Part shown: piece after piece, positions 1 to 64,000 of the stretch
How positions within the stretch are numbered: the stretch's first letter is position 1
How the letters are laid out: every line of letters begins with the position of its first letter
NCBI GenBank assembly: GCA_000004695.1
Contig: CM000154.2
Span: 4,000,001 to 4,064,000 of the forward strand
Origin: Dictyostelium discoideum
Lineage: Eukaryota
Length of the DNA: 64,000 bases
Direction of reading: 5' to 3'
The notes under the pieces: generated by a model
What the model saw: the letters and a program-made list of their open reading frames with translations, nothing else
Databases searched by the model: none
What the model was told of the DNA's origin: nothing
Translations under genes and position numbers: made by a program

Positions 1-1066
1 TTTTTTTTTTTTTTTTTCTTTTTTTTTTTTCTTTCTTTTTTTTTTTTTTTATTTTTTTTAATTTTTTTTTTTTCTTTACCTTTTTTTTTTTTTCGATCAT
101 ATAGAAATAAAAAATAAAAATTAAAAGAATTATAACCATATCAAACCCATACCAAAATTTATGTTTACAAAATCAAATTTTAAATTCACACCATAATAAC
201 TCAACAATAATAATAAATATTGATAATGGTGATTGCAATTTAGATTGTTCATGATTTTTTACAATAAATAACTTTAATAATATTTCATTCTTACCTAAAT
301 AATCAAATAATAATAATAATAATAAAATTATAGAAATTATTTAAGAATAGATAACTCTAATGTTAAATTCGATGGATCAATAATAATAATAAACACATTT
401 GAAATACTAATAATTAGTAATAGTGAAATATCATTCAATAATGGAGCAGTATTTTATCTTGAAGGCTTTCTTGAAAGAAAAGAAACATGTTCAAAGATTA
501 AATTTTCAACTCAACCATCATAGTGTATTTGATCTAATGGTATAAATTCAGATTCTAGGATACTTGAATTACGAAATCTTTCAATAGAAAATATATCTTT
601 AATTATAAATTATCATACAGATGATAGTAGCAGTAGTAAAGAAAAAAAAAAGTAAAGTAAAAAAAGTACGGTAGAGAATTCAAAGATTTTAAATTTCATT
701 TCAGATAGTGATATGATTAATAACTCATATCATTCTACTATTATATTTAAGTATCAACCAAGTTAATTGATCAATACCAAACAACCATCTATCAATTTCA
801 ATTTGAAAATAATCAATTTTCAAGTTATTTAATTTTTTCAAAAAAAAAAATTCCACCGTTAATCTCTTCAATAAAAAGATACTAAAAAAATCAAGGTGGT
901 GATAGTTCAACTCTTTTTATGTTTAATGCTTCAAATATCATTGTAAATTATTGTCAATCCTCTTTTAATAATTAGCTTCAGTAAATGTTTTGAAACTGGT
1001 CAAACTATCAATATATTTTTCTGTTAATTATCAAATATTTGATAATTGTACAATTCCATTTAAAAA

Positions 1067-1118
1067 ATGGTTAATTTATTATATAAAAAAAAAAAAAATA
1101 GAAAACTTCTTGTTTATT
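1067..1118. repeat. Copy A of a roughly 50-bp duplicated segment (ATGGTTAATTTATTATATA(A)nTAGAAAACTTCTNGTT)
   Basis: Near-identical copy at 3637..3686 (about 90% identity apart from A-run length), seen by direct comparison. Confidence 0.6.
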
Positions 1119-1177
1119 TATTTGTTTATTTATTTACTTATTTATTTATTATTTATTCATTTGTTTGTGAAAAAAAG

Positions 1178-1209
<32 letters not shown>

Positions 1210-1561
1210 AACTTTTTGTTTGTTTGTGAAAACTAATATTTTTTATTTTTCTCAATTCTTTTTTTTTAAAAAAAAAAAGGAGGAAAATTTTTTTGGATAT
1301 TTTAATTCTGTATGAATATAACAAGTAAAAACAACTGTACAAAATAAGAAATCTAATAAATATATATTTGAATAATTAAATAATTATATAAATAAAAGGT
1401 TGAACAATAATTGTGATTCTAAGCATTATTTAATCTTGATAAAATTTTTGTATGGGCTATCACTATTTTTTCTTTTAAAGAATTTCTTCACTTTTATAAA
1501 ACTTTTTTTAATTCTATTTAGAAACAAAAAAAAAAAAAAAAAAAATTAGTCTGAAATTCAA

Positions 1562-1769
1562 TTAAAATAATATAATAAATAAATTTAAAAATTTTAATAA
1601 ATACCCTTTAGCAACCATTTGAAAGAAAAAATGTATCATTTTAATAATGGGATAGCTTTGAATTTGTCTATTTTTTTTATAATCTTCATCAGATTCATTA
1701 CTACCATTTGTATTTAAATTATTGTCACTATTATTAATACCAATATTATTACTATTATTATTTATATTA

Positions 1770-1816
<47 letters not shown>

Positions 1817-2521
1817 TGAAGATGATGATAATGATAGAGGTGAAGAGGATAAAGAAGAACTTGTGGAAGGTGTAGTTTTACCAACAAGTGCAGTTGAATC
1901 ATATGATCTTAAAACTCTAATTTCTTTTTCTCTCTCTTCAACTTTTTGTTCCAAATGTGAAATTTTATCTTTCATTTTTTGGCAATAACATTCAACCTCT
2001 AAATGATATGTAATATCTTGTTCAGTCTTTCCACTATAAAAACAACCAAACTCTTTATTTGGACAATATCTATTACAAAAGAATAAAGTTGTACTTGATT
2101 CCCATAATGCATTATTATCAAAATCTTCATTATTTATATTATTATTATTATTATTATTTATATTATTGTTATTAATATTATTATTAATATTTGGTGATGG
2201 TGGTTGTTGTGATGGTGAAATATTTTCAAATGATGGTGATTTTGAAGAATTGAAAGATGTATTTGATTTTGGTGATGAAAATGAATCACCTGATGATTTC
2301 ATTTCATAGAAATCTTGATATGATAGTGTTGGTGATGATTTATCATTACTATGATCACTAATAACACCATGACTATTAAATTTGCATTGTCTTTCATGTG
2401 CCAATTTTGATCCATAGCTAATTAAACAATTACATCCATTTACTTTGGTTGTAATTTCACCATTATTTGGGTTTTCTTCAACACCATATTGACAATAACA
2501 TAATAATTGGTCAAACTCATC

Positions 2522-2555
<34 letters not shown>

Positions 2556-2869
2556 AATTTAAAAAAAAAAAAAAAATAAATTACAAAATTAATATTTTAT
2601 ATTTTATAATTATTTTATTTCAAATTTTATTAAAATTGATAATAATAAAAATAATAATAATAATTTTTACCTTTTAATTGTTCATTAATAGAAATATTTG
2701 TTAAAGGAAAATTATCAATTGGACAATGTGTTAATGTTTCAACACAAAATGAACAAAAACAATGTAAACAAGTACTATTTTCAAATGGTACATCCATTAA
2801 TCCGCCATGATATGAACATAAAAATTTATCTTCTGGGTTGATTACAAATAATGTTTTAGAAACTTCCAT
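1562..2869 (-). CDS. TRAF-like protein with a TRAF-type RING (C3HC3D ending ..THCPID), two TRAF-type zinc fingers, a coiled coil and poly-Asn tracts. Two exons, approx 2869..2671 and 2520..1562, separated by a 150-bp GTAAAA..AG intron (phase 1).
   Basis: ORF-track pieces 2630..2869 and 1562..2404 join in frame across the intron (..NEQLK|D EFDQLLCYCQYG..). Motifs include CLHCFCSFCVETLTHCPID and NRYCPNKEFGCFYSGKTEQDITYHLEVEC. No MATH domain was seen. The last 30 codons look non-coding, so the 3' end is uncertain. Confidence 0.6.
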
Positions 2870-3253
2870 TTTAATTTTTAAATTATTATTATTATTATTT
2901 TTTTTTTAAAACAAATAATTTTTTTTTATAATAATTTTGTTAATTATATTTTTATTTTTATTATTATTATTGTATTAATTTATAAAGTGTTTGTTTTTAA
3001 TACCATAAAAAAATAAAAATTAAATAATTAAAAAATTAAAAAATTAAAAAAAAAATTTATTAATAAATTTTTTTTTTTTTTTTTTTACTATTTTTGAAGT
3101 TGTTAATATAAATTAGGGAATAATTTTTAATAATTTATTTTTTTTATTAAATTTTTTTTAATTTTTTCTTTTTCTTTTTTTTCTTTTTTTTGAAATTACA
3201 AATTCTTTGATTGATCATATATTTTTAGCATCAAGTACACATTTATTGATATG

Positions 3254-3314
3254 TAAGTGTGTGTTAGTGTGTTTTTTTGAAATTGATTCATACAAAATTT
3301 ATCTGGGTGGGGTG
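3254..3314. promoter_or_regulatory. GT/G-rich block (GTGTGTGTTAGTGTG...CTGGGTGGGGTG), a CA-rich element on the minus strand, about 400 bp upstream of the TRAF-like gene start. Resembles Dictyostelium G-box/CA-element promoter motifs.
   Basis: A rare G/C-containing island inside an otherwise almost pure A/T intergenic region. The functional assignment is inference only. Confidence 0.2.
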
Positions 3315-3636
3315 TTTTTTTTATTTTTGGACAAAAGTAATAATAATAATAAAAATAAATGGGGTTGTTTTCATAAATCATTTCAGTTAAAATTAATTTT
3401 TTATAATTTTTTTTTATACCCATTGAATTATTTTTTTATTTTTTAATTACTTTTTTAAATATTATCTATTTAAATAATTTTTTTTTTTTTTTAAATTAAT
3501 TTTTTTTTTCATTAATTAATAAAACTTATTTTGAATTGAATGAATTTAATTTTTTATTTTCATTTCTTTTTTTATTTTTTTTGTTTCTTTTTATTTGATA
3601 TTACCTGTTTTATGAATTGTTAAAAAAGTAATAACC

Positions 3637-3686
3637 ATGGTTAATTTATTATTATATAAAAAAAATAGAAAACTTCTGGTTATTTT
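3637..3686. repeat. Copy B of the roughly 50-bp duplicated segment, at the apparent 5' boundary of the retroelement fragment.
   Basis: Matches 1067..1118. Confidence 0.6.
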
Positions 3687-4214
3687 CTACATCAAAAGGA
3701 AATATTCGATTATTGCCATATCTCGATTATTCAATATTTTTTTTTTTTTTTTTGAATTGGATAACGCAATTATTATTTGCTTCTCCTTGAGATGCTAGAT
3801 CTCATTTTATTTTATTTTTTTTTTTTTTTTTACAGGGTCTCTAAAAGAGGGGTTAGTTTACTTTTTTTTTTTTTTTTTTTTTTTTGTTTCGAATTTTGAA
3901 TTGTATTATTACTTTTGATTAAAACATCTTTTTTGTCCAAACTTTTTTCTAAATCTTTTTTTATTTTATCGTCTGGTTCGTGATTGATGTTTATGACGTA
4001 TTTGAATTGTTTTTTTTTTAATTGAGTTTTATCCACAATTTCGCTTATTTTTTGTAGGCATTTGTGTTGCTTAATATTTGTGGTGTTGTTTGTGATTTTC
4101 ATTTTATTTTCTTTCTATTTTTTATATTTAGACAAAAAAGATGTTTTAATCAAAAGTAATAATACATTCAAAATTCTCACAGACAGTATTAGTACAGTAA
4201 TCTATTTTGTAAAT

Positions 4215-5300
4215 ATGTTCGATGCAGAATTAAAAGGACAATTTATAACCACTCTAAGACCAAAAAATATGTATACGGATTTCGATTGGTATAAATCACT
4301 CACAGAAATAGAATGGGTAATAGAAAATGAAGGATGTAAACTAATTAAATCTGAAATTAAAGGCGAAACTCTAATTATCAAAACAGTGAAAAGAGTCGTA
4401 GAAGAATATGACACTATCATTGAACTAGACAATCTAACATTAATTGGTCACTCCAACAAAGGATGGAGAGATCAAACCTCATTACCAGAAAATCAAGAAG
4501 AAAACAAAAATAAAAAACAATCAGATGAACAACAACCAAAATCTACATCAGAACAAATACCAAAACAAGGAAAAAGAACAATCATTATCCCACCAATCAC
4601 CTCCTCATCTAATGATAAAACATTTATGGCCCTAGATGATACAGCTCAAAAGGTAATAGATGCATCACTAGAAAACGTAGATGAACTAACAAGAATAGAG
4701 AATGAGATCAATACCCAATCGATAAAAAATCAAGAAATTAAAACAAAATCAGAAAAACCTATTGAACCACCATCTCCATACAATACACCAATAAAACAAC
4801 ACGGCGAAACAAAGAGACTAACAACGGAAGAAAAACTTAGAGAGGTAAATGATATCTTCGACTTCACCAGCCCAAACACTGATGCAATAAGAAAAATAGA
4901 ATTCCCACTTTCAATCCCTTCAAATCAATGGTTCTTCTCCTCTCCAATAAAACATATCATGAGTTTCAGCCCAACCTATGGTACACCATCGAAAATTATC
5001 GATTCACCAAGTAAATTGTTAAACACACCAAAAAACAAACAACAAGACAAAACAAACAGGACCAACAAAACACCAGTCAAACCAAAATTGGGTGAATATG
5101 GACAAAAAAGCATAAAAACAAAAATGGATGAAGATATAGACAACTTCAACAAGGAAATTCTAAAACAAATCAGTAAATCAAAAAACCCCACAAACACACA
5201 AGACCAACAACACAACGAACAAAGTAAAGATCAGTTAGAAGACAAAATAAACCAGAAACTTCAAAAGGTAGATAAAAATCTACCCCAAATAAAACTATAA
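4215..5300 (+). CDS. Retroelement ORF1 protein of 361 aa, starting MFDAELKGQFITTLRPKN...
   Basis: Long ORF (track 4062..5300) with non-Dictyostelium-like composition. The first plausible ATG is at 4215. It is followed in the overlapping frame by an endonuclease-like ORF2 start. Confidence 0.55.
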   Translation: MFDAELKGQFITTLRPKNMYTDFDWYKSLTEIEWVIENEGCKLIKSEIKGETLIIKTVKRVVEEYDTIIELDNLTLIGHSNKGWRDQTSLPENQEENKNKKQSDEQQPKSTSEQIPKQGKRTIIIPPITSSSNDKTFMALDDTAQKVIDASLENVDELTRIENEINTQSIKNQEIKTKSEKPIEPPSPYNTPIKQHGETKRLTTEEKLREVNDIFDFTSPNTDAIRKIEFPLSIPSNQWFFSSPIKHIMSFSPTYGTPSKIIDSPSKLLNTPKNKQQDKTNRTNKTPVKPKLGEYGQKSIKTKMDEDIDNFNKEILKQISKSKNPTNTQDQQHNEQSKDQLEDKINQKLQKVDKNLPQIKL

Positions 5301-5302
5301 AG

Positions 5303-5455
5303 AAAAACACAATAAGAATAGGTGTTTGGAACGTCCAAGGATCCAACACCATCCAATCTGCCAGCATAATAAACACCGTATTAGACAACAACAAGCTGGA
5401 CGCAGCACTTCTAACTGAAACAAATAAAACGATTATTCAATATTGTTATTTCTAA
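5303..5455 (+). pseudogene. Truncated 5' remnant of retroelement ORF2 (AP-endonuclease start), about 50 codons then a stop.
   Basis: Frame overlaps the ORF1 stop. Motif VWNVQG...DAALLTET. The reading frame dies at 5453-5455. Confidence 0.35.
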
Positions 5456-5477
5456 TTATTAAAAACTTTCACATCAT

Positions 5478-5549
5478 TCCTTGTTGGTCTAGTGGTGAGG
5501 ATTTTCGCCTGTCACGCGAAAGGCCCGGGTTCAATTCCCGGACAGGGAG
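5478..5549 (+). tRNA. tRNA-Asp (anticodon GUC), 72 nt, no intron.
   Basis: TCCTTGTTGGTCTAGTGGTGAGGATTTTCGCCTGTCACGCGAAAGGCCCGGGTTCAATTCCCGGACAGGGAG. The 7-bp acceptor stem pairs (one G-U). A box is TCTAGTGGTGAGG, B box is GGTTCAATTCC, anticodon loop is cCTGTCAc, discriminator is G. Confidence 0.92.
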
Positions 5550-5555
5550 TTTTTT
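5550..5555 (+). terminator. RNA polymerase III terminator (T6) immediately after the tRNA.
   Basis: TTTTTT directly follows the discriminator base. Confidence 0.6.
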
Positions 5556-5579
5556 AAGATTCCAAAAAATAAAATCGCA

Positions 5580-5589
5580 GGTTCGACTC
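5580..5589 (+). promoter_or_regulatory. External B box (ex-B box) GGTTCGACTC, 31 bp downstream of the tRNA 3' end.
   Basis: Matches the B-box consensus GGTTCGANTC outside the tRNA body. Dictyostelium tRNA genes are known to carry such an extra B box. Confidence 0.5.
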
Positions 5590-5797
5590 TTGTTTAAGAC
5601 TATATTGATAATAATAAATAAAGGAAAAAAAAACCGTACCGCGATCAAGAGGATACAAGATACACGTGAAAAGTAATTCATCCTTTTCTATCTTTAATCT
5701 CGGTCAATTTTAACCAATCTTTCAAAAAAAATCACCAATCCACCACGATCTACAGATCTAACTTACCAAATCGCCGATTCAAAGGAATCCCATCGAG

Positions 5798-6568
5798 ATG
5801 AATTCCTACGCAGACGCGGCTAAAATGGCCAACCCCTCCACCCATATGGACGAGGCATCGGAGAACTTCATTAAGGAATTCTCCACAAAAACAGCAGAGA
5901 TAAAGGAGACCTACCCCAAACTATCAATAGGCCTCAAAGACATCTCCAAATACTGCGAGACCATATTGAACATGACTGCGCTCTCAACCTATGAGAAGAA
6001 CAACGGATTCTACCCAATTACTCGAATTCCCCAAAATGGATCTCAAGGGGTTAGAAGAAATGNNNNNNNNNNNNNNNNNNNNNNNNNNNNNNNNNNNNNN
6101 NNNNNNNNNNNNNNNNNNNNNNNNNNNNNNNNNNNNNNNNNNNNNNNNNNNNNNNNNNNNNNTTTACAAATGCATAAATCTGCAAATAATTCAATATACA
6201 TAATAAGTTGGATGGATCAAATCATCAACAAATCAATCTCTTCTCCATACCTTATAAAAATCAAAAAAGAATGGGAAAATTATGCAACTCAAATTGGACA
6301 TCTAAAAGATAAAGTTCAAATCCTACAACCAATATTAATAAAAAATCAAACCTCTCAAACATTAAACACAAATAATATTCCACTACCACCAACACTCAAA
6401 GAAATCTACTCGACAATACTCAACAATCACCAATGTAAATCAAAAGACTATATTGGCAAGAAATATTCAGATCTACTTCTTACTTCGCACCAACAATCAA
6501 TACAACTATTACGGAAATACACATACCACCAACTATTTGTCAAAATTCAAAAATTAAAAGATCCATAA
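5798..6568 (+). CDS. Retroelement ORF1-like protein, 256 aa, interrupted by the assembly gap.
   Basis: ORF track. The composition is unlike host genes. Confidence 0.4.
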   Translation: MNSYADAAKMANPSTHMDEASENFIKEFSTKTAEIKETYPKLSIGLKDISKYCETILNMTALSTYEKNNGFYPITRIPQNGSQGVRRNXXXXXXXXXXXXXXXXXXXXXXXXXXXXXXXXXXLQMHKSANNSIYIISWMDQIINKSISSPYLIKIKKEWENYATQIGHLKDKVQILQPILIKNQTSQTLNTNNIPLPPTLKEIYSTILNNHQCKSKDYIGKKYSDLLLTSHQQSIQLLRKYTYHQLFVKIQKLKDP

Positions 6569-6580
6569 GGCCGTGATACA

Positions 6581-6919
6581 ATGCAAAGATTCCATGCTAG
6601 ATGTTTTCCGATTAATCATCTACACAACAAAGTTTGCCCCATTTGCAACAATGAAATGAATAATGATCCCTATGGTCATTTGTTTTTCAATTGTCAGCAC
6701 ACAATCAACTTCATAAACCACGACAAATTAAAATATTTTATATATAAAAATTGCAATGGAAACAAAAACTGGTCACTAACAAAAAACCAAACAATAAAAT
6801 TATTCACACTCATTTATAAACCACAAACAAACAACAAAGCATTTAAACCAGATCCAACTATCAATATTAATTTTCATTTTGCAGAAAACGCACAATATAA
6901 AAAATACAGGTTCAACTAG
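6581..6919 (+). CDS. Retroelement Cys/His-containing ORF (CPICNNEMNNDPYGHLFFNC), possibly the frame-shifted C-terminal part of ORF1.
   Basis: ORF track. Zinc-knuckle-like spacing. Confidence 0.3.
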   Translation: MQRFHARCFPINHLHNKVCPICNNEMNNDPYGHLFFNCQHTINFINHDKLKYFIYKNCNGNKNWSLTKNQTIKLFTLIYKPQTNNKAFKPDPTININFHFAENAQYKKYRFN

Positions 6920-7407
6920 AATTATATAAACACAAATCTTGATCTAGTCAGAACACATGCATATTAGAACATAATCTCATTTGTTATTCACCAAATATGG
7001 ATATGGTTATGCAAATCATTATTTGGCATCAATATAACTCAATCAATTGACAATTGGAACAACTAAATAAACAACACAACACTAGATTATGATATATTAA
7101 AATCAAAATGACACAAGCTAATAAGATTGGAATATTCAAGAACATTATCAAACTTTAACCAATACTCAATTAAAAACAACCTCACAAAAACTCAAAAAGA
7201 AACCCAATGGTCTGAAACCATCAAAAAATTTAAAAAAGAATGGAGCATAAACACAAATGAACCAATTCCAACAATTACACCACCAATTAATTATTAATTA
7301 CCTAATCTAAAATAACATACCATTTTAAATTCACAAAAACTAAAAAACCTAAAATAAATAAATAAAAATAACATACTAATTGTATACTACAATAGTTTAT
7401 TTATATC

Positions 7408-7439
<32 letters not shown>

Positions 7440-8027
7440 TATTAGAATATCTATTTATAATTAAACAATAAAGATAATAAATTACACGATATTTTAATTA
7501 TGTAAAAATGTATTAATGATTAAATTTTATTTTAAAATTTTTATTTTTCGACATTTTTCGTTTTTACAAAAACAACGAAAAATGCGCGATTTACAACGTA
7601 TAGAATACGTTTCATTATTATTATTAAATTATTATTTATTATTATTATTATTATTATTTATTATTTATTATTTATTATTATTATTTATTATTTATTATTA
7701 CTATTTATTATTATTATTGATTATTATAAAATCTAATATTCATTACACAAGGTTTCAATTCTTTTTAAACTAAACTTCAGAATTCAATCTCCATAATTTA
7801 CTATTTTTTATCTTAAACTGTTTAAAATTGATCTAATTCAAAAAAAAATAATATAAAAATAAAATATGAGGAAGGATAATGAGGTTAATATAAACTACCT
7901 AAATCTTAGATCCCACATAAAATACGTTCAATGGGATATTAACATTCAATTAAAATAATACATTGAATTTTATTTTTATTTTGATTGTGTGTTTATTATT
8001 ATGTGATGTGGTGATTGTGAAAAGATT

Positions 8028-8028
<1 letters not shown>

Positions 8029-8100
<72 letters not shown>
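8029..8100. repeat. Poly(dT) tract of about 72 nt.
   Basis: Uninterrupted T run, directly 3' of the Argonaute gene. Confidence 0.95.
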
Positions 8101-8104
<4 letters not shown>

Positions 8105-8115
8105 TTAAAATAAAT

Positions 8116-11078
8116 TTAAAGGAAGAATAATTTATCAGATAATTGAGGCGCAGCATCAGCGAAAACTGTTCTACCAATTAAAAATGCCATTTTGTGTGCA
8201 AATTGACAAGTTGCTGGAACACGAACTATAAATTTTAAATTTTAAAGTATTAATATATATATATCAAAATAAAGATTATTTATATTATTTAAATTTAATA
8301 TTAAAATATTAATAATTACCAGATTTTTCAAAGTTGAAATAAAGATGACACATTTGGAAAGTAAATAATTGAAATAAATCAGCAGGCATTTTTTGTTCAT
8401 CCAATAAAACGTGATAATGAGTTGGATTGACAGAACCATTGTTAGTTACTTGAGAGACTAAAAAGAAATCATACCAATTTGGATGGGTAATTTTTGAGTC
8501 AACCAAAGTACCAGCTGGAGGATTACCAATTGGATCAGCAGTAAATAAACGTGCATTTGTATTCTTTTTGACAATGACATACATTAACTTTGGTTTTATA
8601 CCCCAAGAAGATGGTGTTTCAGCAAAACCTTTTTTCATTGCAGCAATTTCAGATCTATTGACAAGATCTAACATACCATCACCAACACCATCACGATAAA
8701 CTATAACCAATTCTGGTAAACAATTATTGAAACTAAAATATTTTGACATTGCTTCTTTAGTTGCTTCTTCAAGAGAATCAATGATTTCTTTACCAGGACG
8801 CTTTTGAACAAAAGATCTTGAGAAATACTTTTGAAATTTATCATCGATAGTTGCAACGAATCCAACTACTGAATGACCTCTCATATCAGAGTTATGACCA
8901 ACATCGATACCAATGATCATTGTTTTCTTTGGAATGACACCATTGAATATTTGTTGATTGAGACCCCATGGTGCATAACCTAACTTTGCAATTACTTGTT
9001 GTTTTAATTTATTGGTTACTGATCTACCTTTATAAAAAGTCCTTGGGAAAATACATTGAGTTAAAACTTTAAATTGAACCAATGATTTTCTCTTTATCTC
9101 TTTATAGATTTCTGGTTGATTTTGTGGAATTAACATTAAAAAGAATTGAATACCATGTGTTTTAATTGCATTCTCCATGATATTAGAGTATTGAATTGGT
9201 CTTTTATCGCGTGGGTCTGTATAACAAATTGTTGTTGGTTGTGACATTCCAGTTTCATTTATGAAATTATAAAGATTGGTTTGGCAATCTCTTGTTCTCT
9301 CATATTCATCACGATCAACAACAAATGCCCATTTAATATTATTCAATTGACGTTTATTATCATTTGGTAAATTCTTTGGTGCACTTAAAACATAACCATC
9401 AACTTTTAAAGCTGGTTGATATGTAATTCCCCATGGTTCTAATGATTTTGAAACTTTTGGATTATTATTAATATCTGAAATAAAATTACTCAATGTTTGA
9501 TATCTTTGACTTGGATCAAAATTTGAATGTTTTGCTAATTCAGCCATAAGTTTAAAATTTTTACGCATCTAAATAATAGTATTTATATTAATATGTTTAA
9601 ATTAATTAATAAGAATAAAAAATAAAAAGAACAAACTTACATGATCACTTAATCCAGTTAAAAATGTTAATTCTGGAATTAAAAAGATAGTTTGTTTAAT
9701 ACCTCTGAATTTAACTTCAGATTTTAATAATGGTTGACGATAATCTGTAATTTTATGATTTGGATAATTTCTTTGATAATATTGTAAAAATGTTGTTGTA
9801 CCATCCATTTTATCATTAACTCCACTTGACCAAGAAATATTAGAGATACGATAGGTTTTATTATTATAACGAGTTAATACAATTGAATTTATAATTTCAT
9901 CAAAACATCTATCTTTGTCATATCTAAGGTATTTAATTCTATCTAATACAGTTTCAGATCTAACAACTTTTGAACTTGTATCTGCTAATAACATTGTACC
10001 AGATTCTGTTGAAACTACAGATGTACTAAAACCTTTCCAAACTTCAAGTAAATAATCTTCAAATTTAATTTTATTTATTGGTGAATAGTAATTTCTACCA
10101 ATAAGTGAAAATCCCATTTTTCTCATATTCTATATTTATAATAAAAAAAAAAAAAAATAAAAAATTATTAATTATTAAATTTAAAAGAAATAAAAAATAA
10201 AAAAACAAAAAAAATAAACTTACATTTTTTGTAATAATATTAAAAAATTGAGAATTAACAGATGATTTATCCCTATGGTTAACTTCTTTTACTTTTCTAA
10301 TAAATATTTGAACACCATCAATTGATTGTGAATTAATATTGATATTAATCGGAGAATATAAAATTGAATCACCATCATAGAAATAAAATTCTTTTGATAT
10401 GTTATTTAATGAAAGTAATTCTCTAATTAATTTACGTCTCTTGTCAAAAGTAACTTGTGGTGGATTAAAATCAATACGAAATTCTAGTGATTTCCTATCT
10501 GAAATAACAATTGGAAAGAAATTTGAAATTAAAGAAATTTGTTTACCTTGAACAGTTCTTGATTTTGCTGTAACAATTGCAACATTTTCAATGTCAGAAT
10601 CTTTAACCATATCTCTTCTTGAAATTCTTGGAACTAATAGATTTGTATTTGTTGTATTTGTTGTTGTAGTTGTTGTAGTTGTTGTTGTTGTTGTTGTTTC
10701 AGGTGTTTGAGGTTGTGTGATTGGTTTTACTTCTTGAAATTGTTCTTCAAGTGGGATACTGTTATTTTGTTTTCCCCAAGCATTTTGAGTTTGTCTTGGT
10801 TGGAAATATTGTTGTGGTTGTTGTGGTTGTTGTAGTTGTTGTTTTTGTTGTTGTGGTTGTTGTGGTTGTTGTGGTTGTTGTGGTTGTTGTTTTTGTTGTT
10901 GTTTTTGTTGTTGTTTTTTTTGTTGTGGTTGTTGTGGTTGTTGTTTTTGTTGTTGTTGCGGTGGTTGTTGTTGATAATTATTATTATTGGTTCTTTGTTT
11001 CAATGGTGATTGACTTCTATCAATTTCTTGATGAGATTTTGGTTCACCATTGAATCCTTTTTGTTTTTTTGGGATCAT
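8116..11078 (-). CDS. Argonaute/Piwi-family protein of about 900 aa: Q/T-rich N-terminus, PAZ, MID and PIWI domains. Four exons: 11078..10224, 10129..9641, 9568..8320, 8225..8116.
   Basis: PIWI motifs GIDVGH, VIVYRDGVGDG and PTHYHVLLDE..LFQLFTFQMCHLY align to human AGO2 (PSHYHVLWDD..LQILTYQLCHTY). The last exon encodes RVPATCQFAHKMAFLIGRT.., which corresponds to SIPAPAYYAHLVAFRAR. Introns of 94, 72 and 94 nt have GTAAGT/GTAATT...AG borders and preserve the frame. Confidence 0.8.
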
Positions 11079-11705
11079 TTTAATTTGGAAATATTAAAAT
11101 ATTAATTAATGAAAATATTATGTATTTGTTTAAAAGATAAATAGGTATTTAAAAAATTTATATTGTTATAGCAAAAAAAAAAAAAAAAAAAAAAAATAAA
11201 ATTAAAATATTATTTTAATTAAAAAAAAAAAAAAAATGGGTTAGGAATTTGTGAGAAAAAAATAATAAATAAATAAAAAGAAAATATTATTTTAATTAAA
11301 AAAAAAAAACAAAAATACAAAATAAAATAAAATTTAAATTAAAAATAAAAAAATAAATAAAAAAAAAAAATGTGAAAAGATTTAACCACTTAAAAAAAAA
11401 ATTTCCAAAAAAATATCTTGTTTGACAACATTAATTTTAAAAAAAAAAAAATAATAATAATTCCAAGCCCAAAATGCTTAAAAGATTAAGTTTGTAAAAT
11501 ATCTTCTAAAACCATTAAAAAAATAAGGATTTGATTAATTTTTTTTAAAAAAAAAAATTTTAAATTTAAACAAGTTATTATTTTTGTTTCCAAAACTGAT
11601 GATATTTTAAAAAAAGATTTTTTTTTTTTTTTTTTATTATTTGATTATTTATATTTTTTTTTTTTTTTTTTTTATAAATTTTTATTTATATTATTACAAA
11701 ATTAA

Positions 11706-12887
11706 TTATGAATTAATTTTTTGAATACTACTTGAATCGATATCAATATTAGAATTATTAATATTATCATTTTTTGGATATTTACCTTCAACACCCATTT
11801 TATACATTTCATAATTTTTTAATTTAATTTGATCATAATGATATGTAATACATTCATGTGCTTGAGTATCAAGCCAACCACCTTTATCTTTAATCAATAA
11901 TCTTGTAATAACTCTTGAACAAATTGCACCAACTATTGTAATCAAAACTGTAATATATGAACCAATGTCTGAAAGAATTCTAATTGCAAGTTCAAAATTT
12001 GATTCAGTTTTTTCTGTTATCACTGCAACATCATTAAAATAAATTGAATAAGATAAAGTAAATGCTCTTGCAACACTTTGTTTAATTTGCCTTGAGTTAC
12101 TAGTTGCAACAGAATTAATAAACACTTCTTTTTCATCACCAAATGTTTTTATTATTTTTTTTGATGTTCCCAATGTAAATTGTTGTGATGAATCTGAATA
12201 ATATTTATCATCTCCAAACCATACGGAAATTGGGAAAGATGGAACTCCAAGATCAAAATAACCAGCAACTACATTTATCTAAAAAATTTATTTTATAAAA
12301 TTTTCATTATTATTATTTTATTTATTATTATTTATTTTTTATTATTTTTAAAAATAAATATTTTACCTCTAAAAACTCTTTTTCTCCCAAAGCCATTTCA
12401 TCAGTTGAATAATAACCAACGAAATCTGGTGATATTAAAACAAAGGTGGAATTAATTGCATATGCACAATCAAGATCCCCAACTAGTAATTTATTATTAT
12501 TAACACAATTTACCAATTGCTCCATAACATAATTACCCTTTTCATCGTAATAATATCTATTAAAAATTACAGAATATAAAAAAAATAATGAAATTTCATA
12601 GGTATTAAAAATAACATAAAAATGAGGAGGCTATAAATTTATTAGTATTTTTTTTTTTTTTTTTTTTTAAAATAATAACAAAAAAATGATTTAAAACCCA
12701 CATTTATTTTTTCTTGATAATCTGCAGTTATTGAAACAACTCTATTTGTTATATTCCTTTCAATGATAAAGTAACAAATTACAGTAAAACTTAAAACCAA
12801 GAGAATATGTTCAAAAATTTTTATTCTATATTTTTTTAAGCTTACTTTATCATCATTTGGAATACCAAAAATTCTATTGAACACCAT
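11706..12887 (-). CDS. Two-TM membrane protein of about 315 aa, a paralogue of the divergent neighbour at 13215..15500. Three exons: approx 12887..12703, approx 12551..12367, 12278..11706.
   Basis: N-terminal TM (HILLVLSFTVICYFII), an ecto region, a second TM and the motif LLIKDKGGWLDTQAHECITYHYDQ shared with the neighbour. The intron after ..EKEFLE|INVV is at the same position as the neighbour's ..EKEYFN|INIG. The exon1/exon2 junction phases do not match with canonical GT..AG sites, which suggests a sequence error or pseudogenisation. Confidence 0.5.
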
Positions 12888-13214
12888 TTTATAATATTTT
12901 TATTTATAATTTTGATGTCTTAAAAATTTATTTTAAGTAAAAAAAAAAAAAAAAAAAAAAAAAATTAAATCAAAAAAAAAAAAAAAAAAAAGAAAAAAAA
13001 ATTAAAATATCTTTGTAAAGAGAGTATTCATAATTTTTTCAAGTTGATGAAAACTTAAAAAAAAAAAAAAAAAAAATTTTAAAATAAATTTACAAAGATA
13101 TTTTTAGAAGATCAATTTTGTTATTTTTTTTTTTTTGATTAACGCATTTTTAATTTTTTTTTTTTTTTTTTTTTTAATTTTTTTTTTTTTTATATAAACA
13201 AAATAAAAAATACA

Positions 13215-13434
13215 ATGGGTAGATTTCTTACAAATTATTATAATAAAGTTTTTAATTCACCTAAAAATTTCGACGATATATCTTCAAAAAAAACAAGAAA
13301 CTTTTTAATGTTGTTATGTTTTTTGGGTATAATTCTTTGGATTATTATTATTATTGTAGTAGTAAAAGATTCATTAAATAGATTAACTTTTATGACCAAT
13401 GAAATTGAAAATCAAATTATTGTAAAATTAATAA

Positions 13435-13478
<44 letters not shown>

Positions 13479-15500
13479 CCTAATATTTTATTTATTACAA
13501 ATAGATTCCAAATTTAATTTTTACATTTTATAAAAATGTTTCACAATATGCAATTAATTCTCCTTCAGGTGAAGTTATTCCAAGTAATATAGAATTTTCA
13601 AATGGTTATTTTTGCCAAATTCCAGAAAATTCCATAATTGAAAATTGTACTAATACGGATTTGTTAGCTATTGATAAACAATTTGATCCCATTAGAAATG
13701 AAATTTATGTAAAGAATTTTAATCTAACATTTGAAAAAGAATATTTTAATGTAAGTCATTAAAATCTAATATTTTAAAAAAAAAAAAAAAAAAAAATAAA
13801 TAAATAATAATAAAAATTATAAAATTTATATTTAGATTAATATTGGACAAGATTTAAAGAAATACAATGAATCATCGCCTTATGATACTTCTTTTACAAC
13901 ATTTGGAATGAATATTAATAGTTACAATTTCTTTTTGAATGGTCCAATCGATTTACAAGTAATGATAAAGAAAACAAAAAGAATTGATAGACATCAAGAA
14001 GAGACAATGAATTTTATTCCAAGTGTATTGGGTGCTGGAGAAAAAAGTAGCACATGTCCTGATTTCGGTGATAGAAGTAGAGGTTATCTTAATTGTTCAA
14101 CTGTATCGGTATCAATTGTTTATGAGTCTAATATTGTCCCAACTTATAGAGAAGAAACAAATATACAATTATTTAAAAGAATATTAAAAGATATATTTTC
14201 AATTGGTAAATTGATATTGACCTTGATGGGATTAATAATTATTTATTATCAAACAAAGTTTTTATTTAAAGATCAAACAGCTTGGTTTGATAATGATGTA
14301 AGAGATGCAGTTTTATTTCATTTCAATTACCATGAATTGGATCCAGCCGATGATGAGGAAAAACCACCAGGTTTCTTTGCAAGACAATTATCTAAAATAA
14401 AATCTTTTTTTTCTAAAATAATATCTGCAATCAAATATGTAGCCTGTTGTTGCTATCGTTGCCGTAGTAAACCAGTTCCAAAACCACCAAAAACCTTAAC
14501 AAGACAAGAAAAGATTGCAAAGGAAACCAAAGGATCAGGTTGTCCAATATTAAGATTGTTTCAAGGTATTCCAAATCAAGATAAGTATAGTGGTTCAATT
14601 AGTTTAATTAATTCGATAAAATGGCTTTTGTTGGCTATTGTTGTAATTATATATGGTGTTTTCATTGCTATTCAAGATTCTAATAATAGATTAATTATTT
14701 TAAAGTTGGATAATCTTGATAAATTAGAAATTCCTGCAATTCAATTTAACTATACTGGAGACAATTTCTGGTTAAAAAATTATCATGAATATTTACCATT
14801 TGGTCAAAGAAAGTTTTGTGGTATTAATAACACTGAACCAATTTATAATATCAAAAAATGTACATCCACCAATGGATTCCCAAATCAAACTCTAACTCTT
14901 AACGGTGATCATTTAACAAACTTGGAAATTAAAAATGATACAATACAATTAAAAGAAAATCAATACTATGGATTCATTATTGAATCATCTGTTGCACTTT
15001 GGGATTTTTTCCCATCATTTGAACATGTTCATATTACAATGAACATAAATGGTATAGAGTATTACTTAAGACCATTTTCAAATAATACAATTCATTTAGA
15101 GAAAAATGTCTATCATTATAGTAATGGTACTTCAATCACCTCTTATAATCCTAGAATTTTTCAAGCACAAGATGAAATTAATTATCTTGGTAAAAATGCA
15201 AATTATACTTATTATTATGGTAACACCACTGTAAACTTTTTCTATTCCTCATCAAGTATTAAACATACATTTATTGAAGGTAAAACTGATTTAAGATTCA
15301 GAATTGTTTCTGATATTCTTGCATTTTTGACCCCTGTCAAAATTTTCTTTACTAATTTCTTTACATACTTGGTCATTCGTTTCGCTAATAAATATTCAAC
15401 CGCCCATGTTGATTCATCAATAAGAGAAGCAATTCTTTACCATATGAGATATTATGAAAAATATTCAAAAAAATTTAAAAAAACTGGAAAAAGTGTTTAA
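13215..15500 (+). CDS. Four-TM membrane protein of about 660 aa made of two tandem copies of the module found in the divergent neighbour. Three exons: 13215..13421, 13505..13750, 13836..15500.
   Basis: Exons joined at ..ENQII|IPNLIF.. and ..EKEYFN|INIGQD.. (GTAAAA and GTAAGT donors, phase 0). Module 1 has a TM, an ecto domain rich in N-glycosylation sequons and Cys, a TM, then FLFKDQTAWFDNDVRDAVLFHFNYHE. A Cys cluster (CCCYRCR) follows. Module 2 has a TM, an ecto domain, a TM and ..REAILYHMRYYEKY. Confidence 0.6.
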
Positions 15501-15566
15501 ATAAAATAATAAAAAAACCACACACCAAATATAATAAAATAAAATATAAATAATTTTTTATTATTT

Positions 15567-16572
15567 TTAAAGAATTAATTCCATTTCAAATTGCGAAACC
15601 CAAAAATCTAAACCAATTCTTTTATTAAAGAAATTTTTTAAATTTTCATAACCTTCTTCAATATTTGAAGCATTGAAATTAATCGATTGGAATTCATTTG
15701 ACATTGTATAAAATAATTTAGTTGCTACATTTTTATTTCTAAATGTTGGTGTTACATAAACTTGTCTAATTCTTTGGCTTTGAGAATGGATTGATAAAAA
15801 CCCAATAATTTTATTTGTTTTATTATCTTTTGCAATCCAAATTTTATTAAATCCCATACTAAACTCTCTTTGAATCACTTGATTTGTGTTTGACCAAGAT
15901 GGGTTCATTCTTGGTTGTTGTTGTTGTGGATCATCATTTTCAATGAAATTAATAATATCTTCTGTTAAATTTTCAACTTTTTCAATTATAATATCATTTT
16001 CATTGTTACTATTTAAATATTTTAATAATGAATCTCTATTTAAATCACCTTTATATGAATGTAATTCTCTTGTAATTTTAAATCCACAATTTTCATAAAC
16101 TTTAATTGCACGTGGATTGGTTTGAATAACTTCTAATACTATACTTTTAATACCATTCTCTTTAAAGGTTGATTTCATTTGAGAAATGGATTTCTCAATT
16201 AATTTATTACCTCTTGCTGTTGGAATAACTCCTGTTGCTGAATTATATAATTTTGTTGGATTTTTAAAATTATCTGGTGCAAGTAAAACAAATCCTTCCA
16301 ATTTATTTTCATCATTCTCATTATATATACCTATAGAATGATCCATTGATATACCATCTCCTTGAATTTTTTGTGATAATGATTCTTCCGTTAAAACAAA
16401 TTTAATCACATAATCTGAAAATGAAAAATTAAATACATCTAAAAAAAAACATAACAATAAAATAAATATTTGGAAATTTTAATTTTATAAGAAAAAATTA
16501 ATTTAATTATTAATTAATACCTGTTAATTCTTTTAAATTAAAGTTTGGTCCAATTATTTTAATTGTTTTCAT
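15567..16572 (-). CDS. GNAT-family N-acetyltransferase (tandem GNAT folds). Two exons: 16572..16521 and 16438..15567.
   Basis: Acetyl-CoA motif VIPTARGNKLIEKS..VYENCGFK. Exon 1 (MKTIKIIGPNFNLKELT) joins via GTATTA..TTTAG, phase 1. Confidence 0.65.
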
Positions 16573-16902
16573 TGTTGAGTTTATATTAATATAAAATTGT
16601 TTAAAAAAAAAATAAAAAATAAAAAATAAAAAAAAAAAAAAAAATAAAAAACGAAAAAATCGTTGTTTTTTTGATTCTGAGAAAAAAAACATAAAAATTT
16701 AATTTTGGAAAAAGGAACATTGTTTGCATTGTAGTAAACAATTTTTATTTGAAAATTCATTTGACCCAACAGGAATTAAAAAAAAAAAAAAAACCAAAAT
16801 AATTTAGCATAATGGGTTTAACAAAAAATTAAAACAGTTTTTTTTTTTTGGATATTTAATCGGTTAAAATCCAAATCCCTTAAAAATTAATATGTACCAT
16901 GG

Positions 16903-16945
<43 letters not shown>

Positions 16946-17006
16946 CAAAACAATTAAAAAATATAAAAAAATGGTTTATTTCCCAATACCCATATAAATT
17001 ATTAAA

Positions 17007-17336
17007 ATGCCACAAGAGAAACTACTTGGTTTGATACCAAAAATTATTTTTAATGATAATTATGAATCAAAACTTATTATAAATGGATCTTCTTTAAAAA
17101 CAATGTCAAAAGAAGATATAAATGATTTGTTAATAAAATTAATTAAAATAAATGAAATTATGGATGAAATAATATTAACAATTAATAAAGATACAACAAA
17201 TCATTTTAATTTAATTCAAGAAAATAGAGAACAATTAGAAAATGTTACTAAAGAACTTTGGGTCATCAAAAATGACGAAAAAGAGAATCAACAAAACCCT
17301 TTTAAGAGATCATGGCTTGGTCGTGTTATTTTTTAA
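17007..17336 (+). CDS. Hypothetical 109-aa coiled-coil protein, possibly KxDL/BLOC-1-like.
   Basis: Clean ORF of non-low-complexity sequence in an AT-rich region. Function unknown. Confidence 0.35.
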   Translation: MPQEKLLGLIPKIIFNDNYESKLIINGSSLKTMSKEDINDLLIKLIKINEIMDEIILTINKDTTNHFNLIQENREQLENVTKELWVIKNDEKENQQNPFKRSWLGRVIF

Positions 17337-17533
17337 AAAAATTAAAAGTAAAATATAATAATCATAATGCTTTCAATCATTTAAATAATAAAAAAATGAT
17401 TATTTTTTTAAATTTTTTTATCTTTTTTAAAGACCATTAATTCAAATTAAAATATAATAATTATGATTTTAATCATTTGAAATTAAAAAAATGGCCTAGT
17501 TCATTTTTATTTAAATTTTTTTTGAGATTTATT

Positions 17534-17936
17534 TTAATTTTCTTTATTAGCAATTAATTCTAATTGCTCGTGATATATAAAAAATAAACAAATTGAACTA
17601 TAAAAATTTTCAGTTTCTATATTTCCAATACAAAATGAAGAATTGAGTGGGAATTTTGAAAAGGTTTCAAAATAATCAATTTCAAAAATACGGAAATTGA
17701 TGTTTGACTTTTTATCCAAATTTGGACATTTTATTTCAAATAATTTATTATCGATCCTAAAAAAATATGACCCTTTGAGTTCTACTCTTTTTGAACTAGT
17801 TTGTTCTGATCTTGGATCGCAATACAAAAAATCATCTTTAATTGTAATTTAAATATAATTTCTACTATAAAACGCAGCCACTTTAATTTCATACGATACT
17901 TTTTCATGTCCAGTCATAATATAAGTAAACTATAAA
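17534..17936 (-). pseudogene. Interrupted ORF (MTGHEKVSYEIKVAAFYSRNYI*ITIKDDFLYCDPRSEQ...): a pseudogene or a gene with a sequencing error. A degenerate related fragment lies at about 18300..18600.
   Basis: In-frame TAA with no plausible intron (the candidate GT..AG is only 30 nt). Confidence 0.25.
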
Positions 17937-17972
17937 TTTATTATAATTTTAATATTTATTTTGTCATTGTTT

Positions 17973-18009
<37 letters not shown>

Positions 18010-19199
18010 GTTTTTTTTTTTTTTTTTACTATTATTTTTGATTAATATTTACAATTTATTTTTTTATTTAATAAAAGTAATGATTGAAAAAATTATTTTT
18101 TATTATTTTATATAGTTTCTAATGTTAATTTTCAATTTTTTGTTGACTGTTTTTGGAAACAGATTGTGGAGGTATAACTAAAATAGGCAATTTTTGGGAT
18201 AGTTAAAGATTATTACTATAAATCAATAAGATTTGAATTACTCTTATTATTTGATTTGAATTTGGTAAATTTATATTATCATTTTATTATGTTTTAAATT
18301 CAATTGCTAATATAACCCATTAGTATTCTTTAAATGCCCATCATTTATTTCAAATTGACCACCTTGTAATAATTTAAAATGTTCATATGATTCTTTGAAT
18401 TGTGTAATATAATGTTAAACCATCAGCACTGGTATATGAAAATAGATTCACACAATTTTTATTTAATTTTGGTCCTGTATGTTTTGATTTTAATTTCGAT
18501 TTTTGTGAAGTATTTTTTTTAACTTTTTTATAAACTCGAGTTGAGTAATTGGTTTAAATCAAACAATTGGACTCTATTTCTTTTTGATAATTTGATTGAT
18601 CTTCTTGTTACAATTTTATCCATGTTTTTCCTTTTTTTTTTTTTTTTTTTTTAATTAATTAATATTTATATCTTTAAATTATTTGTTTTTAATAGTGAAA
18701 AAAAAAAAAAAAAACAACATTTTTGCTTTTATAACAACAGCGCAAATAAAAATAAAAATAAAAATAAAAATAAAAAAAAAATATTTTTTGTCTTACTGTT
18801 ACAATCAAATTTCAATCGAGATTAATTTTTTAATATAAAATTAGTTTTTGTGGAAAAGAAATATTAATAAGAAAATAATTAAATAAATAATTATATAAAT
18901 AAATGATTAAATAAATAAATAAAAAAAGTTGAATATTTATATTTATTTATGTTTTTTTAATTTTGTTTATTCATTTATTTTTTTTTATTTATTTACCATA
19001 AAAAAGATAAAAAAAAATTTAAACAATAACACATAAAAATATAATGTTTTTTAATTACTCTAAAAAAAAAAAAAAAAAATCAAAAAAAATGAAATTAGAT
19101 ATTTTTTAGTGTTTTTTTTTTTTTTTTAAAGATTTTTTTTTTTGGTATCCGAGTCTTTTTTTTTAATTTTTTTTTTTTTTTTTTTAATTTTATTACACA

Positions 19200-20229
19200 A
19201 TGAAATCATTAGCATTATTGTTATCGTTATTAATCAATTTTTCTATTGGTAGTTATATAAATTTCATCCCATATGATAATTCAGATTGCACTGGAGCAAT
19301 CAACGGGGGAGGTTGGTCTATTTTGGAGTATGCTTGTTTTTCAATCGATGTCAGATACAATTACCAATTTACAACCCATACTTTAAATGGTGAAGGATTT
19401 GTTCAATGGGTAAGATATAAAATACTAATAATAAAAAAAAATAAAAAAAAAAAATAATTAATAAAAAAATAAAACTAATCTTGAAAAAAAAAAAAAAACA
19501 ATAAATAAAAAGACTCAATTCCCAAGAGTTGTAGGAAAAACACAATGTTTTTATCAAGACTTACCAATAAGTAATGCATCAATTGGATCATGTTATAAGA
19601 ATAACCCTCTATCAACATTTGATATCTTTCGTTCATTACCATCAAATCAATATTATTTAATTTCAGTTACAAGTGAACCATTTTACCCAACTAATCAAGC
19701 AGGTATGATTGTTTTACAATATATGGGTAATGGTGAATGTTCAAATGATAATGTAGAAATAATGCAATATTTTACAAATAACACTCAAAGTGAAGATGGT
19801 ATAACTGGTATTCAAATGAAATGGTATTGTAATGATGAAAATGAACCATATGAAACTCAATGTTTTAATGGAAAGAACTGTTTTGATATGCCACAACAAT
19901 ACAAATGTTCACCAACTCATCCATTCTTCAATACATCCGATGAAATTTCAGGTGGTACTGGTGCTGGTGATTATTCAGGTACTGGTTCAGGAAGTAGTAG
20001 TGGTAATAGTGGTACTAGCGATGGAGGTAGCAGTGGTTCTGGTTCTGGTTCTGGAAGTGGTGCATTTATCTCTATCATTGATCAAAATGATAAAAATAAT
20101 AACAAAAATAATAACAAAAACAAAAACAATAATAATAATAATAATAATTACAACCAATATGAAAAATCAACTGGAGATGGTGGTATAACTAAACCTCATG
20201 ATAATTATATATCCTCATTTTGTACTTGA
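19200..20229 (+). CDS. Secreted cysteine-rich protein of about 309 aa with G/S-rich and poly-N C-terminal tracts. Two exons: 19200..19409 and 19513..20229.
   Basis: Signal peptide MKSLALLLSLLINFSIG. The GTAAGA..AAAAG intron joins ..GFVQW|TQFPRVVGKTQCFYQD.. in frame. About 14 Cys residues. Confidence 0.55.
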
Positions 20230-20335
20230 TAAAATAAAAATATTTATTTTTCAAAAGATCATTAAAATTATTATTATTATTATTTTTTTTTTTAAACAAA
20301 TTTATTTTTGGAATTTATTTATTTATTTTTAAAAT

Positions 20336-20733
20336 TTATTTTTTCATATCACCAGTAGCAGCTTCTAAAAGGATAATTGTATCACCATCTTGATCATCAT
20401 TTCTAATTTGTTTTTTGTTTACAATTGGAACTTGGAAAGTATGGAAATAATCTAAACCCATATAGGTATCTGAATATAATTTAACATTATAGTTTGTAGA
20501 GGATTGGAATGGAGCTTTTGGAATTTTAAAGTTTGCAGTAACTGAATTTGAAATCATTTGTGGTACTCTCTTAAATCCAATCATTTGTTCTTTTTCATCT
20601 GTTAAAACCATAATCCAACCTTCATCTTTATCTTTACTATAAAGTGGTGCAAATGCATGACCATTTGAGAATTTCTTATTCTCTCTTGTAACTTTAATTT
20701 TAATATTAAATTCTTGACCTGAATAAACTATTG

Positions 20734-20764
<31 letters not shown>

Positions 20765-23700
20765 CTTTTTGTTATTATTATTATTATTTTCATTATTATT
20801 ATCATCATTATTATTACTATTATTATTTGTATTAATAAAATATTCAATTTTAACTTTTGGTAAATGATCAATAACATTTAAAGTTTCTTTAATTTGAGAA
20901 TCTGAAAGACCAATATTAGTTAAAGATAAATGAATTTTATCTCTTGGAATTTTTAACATATCAGAAAGATTTGAGATTTGTTCACCATTTGATAAGATTA
21001 AATTTGAAGAGAGGAAATCAGCAAAATCTTTGTTGATATGAGGTAAAGTCATTAATGAAGAATCATAATCCCAACGACCTTGAACCAACATTTGTAATAA
21101 TCTAATTACTTGGATGGCAGTAGCGAAATAACCATATTCAAAGGAGACATCAATCATAGCTTGAAGAATACGAATACCTTGATCCAAAGCAGACTTTGTA
21201 TCGGTGGTAAAATCTGTGATTGGTAATGGACATCTTTGGAAATGAGCTTGTAATAGCAAATGAACTTTGGTATGAGAATCTTCATAGTTTCCAATTTTAA
21301 TTGGAAGATTTTCATTCAACTCTTGATTTAGAATCTCTTCATTGTGTCTTACTGGGAATTCACTATATTCGGCAGCATCTGATAATACTCTTAGGAGGGT
21401 TTTAATATCACTATCACGTTTAATATTATCAGAGAAGTTTTGAACGGTTTTATAATTCAAATAGTAGAAAGAAGCGATTTTACCCATTGACATTGGTATG
21501 ATTTCATCGTATTCATTGATTTCAATACAACTTGATTGTTCGAGATCGGCCAATGTTGAATCCAAGAGATCAGAGAGATATTGATTTACAGCTTCGACAC
21601 TATTATCCTCGAGACCATAATAAGATGGTGATACAACCAAACGACGGAAAAAGAAAGTATTGACCAAATAATTGATTGCACCTTGTTTTGATTGAATTGT
21701 ACCTGAAACGATCTCGGCATTCAAATGGTCATGTAAAAAGTCTTTGAGATGGCTTTCAACTGGGAATGGATCGTAAAGGAATTTCTTATAGAATTGTTTC
21801 TTTGGTTCATGAACCATTACCATTGCTTTACCTTCTTTATCGAATTGTGGACGACCTGCACGACCAATCATTTGAAGTACATCAGTCAATGGGAAATCGA
21901 CATAACGTTTGGTTTTACCATCGAAATATTCGGTACCTTTAATGATAACTAAATGGGCGGGTAAATTGACACCCCAAGCCAAAGTACTTGTAGAGATTAG
22001 AATTTGAATTTTATTCTCACCAAAGAGTGATTCAACGATTGTACGATCACCATCATTTAAACCAGCATGATGCATACCTATACCAAATGAAAGTGTATGT
22101 CTAAGATGTTGATCTTTAACACGTGCCAATGTTGGTTCAATATCAAAACCCTTTTGAATCCATTGTAATGGATCATTATCAACCACCAAATAAGAGATTA
22201 AATCCAATGCGGTTAAACGAGTTTGACGACGACTGCTTACGAAAATTAAAACTGGTTTCTTTGGTGAATAGGTTGCGATAGCGGCAAATGAAGGTTTATT
22301 CATAGTTTGCATACGTGGACAATAGTTTTTACCTTGGAAACCTTGAATATGAACTTCAATTGGTACTGGACGACAAGATGGTCTAAAATTGAAAAGACCA
22401 ACTCTATCAATACCCATCCACTCTGAAAGATCAATTGCATTTGCCATGGCAGTTGATAAACCTACTACACGAATATTAACACCGGTTTGTTTAGAAATTA
22501 ATTTCATACGACTTACAATTACCTCTAAAATTGGACCACGTAACTCACCAATTAAATGAATTTCATCAATGATTAACAATGATACAGAGGTTACATAGGA
22601 ACGATTCTTCCAATTTCTACTAATACCATCCCATTTCTCTGGTGTTGTTGTAACGATATCAGCATTTTGTAATGCAATCATATTTGGAGTGTAATCACCA
22701 GTTAACTCTACCAATTTCTTACCAAGTTTCTCTTGAAATTTAACCTTCCAATCATTCATTCTTTCACGTACCAATGCCTTCAATGGTGCAATATAAACCA
22801 CTTTCATATGAGGTTCATCTCTAAATACTTTAAACATTGCTAATTCTGCACAAATGGTTTTACCTGAACCAGTTGGTGAACCTAATAAAACATTATTATT
22901 TGTATAATAAAGAGTATGAAAAACTTGAGTTTGAATTGGATTGAAATGAGAGAATTTGAATAATGATTCAAAATCTTTATTTTTCAATGCTTCCTTTGGT
23001 AATGGTTGTAAATCTAATAACTCTGTATTTACGACACGATCTTGTTGTGGTAAAACTAAATGTCTGAATGAAATCTCTCTAATACCTTCGGAACCTAACC
23101 AACGATCGGAAATATAATGTAAAAAGAATTGTGATGGCATTGGATTTGGTAATGGTATGATACAAGTCAAAGTGATTGGTTCAGTTTGATTATAGATCTT
23201 TTTAGTTAACATGAAATATTCACTATGGAAAATGTATTGACTTTCATTATCTTGTACCCAAATCCAAAATGGTTGACTATCACCATGCATCTTGTCATTC
23301 CAACTAAACATTGGTATCAATGTCATATTGATACGAATGATATTTGCAGTGATTGGTTGAACTTGAATTTCAAAATCCAATTGTGGGAATTGTTGTGCAA
23401 TCTTTCTAGTGGTTTTTGCAATCAATTGATTACCCAAAACAAATGACAACTCCCCAATCTCCATATCACAAATTCTTTCAGGTGTCCAATCTCTTTCTTC
23501 AATCTTTCTAATGGTATCAAGTGATAATACTTTTGCTTGACGTAATGGTGATTCGAAATGCCAAAGTTGATGATCAACCATCTTGCAAAGATCTAAAATG
23601 GTCTTACTAACTGTGCACCAACCTTTCTTTAAAGAGATTTCAAAAAGACCTCTTAAAATTCTAGAACTATTTTGAACGGTATAATTTGAATCACTAACTA

Positions 23701-26700
23701 AACTAAAGCCATCAATATTTGCACGTGAAAAGAAAGCTTGAAGTAAACATTTCACTTTGGAATGACTATCCAAAACTGTCAATTCATAATAACATTGGTT
23801 CTCGGCTAATTTATCCAATTCAGTTGATTCCTCTTCACGTAAGGTAATATTTTCAAACTCGGATGAATTTGATAAAATATTTAAAACTTGATCTTGACCC
23901 AATTGATCATTCAACATTTCATTGAAAGTTTCAATCGATGGATGTTTAATATAATAATGTGAGGCGATTCTACCCAATTCTGTCATACCTAAATTTTCAG
24001 ATTGTTCATCGAAACGAGTCATTTTACATTGTTCCAATTTCTTTGCTGCTCTAATGATAATTTCACGTTTAAACTCTTCAAGTTGTGGATCTTTTGAACG
24101 TTGAGAACTTGGTATACCATACACCAATGGATTTTGAAGCATTCTAATGAATAAATAGGTATAACTTAACCAATTGACAGCTTCATTAACATTTGATACT
24201 GTTCCTAAAACAATCTCTGCATTTAAATGATCCTCAAGATTTGTAATGAATTTACTTTCAATTGGCATAGAACTTGACATTAATGAAAGATAATGATCCA
24301 ATTTATCCTTTGAAGTTAAAAGGAAACCTTCACCACTTGTATCGAATTGTGGACGACCAGCACGACCAAAGATTTGCATAACATCTGAAATTCCAAGATC
24401 CATAAAACCACCATTCTTTGCATTGTAAACTTGAGTACCTTTAATGATTACAGTATGAGCAGGTAAATTTACACCCCAAGCCAAGGTTGCTGTACAAACT
24501 AAAACCTTAATGGTACCATTGGCAAAGTATTTCTCAACCACATTTCTATCAGATCTTAGGAGACCAGCGTGATGTACGGAAATACCATGTTGAAATAATG
24601 ATCTAATCTCTTTACTCTTTACTTTTTCAAATTCTTTCTTTGCACCAAATGATGGTTCCTCATTAGAGAAACGGAAATGCTTTTCTTTTGCCATATCACT
24701 TAAAATCTCTGCACTCTTTACAGTATCCTTTCTAGAATGAACAAAGATCATAACTTGATGACCTTCCTTTAATGATTTCTCCAATCTTTCATAACATAAT
24801 TGATTCATATTATTTTTCATAACCATTATACCTTGATTATCTTTAACACCAATGAAATTTTGAGTTAAAGGTACTGGACGATAAGATGAATCGAAAAAGT
24901 GAGTACCTGAAGCTGGTGCTCTAATAAATCTTGCAACATCTTTATAGTTTGGTAATGTTGCTGACAAACCAACGATACGAATCATCTCTTGAGTGGTTTC
25001 AACTTGACGAAGTGTTCTTGCTACAATACACTCCAATACTGGACCTCTCTCTTCATGAAGTAAATGAATTTCATCGATAATGATTAATCTAACCAATTTT
25101 GTCAATGCAACATCACTACTTTTTCTTGTGATAACATCCCATTTCTCTGGTGTTGTAACGATGATTTGAGTCTCTTTAAGTTCCTTTTGAGTCAATTGCA
25201 TATCACCAGTTAACTCTTTTGATACGATACCTAAATATTTCAATGAATTTGAAAATTTCTCAACCATTTCACTTGCTAAAGCTTTCAATGGTGCAATATA
25301 AATGATCTTGAAATTATCTTTATCCAAATAACCATATGGATTGATATTGCTTTCAATCTCGTGTAAAATTGTCAATAAAGCAATATTGGTTTTACCAGCA
25401 CCAGTTGGAGCTGAAATTAAAATATTTTCATTACTCTTGTATGCAGATTCAAATACACGACTTTGAATACGATTTAATTTCTTTATACTACCAAATGCTG
25501 CTCTACTAATCTCTGCAATTGATTCTCCAATCTCTATTAATTTTTCATTATCTGCAAATGGTTTAGCCAATGAATATGGTACCATAACTTCAGTATGTGT
25601 GGTTTTCTCTGTTCTAACTGTACCCTTTGGCAATGCAATCTTACCACCGTATGGTAAATCTATACAAACATCACCACCTGTAAACTCTTTTTGATTATAA
25701 ATAGTTGGTTGTTCAAATGATTGTTGACTATGATCAATAAATTTAATTTGTTCTTCTTGATATTGTTGTTGCTGTTGTTGTTGTTGATCATTTTTATATC
25801 TCTTTTTATCATCTTTTTTTAATTGCTTATCAAAATCTTTTTCATCTTTTGTTTGAATTGAAAAATGATTTAAAGGACCAGAATGATTCGATGCTCTATA
25901 ACCAGATACAACAGAACCCAAAATACTATCACGATACTTTATGATATCTGCAATTAATTCTAAATGATCGAAACCTAATAATCCAATCATATCCTCTTCA
26001 ATTGTTTCTTTTTTATTTTTTAAAAATGACATTATTGTATTATAAATCTCTTCTGATGGTATACCTAAACCAATTGAAATTACACTACATTCCTCTCTTA
26101 ACCATTCAATTGTATAAGTGCTATCAACTACATTATTTGATTCTAAATTATTTGAACCACCAGCTGCTGCTAATTTCTTTAATTTTTTTGATTTTTTAAT
26201 TTGACCAGGTTGATGAATTAAAACCATATCACTTAGAGGTGTATTTATAAGTTTTTCTTTTTCCTTTTCTTTTTGTTCATCAAGATTATTATTAATTTTT
26301 GTATTGATGAAATGATTGATTTCATCGAAAATTGACATTTCATCATTATCTTCAAATTGTAATTGATATTTCGATGGTAATTGCCATTCCATTGATTCGA
26401 AAGAATCAATGGTTTGTACTGATTCATTGGATGCTTTTGAATCTGATTCAAATGGATTCTTAATTTGTAATAAAAGGCCAACTTGTTCACTTAATTTATT
26501 ATACATTGCTACTTTGAAAAATGAATGAAAAATTTGACGTAATGATTCACATTTTGATGCTTTATCTTTATGTGGATTTGCAACAATCATAAATGTTTCA
26601 TAAACTGCTGATGCAATCTCATCTGATGGTATTTCATCATCACCAATCATCTCTAAAACAATCTCTTTAAATTTATTAAAAATTTGTCTATTCTCTTTTT

Positions 26701-27033
26701 CTTTTTCTTTATTTTGTTCTTTTTTTTTTTTAATATAAATATTAAAAGTATTAAAAATTAAAAATTATAAAAAGTTAAAATTTAGTTTATTATTTTTATG
26801 TTTTTATTTATTTAAAAAAAAAACTTACTACTGTCACTAAAATAACTCCAAGTTAATTGACCTTTTTCAATAATTCTATCTTTTTCTTTTTTCTTTTCAT
26901 TTCTTTTTTTCATAATTTCTTTATTACGAGCAACTACTTGTTCATCAAAAGTTTGAGTATTACCATTTGTTAAAGATCTAAGTGTATTACTTATAGTGGG
27001 TTCAAATTTATTCTGATTATCAAATATACCCAT
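20336..27033 (-). CDS. ascc3: ASCC3-type (activating signal cointegrator complex subunit 3) tandem Ski2-like RNA/DNA helicase with two Sec63 units, about 2190 aa. Two exons: 27033..approx 26828 and approx 26708..20336.
   Basis: Cassette 1 (APTGAGKTNIALLTILHEI..KELTGDMQL..TPEKWDVITRKS) matches human ASCC3 rather than BRR2. Cassette 2 carries SPTGSGKTICAELAMFKVF. Exon 1 (MGIFDNQNKFEPTISNTLRSLTNGNTQTFDEQVV..GQLTW) aligns to the human ASCC3 N-terminus (LTGALRSFSNVTKQ..LGLTW) and joins by a GTAAGT..AG intron, phase 1. The track ORF alone (26650) would miss about 90 residues. Confidence 0.85.
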
Positions 27034-27142
27034 TCTTTAATGTTTTTTTTTGTTTTTATTTGTTTTTATTTGTATCTTTTATTTCTATCTCTATTCTTTT
27101 TAAAATATATGATTAAAAGTGAGTAATGTAAAAAAAAAAATG

Positions 27143-27173
<31 letters not shown>

Positions 27174-27179
27174 GGTTTG

Positions 27180-27214
<35 letters not shown>

Positions 27215-27523
27215 AAAAAGTAAAAAATGAAGAAAATGAGATAAATACCAGAAAATGTCCAAAATGGATAAAGTTAAAAAATGAAATAATTTTGTTTAAG
27301 GAAATGAGTTTGGAATGATTATATAATATATATACATCCAAATAATTTATTTATTTAATAATTTTTATTATATTGTTATAGATGAATAAACCTAAACTTC
27401 TTCTTAATTATCTTTTTTTTTAAAAAGTTATAAAAATTTCTTAAAAACCTAAAACTAAATTTAACTTTTTTTTGTTTTTTTTTTTTTTTTTTTTTTTTGT
27501 TTTTTCGACCGTTGAATAATGTT

Positions 27524-28450
27524 TTATTTATGTAATGGAGTTGTAATTTTCTTATCTTTATTTGCTTCATTTATATCTTCATGATAATTTGTAAATTCAT
27601 GATCACCCATCATGCCTTTAATAACTTTATCAGCATTATCTTCATCTCTTAATACTGATTTTTGACCGGCACCAGTGATGCCACCTTTTTTATTACGATT
27701 TTGATATTGAATATTTAAAATCTGTTCCTCTGTTAACTCTAAATCTTTACAACCATACACTTCAACATATTCAATTTTATATTCCGCTTGTGAGGATAAC
27801 ATAGTGTTACCATAGGTGCTTGCTCTTGGTTTACCATCACCATTACTTAATATTTCATCAGATCCTTTACTTTCACCATTTTCCATTAGGTGATCTATAG
27901 AGAATGCATATAAAAGTTCACCACCCATTGCAAAACCGTTGAATAATGTTTTAGAATCTGCATTGAAATATTGAAAACATTGATCTAGGCCTGTGGATCG
28001 GAATATCTCAATCTCAGGCTTCAATGTGAAAACGAAATTATTTTTATTTCCATAGAATTTTGGATACTTAATTTTTAAATTTTCGTCACAAAATCCACCA
28101 AAGATATGACCTTCCTCACCCTCCTCCTTTACAATGACAATAATCGAGCCTTTCTCTGTTGAATGATGTTGAAATCTATTGAATGAATGACCATCCCTTG
28201 ATGATGAAAATAATAATTTCCATGTTTCCCTATATGAATCATCTGGTAAATATCTTGATATCCATCTAATATGTTCATCATTTAATAATTTAGATTTCTC
28301 TGTTAATTCTGGTACTTTAACATAAAATTGATTTTTATTATTATTATTATTTATTTCATTTTTTTCTTGTTGTTCAATATTTGTTTGATTATTATTATTA
28401 TTATTATGATGATGATGATGATGATGATGTTTTGATGAAGATGATCCCAT
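27524..28450 (-). CDS. TLDc-domain protein (MEAK7/OXR1-like) with N-terminal MGSSSSK (N-myristoylation consensus) and a His8 tract.
   Basis: TLDc core LLFSSSRDGHSFNRFQ..HIFGGFCDE..FVFTL..NGFAMGG..YAFSID. Single exon. Confidence 0.75.
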   Translation of the reverse strand: MGSSSSKHHHHHHHHNNNNNNQTNIEQQEKNEINNNNNKNQFYVKVPELTEKSKLLNDEHIRWISRYLPDDSYRETWKLLFSSSRDGHSFNRFQHHSTEKGSIIVIVKEEGEEGHIFGGFCDENLKIKYPKFYGNKNNFVFTLKPEIEIFRSTGLDQCFQYFNADSKTLFNGFAMGGELLYAFSIDHLMENGESKGSDEILSNGDGKPRASTYGNTMLSSQAEYKIEYVEVYGCKDLELTEEQILNIQYQNRNKKGGITGAGQKSVLRDEDNADKVIKGMMGDHEFTNYHEDINEANKDKKITTPLHK

Positions 28451-28813
28451 TTTATTTATTTATTTATATTTTATATATGTATGTGTATATGTAAGTATTA
28501 AGTTTAGTTTTTCTTTTTCTTTTTTTTATGAAAAACAAAATGAGTTTTTTTTTTTTTTTTTTTATTTTTTATTTTTTTTAATATTAAAACATATTTTTTT
28601 TTTTACCAGGGTTATTTTTATTTTTATTTTTATTTTTTTTTTTTTTTTTGTTTTTTTTTGTTTTTTGTTTTTATTTTCTCATTAATATAAGAGATTTAAA
28701 AAATAAATGAAAAATCAATAATAATTTATAGTTATACATGTAAAAAAGTGTTTAGATTTTTATTTTTTTTTTTTTTTTTTTTTTTTGGCCAATTTTTTTT
28801 TTTTTTTTTTTTT

Positions 28814-29317
28814 TTACCAATTTAATAATTCATAACCCATCCAAAACATACTTGTACCAGCAACAATGAATGGTGAAATTGCATCTTTTATTCTACTTGT
28901 TTTATAAATGAAACATTCAGTTACGAAATGTCCACCAGCAATTAAGAATGAAACAAAAGTGCAAGCATATAATGCTTTATTGAATGGATTAAATGCTGTA
29001 GCAACACAAAGTGTAAAACTCATCATTGTCCAACTACCAAATAATCTACAAAATAATGGATTAACTTTTTTTTTAAAAAAAATAAATAAATAAAAATAAA
29101 TTAATAATTTTAGAAAATTAGAAATATTTTTTTTTTTTTTTTTTTTTTTTTTTATTATTTTTTTTTTTATTTGATAATAATAATAATAAGACATACTTGA
29201 TTTTTGATCACCAGAATAAACATTTGATTTAATTCTTGATTGATTAAAGAATGCTTGTGAAGCACCTAACAATCTTAAACTTGCAACAACTAAAAGCCAA
29301 ATTGAAATCTTTTGCAT
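28814..29317 (-). CDS. Small multi-pass membrane protein of about 125 aa. Two exons: 29317..29197 and 29064..28814.
   Basis: GTATGT..AAAAAG intron, phase 1. Hydrophobic segments. Family not recognised. Confidence 0.5.
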   Translation of the reverse strand: MQKISIWLLVVASLRLLGASQAFFNQSRIKSNVYSGDQKSSMSYYYYYQIKKKIIKKKKKKKKNISNFLKLLIYFYLFIFFKKKVNPLFCRLFGSWTMMSFTLCVATAFNPFNKALYACTFVSFLIAGGHFVTECFIYKTSRIKDAISPFIVAGTSMFWMGYELLNW

Positions 29318-29344
29318 TCTTATCCTTTTTGTGAAGCGAAAAAC

Positions 29345-29380
<36 letters not shown>

Positions 29381-29573
29381 AAAAAAAAAAAAAAAAAAAA
29401 GTGATTGGTTGTGAGTGAAAAAAAAAAAAAAAAAAAAAAAATTGAGAGAATTAAATTCCAAGTGATAAATATTTTTTTTTTAAACATTTTTATTTATTTA
29501 TTTATTTTTTTTAAAATTTTTTTTTTTTTTATTATCTTTGTAAATTATTATTTAATTTACTTGTTTATTTTTT

Positions 29574-30716
29574 TTAATTTTCTGCTTGTTGTTTATTTTC
29601 TTCTTGATTTTCTTCAGTTTGTTCAGTTTCTTCTTGAATTTCAACTTTTGGATATTGTTGAGAGGCTAATCTATATTTAAGTGGACGTTTAAGGATAGAA
29701 TTATAATCTCTTTTAACTTTTTCAGGTCTAACTTTATTGATGATGATAGATTTTTCAGAGGTGGATGGAGTACGTAAACTACCATCGATACCTTGAATTA
29801 AAACCATTGGATCAGGGTTAACTTTTTTAGTGAATGGATCTCTAGAGGTATCAACGAAAACTAAATTCTTTTTTCTTGGCATGAGATAGGTTGGACCTCT
29901 GAAATAGATTGGTTGGTCATCGAATGCCTCTGGTATTTTAGTTGGAACTTGGTGAATTGGGTCTGGTTTGCCACGAACGTTCTTTTTATTTTTAACATCT
30001 CTTTGATGGAGATAGTTTTGGTTGATTGAACGAGCATTGGAACCAACACCCTTTTGGAGTGAAAAGTTTTGGTAATCGTTCACCTTTTGGTTGTCATCCT
30101 CACCCAAATCGTCGTCATGGAAACGGCAGCCCCACTGTTCGGCCAAGGCGAGATCGAGTTCCTTGTGCACTGGGAACCCCCTTTCAATCTCTTGTTTTTC
30201 AATCTCTACGAAACGAAGTAACGCAACTACACGACCTGGATGAAGGGTGAAAACTTGTGACAAACGTTTGACGTCCCAAAACGATGGATCGTCATGGTGA
30301 AGTCTGTATAACTCATATTTGATCTCTGGATATAATGGTGGTCTGACATCCATTATCTCATCCTCCAATTCATTTAAATCATCATTAAGTTCTCTATCAA
30401 ACTCTTCCTCTGGTGTCTCTTCTACATAATTTTCATCATCTTCATCTTCATCATATTCTTCATCATCATCTTCATCATATTCTTCATCATCATCTTCATC
30501 CTCTGTGTTTCTTTCTTCAGATGAAGCTTCATTTAATAATTGTTTAGTTGAGCTAAAACTTCTATTTTGTTGAAGTTGTTGTTGATTATATTGTATGATT
30601 TTACTTTTATTATTGCTATTCTTATTAATTAATGTAATTGATGAATTGAAAATTATATTTCCATTGTTTAATGTTCTTTTAACTAAACACATATATTTAT
30701 GACTGTTTCTAATCAT
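29574..30716 (-). CDS. Hypothetical 380-aa protein with a presequence-like N-terminus (probably mitochondrial), an acidic D/E/Y tract and a conserved domain encoded by an anomalously GC-rich segment.
   Basis: ORF track. N-terminus MIRNSHKYMCLVKRTLNNG. Conserved block DPSFWDVKRLSQVFTLHPGRVVALLRFVEIEKQEIERGFPVHKELDLALAEQWGCRFHDDD. Confidence 0.55.
   Translation of the reverse strand: MIRNSHKYMCLVKRTLNNGNIIFNSSITLINKNSNNKSKIIQYNQQQLQQNRSFSSTKQLLNEASSEERNTEDEDDDEEYDEDDDEEYDEDEDDENYVEETPEEEFDRELNDDLNELEDEIMDVRPPLYPEIKYELYRLHHDDPSFWDVKRLSQVFTLHPGRVVALLRFVEIEKQEIERGFPVHKELDLALAEQWGCRFHDDDLGEDDNQKVNDYQNFSLQKGVGSNARSINQNYLHQRDVKNKKNVRGKPDPIHQVPTKIPEAFDDQPIYFRGPTYLMPRKKNLVFVDTSRDPFTKKVNPDPMVLIQGIDGSLRTPSTSEKSIIINKVRPEKVKRDYNSILKRPLKYRLASQQYPKVEIQEETEQTEENQEENKQQAEN
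30020..30330. other. Roughly 300-bp segment of about 50-55% G+C with G/C-ending codons (GGG, GTG, CTC, GCC, CAG, GGC, GAG) embedded in an otherwise 20-25% G+C gene.
   Basis: Direct reading of the minus strand: GGGTTCCCAGTGCACAAGGAACTCGATCTCGCCTTGGCCGAACAGTGGGGCTGCCGTTTCCATGACGACGAT. This codon usage is very atypical for the genome. Confidence 0.7.
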
Positions 30717-31075
30717 CTTTTTTTTTTTTTTTTTCCTAAAAAATATATATATTATATAAATATATTTATATATATATAATTTATTTTGATAAAAAATGAA
30801 AATATATTAAAAAAAAAAGATAAATTTTACAATGAAAATATATTCAATGTTGTCGTTTTTTATAAAAAAAAAAAAAAAAATAAAAATAAAAAATAAAAAA
30901 AAAAAAAAATAAAAATTCATTTTTTTTTTCTTTTTTAAAAAAAAAAAAAAATAAAAAAAAATAATTTCAAAATTATGTTTGTTTATAAAATTATAATTTT
31001 TTTTTTTTTTGATCATTTTTTCAGTGAGAAATATTTAATTAAAGTATTAAAGATAAAAATAAATAAAAATTAAAC

Positions 31076-31107
<32 letters not shown>

Positions 31108-31676
31108 TAATTTTAATTGAAGTAATAATAGAATTTGGAAAAAAAAAAAAAAAAAAAAACCATTTTTAAAATTTTAATTATTAATAATGGGACCGGGGAA
31201 AAAAAAAATTTTTAATTAAAAAAAAAATTAAAAAAAAGGGCAAAACCCCCTTTTTGATATTTTTTTAATTCCTAATTTTTTTACTTTTTATTCCTTTTCC
31301 TTGTATTAATATGTTTTTTTTATAAAAAACCATCTTTTTTTTTTATTTATTACTTCTTCCTGTGCAATAAATAATTAATTTCTTTTTTTATGTATGTATG
31401 TATGTATATGTATGTATGTGTGGGTGTAAACAATTGATATTTTACACATTAAATATAAATCTCCAAAAATTATTACTGTTATATCAATTCTTAAAAAGAG
31501 AGGAAAATAAAAAAATTTCTTTATAAAGTATACTTGATAATAAATTTGATTTCTTGGGGGAATTAAAATTTTTTGATATTTTTTATTTTTTTTTTTTTAT
31601 TTTCGTTTTTAAATTAAAATTAATTTTTTTTTTATTTTATTTTGAGTCACACACAAAAAACACTTTCAATAATTTT

Positions 31677-31766
<90 letters not shown>

Positions 31767-31913
31767 TAATAATTAAATAATTTTTAATTTATCTTCTTTT
31801 TCTTTTTTTCTCTCTCTCTTTTTTTTTTATTTATTTAATTTTATTTCTTTTTAAATATTTTTATATATTTTTTTTTTTTTAAAAAAAAAAATAAAATAAA
31901 AAATAAAATAAAA

Positions 31914-33830
31914 ATGGAAAATTTTAATTATCCAAAATTAAATTTAATTAAACCAGTACCATCCGATATTGAAATTGCATCATCAGTTGAACCATTACCA
32001 ATTAAAACCATTGCAAAGAGTATTGGATTATTAGAAGAAGAGATTGATTTCTATGGTAAATATAAAGCTAAAGTTAGTTTAGAAGTTATTGAACGTTTAA
32101 AGGAAACCGAGAATGGTAATTATGTGGTTGTTACTGGTATAAATCCAACACCATTGGGTGAAGGTAAATCAACAACAACCATTGGTCTTTGCCAAGCATT
32201 GGGTGCACATTTAGGTAAGAAAACATTTGCATGCATTAGACAGCCAAGCCAAGGACCAACCTTTGGCATTAAAGGTGGTGCAGCAGGTGGCGGATACTCA
32301 CAAGTGATTCCAATGGAGGAGTTCAATCTTCATATGACAGGCGACATTCATGCCATTACAGCAGCAAATAATTTATTAGCAGCTGCAATTGATACACGTA
32401 TTCTTCATGAGGGTACTCAAACAGATGCACAATTATGGAAACGTTTATGTCCAGTCGATTCAAAGGATGGTAGTCGTAAATTTGCACCAATCATGTTACG
32501 TCGTTTAAAGAAATTAGGTATTGACAAAACTGACCCAAATCAATTGACAGAAGAGGAGATTAGTAAATTCGTTCGTCTTGATATCGACCCAACTCGTATC
32601 ACTTGGAATCGTGTATTGGATACCAATGATCGTTTCCTTCGTGGTATTTCAGTGGGTCAAGGTAAGGAGGAGCAACGTTTTGAGAGAAAAACAAATTTCG
32701 ATATTTCTGTAGCCAGTGAGATTATGGCAGTTTTGGCATTATGTACAAGTTTATCCGATATGAGAGAACGTTTAGGTCGTATGGTGGTTGGTCCAAGTAG
32801 ATCTGGTGAACCAATCACTGCTGATGATTTGGGTGTTGGTGGTGCTTTGACCGTATTGATGAAGGATGCTATCATGCCAACCTTAATGCAAACACTCGAA
32901 GGTACTCCAGTACTTGTTCATGCTGGTCCATTTGCAAATATTGCTCATGGTAATTCATCGATTATTGCCGACCAAATCGCTTTGAAATTGGCTGGTAAAG
33001 ATGGTTACGTTGTCACTGAAGCTGGTTTTGGTGCTGATATTGGTGCTGAGAAATTCTTTGATATCAAATGTAGATCCTCAGGTCTTAAACCAAATTGTGC
33101 CGTAATTGTCGCAACCATCAGAGCCTTGAAAATGCATGGTGGCGGTCCAAAGGTCGTCGCCGGCACTCCATTAGATAAAGCATACACCAGCGAGAATATC
33201 GAGCTCCTAAAGAAAGGTGTCAGTAATCTTGCCCATCATATTAAAAACTTAAAGAAATTTGGTGTTGGTGTAGTGGTCGCCATCAATAAATTCCATACCG
33301 ATTCCGATGCCGAAGTTAACCTTTTGGTTGAGGCTTCTTTAACAGCTGGTGCTAACGATGCCGTTATGTCTGATCATTGGGCTGAGGGTGGTAATGGTGC
33401 TTTGGATTTAGCAAATGCCGTTGAAAAGGCTTGTAAAGAAACTAATAAAGATAACTTCAAATACCTTTATCCATTGGATAAATCAATTAAAGAAAAGATT
33501 GAAACCATTGCAAAAGAAATCTATGGTGCTGATGGTGTTGAATATTCACCAGAGGCCGATGATAAAATCAAATTATACACTACTCAAGGTTTTGATAAAC
33601 TTCCAATTTGTATGGCAAAAACTCATTTATCCCTAAGCCACGACCCTGAAAGAAAAGGTGTACCAACTGGTTTCATCTTACCAATTCGTGATGTTCGTGC
33701 AAGTATTGGTGCTGGTTTCATTTATCCATTAGTTGGCTCAATGGCAACTATTCCAGGTTTACCAACTCGTCCATGTTTCTATGAAATTGATATTGATACT
33801 AATACTGGTAAAATCATTGGTTTAAGTTAA
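31914..33830 (+). CDS. Formate--tetrahydrofolate ligase (monofunctional FTHFS), 638 aa, intronless.
   Basis: Signature [17 protein letters not shown]. The N-terminus [36 protein letters not shown] aligns to the synthetase domain of C1-THF synthase. Elevated GC and C/T-ending codons. Confidence 0.9.
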
Positions 33831-34031
33831 AATAAATAAATAAATAAATGAATGAATGGAAATAAATAAAATATATTTTTAAATTATTTAAATATAAAAA
33901 ATAAATAAATAAATAAAAAAAAAAAAGATATTCTTTTTTTTTTTTTTTTTTTTTTATAAATAAAAAAATATATATTATGTTTATTTTTAATTTATTATTT
34001 ATTTATAATAATACAATTGTTTAAATTTAAT

Positions 34032-37503
<3,472 letters not shown>

Positions 37504-37936
37504 ATATTAATTAAATTTAAATTTTGTGTTGAATAATAAAAAATAAAAAATAAAAAATAAAAATTGAGAAAAAAAAAAGTAAAAAATAAAAATAAAAACA
37601 AAAAAAATAACAAAAAAAAAAAATAAAAAATAAATAATTTAAAGTATTTTTAAAAAAATAAAAAAAAAAAAAATAAAAAAAAAAAGGTGCAATTGAAAAT
37701 CACTTACCTAATTAATAATGCTTTATTTATTTCATTTTTAAATTTTTTTGGAATAAAATAAAAATAAAAAAAAATAAAGGGAAAATTAAAGAAATAAAAT
37801 TACTTTTCACACCAACACAAACGTAGTTTATTTGGGAAATTTAAAAAACTCATCCTTGCGCCAAAATGCCGTCAAAAAAAAATAAAATAAAATTAAAAAA
37901 ATAAAATAAAAAAATTTTTAAATTAAAAAAACTAAA

Positions 37937-37984
<48 letters not shown>

Positions 37985-38479
37985 TTTATTTATTTTTATA
38001 AAATAAAATTAAAAGATTAAAAAAAAAATCATAATTATTACAATTTAAATAATCTGTAAGTATGTTTGTTTAATTATTATTATTACTTTTTATTTTTATT
38101 GTTGTAATAATTTTTGGTGGTGTGGTATTTGTAATTATTTATTTATTTATTTTTTTTTTTAATTTTTTTTATTTTTTTTATTTCTTTTTTTTTTTTTTTC
38201 TTCTTTCTTTTTTTTTTTTTTTGTCATTTTAAAAAATTTAATTAATTAAAAACCTTTTTTTCATATCTTTTCCAATTGGAGTTTTTCGCTTTAAAAAATA
38301 AAAAAAAATAAAAAAAAATAAAAAATAAAATAAAAATTTTTTTTTAATTTTTTTTTTTTTTTTCTTTTTAAAAAGGCGATAAAAACTTTTGTTATTAATA
38401 ACACAATAAAATTATTTATTTATAAATTATACTTATTCAATACTTTTGAATTTTAAAACAATAGTTTTTCAAAATAAAG

Positions 38480-38516
<37 letters not shown>

Positions 38517-38520
38517 ATAA

Positions 38521-38551
<31 letters not shown>

Positions 38552-38670
38552 TTTGTGACAATAATAGAAATTATTTCAAAGATAACATTATTTATTATTT
38601 TTTTTTTTTTCACTCAATACACAATACAATAGAAAATATATTAAATATATAATACTATATATATATTTTA

Positions 38671-38784
38671 ATGAAGACACAAACTATAAATGCAATAGGA
38701 GCATGTGTTGTTAGTGATTCACCAGATACATTTTTTAATAGTAATAATAGTTTAAAAGGATGTGGTAGGAGTAGTATTGCTATA

Positions 38785-38853
<69 letters not shown>

Positions 38854-39243
38854 ACAAGACCAATTCAATTAAGTATAATAGACGAAAGCGATAATGTCTA
38901 TAATATTGAAAACGAAGATGATAATAATAGCGCAGGTGATATAATTTTAAATGAACATTCTTCTTCTTCCTCTTCCTCTTCCTCTTCCTCTTCTTCACCA
39001 TCATCATCAAATAATCATTCTATAGCAGGTACACCAAATTCAATGTCACCTTCTTCTTCCTCTTCTTCATTATCTTCATTAACAAATAATACAACATTAA
39101 TAAATAAACTATCATCATCTTCTGATGGAAATAATAATAATAATAATAATAATAGTAATAGTAATGATAATAATAATAATTCAATAGATTTACATTTTAC
39201 TACAACGACAACGACAAATACATCATCAAACGACCAATCATTA

Positions 39244-39275
<32 letters not shown>

Positions 39276-40900
39276 AAATAATGATGAAAATAATATACCA
39301 CCACCACCATCATCATCACCACCAAAATTTAATCCAAAAGATAGACCTATTTCATTACCAAATCAATCAGGTCCAATAAAACATTTTGCACTCGATATAG
39401 GTGGTACATTAGCAAAGTTAGTATATTTCGTTCAAAATAAAGATAAATCAAATGTAAATGAATTAGGAGGTAAATTACATTTTATAAAGTTTAGAACTGC
39501 TGATATAGATGATTGTTTAAATTTTATTATTGGTAAATATTTTATATAATAGTTCTATAATTTGAAACAGAAAAAAAAAAAAAAAGAATTATAAAATCAA
39601 CTAATTATAATTATTATTTTAGAGAATAATTTACATATTGAAGATAGTGGATTACCAAAAGTTGTAAGAGTAACAGGCGGAGGTGCATATAAATATGCAG
39701 AACTTTTCGAAAAGAGATTAGGTTGTAAAATAGTGAAAGAAGATGAAATGCAATGTTTAATTTGGGGCACAAACTTTTTATTAAATAATATTAAAAGAGA
39801 ATCATTTACATATTCAACAACACCAAATGCAATTTCACCAAAAGAATTTATTGATAAAACTGTATGCTTTGATTTGTTTTTTAAAATTATATATATATAT
39901 ATATATATTATACTAATATTCATTATTATTATTATTATTTTAGGATAATCATTACCCATATTTATTAGTTAATATTGGATCAGGTGTTAGTATTATAAAA
40001 GTTGAAAGTGAAACTAGTTTTCAAAGAGTTGATGGTACAAGTTTGGGTGGAGGTACATTTTGGGGATTATGCAGTTTGTTAACTGGTGTATCAGATTATG
40101 ATGAAATGTTAGAGATGACAAAGAATGGTCAATCGAATCATGTTGATTTGGTTGTTGGTGATATTTATGGTACGGATTATACAAAGATTGGGTTATCTTC
40201 TGACACAATTGCAAGTAGTTTCGGAAAGGTGATCTATGAGAATGAAAAGAAGAAAATTAGTGGAGAAGAAAATATTAAAAAGGAAGATATAGCTCAAAGT
40301 CTATTGAAAATGGTATCGAATAATATCGGTCAAATAGCGTATTTAAATTCACAACGTTATGGTTTAAATAAAATTTATTTCGGTGGTTTCTTCATTAGAG
40401 ATCATCCAAATACAATGCAACGTATTTCATTTGCCATTGATTTTTGGTCAAAAGGTCAAACAAAGGCTATGTTTTTAGTACACGATGGTTATTTAGGTGC
40501 ACTTGGTTCATTTTTGGCTCCTGACGAAGACGATTTAATTTCAAATGACGACGATGACAATAATAATAACAATAATAACAATAATAATAATAATATTGAT
40601 TCTTCAAGTAGTAATAATAATGATAATAGTGGTGATGTTAAAGTCAAAGGTTCAACATCTTCAACAATCGTTAATCAATCAAGTTGGTGGAAACGTAAAA
40701 CTAATTTCGAAAGTTATATTTCAAAATTATTTTCACCAAAAACTTCAAACACAACTATAACTACAACTACAACTACAAATGTAAATAGTAACAATATCAA
40801 TAGTAGTAATGAAAATACACTCCAAAATGTTTTAACAAAAAGTAGTGATAATTGCGAATGTGGTTGTGATTTTTGTAATTTCTTGTCATATGAAATTTAA
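38671..40900 (+). CDS. Pantothenate kinase (eukaryotic type II/fumble domain) with a roughly 230-aa N-terminal poly-N/poly-S extension. Three exons: 38671..39532, 39623..39861, 39944..40900.
   Basis: HFALDIGGTLAKLVYF, VTGGGAYKY, YPYLLVNIGSGVSI, DGTSLGGGTFWGLCSLLTG, IYFGGFFIR. Introns GTAAAT..TTTTAG (phase 1) and GTATGC..TTTTAG (phase 0). Confidence 0.8.
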
Positions 40901-41397
40901 AAGCAGTAACAGTAAAAAAAAAAAAAAAAAAAAAAATAGGAAAATAAAAAAATAAAAAAAAAAAAACAGGAAAAAAATAAAAAAAAAAAAAAAAAAAAAA
41001 AAAATAGTAATAATATTAATAAAAAAAAATAATAATCCTTAAATTTTATGGATTTAAAGGGTTTATCCAAAAAAAAAAAAAAAAAAAAGACTCGCGAGAT
41101 GCGCATCAAAAAAAATTTTATTTTTTTCTTTTTTATTATTTTTATTTTTTTTTTTTATTTTTTTTTTGTTTTTTCATATTTTTTTTTTTTATTTTTTTTT
41201 ATTTTTTATTTTTTATTTTTTTACTTTTTTTTCAAAAACGATCATTTATTGTTGGTGTGAAATAATTTGTGAAATTGTATTATAGTGCGAAATAAACACA
41301 ATAGAAATTGAAAATAGAATAAGAATAGATATAATATAAAAATACATTTAAAAACACAACAAATATATCAAATATTAAATAAAATAAAAAATAAAGA

Positions 41398-42036
41398 ATG
41401 TCAAAATATATTATAAACGCAGAAGCATTATTAAAATATTCAAATCCAACTAAAGGTACAAATGGTTGGATTCAACCAAAACTTTCAACTAGACAAATTG
41501 AAGTTTTTAAAAAACATGTTACTCGTAATCTTAAATTGGAATGGCCTTTACCAGCAAGAGAAAAGAAATTAAATCCAGAAAGAACATCCAAACTTACAGG
41601 TTGGGAAAGAAATTTAGTTCCAAGGTGTGTACCATTAATTAATATTATGGTTCATCAATCATCATCATCAATTATCGCCATCATTTAATTTGTGATTCAA
41701 TATATTAATATATATTATTATATTATTACTATTTTATTTTTTATTTTTTATTATTATTATTTTATTAGACAAAAGAAAATTCAAGAATCAATTGCAAATA
41801 TGCCAAAACTTATTGCAGAGAAATTAAAAGCATCAATTGAAAAGAAGAAGAAAGAATCAGATAATGTTTTCACTTCATTCATTCCAAATTATTTACCATT
41901 GGGTCCATATGGAAATAATGATACACCAAAAGTTATGGCTTTAAGAAAGATTGCCAAGAAAGAAAAAGAATTAAAGAAAGAGAAATTAATTGCATTGGCT
42001 TCTGCTAAAGCACCAAAAAAAAATAAAACAAAATAA
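41398..42036 (+). CDS. Small basic lysine-rich protein of about 164 aa, possibly a mitochondrial ribosomal or assembly protein. Two exons: 41398..41624 and 41769..42036.
   Basis: GTGTGT..TTATTAG intron (phase 2) joins ..WERNLVPR|QKKIQESIANMPK... Function not recognised. Confidence 0.45.
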
Positions 42037-43665
42037 AACAAAATAAAAAATAAAAATAAAAAAAAAAAATTTATAAATTATTTATTTGGATGTTTAAATG
42101 ATTTTATTATAATAAAGTTAATTTTTTTATAAAATAACTAAGATTTTTTGAAAAAAAAAAAAAGTGATTAAAAAAGGTATTTTTCAAAATTTGAAATAAT
42201 TATTTTATGGAAATTAATTAATTTTTTTGAGTTTGCAATAATTAAATTAAAAATATTTATAAATAAAAACATTTTTTTTATTTATTCAAATAAATTTTTT
42301 TTTTTTTTTTGAATTAAAAAAAATTAAAAATAAAAATAAAAAGTGAAAACCATTTCCACATTCTCTTTTTCTAATAAATCAATTTTGATTTAATGTTTTT
42401 TCACCTTTCAAAATTTTTCAATTCAAAAAAGGGCAATGCCATAACTACAAAAAAAAATAATTTTATCCATTTTTGGAAAAAATGAAAAAAAAAAAAATAA
42501 AATAAAATAAAAAATAAAAAAATAAAAAAAAATAAAAAAAAAAAAGATTAAAAAAATTAAATGGAATGAGTAAAATTAAAAAGATAATTGAAACAGAAAA
42601 TTAATTTAATTTTTTTTTTTTTTTTTTTTTTTCAAATAGTTTTTTTATTTTTTTATTTTTATTTATTTTTTTTTTTTTTTATTCTATCCCTTATTTGTTT
42701 AGTATTTGTAAAGTATTTGTAAAATTATAAAATTTTAATAGTTTTTATTTTTTTTTTATTTTTTATTTAAAAAAATTATTAGTAATAAACCCAAAACTAT
42801 ATAAATTAGTTCAATAGCATTATTAACAACAATAGTAATTAATTTTAAACTTTAGTTCACACTTTAGTGGTCATATTACAAAAAAATAACAAAAAAAACA
42901 AAACAATTTAATATCAAAAAGATTTCATATATCAAAACTGTTTTTTTTTTTATAATTTTTTTTTTTTTTTTTTTTTTTTTTTCTCATAACTAATAATCAA
43001 TTCCATTTTTTTATTATTTTTATTTTTATTTTTTTTTTTTTATTATTATTAATAATTTTTTATTACTATTCTTTATTATTTCAATTAAAATATATTGGGC
43101 AATCAATTCATTAAATAATTATTTAATCCAAATTATTATTGTTTTTTTTTTATTTTTATTTTTATTTTTATCATTCACTTAATTTGGTCAAAAAAATTTT
43201 CACCCAACTTTTTTTTTTTTTTTTTACATTATAATAAATATCTATCCTCCCAACTACAAACTCCATTTTTTTTTTTTTTTTTTTTTTTTTAATCTCACTT
43301 TCACCACACTATTATTATTGTTTCAGGTGACAATAATTTACCACAAAAAATAAATAAAAAAAAATTAAAAAATAATATTAAAACACATTCCCAATAAAAA
43401 TTAAGGTGGTAAAAATAAAAACAAAAAAAAAAAAAAATAATAAAAAAAAAAATATAATAAAAAAAATAAAATAAAAAAAAAAAAAAAAGCAACAACAAAT
43501 TAATTATTCTTAATATTATTCCAAAATTAACAATACAAATTTGTTATAGGGGAAATTGTATTAAATAGTAGTCTCATATTTATTTTTTTATAAATCTAAT
43601 TAATTTAAAAAAAAAAAAAAAAATATATAAATTATTAAAAAAAAAAAAAAAAGTAAAATAAAAAA

Positions 43666-46544
43666 ATGGAAGCATTATTACCAATAAATAAATCAAATAC
43701 AAGATTAATCATTGTTCATCATTCACTTCCTTTATCATTGCAAAATGTAGGTGATGGTGGATGTAAGTATTTATTTTTTTTTTTTTTTTTTTTTAAATTT
43801 TTTTCCACTAAAACATTTTTATTTTTATTTTTTTTATTTTTTTTTTAAATTTAGATTGGTCATTCCATGATAGAAATTTAGCATCTTTGGCAAGTTCAGT
43901 TCACTTATTAAAAAAAAATAATAGTAAATATAAAATTTAATTTAAATTTAATTAATATATTTATTTTTTACTAATGTTTTTTATTTTTATTTTTATTTTT
44001 ATTATTTTAGTTATAAGTGATTATATTTGGGTTGGATGCCCAGTTAATGATCAATTTCAACCATTAAGTGGTACAGGTAATGATGATTCAGAAGAAGAAA
44101 GTAATAGGTTGTATTCATTACTAGTTGAAAATGATTGTAATCCTGTAGAGACAATCAATCAAAAATTGTATGAAGATGCAGTAATCAATTTTACACACAA
44201 ATTTTTAAAGAATATATTTCACTATGAAGTTAGTGAGAGTAGATTTGATGAAGGTCATTGGAGTTCTTATAAGGAATTTAATAGACAATTTGCAAATAAG
44301 GTGTTACAATTGTATCGTCCAGGTGATATCATTTGGGTACATGGTATCGAGTTATTGACATTACCGAGACTATTACGTAAATTAAATGCTTCAATGTTTG
44401 TTGGCTTATTTTTACATTCTCCATTCCCATCGGTTGAAGTATTTAGATGTGTTTCAAGTAGAAAGCAAATTCTCAAAGGAATGTTGGGTGCTAATTTAGT
44501 CGCTTTTCAAGCCTATTCTTACTCTCGTTATTTCTGTCAATCATGTACAAGATTATTGGGTACACCAGCTGGATTCGATAGTGTAAAATTTAATGATAAA
44601 ACCGATGATAAGAATGGTCGCAACAGTGGTACAAACAATGAACGTATTACAAAGATATCAGTATTCTCTGAAGGTATTGACCCAAATGTAACTCTACAAA
44701 TAATATCACACGAATCAACTAAACAAAGAATCAATGAATTAAAAGAAACTTTTAAAGGTAAAACTATTTTCATTTCAAAGGATCAAGGTGAAGCAAATGA
44801 AGGTACAAAGAATAAACTTTTAGCTTTTGAAAGTTTCTTAAAAAGAAATCCATCATTAGTTAAAGATGTTGTATTATTTTTAATTTGTGAACCAATAAAT
44901 AATAATAACAATAATAATAATAATAATAATAACAATAGTTTAAATGCAAGTTCAAGTGCAAGTGGTAGTAGTAATGGTAGTAGTCCTGGTCATAGTATGA
45001 ATAGTAGTTGTAATGGTTTAAGTTTTAGTGGTTTCGCTAGTAGTTTTGGTTTCATTAGTGGTGGTGGTAATGGTGGTAATAATAGAAAAGATAAAGTAAT
45101 TTCAATGATAAATGAAACCGTTGCAAGAATTAATGGTGAATATGGTAAAGTTGGTACAATACCAATTCAATATATCAATCGTTTTGTAGATTATGAAGAG
45201 ATTTGTTCATTCTTTCAGGTTGCCGATATTTTATTATCTGCACCATTAAGAGAGGGTATGAATTTAGATACTCATGATTTTGTTGCTTCACATAGAATTA
45301 AGAATTCCAATGGTTATGATAACAATGATAAACCTGGAATTTTAATATTAAGTGAATTTGATGGAGCTTCAAGATGCTTTAGTGGTGCAATTTTAGTTAA
45401 TCCTTATAGCGTCAACCAAATTAGTCAAGGTATTGAAACTGCATTTCATTTAAAGAATGAAGAAGCAGTCATTAAACATAATCAAAATTTAGAATATGTA
45501 ATGACCAATACAAGTTATCTATGGGGTGAAGCATTCCTTTATGATATCCTATCACTTCAAGATCAATTGCAATCACAACAACAAGAAATGGTTGATACTT
45601 GTTATTTGGATATTAAAGTTTTAGATAAATCTTATAGATTAGCTGATAGAAGATTATTGATATTTGATTATGATGGTGCATTTATGTGTTTCCAACAGCA
45701 ACAACAGCAACCATCACATCAACAACAAGATAATTCACAATCCCAATATTTACCAGCAAAGATTGCAAATATTTTAAAGAAACTTTCAAAAGATACAAAA
45801 AACATTATTTATGTTATTACAAGTAGAGATGCAAGTACCTTTGATAACCTTTTGGAGAATATACCAGGTGTTGGGTTAGGTTGTGAACATGGCTCTTTCT
45901 TAAAATCATCAACCGGTATTCATGGTGGTATTGAAGAATGGCAAAATCTATCAGAGGGTATCGATTTATCATGGAAAGAGATGGTGGTACCTATATTGGA
46001 ACATTTCTGTGAACGTATACCAGGTTCATCTTTGGTAGTAAATAAAGTGACCGTTGCTTTCTCCTATGAAAATTGTTTCTCTGAATATAGTAGTGAGAAT
46101 GCTCAAGAGTTACTCACAACTCTAATGGAAGTAGCTGGTAAAACTCCAATCGATATTTCAAATTCAAACAAAGTCATTGAAATTAAACCATCAGGTACCG
46201 GTAGTAGTATTGCAATGAAAAAAGTAATGGAAGAGAATCCTGAAATTGATTTCATGCTTTGTATTGGTGATGAAAAGACTGAACAAGGTGTTTTTGACCT
46301 ATTGGATAGATTAAATCCAAATCATTTCGCTGTTTCCGTAGGTAAAAAGAAATCTTATACAAAATATTTTGTAAATAATCAAAATCAAGTTTTATCAATG
46401 TTGGAATTGGTCTCAAATTATTTAAATGTTTCTTCACCTCCTACAAATTTTCATTCATACTTAAATTCAATCTCATTAAAAGCAGAATCAAGTCCAATGG
46501 TTGAAACTTCAACTCCAAATCTACCATATTCTTTACCAATTTAA
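43666..46544 (+). CDS. Bifunctional alpha,alpha-trehalose-phosphate synthase / trehalose-phosphatase (GT20 + HAD), about 900 aa. Three exons: 43666..43762, 43855..43923, 44011..46544.
   Basis: TPS block DIIWVHGIELLTLPRLLR..VGLFLHSPFPSVEVFR..RKQILKGMLGANLVAFQAYSYSRYF aligns to yeast Tps1. TPP block RLLIFDYDGAF..IIYVITSRD..IEIKPSGTGSS..LCIGDEKTE. Two small 5' exons (97 and 69 nt) joined by GTAAGT/GTAAAT..AG introns, phase 1. Confidence 0.8.
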
Positions 46545-47053
46545 AAAATTATATAATAAAAAAAAAAATAAAAATAAAAAATAATAATAATAACAAACAA
46601 TTAAAAAATAACATTAATATAAATTCATAAAATATATAATCCAATCTTAACAATATTTTTTACTTTTTAGTTTAAAGAAAAAAATAAAAAATTTAAATAA
46701 AGTTACAAAATTAAAAAAAAAAAAAAATAAGATATAGATTGGATGAATTTTTATTAAGGATATAAAATTTTCAGCAGCAAAAATTTATGATGTGATGGTT
46801 GGTCATCTTTTTTTTTTTTGCTTTTATTTTTTTATTTTCCAAGCACGCCCTTTATTTTTATATTCGAAAAAAATATCTTGAAATTTTCTATAAAATTTTT
46901 AAAAGAAAAAAACACATCTTTTTTTTTTTTTTTTTTTTTTAAACCTGATTTTTAAAAAAATTTATATGGGAAAAAGCAAATTTAACATTTTTGTAACATT
47001 TGAATTTGTTGTGTTTTAATTGATATAAATAGTATATATAAAAAAAAAAAGAC

Positions 47054-47941
47054 ATGGATATAGATAATTCTATTTTAATAAGGGTATGATCCAATTCTAA
47101 AAATAAAATTATATTTTCATTTTCAAATTTTAATTGTTAAAAAATAATAAAAAAATAAAAAAAAAATAGGTTGTTCTTTTAGGTGATTATTGTGTTGGTA
47201 AAACAACTACAGGATTTGTTTTTGATGGTAAACAATTTGATTTTTCTCGTAATTGTAATATAGGTGTTGATTTTTTTGTTAAGCATATAGTTGTTGATAA
47301 TCAATGTGTTAGACTACAAGTAAGTAAAATAATATTATTATTTTAATTAAATTATTCAATTATTTTATTTTTAAAACACATATTTAATTTTTTTAATATT
47401 TTTTACTACAATTATTAATAAACTTTTTAAATAAATGATTACAAAAAAAAAAAAAAAAAAATAGGTGTGGGATACTGGAGGTCAAGAAAGATTTAAAACA
47501 ATTACAAGATCTTATTTTAGAAATACAAGTTGTTGTTTATTATTTTTTAGTGTTGATGATCAAAAATCATTTGAAAATATAGATATGTGGTATTCGCTAG
47601 CTTTTGAGAAATATGATTTACTTAATTATCCAGTAGTTTTAGTTGGTAATAAAATTGATCTTCCACAAGAAAAACATGTTATTACAAAAAAAATGGCTGA
47701 AGAATGGTGTAAAAATCAACAGACTAAATTGAATCTCAAATTTTCAATACCCTATTTTGAAACATCTGCTAAAAATAACATCAATATTAATGAAATATTC
47801 TATAGTGCCGCTGAACTTGGTTTAAAAAATATTGTATTTAAAAATAATAATAATAATAATAATTATAATAATAATAATAAATTAAATGGAAATAAAGAAA
47901 TTCAAAATGAAAAAAATAAAGGAATGTGTTTTATATTATAA
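47054..47941 (+). CDS. Rab-like small GTPase of about 219 aa with C-terminal CAAX (CFIL). Three exons: 47054..47083, 47170..47319, 47465..47941.
   Basis: G1 GDYCVGKTT, RabF-like IGVDFF/RLQVW/RFKTIT/YFRNTS, G3 WDTGGQERF, G4 GNKIDL, G5 ETSAK. Introns GTATGA..AATAG and GTAAGT..AATAG, phase 0. Confidence 0.7.
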
Positions 47942-48203
47942 TAATGATAATAAAAAAAAATAAAAAAAATGATCAGAAAACAAAACAATTATTTGTGATT
48001 TGTGAAATGCAACTCATTTTCAAAAAAAAAAAAAAAAAAAAATCTTAGGAATTTTCCAAATTTTTAAAAATATCTTTTTTTTTTTTGTCTCTTCTGTTTT
48101 ATATTTTTTTTTATTTTTTAATTTTTTTTTTTTTTATTTTTTTTTTTTATTTTTTTTTTTTTTTTTATTTTTTTATTTTCAATCAAAAAATCAGAAATAA
48201 ACG

Positions 48204-48842
48204 ATGAAATTATTAAATATTTGTTTAATAATTTTAATAATATCATTATATAATGGTGTAGAAGCAAGATTTAAAACACCAATTGGTAAAAAGATTGATA
48301 GAATGATTAGAGATTTACATGGTGAAGTACCAGTATTCTCAAATGAATCTTTAATTTTTGAACAAAATGTTGATCATTATGATTATTTTAATAATAATAC
48401 ATTCAAACAAAGATATATTGTAGTTGATGATTATTTCACTGGTGATGGTCCAATCTTTTTTTATTTAGCAGGTAAATAATAAATAATTAATAATAAATAA
48501 TAAATAAATAATAATAATATTAATATTCATTTATTATTATTTTATTATTTTTAGGTGAAGCACCAATGGGATTCTTTGGATTCCAAGAAGTTCAAGTTGT
48601 AAATTGGGCACAAGATTTTGGAGCATTATTCATTGTATTGGAACATCGTTATTATGGTGAATCATATCCAGTTGATGATTTATCAACTCACAATTTAAAA
48701 TATTTAACATCACAACAAGCACTTTCCGATGCTGCTAACTTTTTATCAACTTATAAACAAGATAATAATTTAATTGATAATCAAGTTGTTGTATTTGGAT
48801 GTTCTTATTCTGGTAATATTATAGAAACATATATACATATAC

Positions 48843-48931
<89 letters not shown>

Positions 48932-49834
48932 GAATCTAATATTTTTTATTTAAAAAAAATAATATATAGGTGCACTTTCAGCATGGTTTAGATTAAAATA
49001 TCCAAATTTAGTAGTTGCAAGTGTTGCACCAAGTGGACCAGTTTTAGCACAATTAAATTATACAGGTTATTATGCACAATTTTCAAATTCAGCTCAACCA
49101 GATTGTGTAGCAGCAACTCAACAAGCAACAAATGAAATTATGCAATTAATTGCTAATGAAAGTGGTCGTAAACAATTAGAAAAAACATTTAATTCATGTC
49201 ATTCATTAGATGATCCAAGAGATCAATATTATTTCCTTTACTCAATCACTGATGCATTAGGTGGTTCTGATCAAATGAATAATCCACCAACTTGGATTTT
49301 AAATTCAACTTGTCAAATGTTATTACAAAATACTAATTATGTTAATAATTGGGCTCAAATTGTAAATGTTGGTCAAACCCAATGTAATGATTTTAGATTA
49401 AAATCATTTATTGAACAATTAAGAGACATTTCAATTAATGATAATAGTGATAATAGAATGTGGACTTATCAAACATGTGTTGAGTATGTGTGTTGTGTTG
49501 TGTTTTTCATTATTTACTTTTATTTATTCTCTTTTATTAATAAATTTAAATTTAAATTATTATTATTATTTTTCAGATTTGGTTATTTCTCAACTGCATA
49601 CCCAGGTACAAGTGTTTTCCCACCAGTTTTAAATGTTGAAGAACAAACTAAATGGTGTGAAGAAATTTATGATATTCCAGGTATGACTCCAAATATTGAT
49701 GCAACTAATAATTATTATGGTGGTCAAAATATTCAAGGTTCAAATATTATGTTTACAAATGGTTTACTTGATGTATGTATTTTTTTTTTTTTTTTTTTTT
49801 TATATCTTTATGGAAAATATTTTAATAATTTTTC

Positions 49835-49865
<31 letters not shown>

Positions 49866-50042
49866 CAGCCATGGCATTTATTAAGTGTTAATGAAGATAA
49901 TCAAGCTGGTACTGTTAAAGCAGTTACATATGAAGCTGGTCATTGTGGTAGTTTAATTGCAACAACTAATGACGATCCAATCTCTTTAACAAATGCAAGA
50001 CAAGAAGTTTTATCTTTCTTAAAATTAGTTTTATCTCAATAA
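48204..50042 (+). CDS. S28-family serine carboxypeptidase (lysosomal Pro-X carboxypeptidase/DPP7-like), about 469 aa. Five exons: 48204..48471, 48555..48812, 48970..49483, 49577..49772, 49869..50042.
   Basis: Signal peptide, then nucleophile motif GCSYSG|ALSAWFRLKYP split by an intron, ..NGLLD|PWH.., and a C-terminal EAGHCGSL. Intron 2 contains an (ATT)n repeat. Confidence 0.75.
48844..48930. repeat. Intronic (ATT)n microsatellite in the S28 peptidase gene.
   Basis: Perfect trinucleotide repeat. Confidence 0.9.
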
Positions 50043-50103
50043 ATAAAATAAAATAAAATAAAATAAAATAAAATAAAATAAAATAAAATAAAATAAAATA
50101 AAA
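50041..50103. repeat. (AAAAT)n, about 11 units, immediately 3' of the S28 peptidase stop codon.
   Basis: Direct reading. Confidence 0.9.
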
Positions 50104-50216
50104 AAAAGGTATAATAATAATAATAATTGTATTTCTATTTTTTTTTTTTATTTTTTTTTTTTTAAAATGTGAATTTCATTGAATTTTTATTTTTTTATTT
50201 TTATTTTATTTTAAAT

Positions 50217-51059
50217 TTATTTGAATTTATTTAAAATTGATCTTGATGTTTTTGATAATTTTGAAGATTCAATTGGTGTTGCATCATCACAGATTGCTGG
50301 AAGTTGGAAATAGTCTTGTGATGGAGATGGAGCATAGTAGAAGAAATTGGTTAAGGAATTACCATCTGGTCCGAATATTAAATTACCTACACTATAAATC
50401 ATTGGTGTGCAATCACTGGTGACTAAAATAGTTTCAGAGGTATATAGTGACATTTCTGGATCATTAATTGAAATAACAGAGACTGGAGTGACACCAATTT
50501 CTGAACTACCAGCTGGTGATAAACTTGGTAATTTTGATGGAAGAGTTGCTTCTTGGTCAACAATATAACAAATTGCCTTATCTTGTGGAAGATAATATTC
50601 AGTGTTCTAAAATAAAAAAAATAAAAAAATAAAAAAAGACATAAAAATAATTATTTGATTAGAGTTTAAATTTTTTTTTTTAAATAAAAAATATATATTA
50701 ATAATAATAATTAATTAATTTACATTTTTACCGAATATCCAAGAATAACCATATGAGGTAGTATTAGTGTTGATATCATTTTCAACAAAACTATTATAGA
50801 AAAGTTGATTATGGAAATCATAAGAAACTAAACCAGTTTCATAGAAAATATGTTGCTCTGGAGCTTGACCATTATTTCCTGGTAAAAATGCATTAACACA
50901 ACTAGTGATATAACTAGTGGTAAAACCGACAAAGGATGAACCAAAACATGATTCATTTTCTGAATTGATATTAATACTTGGTGGTGAAAATGTTTTGGTT
51001 GAATATGCACCATTAAATGCAATAGTAAAAATTAAAATTAAAGAAAATAATAATTTCAT
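50217..51059 (-). CDS. Secreted protein of about 241 aa. Two exons: 51059..50724 and 50606..50217.
   Basis: Signal peptide MKLLFSLILIFTIAFNGAYS. The GTAAAT..TTTTAG intron (phase 0) joins ..SWIFGKN|NTEYYLPQDK... Function unknown. Confidence 0.5.
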
Positions 51060-51100
51060 TTTTCTAGTTTATTATTATTAATAATTTTGACTTGGATTGG

Positions 51101-51138
<38 letters not shown>

Positions 51139-52584
51139 ATTAAGAAAAAAAATTCAGAAAAACCTTTCAAAAAAATCATAAAATGGATATTTTAGATTAT
51201 TTTTTTTTTTTAGTGAAAGGATAATTCCAATAGAATCCATGGAGCATTTTATAATGTCAAATTTGAAAAAAAAAAAAAAAAAAATCATAAAATATAAAAA
51301 AATGAGTTGTTGTTTTCAAAATATGATATGGTGGGTTTGTAATGCATCAATAGGGAAAAAAAAAAAAAAAATATTTGAAAAGAAAAAAAAAATTAAAAAT
51401 GTTATTGTTAGCATTATTTGAATTTTATAAAGGCATGGTTTTCAGATAAAATTAATAATCAAATACCCCCTATGTGATTAATAACCCCAAATTGGACGTG
51501 TAAATGTTAATGATCTTGGAAAATTTTCAATCAAGTTTTTATTAATAAATTCATTTTCATTTTTAAAATTATCTTTATTAATTAAATTATTATTTGAATT
51601 TGAATTAATTTTATTTATTTTATTTATTTTTAATAATGATTCTTTATTTAATTTTAATTTTAATTTTATTTAATTTATTTTTTTACAAATAAATGATGTT
51701 AATATATAAATTAATTAAAAAAATAAATTTTATTAAATATGATTACATACTAAATAACATTTTTTTAAATATATATATATATTTTTTTTTTTAATTTGTA
51801 ATTTCTATTTTAATTGAAAAATAATATATTTATATTTAGCACGTGATCATAAATTAAAGAATATAAATATATATATATTTTTTTTGTTTTTGTTTTTAAT
51901 TAAATATTTATTTTTTTTTTATTTATTTATTTTTTAATTTTAAAATATTTTTTTTATTTATTATTTATTTTTTTATTTATTTATTTATTTATTTTAATTT
52001 TCTATTTGTACCGAGATGTGTATGAGCTAATTTTAAGAATAAATAAAAAAGTTTTTTATTATTTAAAAAAAGAAGAATTTGATTGTGATTTTATGTTTTT
52101 TTTAAAATATTGAATTCAAGGATAAATAAATCTTATAGTTGTGGTGTAAACACAAAAAAAGAATACTCCAACACATCCTCTCACACATAAAATACACACT
52201 AACGTACTTAATTTTAAAAAAAGTGTGTTTTTATTTTTTTTTTAAATTAACTATTCCCAAAAAGAAACAACATAATAATTATAATATTCGCAAAAGTTTT
52301 TTCTTTTTTTTTTTTTTTGGCTTTGGAATAAATAGTATTAAAAAAAAAAAAAATTCGATAATGATAACATCAAAATTAATATAAATTAAATAAATTATAA
52401 TATAAAAAAAAAAAAAAAAAGAAAAGATATATAAATGTGGGTTATTTATTTTTTTTTTTTTTTTTTTTTTTTTTATTATTAATATTATTTAATCAATATT
52501 AACAATGTTTTATGATTATTTCGAAATAATTGGAAATATGATGATTCGAAAACGAGAAAACGAATACATTCAAAAATATTAATA

Positions 52585-52615
<31 letters not shown>

Positions 52616-53590
52616 AACTATGAGTTATAATTTATAAAATTGTTATATATTTTTTATTTTTATTTATTAGATGATGCCATCATCATTTAATTCAAAAAAT
52701 CTATTATTTTTTACTTTTTTTCCTATTATAATAATTAAAAAAATGAAAGTATTTTTGAAATACTAATAAAAAGTATTAATCTTATAACTAGGAAAGATTT
52801 AATAAAACTACTTTCTCAATCTTGGAAATATTATTTAAAAATATTTTTTTTTTTTTTTAGAATTAAATTAAAGGTTTTAGAATAATGTACCACTTTATAA
52901 TTATTTGGATGTCTATCTTTGATAAATACTCCAACTACTCAACAAAAGTGGCATTACCAGTATTACTCTTTCGCAAATATGAAGGGAATGATTAATTGGC
53001 AACCCTAATCAAACCCAATGAGAATGCGATAAGATATGAAAATAATATTAAAAAAAATTCTCATCAATAGTGCATTTCTAATATGATAATTTTATGGGAT
53101 TTTTTTTTGATTTTCGTTATTTTTTTTTTTTTTATTTTTTTTTTTTTTTGACTTTCGTCATTTTTTTTTTCCCAATTTTCATTCCTTTTTTTTTTTTTTT
53201 TTTTCCGAAACGTTTTAATTTAATTTGGTAAATCCCTAATTAATTAAAATGTTTAAAAATTAACAATTAACAACTTAGCCATTTGTAAAAAATTTAAAAT
53301 ATTCTTAGAAATTAAATTTATAAATAGAATTTTTTTTTTTTTTTTTAATAAAGGTTTGTTTTTACTTTTTTTTAAATCAAATTTTGTTTTTTACTTTTTT
53401 TTCTATTTATTTTTTATTTTTTTTTTAATTTTTATTTTTTTGAAGTTTAATTTTTTAATTTATTTTTTATTTTTTTTTTATTTTTATTTTTTATTTGTTG
53501 GGTGTGCGAAAAAAAAAAAAATTGATTTATTATTTTTTTTTTAATAATTACTAAGCACATACAATATAGAATTTTAAAAAAAAAAAACAT

Positions 53591-53727
53591 AATAACAATA
53601 ACAATAACAATAACAATAACAATAACAAATAACAAATAACAAATAACAAATAACAAATAACAAATAACAAATAACAAATAACAAATAACAAATAACAAAT
53701 AACAAATAACAAATAACAAATAACAAT
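53591..53727 (+). repeat. (AACAAT)6 followed by (AACAAAT)n (about 14 units) ending 4 bp before the ATG of the M16 peptidase gene.
   Basis: Direct reading. Confidence 0.9.
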
Positions 53728-53730
53728 AAT

Positions 53731-57481
<3,751 letters not shown>

Positions 57482-58160
57482 ATTTTTTTTTTTAGTTTTC
57501 AAAGAAAATAAAAAAAATAAAGAATAAAATAAAAAATACTAAATAAAATAAAATTCCTTTTTAAAAAAAAAACTGAAAATAAAAAAATAAAAATAAAAAT
57601 AAAAATAAAAAAAAAAATAAAAAAAAAAAAAACACTTAAAATAATTTTCTTAATTTTTTACTCGATTTCTATTCCATCAACACTATTTTGTGTGTGAAAT
57701 CAGAGATAATTTATTTTTTTCATTTTTTTTTTTTTATTTTTTTTTTATTTTTTTTTTATTTTTTTATTTTCAGTTTTTTTTTTTTATTTTTTTTTTTTAC
57801 ATTTTATTTTTTTTATTTTTTTTATTTTTTCTATTTTTTTCTTTTCCTTTTATTGCGTCCATAAAAAAAAATAAATAATAAATATAGTAAATAAATAAAT
57901 AAAAAATAAATAAAAAAAATAAATAAAAATAAATAAATATTAAAAATAAAAATAAAAATAAAAACCTCCACCAATTGTTTTCCTCGTTCACACCTTTTTT
58001 AATTATTGTTTTTCACTTTTTTTTTTTTTTTTTTTTTAATATATTCTGTGTGTCTCTCTCTCTATTAGTTTTATTGAAACAGATATCTTCACATCATTTA
58101 AAAAATAAAAAATAATTTTAGAAAAAAAAAAAAAAGAAATAAAAATAAGGTTAAGAAGGA

Positions 58161-60793
<2,633 letters not shown>

Positions 60794-60969
60794 AATCAAA
60801 CATATATATATATTTTATAAATAATTTTTTTTTTTAAAAAGAAAAAAAAGGAAGATAAAAAAAAAAAAAAAAGATAAAAAAAAAAAAAAAGTAATAATAA
60901 AAATTGATAATATATTAACATTTTTTTAAAATATATGTTTTTTATTTTTTTTATTTTTATTATTATTTT

Positions 60970-61490
60970 TTATAATAAATCCATAAAATAATCTAAACCT
61001 TGACCAATTTCCCAAATTGAAATGGAAACTTTATATTTATTTGCTAATTGAATACGATCTTCAATAAATAATAATGATGGATATGTCATTGAAACTTGTT
61101 GATTCTTTTTATTTTTATATGTAAAAATATGTTCATGAGTATTTTGATCAAATTTTAATTTCTTTGATTTATTTTGTTTTAAAACTGAAATGAATTCTGA
61201 ACCAACTATTGCATCTGATTGGTCATTTTCACCAATTTTATATCCATAGAATGGAATACCCATGAAAATCTTTTTAGAATTTTTATTTTCTCCATTTGGT
61301 AATAAAAATTTTAAATTATCTTCAACCCAAACTTTTGGTGCATTCATACCTCCACTTGGTCCAAAATCATATGTCATTAATGAAACTCCATCAATATGAT
61401 TTGATAATAATTCAAAATCTTTTGCTCCAAATCCAGTTTCTTGTCCTTTTTGTCTGAATGGCTAATAATAATAAAATATTTATTATTAAT

Positions 61491-61532
<42 letters not shown>

Positions 61533-61671
61533 TCTACGCTTACATAAATAACTAAAATTATTTCTTTTCCAATTGAATGTAATTTTTCAGAGAGTGAAAT
61601 TAAAAATGGATCTCTTAATTGTTTATTTATATGAACTATACCTTCAATCACTAATCCATCATAATTATTTT

Positions 61672-61702
<31 letters not shown>

Positions 61703-62304
61703 TTAATAAAAAAAAAAAGAATAATAATAAAAGTGAATTAATTAATAAATATTAAATTATAAACTTACTTTACAGTTGAAACTAATGAGTCAATAAGTTT
61801 TGGATCAATATATTTTTGAAATGATTCTTTTGAACCCCATTGTTGACCTTCAAATGAAAATCTTGGAAGTATTTTTGATTTTTGATCAGAGTTTTCTTTA
61901 ACTTTTTCCATCCATTTCTTGTCAATATTATGATCACCTTCAATCATTACTTTATTATTTTCAAATTTAACTTGATGCCAAACTGGTGAAATATGTGTGA
62001 ATTTTTTAGCCCATTTAGTAGCAACATCATATCCTTTACCATTCCACGGTGTTATATAAACCAATGTATTACCTTGTTCAAAATTTTTAATATCTACATT
62101 TTTGAAATATTTATTATAATTATTTATAATTTGTTTTGCTGAAACATTCTCTCTAACTAATCCTCTTTGTTTAACATCTCTATTGGTTGTAAAATCTTCT
62201 TCTTCCTCATAAATTTCATTATCATTATCATCAGCATTTGTTACAAATGTTGATATCATTAATAATGATAATAAAAATAAACAAAGAATTAATTGTTTTT
62301 TCAT
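60970..62304 (-). CDS. Chitinase domain-containing protein 1 (CHID1) orthologue, a GH18-fold secreted protein of about 385 aa. Three exons: 62304..61769, 61673..61544, 61461..60970.
   Basis: Collinear with human CHID1: [83 protein letters not shown]. The equivalent of the GH18 catalytic DxxDxDxE reads YDGLVIEG. Introns GTAAGT..AAAAAG (phase 2) and GTAAGC..TTATTAG (phase 0). Confidence 0.8.
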
Positions 62305-62348
62305 TGTGGTAATTGTTTTTTTGATTTTATAAAAAATAAAAATTTAAT

Positions 62349-62390
<42 letters not shown>

Positions 62391-62453
62391 ATTTTTTAAT
62401 TTTTTTAAAATTTGTTTATATTTATTTTTATTTTTTTTATTTATTGAAAGTAA

Positions 62454-62834
62454 TTAAAGATTTCCTAAAAGAATTATAAAAATTATAAAAATTAGTTTTT
62501 GGTTAAAAGATTTTTTTTTTTTTTTTATATTAAAAATAGGTACCTCTTGGATCAATGAATCACAAGCATGTTCACATGATTCTAAATATTCTTTCATTTC
62601 AACAATTTTTTCATAATGTTGTGGGAATGAATTTTTGAAATCATTTTCTGCATGGTTTTGAATTAATTGAATATTTTCAGCACCAACAGCTTCTGTTAAT
62701 AAATCTTGTGCATAGTTTTCTGCATTAGCACAATAACTTTTACATTGATGTTTCAATGCTAAAATACTGAATGAACCCATAGCAGAATTAATTAAAACTG
62801 CAGCAATAAGTAATAAGCAAACTAAAAATTTCAT
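62454..62834 (-). CDS. Small secreted protein (126-aa ORF) with two CxxxC pairs (helical-hairpin or saposin-like). The 3' end may be spliced.
   Basis: Signal peptide [25 protein letters not shown]...CEHAC. Confidence 0.4.
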
Positions 62835-63430
62835 TTTTTTTTTGTTTTTTATTTAAATTAATTTATAATGTTTATTTAAAAATAAAATAATTATTTATAG
62901 AACTTTTTTTTTTCTATTTTTTGTAAAGAATTAATTAATTTAAAAGAATAAATTAAAAACTAAAATACGTATACTTTTTGGACATTTTAAAAAAAAAGAT
63001 TAGGTATTTATCTCTTTTTTTAATTAAAATCATATCGCAATAGTATTTAAAATTACACTTAAAAATTTAAAAGGAAAATAGAAAAACAAAATAAATTAAT
63101 TAGTCTACTATTAATCAATATAAGTATATTAATTATTTAAATTAATTTGTACTTTTTCAAAAAAAAAATAAAAAAAAAAAAAAAAAAAACCCAATAATTG
63201 TCTTAATTAGTTGTGGGGTTTTGAAAAAAGAAAATAAGTGGTAGTAACAAATATTTTAATATTTTTAATTTTCTTTTTCTCCTATTGTAAATAAATTATA
63301 AAATAATCAAAATATTATTTAATTTTAAAAAATTGGGTAAATAAATAAATTTATTTTTATTTTATTTTATTTTTATTTTATTTTATTTTATTTTAGCTTA
63401 GTTTAGTTTTTTTTTTTTTTTTTTTTATTT

Positions 63431-64000
63431 TTAATCCCAAGAAAAGGCAGATTCTGGATTCTGTAATTTCTTTATATCAAAAGCTTTTGATTTTTCAGAT
63501 TTAACTTCACTGACAGTGAAATTCAAATTACTCATTAATTGTTTATTTGTTAAACCGGGTCTTACAATATAATCTGGCTTTCTTTGAACTGATTTACTAA
63601 CTTGATTATCATCATTGTCATCATTATCAAATGCGAAAATATCATCAGTTTCACTTTTTTGAACTTTTGTTTGTTGTTTTTGTGGTACAGTTGTTGTTGT
63701 TGTTGATTCTTTGGATGTTGGTGTTGATTTTTTATTTGGTGTTTTCTTTACTTCCTCTTTTGTTTGTGGTTCTTTTGATTTTGGTGTTGGTGTTTTTGAT
63801 TTTTCTTGATTTTCTTTTTTGTTGATTGATTTATTATTATTTTCATTATTATTTTTATTTTTATTGTTGTTATTATCTTTTTTATCTTTGTTATTTGTTT
63901 TCTTTTCATTATTATTATCTTTATTTTTATTTGAGTCAAGTAATTCAGATAAAGAAATTGGATTTTCACCAACAATTTTCATATCATCATCAGAGAAATC
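63431..64000 (-). CDS. K/N/T-rich low-complexity protein, partial. The 5' end lies beyond the window edge and the stop is at 63431.
   Basis: The ORF is open to the window edge (..DFSDDDMKIVGENP..). C-terminal non-repetitive tail PDYIVRPGLTNKQLMSNLNFTVSEVK. Confidence 0.4.
   Translation of the reverse strand, partial: DFSDDDMKIVGENPISLSELLDSNKNKDNNNEKKTNNKDKKDNNNNKNKNNNENNNKSINKKENQEKSKTPTPKSKEPQTKEEVKKTPNKKSTPTSKESTTTTTVPQKQQTKVQKSETDDIFAFDNDDNDDNQVSKSVQRKPDYIVRPGLTNKQLMSNLNFTVSEVKSEKSKAFDIKKLQNPESAFSWD

Follow-up and report, generated by a model that had tools for sequence, protein, structure and literature searches.

A twin-priming-like TRE5-A insertion with an inverted arm upstream of a Dictyostelium discoideum tRNA-Asp gene

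A tRNA-Asp gene of Dictyostelium discoideum is preceded by TRE5-A sequence and followed by TRE3 sequence, and the open reading frames of the upstream sequence are directed towards the tRNA gene. TRE5-A is described as strictly orientation-specific, and the question raised by this locus is how an element came to read in that direction. The window studied is a stretch of 64,000 nucleotides (positions 4,000,001 to 4,064,000 of contig CM000154.2, assembly GCA_000004695.1), and its features are collected in Table 1. A first-pass annotation had reported a tRNA-Asp gene and a TRE5/TRE3 pair on the two sides of this Pol III gene. Both proposals were borne out, the first by the ARAGORN call and the second by an ORF1 99% identical to DDB_G0293142, which assigns the upstream sequence to TRE5-A. 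The annotation had also argued that a segment in which ORF1 and ORF2 read towards the tRNA gene is incompatible with ordinary target-primed reverse transcription, and with this we agree. The putative motif that follows the tRNA gene resembles the external B boxes described elsewhere (PMC5911963).

Table 1 Features of the tRNA-Asp locus, in window coordinates
Feature	Position	Strand	Basis
Target-site duplication, left copy, 15 bp, CGATTATTCAATATT	3724-3738		Exact repeat of 5430-5444; inner side abuts T15
Oligo(A) tail of TRE5-A	3739-3753	-	T15 on plus strand; aligns with A-run ending the related element in L001
C-module, 137 nt	3754-3890	-	Reverse complement of related element 3' end, L001 12670-12830
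3' B-module, 5' side truncated ~28 nt upstream of its own ATG	3891-4130	-	Collinearity with relatives
Inversion junction: TTT common to both segments plus one ambiguous A	4127-4130		Two BLAST alignments overlap at 4127-4129
Last ~50 nt of 5' B-module	4127-4176	+	Inverted repeat and alignment
TRE5-A ORF1 codons 55-444 plus stop, frame intact	4128-5300	+	386/390 residues identical to DDB_G0293142
First ~43 ORF2 codons (start of APE endonuclease), -1 frame	5301-5429	+	Translation
Target-site duplication, right copy, 15 bp	5430-5444		-47 to -33 relative to tRNA; directly follows last TRE5-A base
tRNA-Asp(GTC) gene	5477-5550	+	ARAGORN
T6 terminator of tRNA-Asp	5551-5556	+	Adjoins tRNA-Asp gene
External B-box-like motif GGTTCGACTCT, putative	5580-5590	+	Read from sequence
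Duplication of first TRE3 insertion, 5' copy, TAAAGGAA	5619-5626		Same octamer after A31 in L005, 16670-16677
TRE3 copy 1, 5' end: 5' UTR and ORF1 start	5627-6062	+	Unbroken into complete 5.25-kb element in L005
Assembly gap, 100 N	6063-6162		N run; stands for ~12.86 kb
TRE3 copy 2, 3' end: last ~378 ORF2 codons, 3' UTR, A28	6163-7435	+	95% identical to DDB_G0274673

The upstream element is a composite that spans 3739-5429 and consists of two segments on opposite strands, every base being assigned to either An-C-B' or B''-ORF1-ORF2(1-43). The oligo(A) tail, the C-module and the 3' B-module form the tRNA-distal end and lie on the minus strand, where 4130-3739 reads in the order of a TRE5-A 3' UTR (B-module, then C-module, then oligo(A)). 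The element had been described as lacking any C-module or oligo(A), whereas 3739-3890 contains both when read on the minus strand, beside the 3' B-module. The last 54 nt of the C-module fold at -11.3 kcal/mol (z = -3.0). The reported C-module lengths are 137 bp in TRE5-A.1 and 87 bp in TRE5-A.2 (PMC3159450). The 3' B-module contains a duplicate of ORF1 codons 1-67 at 4102-3902 of the minus strand, the ORF of which is identical to residues 1-67 of the DDB_G0293142 ORF1 at 67 of the 68 aligned residues. It is collinear both with the B-module that follows the RT ORF in L001 and with the B-module in L005.

The plus-strand segment (4127-5429) is collinear with the B-ORF1-ORF2 region of a related element. 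Its 5' B-module end (within 4127-4176) forms a 47-nt inverted repeat with 3895-3941, the two being 91% complementary. Membership in TRE5-A was judged by the presence of an ORF1 protein of the TRE5-A type, a 444-aa protein without relatives outside the family, and the segment encodes codons 55-444 of such a protein at 99% identity to D. discoideum DDB_G0293142. The 361-aa ORF1 product that begins at the ATG at 4215 is annotated in a second assembly, GCA_054883475.1. Homology to the related element ends at 5429 (within ~2 nt), flush with the right copy of the duplication, and the ORF2 of relatives runs on past this breakpoint as ...TETNIKTNKIYSIN... An exhaustive search of representatives with the 51-aa ORF2 remnant returned divergent relatives only. 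The earlier statement that ORF1 and about 50 codons of ORF2 were kept stands for ORF1 codons 55-444, but the ORF2 codons number ~43. The remnant had been read to within 22 bp of the tRNA gene, but the bases that follow 5429 (5430-5444) are duplicated target. A leader had also been assigned to the left end, but 3637-3723 is unique flank to the left of the duplication and composite, and 3724-4126 is the duplication plus reverse-complemented 3' end.

The composite has no A-module, its 5' B-module is without the first two thirds, and ~3.4 kb of ORF2 is missing. No RT is present in 3739-5429, and by base accounting there is no room for an A-module. The composite therefore lacks the 5' A-module promoter and the complete ORF2 (APE-RT-ZF) of an autonomous TRE5-A.1, and it is neither a TRE5-A.1 (AB-ORF1/ORF2-BC) nor a TRE5-A.2 (AB-ORF1-BC) as described. 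It is a dead copy, without promoter module, without RT and without demonstrated function.

Both arms of the composite are enclosed by a single exact 15-bp duplication, a length within the 10-16 bp reported for TRE5-A target sites (PMC9012585). There are 47 nt between the composite and the start of the tRNA-Asp gene, which falls in the TRE5-A integration window of 47+/-3 bp upstream of tRNA genes (PMC5391098) and agrees with the first-pass proposal of a junction near the canonical position of -48. A chance origin of the repeated 15-mer was considered and rejected. Although matches of at least 15 nt are common to 1.5% of random AT-rich segment pairs, these are presumably mostly homopolymer runs, and the chance of a 15-mer at both fixed abutting positions is ~1e-7 as estimated from base composition. 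The copy thus resembles TRE5-A (DRE) in its ORF1 (99% identical), its B- and C-modules and oligo(A) tail, its 137-nt C-module with a terminal stem-loop, its 15-bp duplication, and its insertion 47 nt before a tRNA gene, from which the 3' end points away. It differs from TRE5-A in that the 5' 1.3 kb of the composite is inverted. The 3' arm (oligo(A), C, B) has the canonical orientation, and the inverted tRNA-proximal arm puts ORF2 codon ~43 towards the tRNA.

These data bear on the explanation originally offered, which was that a TRE5-like element reading towards the tRNA gene later lost its 3' end by deletion or by recombination with the target. That explanation accounts for an ORF1 and ORF2 start that read towards the tRNA and end short of it. 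We consider it highly improbable, since a C-module and oligo(A) exist on the other strand and both halves are enclosed by the duplication. The 3' end is not truncated; it is complete, lying distal to the tRNA gene on the minus strand and inside one 15-bp duplication. An intact 3' end on the other strand together with one bracketing duplication argues for a 5' inversion during integration.

An inverted structure might also be produced in assembly by mis-joining reads of different TRE5-A copies, as TRE5-A is multi-copy and an unresolved repeat gap lies just 600 bp away. However, over window positions 1-6062 the gap-free, chromosome-scale assembly GCA_054883475.1 shows 0 mismatches and 3 homopolymer-length differences, and it is identical through both outer junctions and the inversion point. 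Moreover, a mis-join through B-modules would be direct rather than inverted, and the duplication of unique DNA matches at both outer junctions. An assembly artefact is thus extremely unlikely, and the collapse of the upstream element suspected earlier is excluded by the independent assembly. The anatomy, the duplication, the position and the strands of the segments are direct readings of the DNA, and the structure is the same in both assemblies.

Exact-product look-ups of the junction-spanning ORFs (412 aa and 70 aa) and of the AX4 TRE5-A ORF1 proteins P0001-P0004 gave no match. The 530-aa neighbour gene matched only Logan contigs of 2-3 kb, none of which extended to the tRNA-Asp locus. Note that GCA_054883475.1 may simply represent the same laboratory lineage sequenced anew.

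By the published definition (PMC2837659), a twin-priming product is an element split into two mutually inverted fragments, internally deleted and flanked by duplications. The composite has one duplication, two opposed fragments and poly(A) on the non-inverted arm only, and its inverted arm is derived from sequence 5' of the non-inverted arm, with the ~3.4 kb of ORF2 missing between them. Two inverted fragments within one 15-bp duplication plus an internal deletion constitute the twin-priming signature. Twin priming is also favoured by the TTT microhomology at the junction and, more tentatively, by the 10-mer TTATTCAATA, which is the sole match of at least 9 nt between the duplicated target and the 4.5-kb related element and lies 14 nt 3' of the ORF2 breakpoint (P about 0.006-0.01). 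The ORF2 5' codons and the 137-nt C-module point to a TRE5-A.1 template. A TRE5-A.2 template was rejected because its C-module would measure 87 nt, not 137 nt, and because of the ORF2 5' codons. We conclude that the composite is probably the product of a single TRE5-A.1 retrotransposition at the canonical site upstream of tRNA-Asp that was completed by twin priming.

We infer the following order of events and priming mechanism. The TRE5-A endonuclease would nick the plus strand between -33 and -32, and the exposed ...CAATATT-3' end would prime on the oligo(A) tail of the TRE5-A RNA. The first cDNA would extend through the tail and the C-module and ~240 nt into the 3' B-module, in canonical orientation, with the 3' end of the element distal to the tRNA. 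With the first cDNA still unfinished, the minus strand would be nicked 15 bp further upstream, and a 15-nt 3' overhang (5'-AATATTGAATAATCG-3') would anneal within the ORF2 region of the TRE5-A RNA. From this overhang a second cDNA would be extended across ORF1 as far as codon 55, inside the 5' B-module, and the two cDNA ends would be joined at the TTT microhomology. Copying would have skipped ~3.4 kb of ORF2 as well as the A-module and the greater part of the 5' B-module.

Several observations count against twin priming. The internal deletion is large (~3.4 kb), the junction microhomology is just 3 nt and the second cDNA could have been primed on another RNA molecule. The 10-nt homology is offset from the ORF2 breakpoint instead of coinciding with it, and it was read from an 83%-identical relative and not from the AX4 master sequence. 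TRE5-A is also reported to require the C-module hairpin for retrotransposition (PMC3159450), which counts against twin priming here. In the searchable literature, queries that combined twin priming or inversion with TRE5 or Dictyostelium found no such copies described. To our knowledge, twin priming is without experimental demonstration for TRE5-A.

The composite is like the mammalian twin-primed (5'-inverted) L1 copies in having duplications around two inverted fragments, a single poly(A) at the non-inverted end, an internal deletion with microhomology at the inversion junction and, more tentatively, a target overhang that resembles the element near the putative internal priming site. It is unlike them in that the host is an amoebozoan and the element is tRNA-gene-targeted and has modular UTRs. 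It also combines a very large internal deletion with a short non-inverted arm (392 nt), and the overhang/RNA homology lies ~14 nt off the breakpoint in the one relative compared.

The 3.4 kb that separates the two copied regions would also fit a template switch or dual priming, the latter having been proposed for L1 (PMC2837659). The template of the inverted segment would then have been another TRE5-A RNA molecule or an antisense transcript of the C-module promoter. Antisense RNA is indeed made from the TRE5-A C-module (PMC3159450). The final DNA would be identical to the twin-priming product, but both parts are of the same TRE5-A type and ~99% identical to consensus proteins, and nothing in the sequence requires two templates. 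We consider a second template unlikely. To a similar degree we doubt a rearrangement after integration. In that case a canonical TRE5-A.1, head-to-head with the tRNA gene, would later have undergone inversion of its ORF2(5')-ORF1-B portion, and double-strand-break repair or ectopic recombination would have removed the A-module, part of B and what was left of ORF2. In its favour, both the 3' end and the duplication have the canonical form, and the junction microhomology is typical of end-joining repair as well. However, four breakpoints and two deletions would be required, one breakpoint would have to lie precisely where the element meets the right duplication copy, and the full 15-nt target copy, including CGA, is kept beside ORF2 as predicted by overhang primer extension. 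Moreover, an intact element carries its B-modules as direct repeats; recombination between these would produce a deletion and not an inversion, and this route was rejected.

The downstream sequence had been described as one internally deleted TRE3-like copy without RT. This appearance is wholly explained by the assembly gap, 6063-6162 being 100 N. The "element" is two TRE3 copies of different families that derive from separate insertions and are joined across the gap. Copy 1 begins 76-83 nt downstream of the tRNA-Asp gene, its first base falling somewhere from 5627 to 5634, and has the same direction of transcription as that gene, like other TRE3 elements downstream of tRNA genes. Only its first ~430 nt are in the window, where the ORF1 start has a 1-nt frameshift and matches protein P0020. 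In L005 of GCA_054883475.1 copy 1 is complete, with a length of 5.25 kb, an ORF1, an A31 tail, the duplication TAAAGGAA and a 1234-aa ORF2 containing RVT_1 and a CX2C...H zinc-finger motif. TRE3 elements were recognized by a position 40-150 bp beyond the 3' end of a co-oriented tRNA gene, an ORF2 with APE-RT-ZF, an oligo(A) and a duplication, and copy 1 as read in L005 has all of these.

The A28 run noted in the first pass is present at 7408-7435 and ends copy 2, the ORF2 remnant of which has two in-frame stops and is 42% identical to the ORF2 of copy 1. This A28-tailed fragment is of another TRE3 family and goes with a tRNA-Ala gene that lies within the gap. Protein P0040 links the N-terminus found after tRNA-Ala in L005 to the C-terminus of copy 2. 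The gap size is given by the coordinate offset, L005 and L006 on CM142511.1 differing by 12,762 bp. In GCA_054883475.1 the gap is filled by the rest of the complete TRE3, a gene, a TRE5-A fragment, the tRNA-Ala gene and most of the second TRE3. The 100 N thus conceal ~13 kb with a tRNA-Ala gene and a protein-coding gene. Exact-product look-ups of the 112-aa TRE3 ORF and the 2104-aa helicase ORF gave no match.

The locus requires no 3' truncation, no recombination with the target and no internally deleted TRE3. It is a real but modest curiosity, a twin-priming-like TRE5-A insertion. As a natural footprint of TRE5-A integration it has a readable nick stagger (plus strand -33/-32, minus strand -48/-47) and, by analogy with mammalian L1, suggests that the second-strand overhang may prime reverse transcription inside TRE5-A RNA. 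Annotation pipelines or PCR assays based on orientation would score such copies as wrong-orientation or "3'-truncated".

The C-module is a weak promoter that fires antisense to TRE5-A (PMC3159450). In the composite it points into the flipped segment and so would give sense transcription of the shortened ORF1 (codon 55 on; 361 aa from the ATG at 4215) towards the tRNA. Full-length ORF1 protein binds TFIIIB in vitro, and thus the shortened product could influence Pol III complexes or the targeting of TRE5-A, although we think it very doubtful that the inversion made such a functional transcription unit. If twin priming is the correct explanation, this locus would give the first description of such an event for a tRNA-targeted amoebozoan retrotransposon. 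The second strand would then be cleaved 15 bp upstream before first-strand synthesis is complete, and the TRE5-A RT would be able to start at an internal site without the C-module hairpin.

An ORF at 4062-5300 (plus strand) points towards the tRNA-Asp gene and is ORF1 of a TRE5-A element; in protein comparison its product showed 99% identity to D. discoideum AX4 DDB_G0293142, a 444-aa protein with many copies. The alignment begins only at ORF1 codon 55 (window 4128), and an APE-type ORF2 follows the ORF1 stop for about 43 codons in the -1 frame, the same shift as that reported for TRE5-A (PMC5911963). The ORF1 and ORF2 stub facing the tRNA, as described in the first-pass annotation, were thus confirmed. 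A related element in another D. discoideum assembly (L001, about 83% nucleotide identity to the window copy) is collinear with window 4558-5429 (plus strand) across ORF1 and the start of ORF2.

Features of the tRNA-Asp locus, the assembly gap and neighboring genes (window coordinates except for the gap content)
Feature	Coordinates	Strand	Remarks
tRNA-Asp(GTC)	5477-5550	+	ARAGORN; sole tRNA gene called in window
External B-box-like motif GGTTCGACTCT	5580-5590		begins 29 nt past tRNA-Asp end
100 N	6063-6162		assembly gap
Gap content	L005 11849-21086		rest of TRE3 copy 1; 3.4 kb unique with gene (18005-19203); TRE5-A 3' fragment; tRNA-Ala(AGC); most of second TRE3
Argonaute gene	Piwi 8309-9568; PAZ/ArgoL1 9602-10126; Q-rich N-terminus to 11078	-	
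Brr2/SNRNP200-like helicase	20336-26650	-	ordinary host gene
TLDc protein	27524-28450	-	ordinary host gene
Formate-tetrahydrofolate ligase	31914-33830	+	apparently single exon; ordinary host gene
Trehalose-phosphate synthase/phosphatase	43974-46544	+	ordinary host gene

The exact 15-mer CGATTATTCAATATT occurs twice, at 3724-3738 and 5430-5444. The insertion thus occupies 3739-5429: the left copy adjoins a T15 run and the right copy adjoins 5429, the final base with TRE5-A homology; position 3637, previously taken as the element start, is unique flank. Exact matches of at least 15 nt arose in 1.5% of trials with random AT-rich segment pairs drawn from the window, presumably mostly as homopolymer runs, and the chance that one non-repetitive 15-mer stands at both fixed positions was estimated from base composition at about 1e-7. 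TRE5-A target duplications are 10-16 bp (PMC9012585) and the primary integration position is 47+/-3 bp (PMC5391098). The element ends 47 nt from tRNA-Asp, in accord with the earlier suggestion of a junction near the canonical position of about -48.

The minus strand within 3830-4102 encodes ORF1 residues 1-67 (67 of 68 aligned residues identical), followed on that strand by 137 nt with two internal A-runs and then A15. The layout of TRE5-A.1 is AB-ORF1/ORF2-BC, in which the ORF1 start lies in the B-module and this module recurs in the 3' UTR, and its C-module is 137 bp, versus 87 bp in TRE5-A.2 (PMC3159450). In the L001 element, the B-C-oligo(A) end after the RT ORF corresponds in reverse complement to window 3727-4129. 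The final 54 nt of the C-module gave a multi-stem fold (-11.3 kcal/mol, z = -3.0), and the essential C-module hairpin, as published, falls within the same terminal stretch (PMC3159450). The C-module and oligo(A) are thus present. They sit on the other strand, at the end far from the tRNA, which is their canonical place, since the 5' end of TRE5-A always comes to lie towards the tRNA (PMC3159450, PMC5391098, PMC5911963). The rival reading of the first-pass annotation, a 3'-truncated element, drew on the short ORF2 stub, but its premise that C-module and oligo(A) are lacking did not hold.

The two arms join at 4127-4130, where a TTT is common to both sources and A4130 is ambiguous. The minus-strand B ends about 28 nt upstream of the ATG, versus a start about 83 nt upstream, with CCTGGGAAC, in the intact B-modules of L001 and of a TRE5-A fragment in L005, a locus on record CM142511.1 of the gap-free assembly GCA_054883475.1. 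The plus-strand arm begins about 50 nt ahead of the B-module end, and the 47-nt inverted repeat 3895-3941 / 4127-4173 is the two B-module ends in opposite orientation.

The 361-aa ORF1 product of the window is annotated in L005, and window 1-6062 matched L005 5793-11848 with no mismatches and three homopolymer-length gaps, through both duplication copies, the inversion junction, tRNA-Asp and the beginning of the element after it. An assembly error in the upstream element, including the collapse raised earlier, is therefore very unlikely. This agreement speaks to the assembly and not to insertion age or population frequency. Inside the C-module, the T24 run at window 3862-3885 is T21 in GCA_054883475.1; beyond it, the 6 kb contain only two homopolymer-length changes (window 18 and 36).

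Twin priming is defined by its product, an internally deleted element whose two parts lie inverted to each other between duplications (PMC2837659), and the window TRE5-A copy is probably such a product. A plus-strand nick after ...CAATATT (-33/-32) would expose an end that primes on the oligo(A), giving a first cDNA of 392 nt that comprises the tail, the C-module and most of the B-module. Following a minus-strand nick 15 bp upstream, the minus-strand 3' overhang would prime inside ORF2, and the second cDNA would extend back over 1.3 kb as far as codon 55 in B. When the 15-mer was compared with the 4.5-kb related element, the sole match of at least 9 nt was TTATTCAATA, 14 nt past the breakpoint (empirical P about 0.006 versus random AT-rich 15-mers; about 0.01 by position), which may count in favor of overhang annealing, although the exact priming register is hazy since the reference is an 83%-identical relative rather than the AX4 master and the region contains internal repeats (ACAAATATAAAA / ACAAACAAAA). 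An unlikely rival is rearrangement of a TRE5-A copy after integration; the complete 15-mer, including its first CGA, is kept beside ORF2 sequence, which is more in keeping with primer extension than with a crossover inside the homology. Another unlikely rival is a variant of the same event using two RNAs. Under twin priming, the presence of ORF2 5' codons and a full-length C-module indicates that the RNA template would be TRE5-A.1, and so about 3.4 kb would have been skipped.

Downstream of tRNA-Asp, a single TRE3 with an internal deletion and an A28 tail had been proposed; this had to be abandoned, as an assembly gap intervenes and its two sides differ in TRE3 family. TRE3 copy 1 starts 76-83 nt past tRNA-Asp in the same orientation, as expected of TRE3 (PMC5911963), and about 40 nt downstream of the B-box-like motif. 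It is complete in L005 (about 5.25 kb in total), with a 1234-aa ORF2 containing an RT domain; it ends in A31 and carries the duplication TAAAGGAA. Its ORF1, canonically 417 aa (P0020, a TRE3 ORF1 protein), is split into two frames in both assemblies by a 1-nt deletion at window ~6018-6024 (L005 ~11804-11810), where P0020 reads ...GFYPITLEFPKMD....

The post-gap fragment (6163-7435, TRE3 copy 2) has 95% identity to DDB_G0274673, of another protein family, and only 42% to the ORF2 of copy 1; a nucleotide search of L005 with it returned only 100 nt of low-complexity sequence and 172 nt of ORF2 at 69% identity. In-frame stops at 6566-6568 and 6917-6919, which replace a K and a W of DDB_G0274673 respectively, mark it as a decaying copy. 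The formate-tetrahydrofolate ligase gene of the window lies on the same record, CM142511.1 (L006), and the offset between window and record coordinates shifts by 12,762 bp across the gap, which therefore stands for about 12.86 kb. The L005 element after tRNA-Ala has its first 52 codons identical to the N-terminus of P0040, a 1389-aa protein whose C-terminus belongs to the family of the post-gap fragment. By implication this second element measures about 5.1-5.2 kb, the length of a full TRE3. Given the P0040 link, the gap size and the family mismatch, the supposed deleted TRE3 is two full-length elements, at two tRNA genes, joined by the gap.

Upstream of tRNA-Ala, L005 20090-20626 holds a TRE5-A fragment (ORF2 tail, B and C) in canonical orientation, with the last ~45 nt of the C-module and the oligo(A) apparently missing; this appears to be a truly 3'-truncated copy. 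Elsewhere in the window, an uninterrupted poly(T) of about 72 nt (8030-8101), unusually long even for the D. discoideum genome, lies just past the 3' end of the Argonaute gene.

The window copy belongs to TRE5-A by its ORF1, UTR modules, position and duplication, but features of autonomous copies are absent and only half of it conforms to the orientation rule. It behaves like a twin-primed L1 insertion. The searchable literature, with older subscription literature on TRE structure outside its scope, gave no description of TRE copies with an inverted 5' part or of twin priming in Dictyostelium, and a prior description is possible. The locus is a further example of a known event type, and a twin-primed copy in the TRE5-A family would be of mild relevance to mechanism and annotation.

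Follow-up and report, generated by a model that had tools for sequence, protein, structure and literature searches.

What the two divergent genes between positions 11706 and 15500 encode, and why one of them carries twice a module that the other carries once, is the question raised by this locus of Dictyostelium discoideum AX4, chromosome 5. The genes lie head to head in the stretch of 64,000 nucleotides analysed here (the window), and neither has a named function; a full-text literature search on both gene identifiers found no paper. In a preliminary description, made from the letters alone, they had been read as coding for related polytopic membrane proteins, with an internal tandem duplication in one of the two, and a receptor/ligand pair resembling tgrB1/tgrC1 had been suggested. 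The gene models are as follows.

11706 to 12887, minus strand: single-module gene (M), DDB_G0290379, 340 aa, ortholog-supported model
12887-12702, 12630-12367 and 12278-11706, minus strand: exons of M (splice model)
12888 to 13214, no strand: intergenic spacer between both start codons, 327 bp, 8.9% GC
13215 to 15500, plus strand: two-module gene (A-B), DDB_G0290381, 705 aa
13215-13421, 13505-13750 and 13836-15500, plus strand: exons of A-B

The 340-aa product of M is identical to ACTFIT_001516 and its model is supported by orthologs; the older AX4 model of DDB_G0290379 (292 aa) was probably mis-spliced. The 705-aa product of A-B is the exact sequence of XP_635710/Q54G62. Coordinates and divergent arrangement thus agree with the preliminary description, and the AT-rich gap of about 330 bp given there was measured as 327 bp. 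We rejected a reading as pseudogenes or chance open reading frames, since eight genomes have the frames uninterrupted and dN/dS between species is 0.2-0.4. Additional paralogs of the module were not found within the window. The left half of the spacer is filled with A-runs and the right half with T-runs; it is short in every orthologous or paralogous pair (162-430 bp) and presumably acts as a bidirectional promoter. An inverted TTTGTAAA/TTTACAAA pair within it was dropped from consideration, as other strains do not have it.

The product of the plus-strand gene was divided into two modules and a linker.

13215 to 14372, plus strand: module A (aa 1-330, introns counted in), by sequence alignment and hydropathy
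14373 to 14543, plus strand: cytoplasmic inter-module linker (aa 331-387), with an amphipathic stretch and a Cys cluster
14544 to 15500, plus strand: module B (aa 388-705), intronless

The M protein matched module A with a BLASTP E value of 6e-9 and module B with one of 0.009, and module A matched module B in tblastn (E value 5.7e-6) over almost the entire module. All three can be aligned end to end, and the family profile matches two-module proteins in two separate stretches. Judged by these alignments, M, A and B are homologous and their paralogy is real, beyond chance, in agreement with the tandem duplication proposed earlier. Gene structure was compared as well: M and module A have both intron positions in common. 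The intron singled out previously, EKEFLE/INV in M and EKEYFN/INI in A (the slash marks the intron), falls at the same alignment position and in phase 0 in both genes, and the first intron (EKIN/PPHF versus NQII/IPNL) is also at a matching position.

Furthermore, the cytoplasmic motif quoted in the preliminary description recurs in all three modules, as LLIKDKGGWLD...ECITYHY in M, FLFKDQTAWFD...DAVLFHF in A and, in a weaker form, RFANKYSTAHVD...EAILYHM (STAHVD...REAILYHM) in B. Before the first transmembrane segment stands FGIPNxDKxS in M and B (LFQGIPNQDKYS in the latter) and FNSPKNFDDxS in A; D13 and S16 of this motif in M are conserved to at least 90% in the 36-sequence family alignment, and E242, R250, D254 and I255 are invariant in every aligned M, A and B module. 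The second transmembrane stretches of the modules read GSYITVLITIVGAICS, SIGKLILTLMGLII or LAFLTPVKIFFTNFF. In module A a basic residue is conserved in the outer part of this segment (SIGKL; R in P0027); its residue-level equivalence to K319 of the channel PAC could not be established. The CCCYRCR cluster noted earlier between the two modules was located at 14445-14465, inside the linker; a Cys-rich cluster is present there in all orthologs and is a candidate palmitoylation site.

Hydropathy analysis returned two transmembrane segments (TM1 and TM2) for M, and three clear segments and a weaker fourth for the A-B protein.

12756 to 12818, minus strand: TM1 of M (about aa 24-44), by hydropathy, AlphaFold2 helix 14-47, after FGIPNxDKxS
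11892 to 11978, minus strand: pre-TM2 motif and TM2 of M (about aa 251-279, ILSDIGSYITVLITIVGAICSRVITRLLI), by hydropathy, AlphaFold2 helix 244-278; candidate pore helix
about 13302 to 13367 and about 14184 to 14255, plus strand: TM1 and TM2 of module A, by hydropathy
about 14607 to 14675 and about 15303 to 15377, plus strand: TM3 and TM4 in module B, by hydropathy

M is accordingly laid out as a cytoplasmic N-terminus, TM1, a beta-rich ectodomain of ~200 aa, TM2 and a cytoplasmic helix. Each ectodomain keeps a Cys pair, as had been supposed, and C104 is conserved to at least 90% family-wide. The abundance of N-glycosylation sequons claimed for both genes stands for the plus-strand gene, with 5 and 8 in its ectodomains, and does not stand for the minus-strand gene, with 2; their number exceeds that of a composition shuffle in module B only (p about 0.01).

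To which family does the module belong? Pfam scans of both proteins and all 16 modules returned only noise, none of it near gathering score: ASC was not matched at E values up to 1, and TMEM206 (PF15122), P2X, TIG, Ig, ERGIC_N and COPIIcoated_ERV were likewise unmatched. Profiles of 16 and 36 sequences, searched against PDB sequences, had no relevant match and none to an ASIC or ENaC chain, so that the module indeed belongs to no named sequence family, as stated before. No members were added by a word-indexed homolog search that used the family alignment, and a scan of metagenome contigs with a narrower alignment had no match; the family spans dictyostelids and a few unplaced metagenome proteins. 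Comparison of the family profile by hhalign was not significant with human ASIC1a (E value 0.027, probability 1.9%), where the pre-TM2/TM2 region of M was placed, non-significantly, on the LLGDIGGQMG/TM2 region; with human PAC, the sequence of which was checked to be identical to 7jna_A, the E value was 0.21. None of these searches thus ties the module significantly to a channel family by sequence, which counts against a channel reading.

With a pLDDT of 82.6 the AlphaFold2 model of M is confident; it is folded like the two-TM ion channels that work as trimers (PAC, ENaC, ASIC), and not like an Ig/TIG adhesion protein, with moderate TM-scores of 0.4-0.5 and 195-215 residues aligned, TM helices included. 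A model built from 7 close orthologs was poor (pLDDT 45) and was left out of the fold search; the fold call rests on one predicted monomer. As in DEG/ENaC/ASIC proteins, the predicted module has two TMs, cytoplasmic termini and a palm/beta-ball ectodomain core; as in PAC/TMEM206, its overall predicted fold consists of TM1, a compact beta ectodomain and TM2. Going by this model, the module quite probably belongs to the fold class of ASIC/ENaC/PAC-type channel subunits. P2X receptors share with it a pair of TM helices and the topology of trimeric channels (predicted for the module), and P2X structures appeared as weak Foldseek matches (E value about 1e-5); their TM-scores of 0.13-0.19 indicate that the P2X ectodomain fold differs from that of the module, and the P2X profile is unmatched.

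Differences from the named families are considerable. PAC (also ASOR, TMEM206 or PACC1), the proton-activated chloride channel, conducts anions upon activation by protons and has a TM2 lysine as selectivity determinant. The module has no sequence similarity to it detectable by hhalign; PAC is moreover a single-copy gene forming a homotrimer, whereas the family here comprises several genes and three subunit types of old origin, of which two are joined in one chain. PAC was reported to be without homologs beyond vertebrates and a hemichordate (PMC6663466). Compared with the trimeric, cation-conducting DEG/ENaC/ASIC channels (Pfam PF00858, including ENaC alpha-beta-gamma, centipede PDPNaC1 and BRTNaC1), the modules do not match the ASC profile and are missing the thumb, finger and knuckle domains; the HG motif before TM1 and the G/SxS or GxS filter in TM2 are absent at comparable positions from all modules. 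We know of no natural tandem two-subunit chain in that superfamily. Literature on a Dictyostelium PAC or ENaC homolog, structure-based reports included, was not found.

We propose the following model, which starts from the homology of the modules, their conserved pairing and the predicted fold. Each module would be a subunit of a trimeric two-TM channel of the ASIC/ENaC/PAC structural class within an unnamed sequence family, the minus-strand gene giving one subunit (M) and the plus-strand gene two covalently joined ones (A-B). As both module ends are cytoplasmic, the A-B fusion is topologically allowed, and the Cys-rich linker (~60 residues) would be long enough to span neighbouring subunits. 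M and A-B would then associate into a single pseudo-heterotrimer, analogous to ENaC alpha-beta-gamma, and the 327-bp divergent promoter would hold the two chains at 1:1. The pore and gate may be formed by the conserved pre-TM2/TM2 (E..L..RIL.DIG...) and the post-TM2 helix, with the fast-evolving beta-rich ectodomain as a sensor of an extracellular or luminal stimulus, e.g. pH or a small ligand. Cross-species identity, 75-83% in pre-TM2/TM2 and tail versus 60-68% in ectodomains, fits a pore plus a variable sensor. Trimer formation, 1+2 stoichiometry, channel activity, stimulus and ion selectivity are what we infer in this model. That the M chain and the A-B chain form one M.A.B assembly, a 1+2 pseudo-heterotrimeric channel, we advance tentatively, with a chance we would place a little under even.

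Gene order across the genus bears directly on this proposal. All Dictyostelium loci examined contain a two-module and a single-module gene standing head to head; these 11 loci, from three paralogous pair lineages, comprise 7 orthologous loci, 2 tandem pairs of D. firmibasis, another pair of D. discoideum and, in D. dimigraforme, one of the third lineage. The arrangement described for AX4 is thus kept in 7/7 orthologous loci fetched. Locus-tag numbers had suggested genes 17-21 apart in other strains, which was rejected: the fetched loci have the genes side by side, and the tags therefore do not reflect position. A neighbour-joining tree divided the dictyostelid modules into clade M with a bootstrap of 80, clade A with 88 and clade B with 82. 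As all pair lineages and Tieghemostelium lacteum are represented in each clade, both the triad and the fusion of A to B are old. Gene order and tree taken together, the pair has been duplicated as a unit. It should be added that in T. lacteum the two-module and the M-clade genes are not adjacent, with 14 kb between them, and pairing could be mere co-regulation.

The alternative that survives best keeps the fold as predicted and dispenses with the 1+2 heteromer: M would form a homotrimer and A-B would assemble separately, e.g. three A-B chains into two adjacent trimeric pores, or A-B with another partner, the pairing reflecting regulation only. Most channels with this fold are able to form homotrimers, as PAC and PDPNaC1 do (PMC7904269, PMC12714832). 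Single-module relatives also occur alone on metagenome contigs, T. lacteum has a single-module gene, DLAC_08677, and the separated gene types of that species point the same way. Against separate assemblies speak the strict 1:1 head-to-head pairing, which survived at least two pair duplications, the clades M, A and B, as old as the sampled dictyostelid groups, and the haplotype genealogy common to both genes described below. We regard this alternative as rather unlikely.

Variation between strains adds a further aspect. Among D. discoideum-labelled or cf. discoideum strains, the pair proteins are 84-90% identical and the flanking acetyltransferase 95-97%; dN is 0.05-0.10 for the pair versus 0.003-0.026 for neighbours, in a comparison of three D. 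discoideum-labelled genomes, two of them nearly identical. The block of high divergence is sharply bounded (11.4-15.4 kb). Inside it both genes put AX4 beside a ‘cf. discoideum’ strain with a bootstrap of 100, whereas both flanks, represented by the immediately adjacent argonaute exon and the acetyltransferase, place AX4 with other D. discoideum strains (bootstrap 98-99). A helicase tree was discarded as an artefact, the loci carrying different halves of a two-halved helicase. The discordant genealogy common to both genes indicates that they are inherited as one block, and such a sharply bounded divergent haplotype suggests unusual selection on the unit. Rapid, haplotype-structured evolution is atypical for an ion channel, and the M.A.B model leaves this pattern unexplained. 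A more far-reaching version, an unrecognised dictyostelid branch of the ASIC/ENaC/PAC fold in which a two-polypeptide trimer, its stoichiometry fixed by a bidirectional promoter, persists at this locus in anciently diverged haplotypes as a polymorphic channel-receptor, with balancing selection on the ectodomain (e.g. by pathogens, toxins or self/non-self cues), seems to us improbable.

The same pattern was weighed for the suggestion that the pair is a polymorphic receptor/ligand or kin-recognition system with ectodomains binding in trans. Paralogous membrane-protein genes placed head to head, high strain divergence and inheritance as one block are all reminiscent of tgrB1/tgrC1, and a bounded discordant block is expected of long-lived allelic lineages. 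The earlier epithet ‘polymorphic-looking’, which could not be inferred from one sequence, is borne out in part by strain identity and the discrete block, but not by dN/dS, which is 0.5-0.8 in close and 0.2-0.4 in distant comparisons, nowhere clearly above 1, and alike in TM, tail and ectodomain regions with no concentration in the ectodomain. Introgression or lineage sorting could yield an identical tree, and the comparison covers only the three labelled genomes mentioned. The tgr proteins are single-pass and built of Ig/TIG-type repeats; here we have two- and four-TM proteins with a predicted channel-subunit fold, no TIG or Ig match, and conservation in pre-TM2/TM2 and tail rather than in a binding surface. 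The constant 1+2 module count is moreover explained more simply by a three-subunit assembly than by a receptor and its ligand, and we consider a tgrB1/tgrC1-like function decidedly improbable.

Least probable are non-channel two-TM proteins with a luminal beta-sandwich in trafficking, similar to Erv41/Erv46 (ERGIC2/3), a heteromeric cargo receptor in the early secretory pathway, as channel structures have the higher scores and align over 195-215 residues with the TM helices included, ERGIC_N and COPIIcoated_ERV are unmatched, and a conserved C-terminal dilysine signal is lacking, with C-termini differing among orthologs.

To our knowledge, ENaC/ASIC channels are regarded as essentially animal proteins; if the predicted fold is true, a channel-fold family in a genetically tractable amoeba would give the class a far older origin among eukaryotes. 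An organism living by macropinocytosis and phagocytosis, Dictyostelium would also offer a simple system for channel roles in endocytic or osmoregulatory membranes. Trimeric channels with fixed subunit order are so far known to us from engineered concatemers only, and the natural 1+2 architecture of the M.A.B model, if true, would represent a new route to such channels.

The divergent pair consists of a minus-strand gene, DDB_G0290379, encoding a single module (M), and a plus-strand gene, DDB_G0290381, in which two modules (A, then B) are fused; each module comprises a first transmembrane segment (TM1), an ectodomain, a second transmembrane segment (TM2) and a cytoplasmic tail.

Gene models and neighbours of the pair (window coordinates)
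7900-11100, minus strand: PAZ/Piwi argonaute gene (Pfam labels), upstream neighbour of the pair
12887-12702, 12630-12367, 12278-11706, minus strand: exons of DDB_G0290379, 340 aa, the exact sequence of ACTFIT_001516 from a newer assembly
12888-13214: spacer, 327 bp between start codons, 8.9% GC
13215-13421, 13505-13750, 13836-15500, plus strand: exons of DDB_G0290381 (Q54G62), 705 aa, identical to the database protein
15567-16457, minus strand: GNAT acetyltransferase gene, convergent on the plus gene, about 66 bp between both stop codons

The older public AX4 model of DDB_G0290379 has 292 aa, against 340 aa in the ortholog-supported model, in which the small intron 1 (12631-12701, minus strand) was placed by orthologs. 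Plus-gene orthologs in the strain assemblies ACTFIR and ACTFIW (loci L002 and L003) are annotated as 646 aa beginning with MTNEIDNQ, without exon 1; since exon 1 (MDRFLTNYY...) is intact in the DNA just upstream, this truncation is an annotation artefact. Long A-runs occupy the left half of the spacer and long T-runs the right, which places T-runs upstream of each gene on its own strand; only short islands, e.g. AAGATATTTTTAGA and TTGATCAA, recur between strains. Exact protein look-ups assign the window to chromosome 5 of D. discoideum AX4, with DDB_G0290391, DDB_G0290395 and formate-tetrahydrofolate ligase among the proteins it encodes, and no further paralogs of the pair were found within its 64 kb.

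M, A and B can be aligned end to end (M versus A, BLASTP E 6e-9; M versus B, BLASTP E 0.009; A versus B, tblastn E 5.7e-6 over nearly the full module length), which bears out the preliminary description of a divergent pair of paralogous membrane-protein genes. All three have in common a motif preceding TM1, NR(L/V) following it, two paired Cys residues, E..L..RIL.DI ahead of TM2 and a motif after TM2 with (Y/F)H at its end. Hydropathy and the positive-inside pattern predict the ends of every module to be cytoplasmic. Both intron positions are common to M and A, in line with the conservation noted earlier, and are in phase 0; module B is intronless. The abundance of N-glycosylation sequons, claimed for both proteins, held for the plus protein and not for the minus one, and exceeded the shuffle control in module B only.

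Neither of the two proteins, and none of 16 modules, scored close to the threshold of a Pfam family, and profile searches of all PDB sequences returned no relevant match; the module is thus unnamed at sequence level, as previously proposed. A literature search found no papers naming DDB_G0290379 or DDB_G0290381. When the 16-module profile was run exhaustively with HMMER against 1.84 billion representatives (E up to 0.001), it revealed a small family of only 27 proteins, whose named members are all dictyostelid. Among them were a second D. firmibasis protein with two modules, single-module proteins of D. discoideum (454 aa) and D. dimigraforme (321 aa), and three proteins of Tieghemostelium lacteum, one two-module and two single-module; the remaining matches were unnamed single-module proteins from short metagenome contigs. 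Several distant single-module relatives among the metagenome and T. lacteum proteins (P0030, P0035-P0050) carry LP.(V/L)TFC after TM1 and RI(V/I).DIGS before TM2. At equivalent positions ENaC/ASIC channels have FPAVTxCN and LLGDIGG, a likeness without statistical support.

AlphaFold2 run on 7 close orthologs gave a pLDDT of 45; with a 36-sequence family alignment, M was modelled at a mean pLDDT of 82.6, as a TM helix (14-47), a beta-rich domain (51-241), a second TM helix (244-278) and a cytoplasmic helix (288-316). The top 20 Foldseek matches of this model in the PDB were all PAC/ASOR/TMEM206 (E 4e-11 to 6e-8, probability 1.0). Next in order came PDPNaC1 and BRTNaC1, centipede channels of the ENaC family, ASIC1a and finally P2X, the last with very low TM-scores. 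In a fold comparison, all generic helical matches ranked below the channel structures.

Fold comparison of the M model with channel structures (score)
PDPNaC1: 10.6
ENaC gamma: 10.3
PAC: 9.8 (210/259 residues aligned)
BRTNaC1: 9.7
ENaC delta: 9.4
ASIC1: 9.3
ENaC alpha: 9.1
ASIC5: 8.6
FaNaC: 8.6

Alignment of the family profile by hhalign was not significant either with human ASIC1a (E 0.027, probability 1.9%; last strand and TM2 only, ILSDIGS on LLGDIGG) or with human PAC, the sequence of which is identical to 7jna_A (E 0.21; post-TM1 strand alone). Because the sequence-level link is not significant, we assign the module to a new sequence family of predicted ASIC/ENaC/PAC fold, outside both the ASC and PAC Pfam families. 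Homologs of TMEM206 itself were reported to be confined to vertebrates and a hemichordate (Ullrich et al., PMC6663466).

Divergence was assessed between AX4 and the other strains that bear a D. discoideum or cf. discoideum label. Both pair genes showed dN of 0.05-0.10 and dN/dS of 0.4-1.2 per exon; dN was 0.002-0.007 in the helicase, 0.007-0.05 in the acetyltransferase (dN/dS about 0.2) and 0.02-0.05 in the conserved argonaute exon. The N-terminal argonaute exon (10098-11078) is itself fast-evolving (dN/dS 0.5-1.0, 38-82% identity), the Piwi exon being conserved. Across a five-strain alignment scanned in 400-bp windows, nucleotide divergence was 0.05-0.16 over 11.4-15.4 kb versus 0.015-0.06 in coding flanks, with sharp bounds at the 3' ends of both pair genes, one exactly at the junction of the plus gene and the acetyltransferase. 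Inside this block AX4 is nearer to cf. discoideum ACTFIY than to D. discoideum ACTFIR and ACTFIW, and outside it the reverse; gene trees confirmed this discordance (bootstrap 100 for both pair genes, 98-99 for both flanks), and the block also shows a two- to threefold elevation of synonymous divergence between AX4 and ACTFIR. The block (11400-15400) could be an old allelic lineage, perhaps a balanced haplotype, or an introgression carrying both genes. Regional dN/dS within the pair was 0.5-0.8 when close sequences were compared and 0.2-0.4 with D. citrinum as the partner, with ectodomains no higher than TM regions, and therefore gives no direct sign of diversifying selection in this very small sample. 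The earlier suggestion of polymorphic surface proteins finds partial support in this comparison.

The head-to-head arrangement was present in 7/7 orthologous loci (four D. discoideum / cf. discoideum strains, D. citrinum, D. dimigraforme and D. firmibasis); a separation of the two genes in other strains, implied by locus tags, proved wrong, as the loci show head-to-head adjacency. Further head-to-head pairs occur in D. firmibasis (two of single-module plus two-module type, in tandem; L009, 4404-12119), in D. discoideum ACTFIR (a second pair; L010, 3384-7452) and in D. dimigraforme (a pair of a third lineage; L011, 3561-7132). T. lacteum has a two-module gene and an M-clade gene on one contig, non-adjacent and 14 kb apart. 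In a neighbour-joining tree of 40 modules, the dictyostelid sequences fell into an M clade (bootstrap 80), an A clade (88) and a B clade (82), each with T. lacteum and all pair lineages. Fusion of A to B and the set of three module types are therefore older than the groups sampled, and the pair has been duplicated as a unit.

To our knowledge, all structural relatives are trimers, and for this reason the simplest reading of a single-module gene paired with a two-module gene is that together they would supply the subunits of one putative pseudo-heterotrimer. The interpretation of the pair as a receptor/ligand system resembling tgrB1/tgrC1 finds no support in the predicted fold, which is of ASIC/ENaC/PAC type. 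The best-supported reading is that these genes represent a new dictyostelid family of putative channel subunits with this predicted fold, encoded in conserved pairs of one-module and two-module genes.

Follow-up and report, generated by a model that had tools for sequence, protein, structure and literature searches.

The window, by which we mean the whole 64,000-nucleotide stretch of Dictyostelium discoideum DNA analyzed here, contains a minus-strand gene, DDB_G0290395, with an island of raised G+C inside its coding sequence (CDS). The gene had been called at 29574-30716 by an earlier sequence-only reading, and this call stands. The following features of the gene are needed for the analysis.

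29574..30716, minus strand: intronless CDS of DDB_G0290395, an open reading frame (ORF) of 380 codons with a 100% match to the D. discoideum AX4 protein.
30020..30330, minus strand: the island as first delimited, with 46% G+C (0.460); the CDS on its two sides has 33% and 27%.
30072..30206, minus strand: the core of high GC3 (G or C at third codon positions), codons 171-215, EIEKQEIERGFPVHKELDLALAEQWGCRFHDDDLGEDDNQKVNDY; GC3 is 0.61 and G+C 0.50, and the core covers the end of the mS45-homology region plus a poorly conserved linker.
30081..30284, minus strand: codons 145-212, which include all seven expression-avoided G/C-ending codons of the gene (TCG145, GCG165, AGG179, GGG180, GTG183, CAG194 and GTG212), avoided and preferred classes being taken from Table S3 of PMC8321536 (expression-associated preference values).
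30228..30230, minus strand: codon V163 (HPGR|VVALLRF), the homologous site of a phase-1 intron by exon mapping and alignment, 24 nt upstream of the GC3 core.

Judged by homology, the product of DDB_G0290395 is an mS45/Bot1p-like protein of the mitochondrial small ribosomal subunit. The Pfam Bot1p model (PF12298) matches residues 126-186 of the AX4 protein at 19.3 bits (E=0.0014), below its gathering cutoff of 23 bits, and the Heterostelium and Acytostelium orthologues have precomputed PF12298 matches on record. A profile built from ten dictyostelid orthologues matches solved mS45 chains (9evs_e, labeled ‘mS45’, E=6e-6; 6xyw_BD, E=7.9e-6) over positions ~93-197 of the profile. The neighboring genes FTHFS, Erg28 and TLD remain syntenic around the dictyostelid orthologues. 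Erg28 lies ~750-900 bp downstream of the island on the same strand, and the intergenic spacer between the two genes is 256 bp. A literature search for DDB_G0290395, and for mS45 together with Dictyostelium, found nothing. The protein searches returned this single AX4 protein only and hence no paralogous donor.

The island is genuine, but it is smaller and less extreme than the sequence-only reading stated. The figure given there, roughly 50-55% G+C, fits the core, in that the best 135-bp window of the gene (30047-30181) reaches 0.526 and one 60-nt window reaches 0.58. It does not fit the segment encoding the peptide that was quoted, D143-D203 (30108-30290), which has 0.492, nor the whole of 30020-30330. 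The same-gene flanks, put at 20-25% G+C, measure 0.33 (29574-30019) and 0.27 (30331-30716), whereas the codons that were named (GGG, GTG, CTC, GCC, CAG, GGC, TGC and GAG) are all present. Among 311-bp stretches of the 64 kb, the one with the highest G+C, 29996-30306 (0.463), overlaps the island, and the top 135-bp stretch also lies in it; near rivals in bulk G+C are parts of the FTHFS gene (0.45-0.50) and the ORF at 5740-6050 (0.46-0.50).

What is exceptional about the island is its GC3, not its bulk GC. The same amino acids elsewhere in the gene predict a GC3 of 0.20 for codons 171-215, where 0.61 is observed, and none of 20,000 synonymous shuffles matched the observed 27/40 G/C-ending codons. 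Over 40 codons, the GC3 of the other ORFs in the window averages 0.156 (sd 0.09), and the sole other ORF with a comparably high value is the one at 5798-6568, at 0.68; the GC3-rich ORF at 5798-6061 has no match in Pfam or in protein searches. Third-position G and C are both raised in the island, by 4-5 fold (G3 0.25-0.30, C3 0.37-0.45).

Known codon preference cannot yield a core GC3 of 0.61. Using the codon-usage table of PMC8321536, the predicted value is 0.12 under genome-wide usage and 0.17 under the usage of the 1000 most expressed genes (P = 4e-15 and 3e-12, respectively), which places the observed value ~5 times above the genome expectation. A composition-only model with a GC of 0.59 describes the core codons best (logL -42.7), followed by high-expression usage (-63.6) and genome usage (-68.7). 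For the rest of the gene, high-expression usage is the best fit (-241.8 vs -285.4). Expression-preferred codons make up 22/27 of the G/C-ending codons in the island, where random choice among G/C-ending synonyms would give 20.7, compared to 61/63 in the rest of the gene (Fisher p=0.02), and tRNA adaptation, as a tAI-like value, is lower in the island (0.66 vs 0.75). By preferred-codon share, tRNA adaptation and GC3 (0.61 vs 0.17) alike, the island fails to qualify as a patch of optimal codons.

These results bear out the earlier statement that expression bias does not explain the island, with the composition-only model ahead by ~21 log units and tRNA adaptation lower. The codon reasoning behind that statement, which held that highly expressed genes do not shift towards G-ending codons, was imprecise: AAG, GAG and TTG end in G yet are expression-associated, and 22/27 of the G/C-ending codons in the island belong to the expression-associated class. 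Compared to the expression-linked codon bias of D. discoideum (Sharp and Devine, 1989; PMC8321536), the island is similarly rich in TTC, CAC, AAG, CTC, GCC, GAC, AAC, TAC and CGT, and high-expression usage is the best description of the whole gene. However, the magnitude is ~3.6 times beyond top-1000-gene usage and is limited to 45 codons, the island holds the avoided codons AGG, GGG, GTG (twice) and CAG, and tRNA adaptation falls rather than rises. A codon shift that follows composition only, brings in avoided codons and raises both G3 and C3 is one that is independent of codon optimality.

The encoded peptide is colinear in alignment across all ten dictyostelid orthologues, which allows GC3 to be compared at the same columns. 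It is 0.65-0.69 in AX4, 0.75-0.81 in P0002, 0.56-0.60 in D. citrinum and 0.40-0.45 in D. dimigraforme. Beyond this complex, GC3 at the island columns drops from 0.44 to 0.10 in D. purpureum and is ~0.15 in T. lacteum; these two species and P. violaceum are without an island. The island therefore weakens with distance from D. discoideum and is then absent. GC3 profiles of the FTHFS gene also correlate between close species (r=0.82 and 0.54), and an island common to close species is accordingly predicted by common descent alone. Between AX4 and its closest relative, no other ungapped coding window in 7 kb diverges as much as the island (8.7% vs 1-5%), and both synonymous and amino-acid differences exceed those of the flanks.

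Parsimony on the D. discoideum branch, with D. citrinum and D. dimigraforme as outgroups, assigns 13 AT-to-GC changes and 1 GC-to-AT change to the island, and 40 and 23 to the remainder, although the polarization is weak because of ascertainment and the outgroups available. Per AT site, the AT-to-GC changes amount to 0.21 in the island vs 0.07 elsewhere (p=9e-4) under this same weak polarization. The ascertainment bias in these counts arises because the island was picked for its high GC in AX4. Furthermore, pairwise synonymous distances suggest that D. citrinum and D. dimigraforme may be sisters and not successive outgroups, which weakens the polarization. For these two reasons, the parsimony counts are not taken as a clear AT-to-GC drive. 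With D. purpureum as the outgroup, which is strongly AT-rich and so biases the polarization, the D. discoideum lineage has 5 AT-to-GC changes and 1 GC-to-AT change and the citrinum/dimigraforme lineage has none. Terminal branches that can be polarized properly carry too few changes.

The core lies next to an intron position that is discordant among dictyostelids. Heterostelium album (110 nt), Acytostelium subglobosum (92 nt) and Cavenderia fasciculata (94 nt) have a phase-1 intron after ...H(R/P)xR, which is missing in D. discoideum and all group 3/4 orthologues, including those of P. violaceum, T. lacteum and D. purpureum. In AX4, codon 163 is uninterrupted, and the alignment is gap-free at the site. 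Groups 1-2 have the intron and groups 3-4 do not, a pattern that straddles the dictyostelid root. The intron may have been lost in the ancestry of D. discoideum or gained elsewhere; a profile search for non-dictyostelid homologues that could polarize it returned one extra gene model only, which is context-less and fused.

In the 100 bp flanking the intron site, G+C is 0.49 (3') and 0.44 (5'), compared to 0.30 in the remainder of the CDS and a median of 28.35% for D. discoideum CDSs (PMC4683709). Ma et al. (2015, BMC Evol Biol 15:286; PMC4683709) found that D. discoideum exons are significantly richer in GC within 100 bp of lost or discordant intron positions, and ascribed these GC-rich flanks to biased gene conversion. 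Our locus resembles their pattern in three respects. The intron of other dictyostelids is precisely absent at codon 163 with no indel, the 100-bp flanks have 44-49% G+C against a CDS median of ~28%, and the composition-only codon shift agrees with the cause they propose, biased gene conversion at sites prone to it. On the other hand, their losses are specific to D. discoideum or D. purpureum, whereas no group 3 or group 4 species has this intron, be it by loss or by gain elsewhere. In addition, the GC3 peak lies 25-130 nt to the 3' side of the site instead of around it, and other intron-less species have no island. At a single locus, the association of intron and island may be a coincidence: the chance that a 200-300-bp segment of a 1.1-kb CDS includes the single shared intron site is roughly 0.2-0.3. 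In the intron-bearing species, GC3 dips at the island columns.

With modest confidence, we tentatively favor a local GC-biased fixation process as the origin of the island, which would make it a by-product of DNA repair or recombination. What lies at 30020-30330 could well be a lineage-specific compositional patch in a weakly constrained segment of the CDS of an mS45-like protein, and nothing we found points to a second code. Expression-preferred codons ending in C would already have been moderately overrepresented here in the common ancestor of the D. discoideum complex. Later, within the D. discoideum lineage, a process favoring G or C whatever the codon would have raised GC3 of the segment to ~0.65-0.8. 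A plausible process is GC-biased gene conversion (gBGC), or another recombination- or repair-associated bias towards AT-to-GC fixation, spanning a few hundred bases. The place of the patch next to a discordant and putatively lost intron would fit the published pattern of GC-rich exon flanks. Gene conversion had been proposed in the sequence-only reading as an insertion of the conserved domain; it survives as the best remaining candidate in the form of a diffuse fixation bias, but not as an insertion.

Hotspots of gBGC and accelerated regions are reported from mammals, birds and yeast (Duret and Galtier, 2009). The island is like such hotspots in being a short tract with GC raised at silent and some replacement sites, with faster substitution, an apparent bias from AT to GC and no regard to codon optimality. 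It is unlike them in that the tract is only ~135-300 bp, no non-coding flank shares the shift, and it is known here from sequence alone. Moreover, D. discoideum is reported to be without genome-scale gBGC: De Oliveira et al. (2021; PMC8321536) saw no genome-wide sign of it at the 5-kb scale, which counts against our favored reading.

Taken alone, the island is of small import, as it reveals no new gene, element or transfer event and its host gene apparently encodes an ordinary mitoribosomal protein. It is useful rather as a clear-cut case, at one locus, that touches a disagreement in the Dictyostelium literature. On one side, biased gene conversion was inferred from GC-rich exon flanks at lost introns (PMC4683709); on the other, no gBGC was found at the 5-kb scale, and a codon-selection framework was built on its absence (PMC8321536). 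If such patches are common and driven by AT-to-GC fixation, fine-scale gBGC would need to be considered when inferring codon selection in D. discoideum. It is unlikely, in our estimate, that the patch is a sharply localized (~135-300 bp) and still active hotspot of GC-biased conversion or repair, or that GC content is itself maintained for a role at the chromatin or transcript level. Should an active hotspot be the case, this would be a locus at which to demonstrate sub-kilobase gBGC in Dictyostelium, whose mutational equilibrium is ~12% GC and which is reportedly gBGC-free.

Local selection on translation or mRNA is similarly doubtful as the source of the island. It could act through optimal codons that are fast, accurate or stabilizing or, conversely, through rare codons (AGG-GGG, GTG, CAG) clustered so as to make the ribosome pause once the mS45 domain has been translated. 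The 22/27 G/C-ending codons that are enriched in highly expressed genes are consistent with the former, as are the milder islands of D. citrinum and D. dimigraforme, which consist almost entirely of expression-preferred codons (18:1 and 14:0) and in which high-expression usage fits about equal to or better than composition. Codon preference in D. discoideum also generally peaks in mid-gene and drops at both ends (PMC8321536), and GC3 does likewise here. However, the usage of the top 1000 expressed genes predicts a GC3 of just 0.17 in AX4, tRNA adaptation changes in the wrong direction, the composition-only model leads by a wide margin, and synonymous sites in the island evolve faster, not slower. 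If accuracy at important residues were selected, the far more conserved C-terminal domain should show it, but its GC3 is only 0.15-0.40. Ribosome pausing would be in keeping with the clustering of rare codons at codons 145-212, yet AGG179 is AAG in the closest relative, so that the rare-codon pair is not conserved.

We consider it quite improbable that a functional DNA or RNA element overlies the codons, whether a nucleosome-sized GC patch, an enhancer or antisense promoter (for example for Erg28), an mRNA localization signal or a structured RNA. Speculatively, the ~135-bp core is roughly the size of a nucleosome, the peptide segment is weakly constrained and AT-biased mutation should have cut its GC, and the spacer to Erg28 is short. 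The sequence-only reading had raised a structured RNA as one form of a second layer of selection; neither this nor a conserved element is supported. Fold z-scores of +1.53 (sense) and +0.78 (antisense) indicate no unusual stability on either strand, and RNAalifold on four species gave 0/38 compensatory pairs. An Rfam scan of 29000-31500 (E<=10) returned only weak chance matches far below the gathering score, namely a CRISPR repeat at 16.8 bits and, on the GAT/GAA acidic repeat, models of archaeal C/D snoRNAs. ARAGORN placed no tRNA at the island, the only one in the window being at 5477-5550, and no DUSE-like ncRNA promoter motif lies near it. A G-quadruplex was rejected by eye: there are just three G-runs, and the loops between them are long. 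Nucleotide divergence in the island exceeds that of its flanks, whereas an element with a defined sequence should diverge less, which makes a conserved nucleic-acid element unlikely; there may instead be a need for high GC as such, irrespective of sequence. An antisense open frame of 74 codons at the island is uninformative, because one is expected wherever stop-poor, GC-rich sequence occurs, and D. purpureum, which has no island, has one of 64 codons.

Very doubtful, too, is a single past event now decaying as a fossil, in which one tract would have been converted in the common ancestor of the D. discoideum complex, with cDNA as donor during intron loss, or a GC-richer allele or species. The neighboring discordant intron position would suit this, and the fall in strength from D. 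discoideum to D. citrinum to D. dimigraforme could be decay, its polarity being ambiguous. However, any intron loss must long predate the island, since the intron is absent from all group 3/4 species. AX4 offers only the one protein and thus no paralogous donor, the island peptide is no nearer to a GC-rich lineage than to others, and, when polarized with D. purpureum, the changes map as gains to the D. discoideum lineage.

That the segment is an assembly chimera, a contaminant or a recent horizontal acquisition, to which the compositional contrast alone had pointed, has next to no probability: the orthologues are colinear and syntenic with the GC3 peak at the same columns in the closest relatives, and the contaminant comparison suggested by the sequence-only reading, run with blastn against plasmids and E. 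coli genomes, gave zero matches. As a caution, a local GC3 spike in a very AT-rich genome calls for a check of orthologues before it is taken for horizontal transfer or misassembly. In an independent D. discoideum assembly (GCA_054883475.1), the CDS is identical, with 0 mismatches in 1143 positions, and it is the intergenic homopolymers that differ.

The GC-rich island inside the host gene is real and, although small in scale, statistically extreme in composition. At both 135 bp and 311 bp it is the highest-G+C stretch of the 64-kb window, with segments of the formate-tetrahydrofolate ligase (FTHFS) gene (0.45-0.50) and the open reading frame at 5740-6050 as near-rivals. The sequence-only reading had set 50-55% G+C in the island against 20-25% around it; the island holds up, but the contrast was overstated.

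Host gene, island and their G+C content
29574-30716, minus strand: host open reading frame DDB_G0290395, 380 codons, intronless
30020-30330: island as first delimited, G+C 0.46
30108-30290: segment encoding the peptide first quoted for it, G+C 0.49
30047-30181: top 135-bp window, G+C 0.53
29574-30019: 3' side of the host coding sequence, G+C 0.33
30331-30716: 5' side of the host coding sequence, G+C 0.27
Whole 64-kb window: mean G+C 0.23

What sets the island apart is base choice at third codon positions. In the stretch that we call the core, codons 171-215 (30072-30206), GC3 (the G/C share at third codon positions) is 0.61, compared with 0.20 predicted from how the rest of the gene encodes those amino acids, and 0 of 20000 synonymous shuffles reached the observed 27 G/C-ending codons out of 40. 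From the codon usage published for the genome in Table S3 of PMC8321536, the GC3 expected for the core is 0.12 with genome-wide usage (tail probability 4e-15) and 0.17 with that of the top 1000 genes by expression (3e-12). D. discoideum has a genome-wide GC3 of 14% and a mutational equilibrium near 12%. In the conserved FTHFS gene (31914-33830, plus strand) GC3 rises less strongly at several places, to 0.45-0.55 over 20 codons, near codons 131-150, 311-330, 401-430 and 451-470.

Comparing GC3 per species at matching columns of a codon alignment places the peak of the relatives at the same columns, where it fades with distance.

GC3 at the island columns
AX4, the D. discoideum reference: 0.65-0.69
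P0002, orthologue from assembly GCA_054859355.1 and closest relative of AX4: 0.75-0.81
D. citrinum: 0.56-0.60
D. dimigraforme: 0.40-0.45
D. purpureum: 0.44 dropping to 0.10
T. lacteum: about 0.15

Between AX4 and P0002 the island is the most divergent ungapped coding window in 7 kb (8.7% vs 1-5%), and amino acids differ at 8 of 42 positions there as opposed to 2 of 192 elsewhere. Synonymous differences from D. citrinum and D. dimigraforme are 0.33-0.39 in the island and 0.18-0.21 elsewhere. As a control, the FTHFS GC3 profile is largely common to P0002 (r=0.82) and D. citrinum (r=0.54), and D. discoideum is in general slightly GC3-richer than D. citrinum (0.245 vs 0.207). Because local GC3 profiles are inherited in this way among close species, their sharing of the island is no evidence of selection. 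The P0002 assembly itself, although labelled Dictyostelium discoideum, differs from AX4 across 26574-33716 by 2-5% in coding DNA and by up to about 20% in alignable intergenic DNA, and its orthologous protein is 84% identical. Since this divergence is far above within-species expectation, the assembly may represent a cryptic or mislabelled species.

Expression bias had been discounted for the G-ending codons on the premise that highly expressed genes do not favor them. That premise is imprecise, as AAG, GAG and TTG are expression-associated, but the conclusion is borne out by a codon-model test. In the island a composition-only model (best GC 0.59, logL -42.7) fits better than high-expression usage (-63.6) and genome usage (-68.7); over the other 329 codons the order changes, with high-expression usage first (-241.8) and the composition model last (-285.4). 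The expression-associated class does supply 22 of the island's 27 G/C-ending codons, in agreement with the 20.7 predicted by a random draw among G/C-ending synonyms; outside the island 61 of 63 are preferred. The gene has seven G/C-ending codons of the expression-avoided kind, and every one falls within codons 145-212 (TCG145, GCG165, AGG179, GGG180, GTG183, CAG194, GTG212). The milder island of D. citrinum and D. dimigraforme is built almost wholly from preferred codons (18:1 and 14:0). We nevertheless regard local selection on translation or mRNA as unlikely, given the model comparison and a tRNA adaptation of 0.66 in the island vs 0.75 in the rest of the gene. Adaptation reaches 0.79 in the C-terminal domain, which is far more conserved than the island yet has a GC3 of just 0.15-0.40, so accuracy selection at important residues does not fit.

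The structured RNA suggested for the island is not borne out. Its folding is no better than that of shuffles (sense z = +1.53, antisense z = +0.78), RNAalifold on four close species gives 0 of 38 compensatory pairs, an Rfam scan of the locus returns chance-level matches only, and no tRNA gene was found at the island. A sequence-specific second code predicts conservation, and the island, as the most divergent coding window, is evidence of the opposite. A DNA or RNA function that depends on GC content we judge improbable. We give still less credence to one past conversion event that has since been decaying, as no paralogue able to serve as donor was found. Assembly chimera and recent horizontal insertion, both raised by the sequence-only reading, are ruled out together with contamination, and artefact or transfer of the segment is left with a negligible chance: GCA_054883475.1, a D. 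discoideum assembly whose differing intergenic homopolymer lengths show it to be independent of the reference, has 0 mismatches in 1143 coding positions; orthologues are colinear through the region (P0002, D. citrinum, D. dimigraforme, D. purpureum, P. violaceum, T. lacteum, H. album, A. subglobosum, C. fasciculata), with the GC3 peak of relatives at matching columns; and blastn of the island against plasmids and E. coli genomes gave zero matches.

The core lies next to a discordant intron site, that is, one occupied in some orthologues and empty in others.

Discordant intron site
30228-30230, minus strand: codon V163, homologous position by orthologue exon mapping and alignment

A phase-1 intron is present in H. 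album (110 nt), A. subglobosum (92 nt) and C. fasciculata (94 nt), in the codon following ...H(R/P)xR; the group 3/4 orthologues all lack it, with zero indels at the site. The homologous AX4 codon, V163, is 24 nt upstream of the core. Ma et al. 2015 (PMC4683709) reported that in D. discoideum exon sequence within 100 bp of a lost or discordant intron position, on either side, is significantly GC-richer, and explained this by biased gene conversion at conversion-prone sites. The AX4 site resembles those exon flanks in that G+C is raised on both sides (0.49 and 0.44 in the 100-bp flanks vs a 28% CDS median). The link may be coincidence: a 200-300-bp segment has a chance of about 0.2-0.3 of holding the gene's one shared intron site. 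Loss and gain are not polarised, because presence and absence straddle the dictyostelid root, and intron absence alone is insufficient, since D. purpureum, P. violaceum and T. lacteum have neither intron nor island. In the three species that keep the intron, GC3 is 0.20-0.35 for about 20 codons on each side vs gene means of 0.41-0.60, a dip that mirrors the peak found in D. discoideum immediately downstream of this position.

When D. citrinum and D. dimigraforme serve as outgroups, parsimony assigns the D. discoideum branch 13 AT-to-GC changes and 1 GC-to-AT change in the island, and 40 and 23 elsewhere. Per AT site, AT-to-GC changes amount to 0.21 vs 0.07 (p=9e-4) for an island preselected for AX4 GC. 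Pairwise synonymous distances (0.16, 0.18, 0.21) suggest that the two outgroups may be sisters rather than successive. Polarised by D. purpureum, the island shows 5:1 and the remainder 13:2, and strictly polarised terminal branches hold only a handful of changes. The AT-to-GC excess is suggestive only, because of the way the island was picked, the doubtful outgroups, the AT-richness of D. purpureum almost everywhere and the few polarised changes.

The evidence points to a local, function-blind force favoring G or C: the codon shift is of the compositional type and indifferent to codon optimality and the tRNA pool, silent and replacement evolution are faster in a weakly constrained linker, and the signal follows a gradient across lineages and lies beside a discordant intron site. 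The best candidate for this force, which we put forward tentatively, would be GC-biased gene conversion (gBGC) or a related recombination-associated repair bias. A correlation between chromosome size and GC was found in D. discoideum (Pessia et al., 2012); gBGC conflicts, though, with a report that it is undetectable in this species at the 5-kb scale (PMC8321536). The simplest history would begin with a modest ancestral patch of preferred codons, followed by a composition-driven push in the D. discoideum lineage. The island is best filed as another instance of the known local GC heterogeneity in Dictyostelium coding sequence, and its main value is as a test locus for fine-scale gBGC.

The host reading frame is 100% identical to AX4 DDB_G0290395, annotated as hypothetical only. 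A ten-orthologue dictyostelid profile picks up mS45 chains from solved mitoribosome structures (9evs_e, E=6e-6; 6xyw_BD, E=8e-6), and the protein has a Bot1p (PF12298) match below the Pfam threshold; the gene therefore most likely encodes the Dictyostelium mS45 small-subunit mitoribosomal protein. Gene order around it, with Erg28, a TLDc gene and FTHFS as neighbors, is the same in related species. An acidic low-complexity tract, TEDEDDDEEYDEDDDEEYDEDEDDENY, at 30400-30510 (minus strand) is a near-perfect direct repeat of GAT/GAA codons that differs in length between close species and draws spurious weak Rfam matches to archaeal C/D-box snoRNA models. Variation at the locus is greatest at 31134-31525, part of the intergenic region that separates the divergently oriented mS45-like gene and FTHFS; this stretch diverges by about 20% from P0002, and 31134-31251 has 20 mismatches in about 120 bp between two D. 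discoideum assemblies. Genuine polymorphism of a promoter segment may account for this, as may faulty alignment or assembly of AT-rich sequence.

The sole other stretch of the window equalling the island is an open reading frame from 5798, with GC3 0.55-0.80 over its first ~70 codons. In the region 5477-6568, a tRNA-Asp(GTC) gene at 5477-5550 (plus strand) is followed by a B-box-like GGTTCGACTCT at about 5580-5590 and a GC-richer segment from about 5640, and the reading frame runs directly into a 100-N assembly gap at 6063-6162. Zero matches came from Pfam or protein search; its place downstream of a tRNA gene suggests a tRNA-targeted, TRE3-like retroelement. Near this retroelement-like reading frame and the gap, an open reading frame at 8309-9568 (minus strand) has a strong Piwi domain (E=5e-68) and is presumably part of an Argonaute gene.
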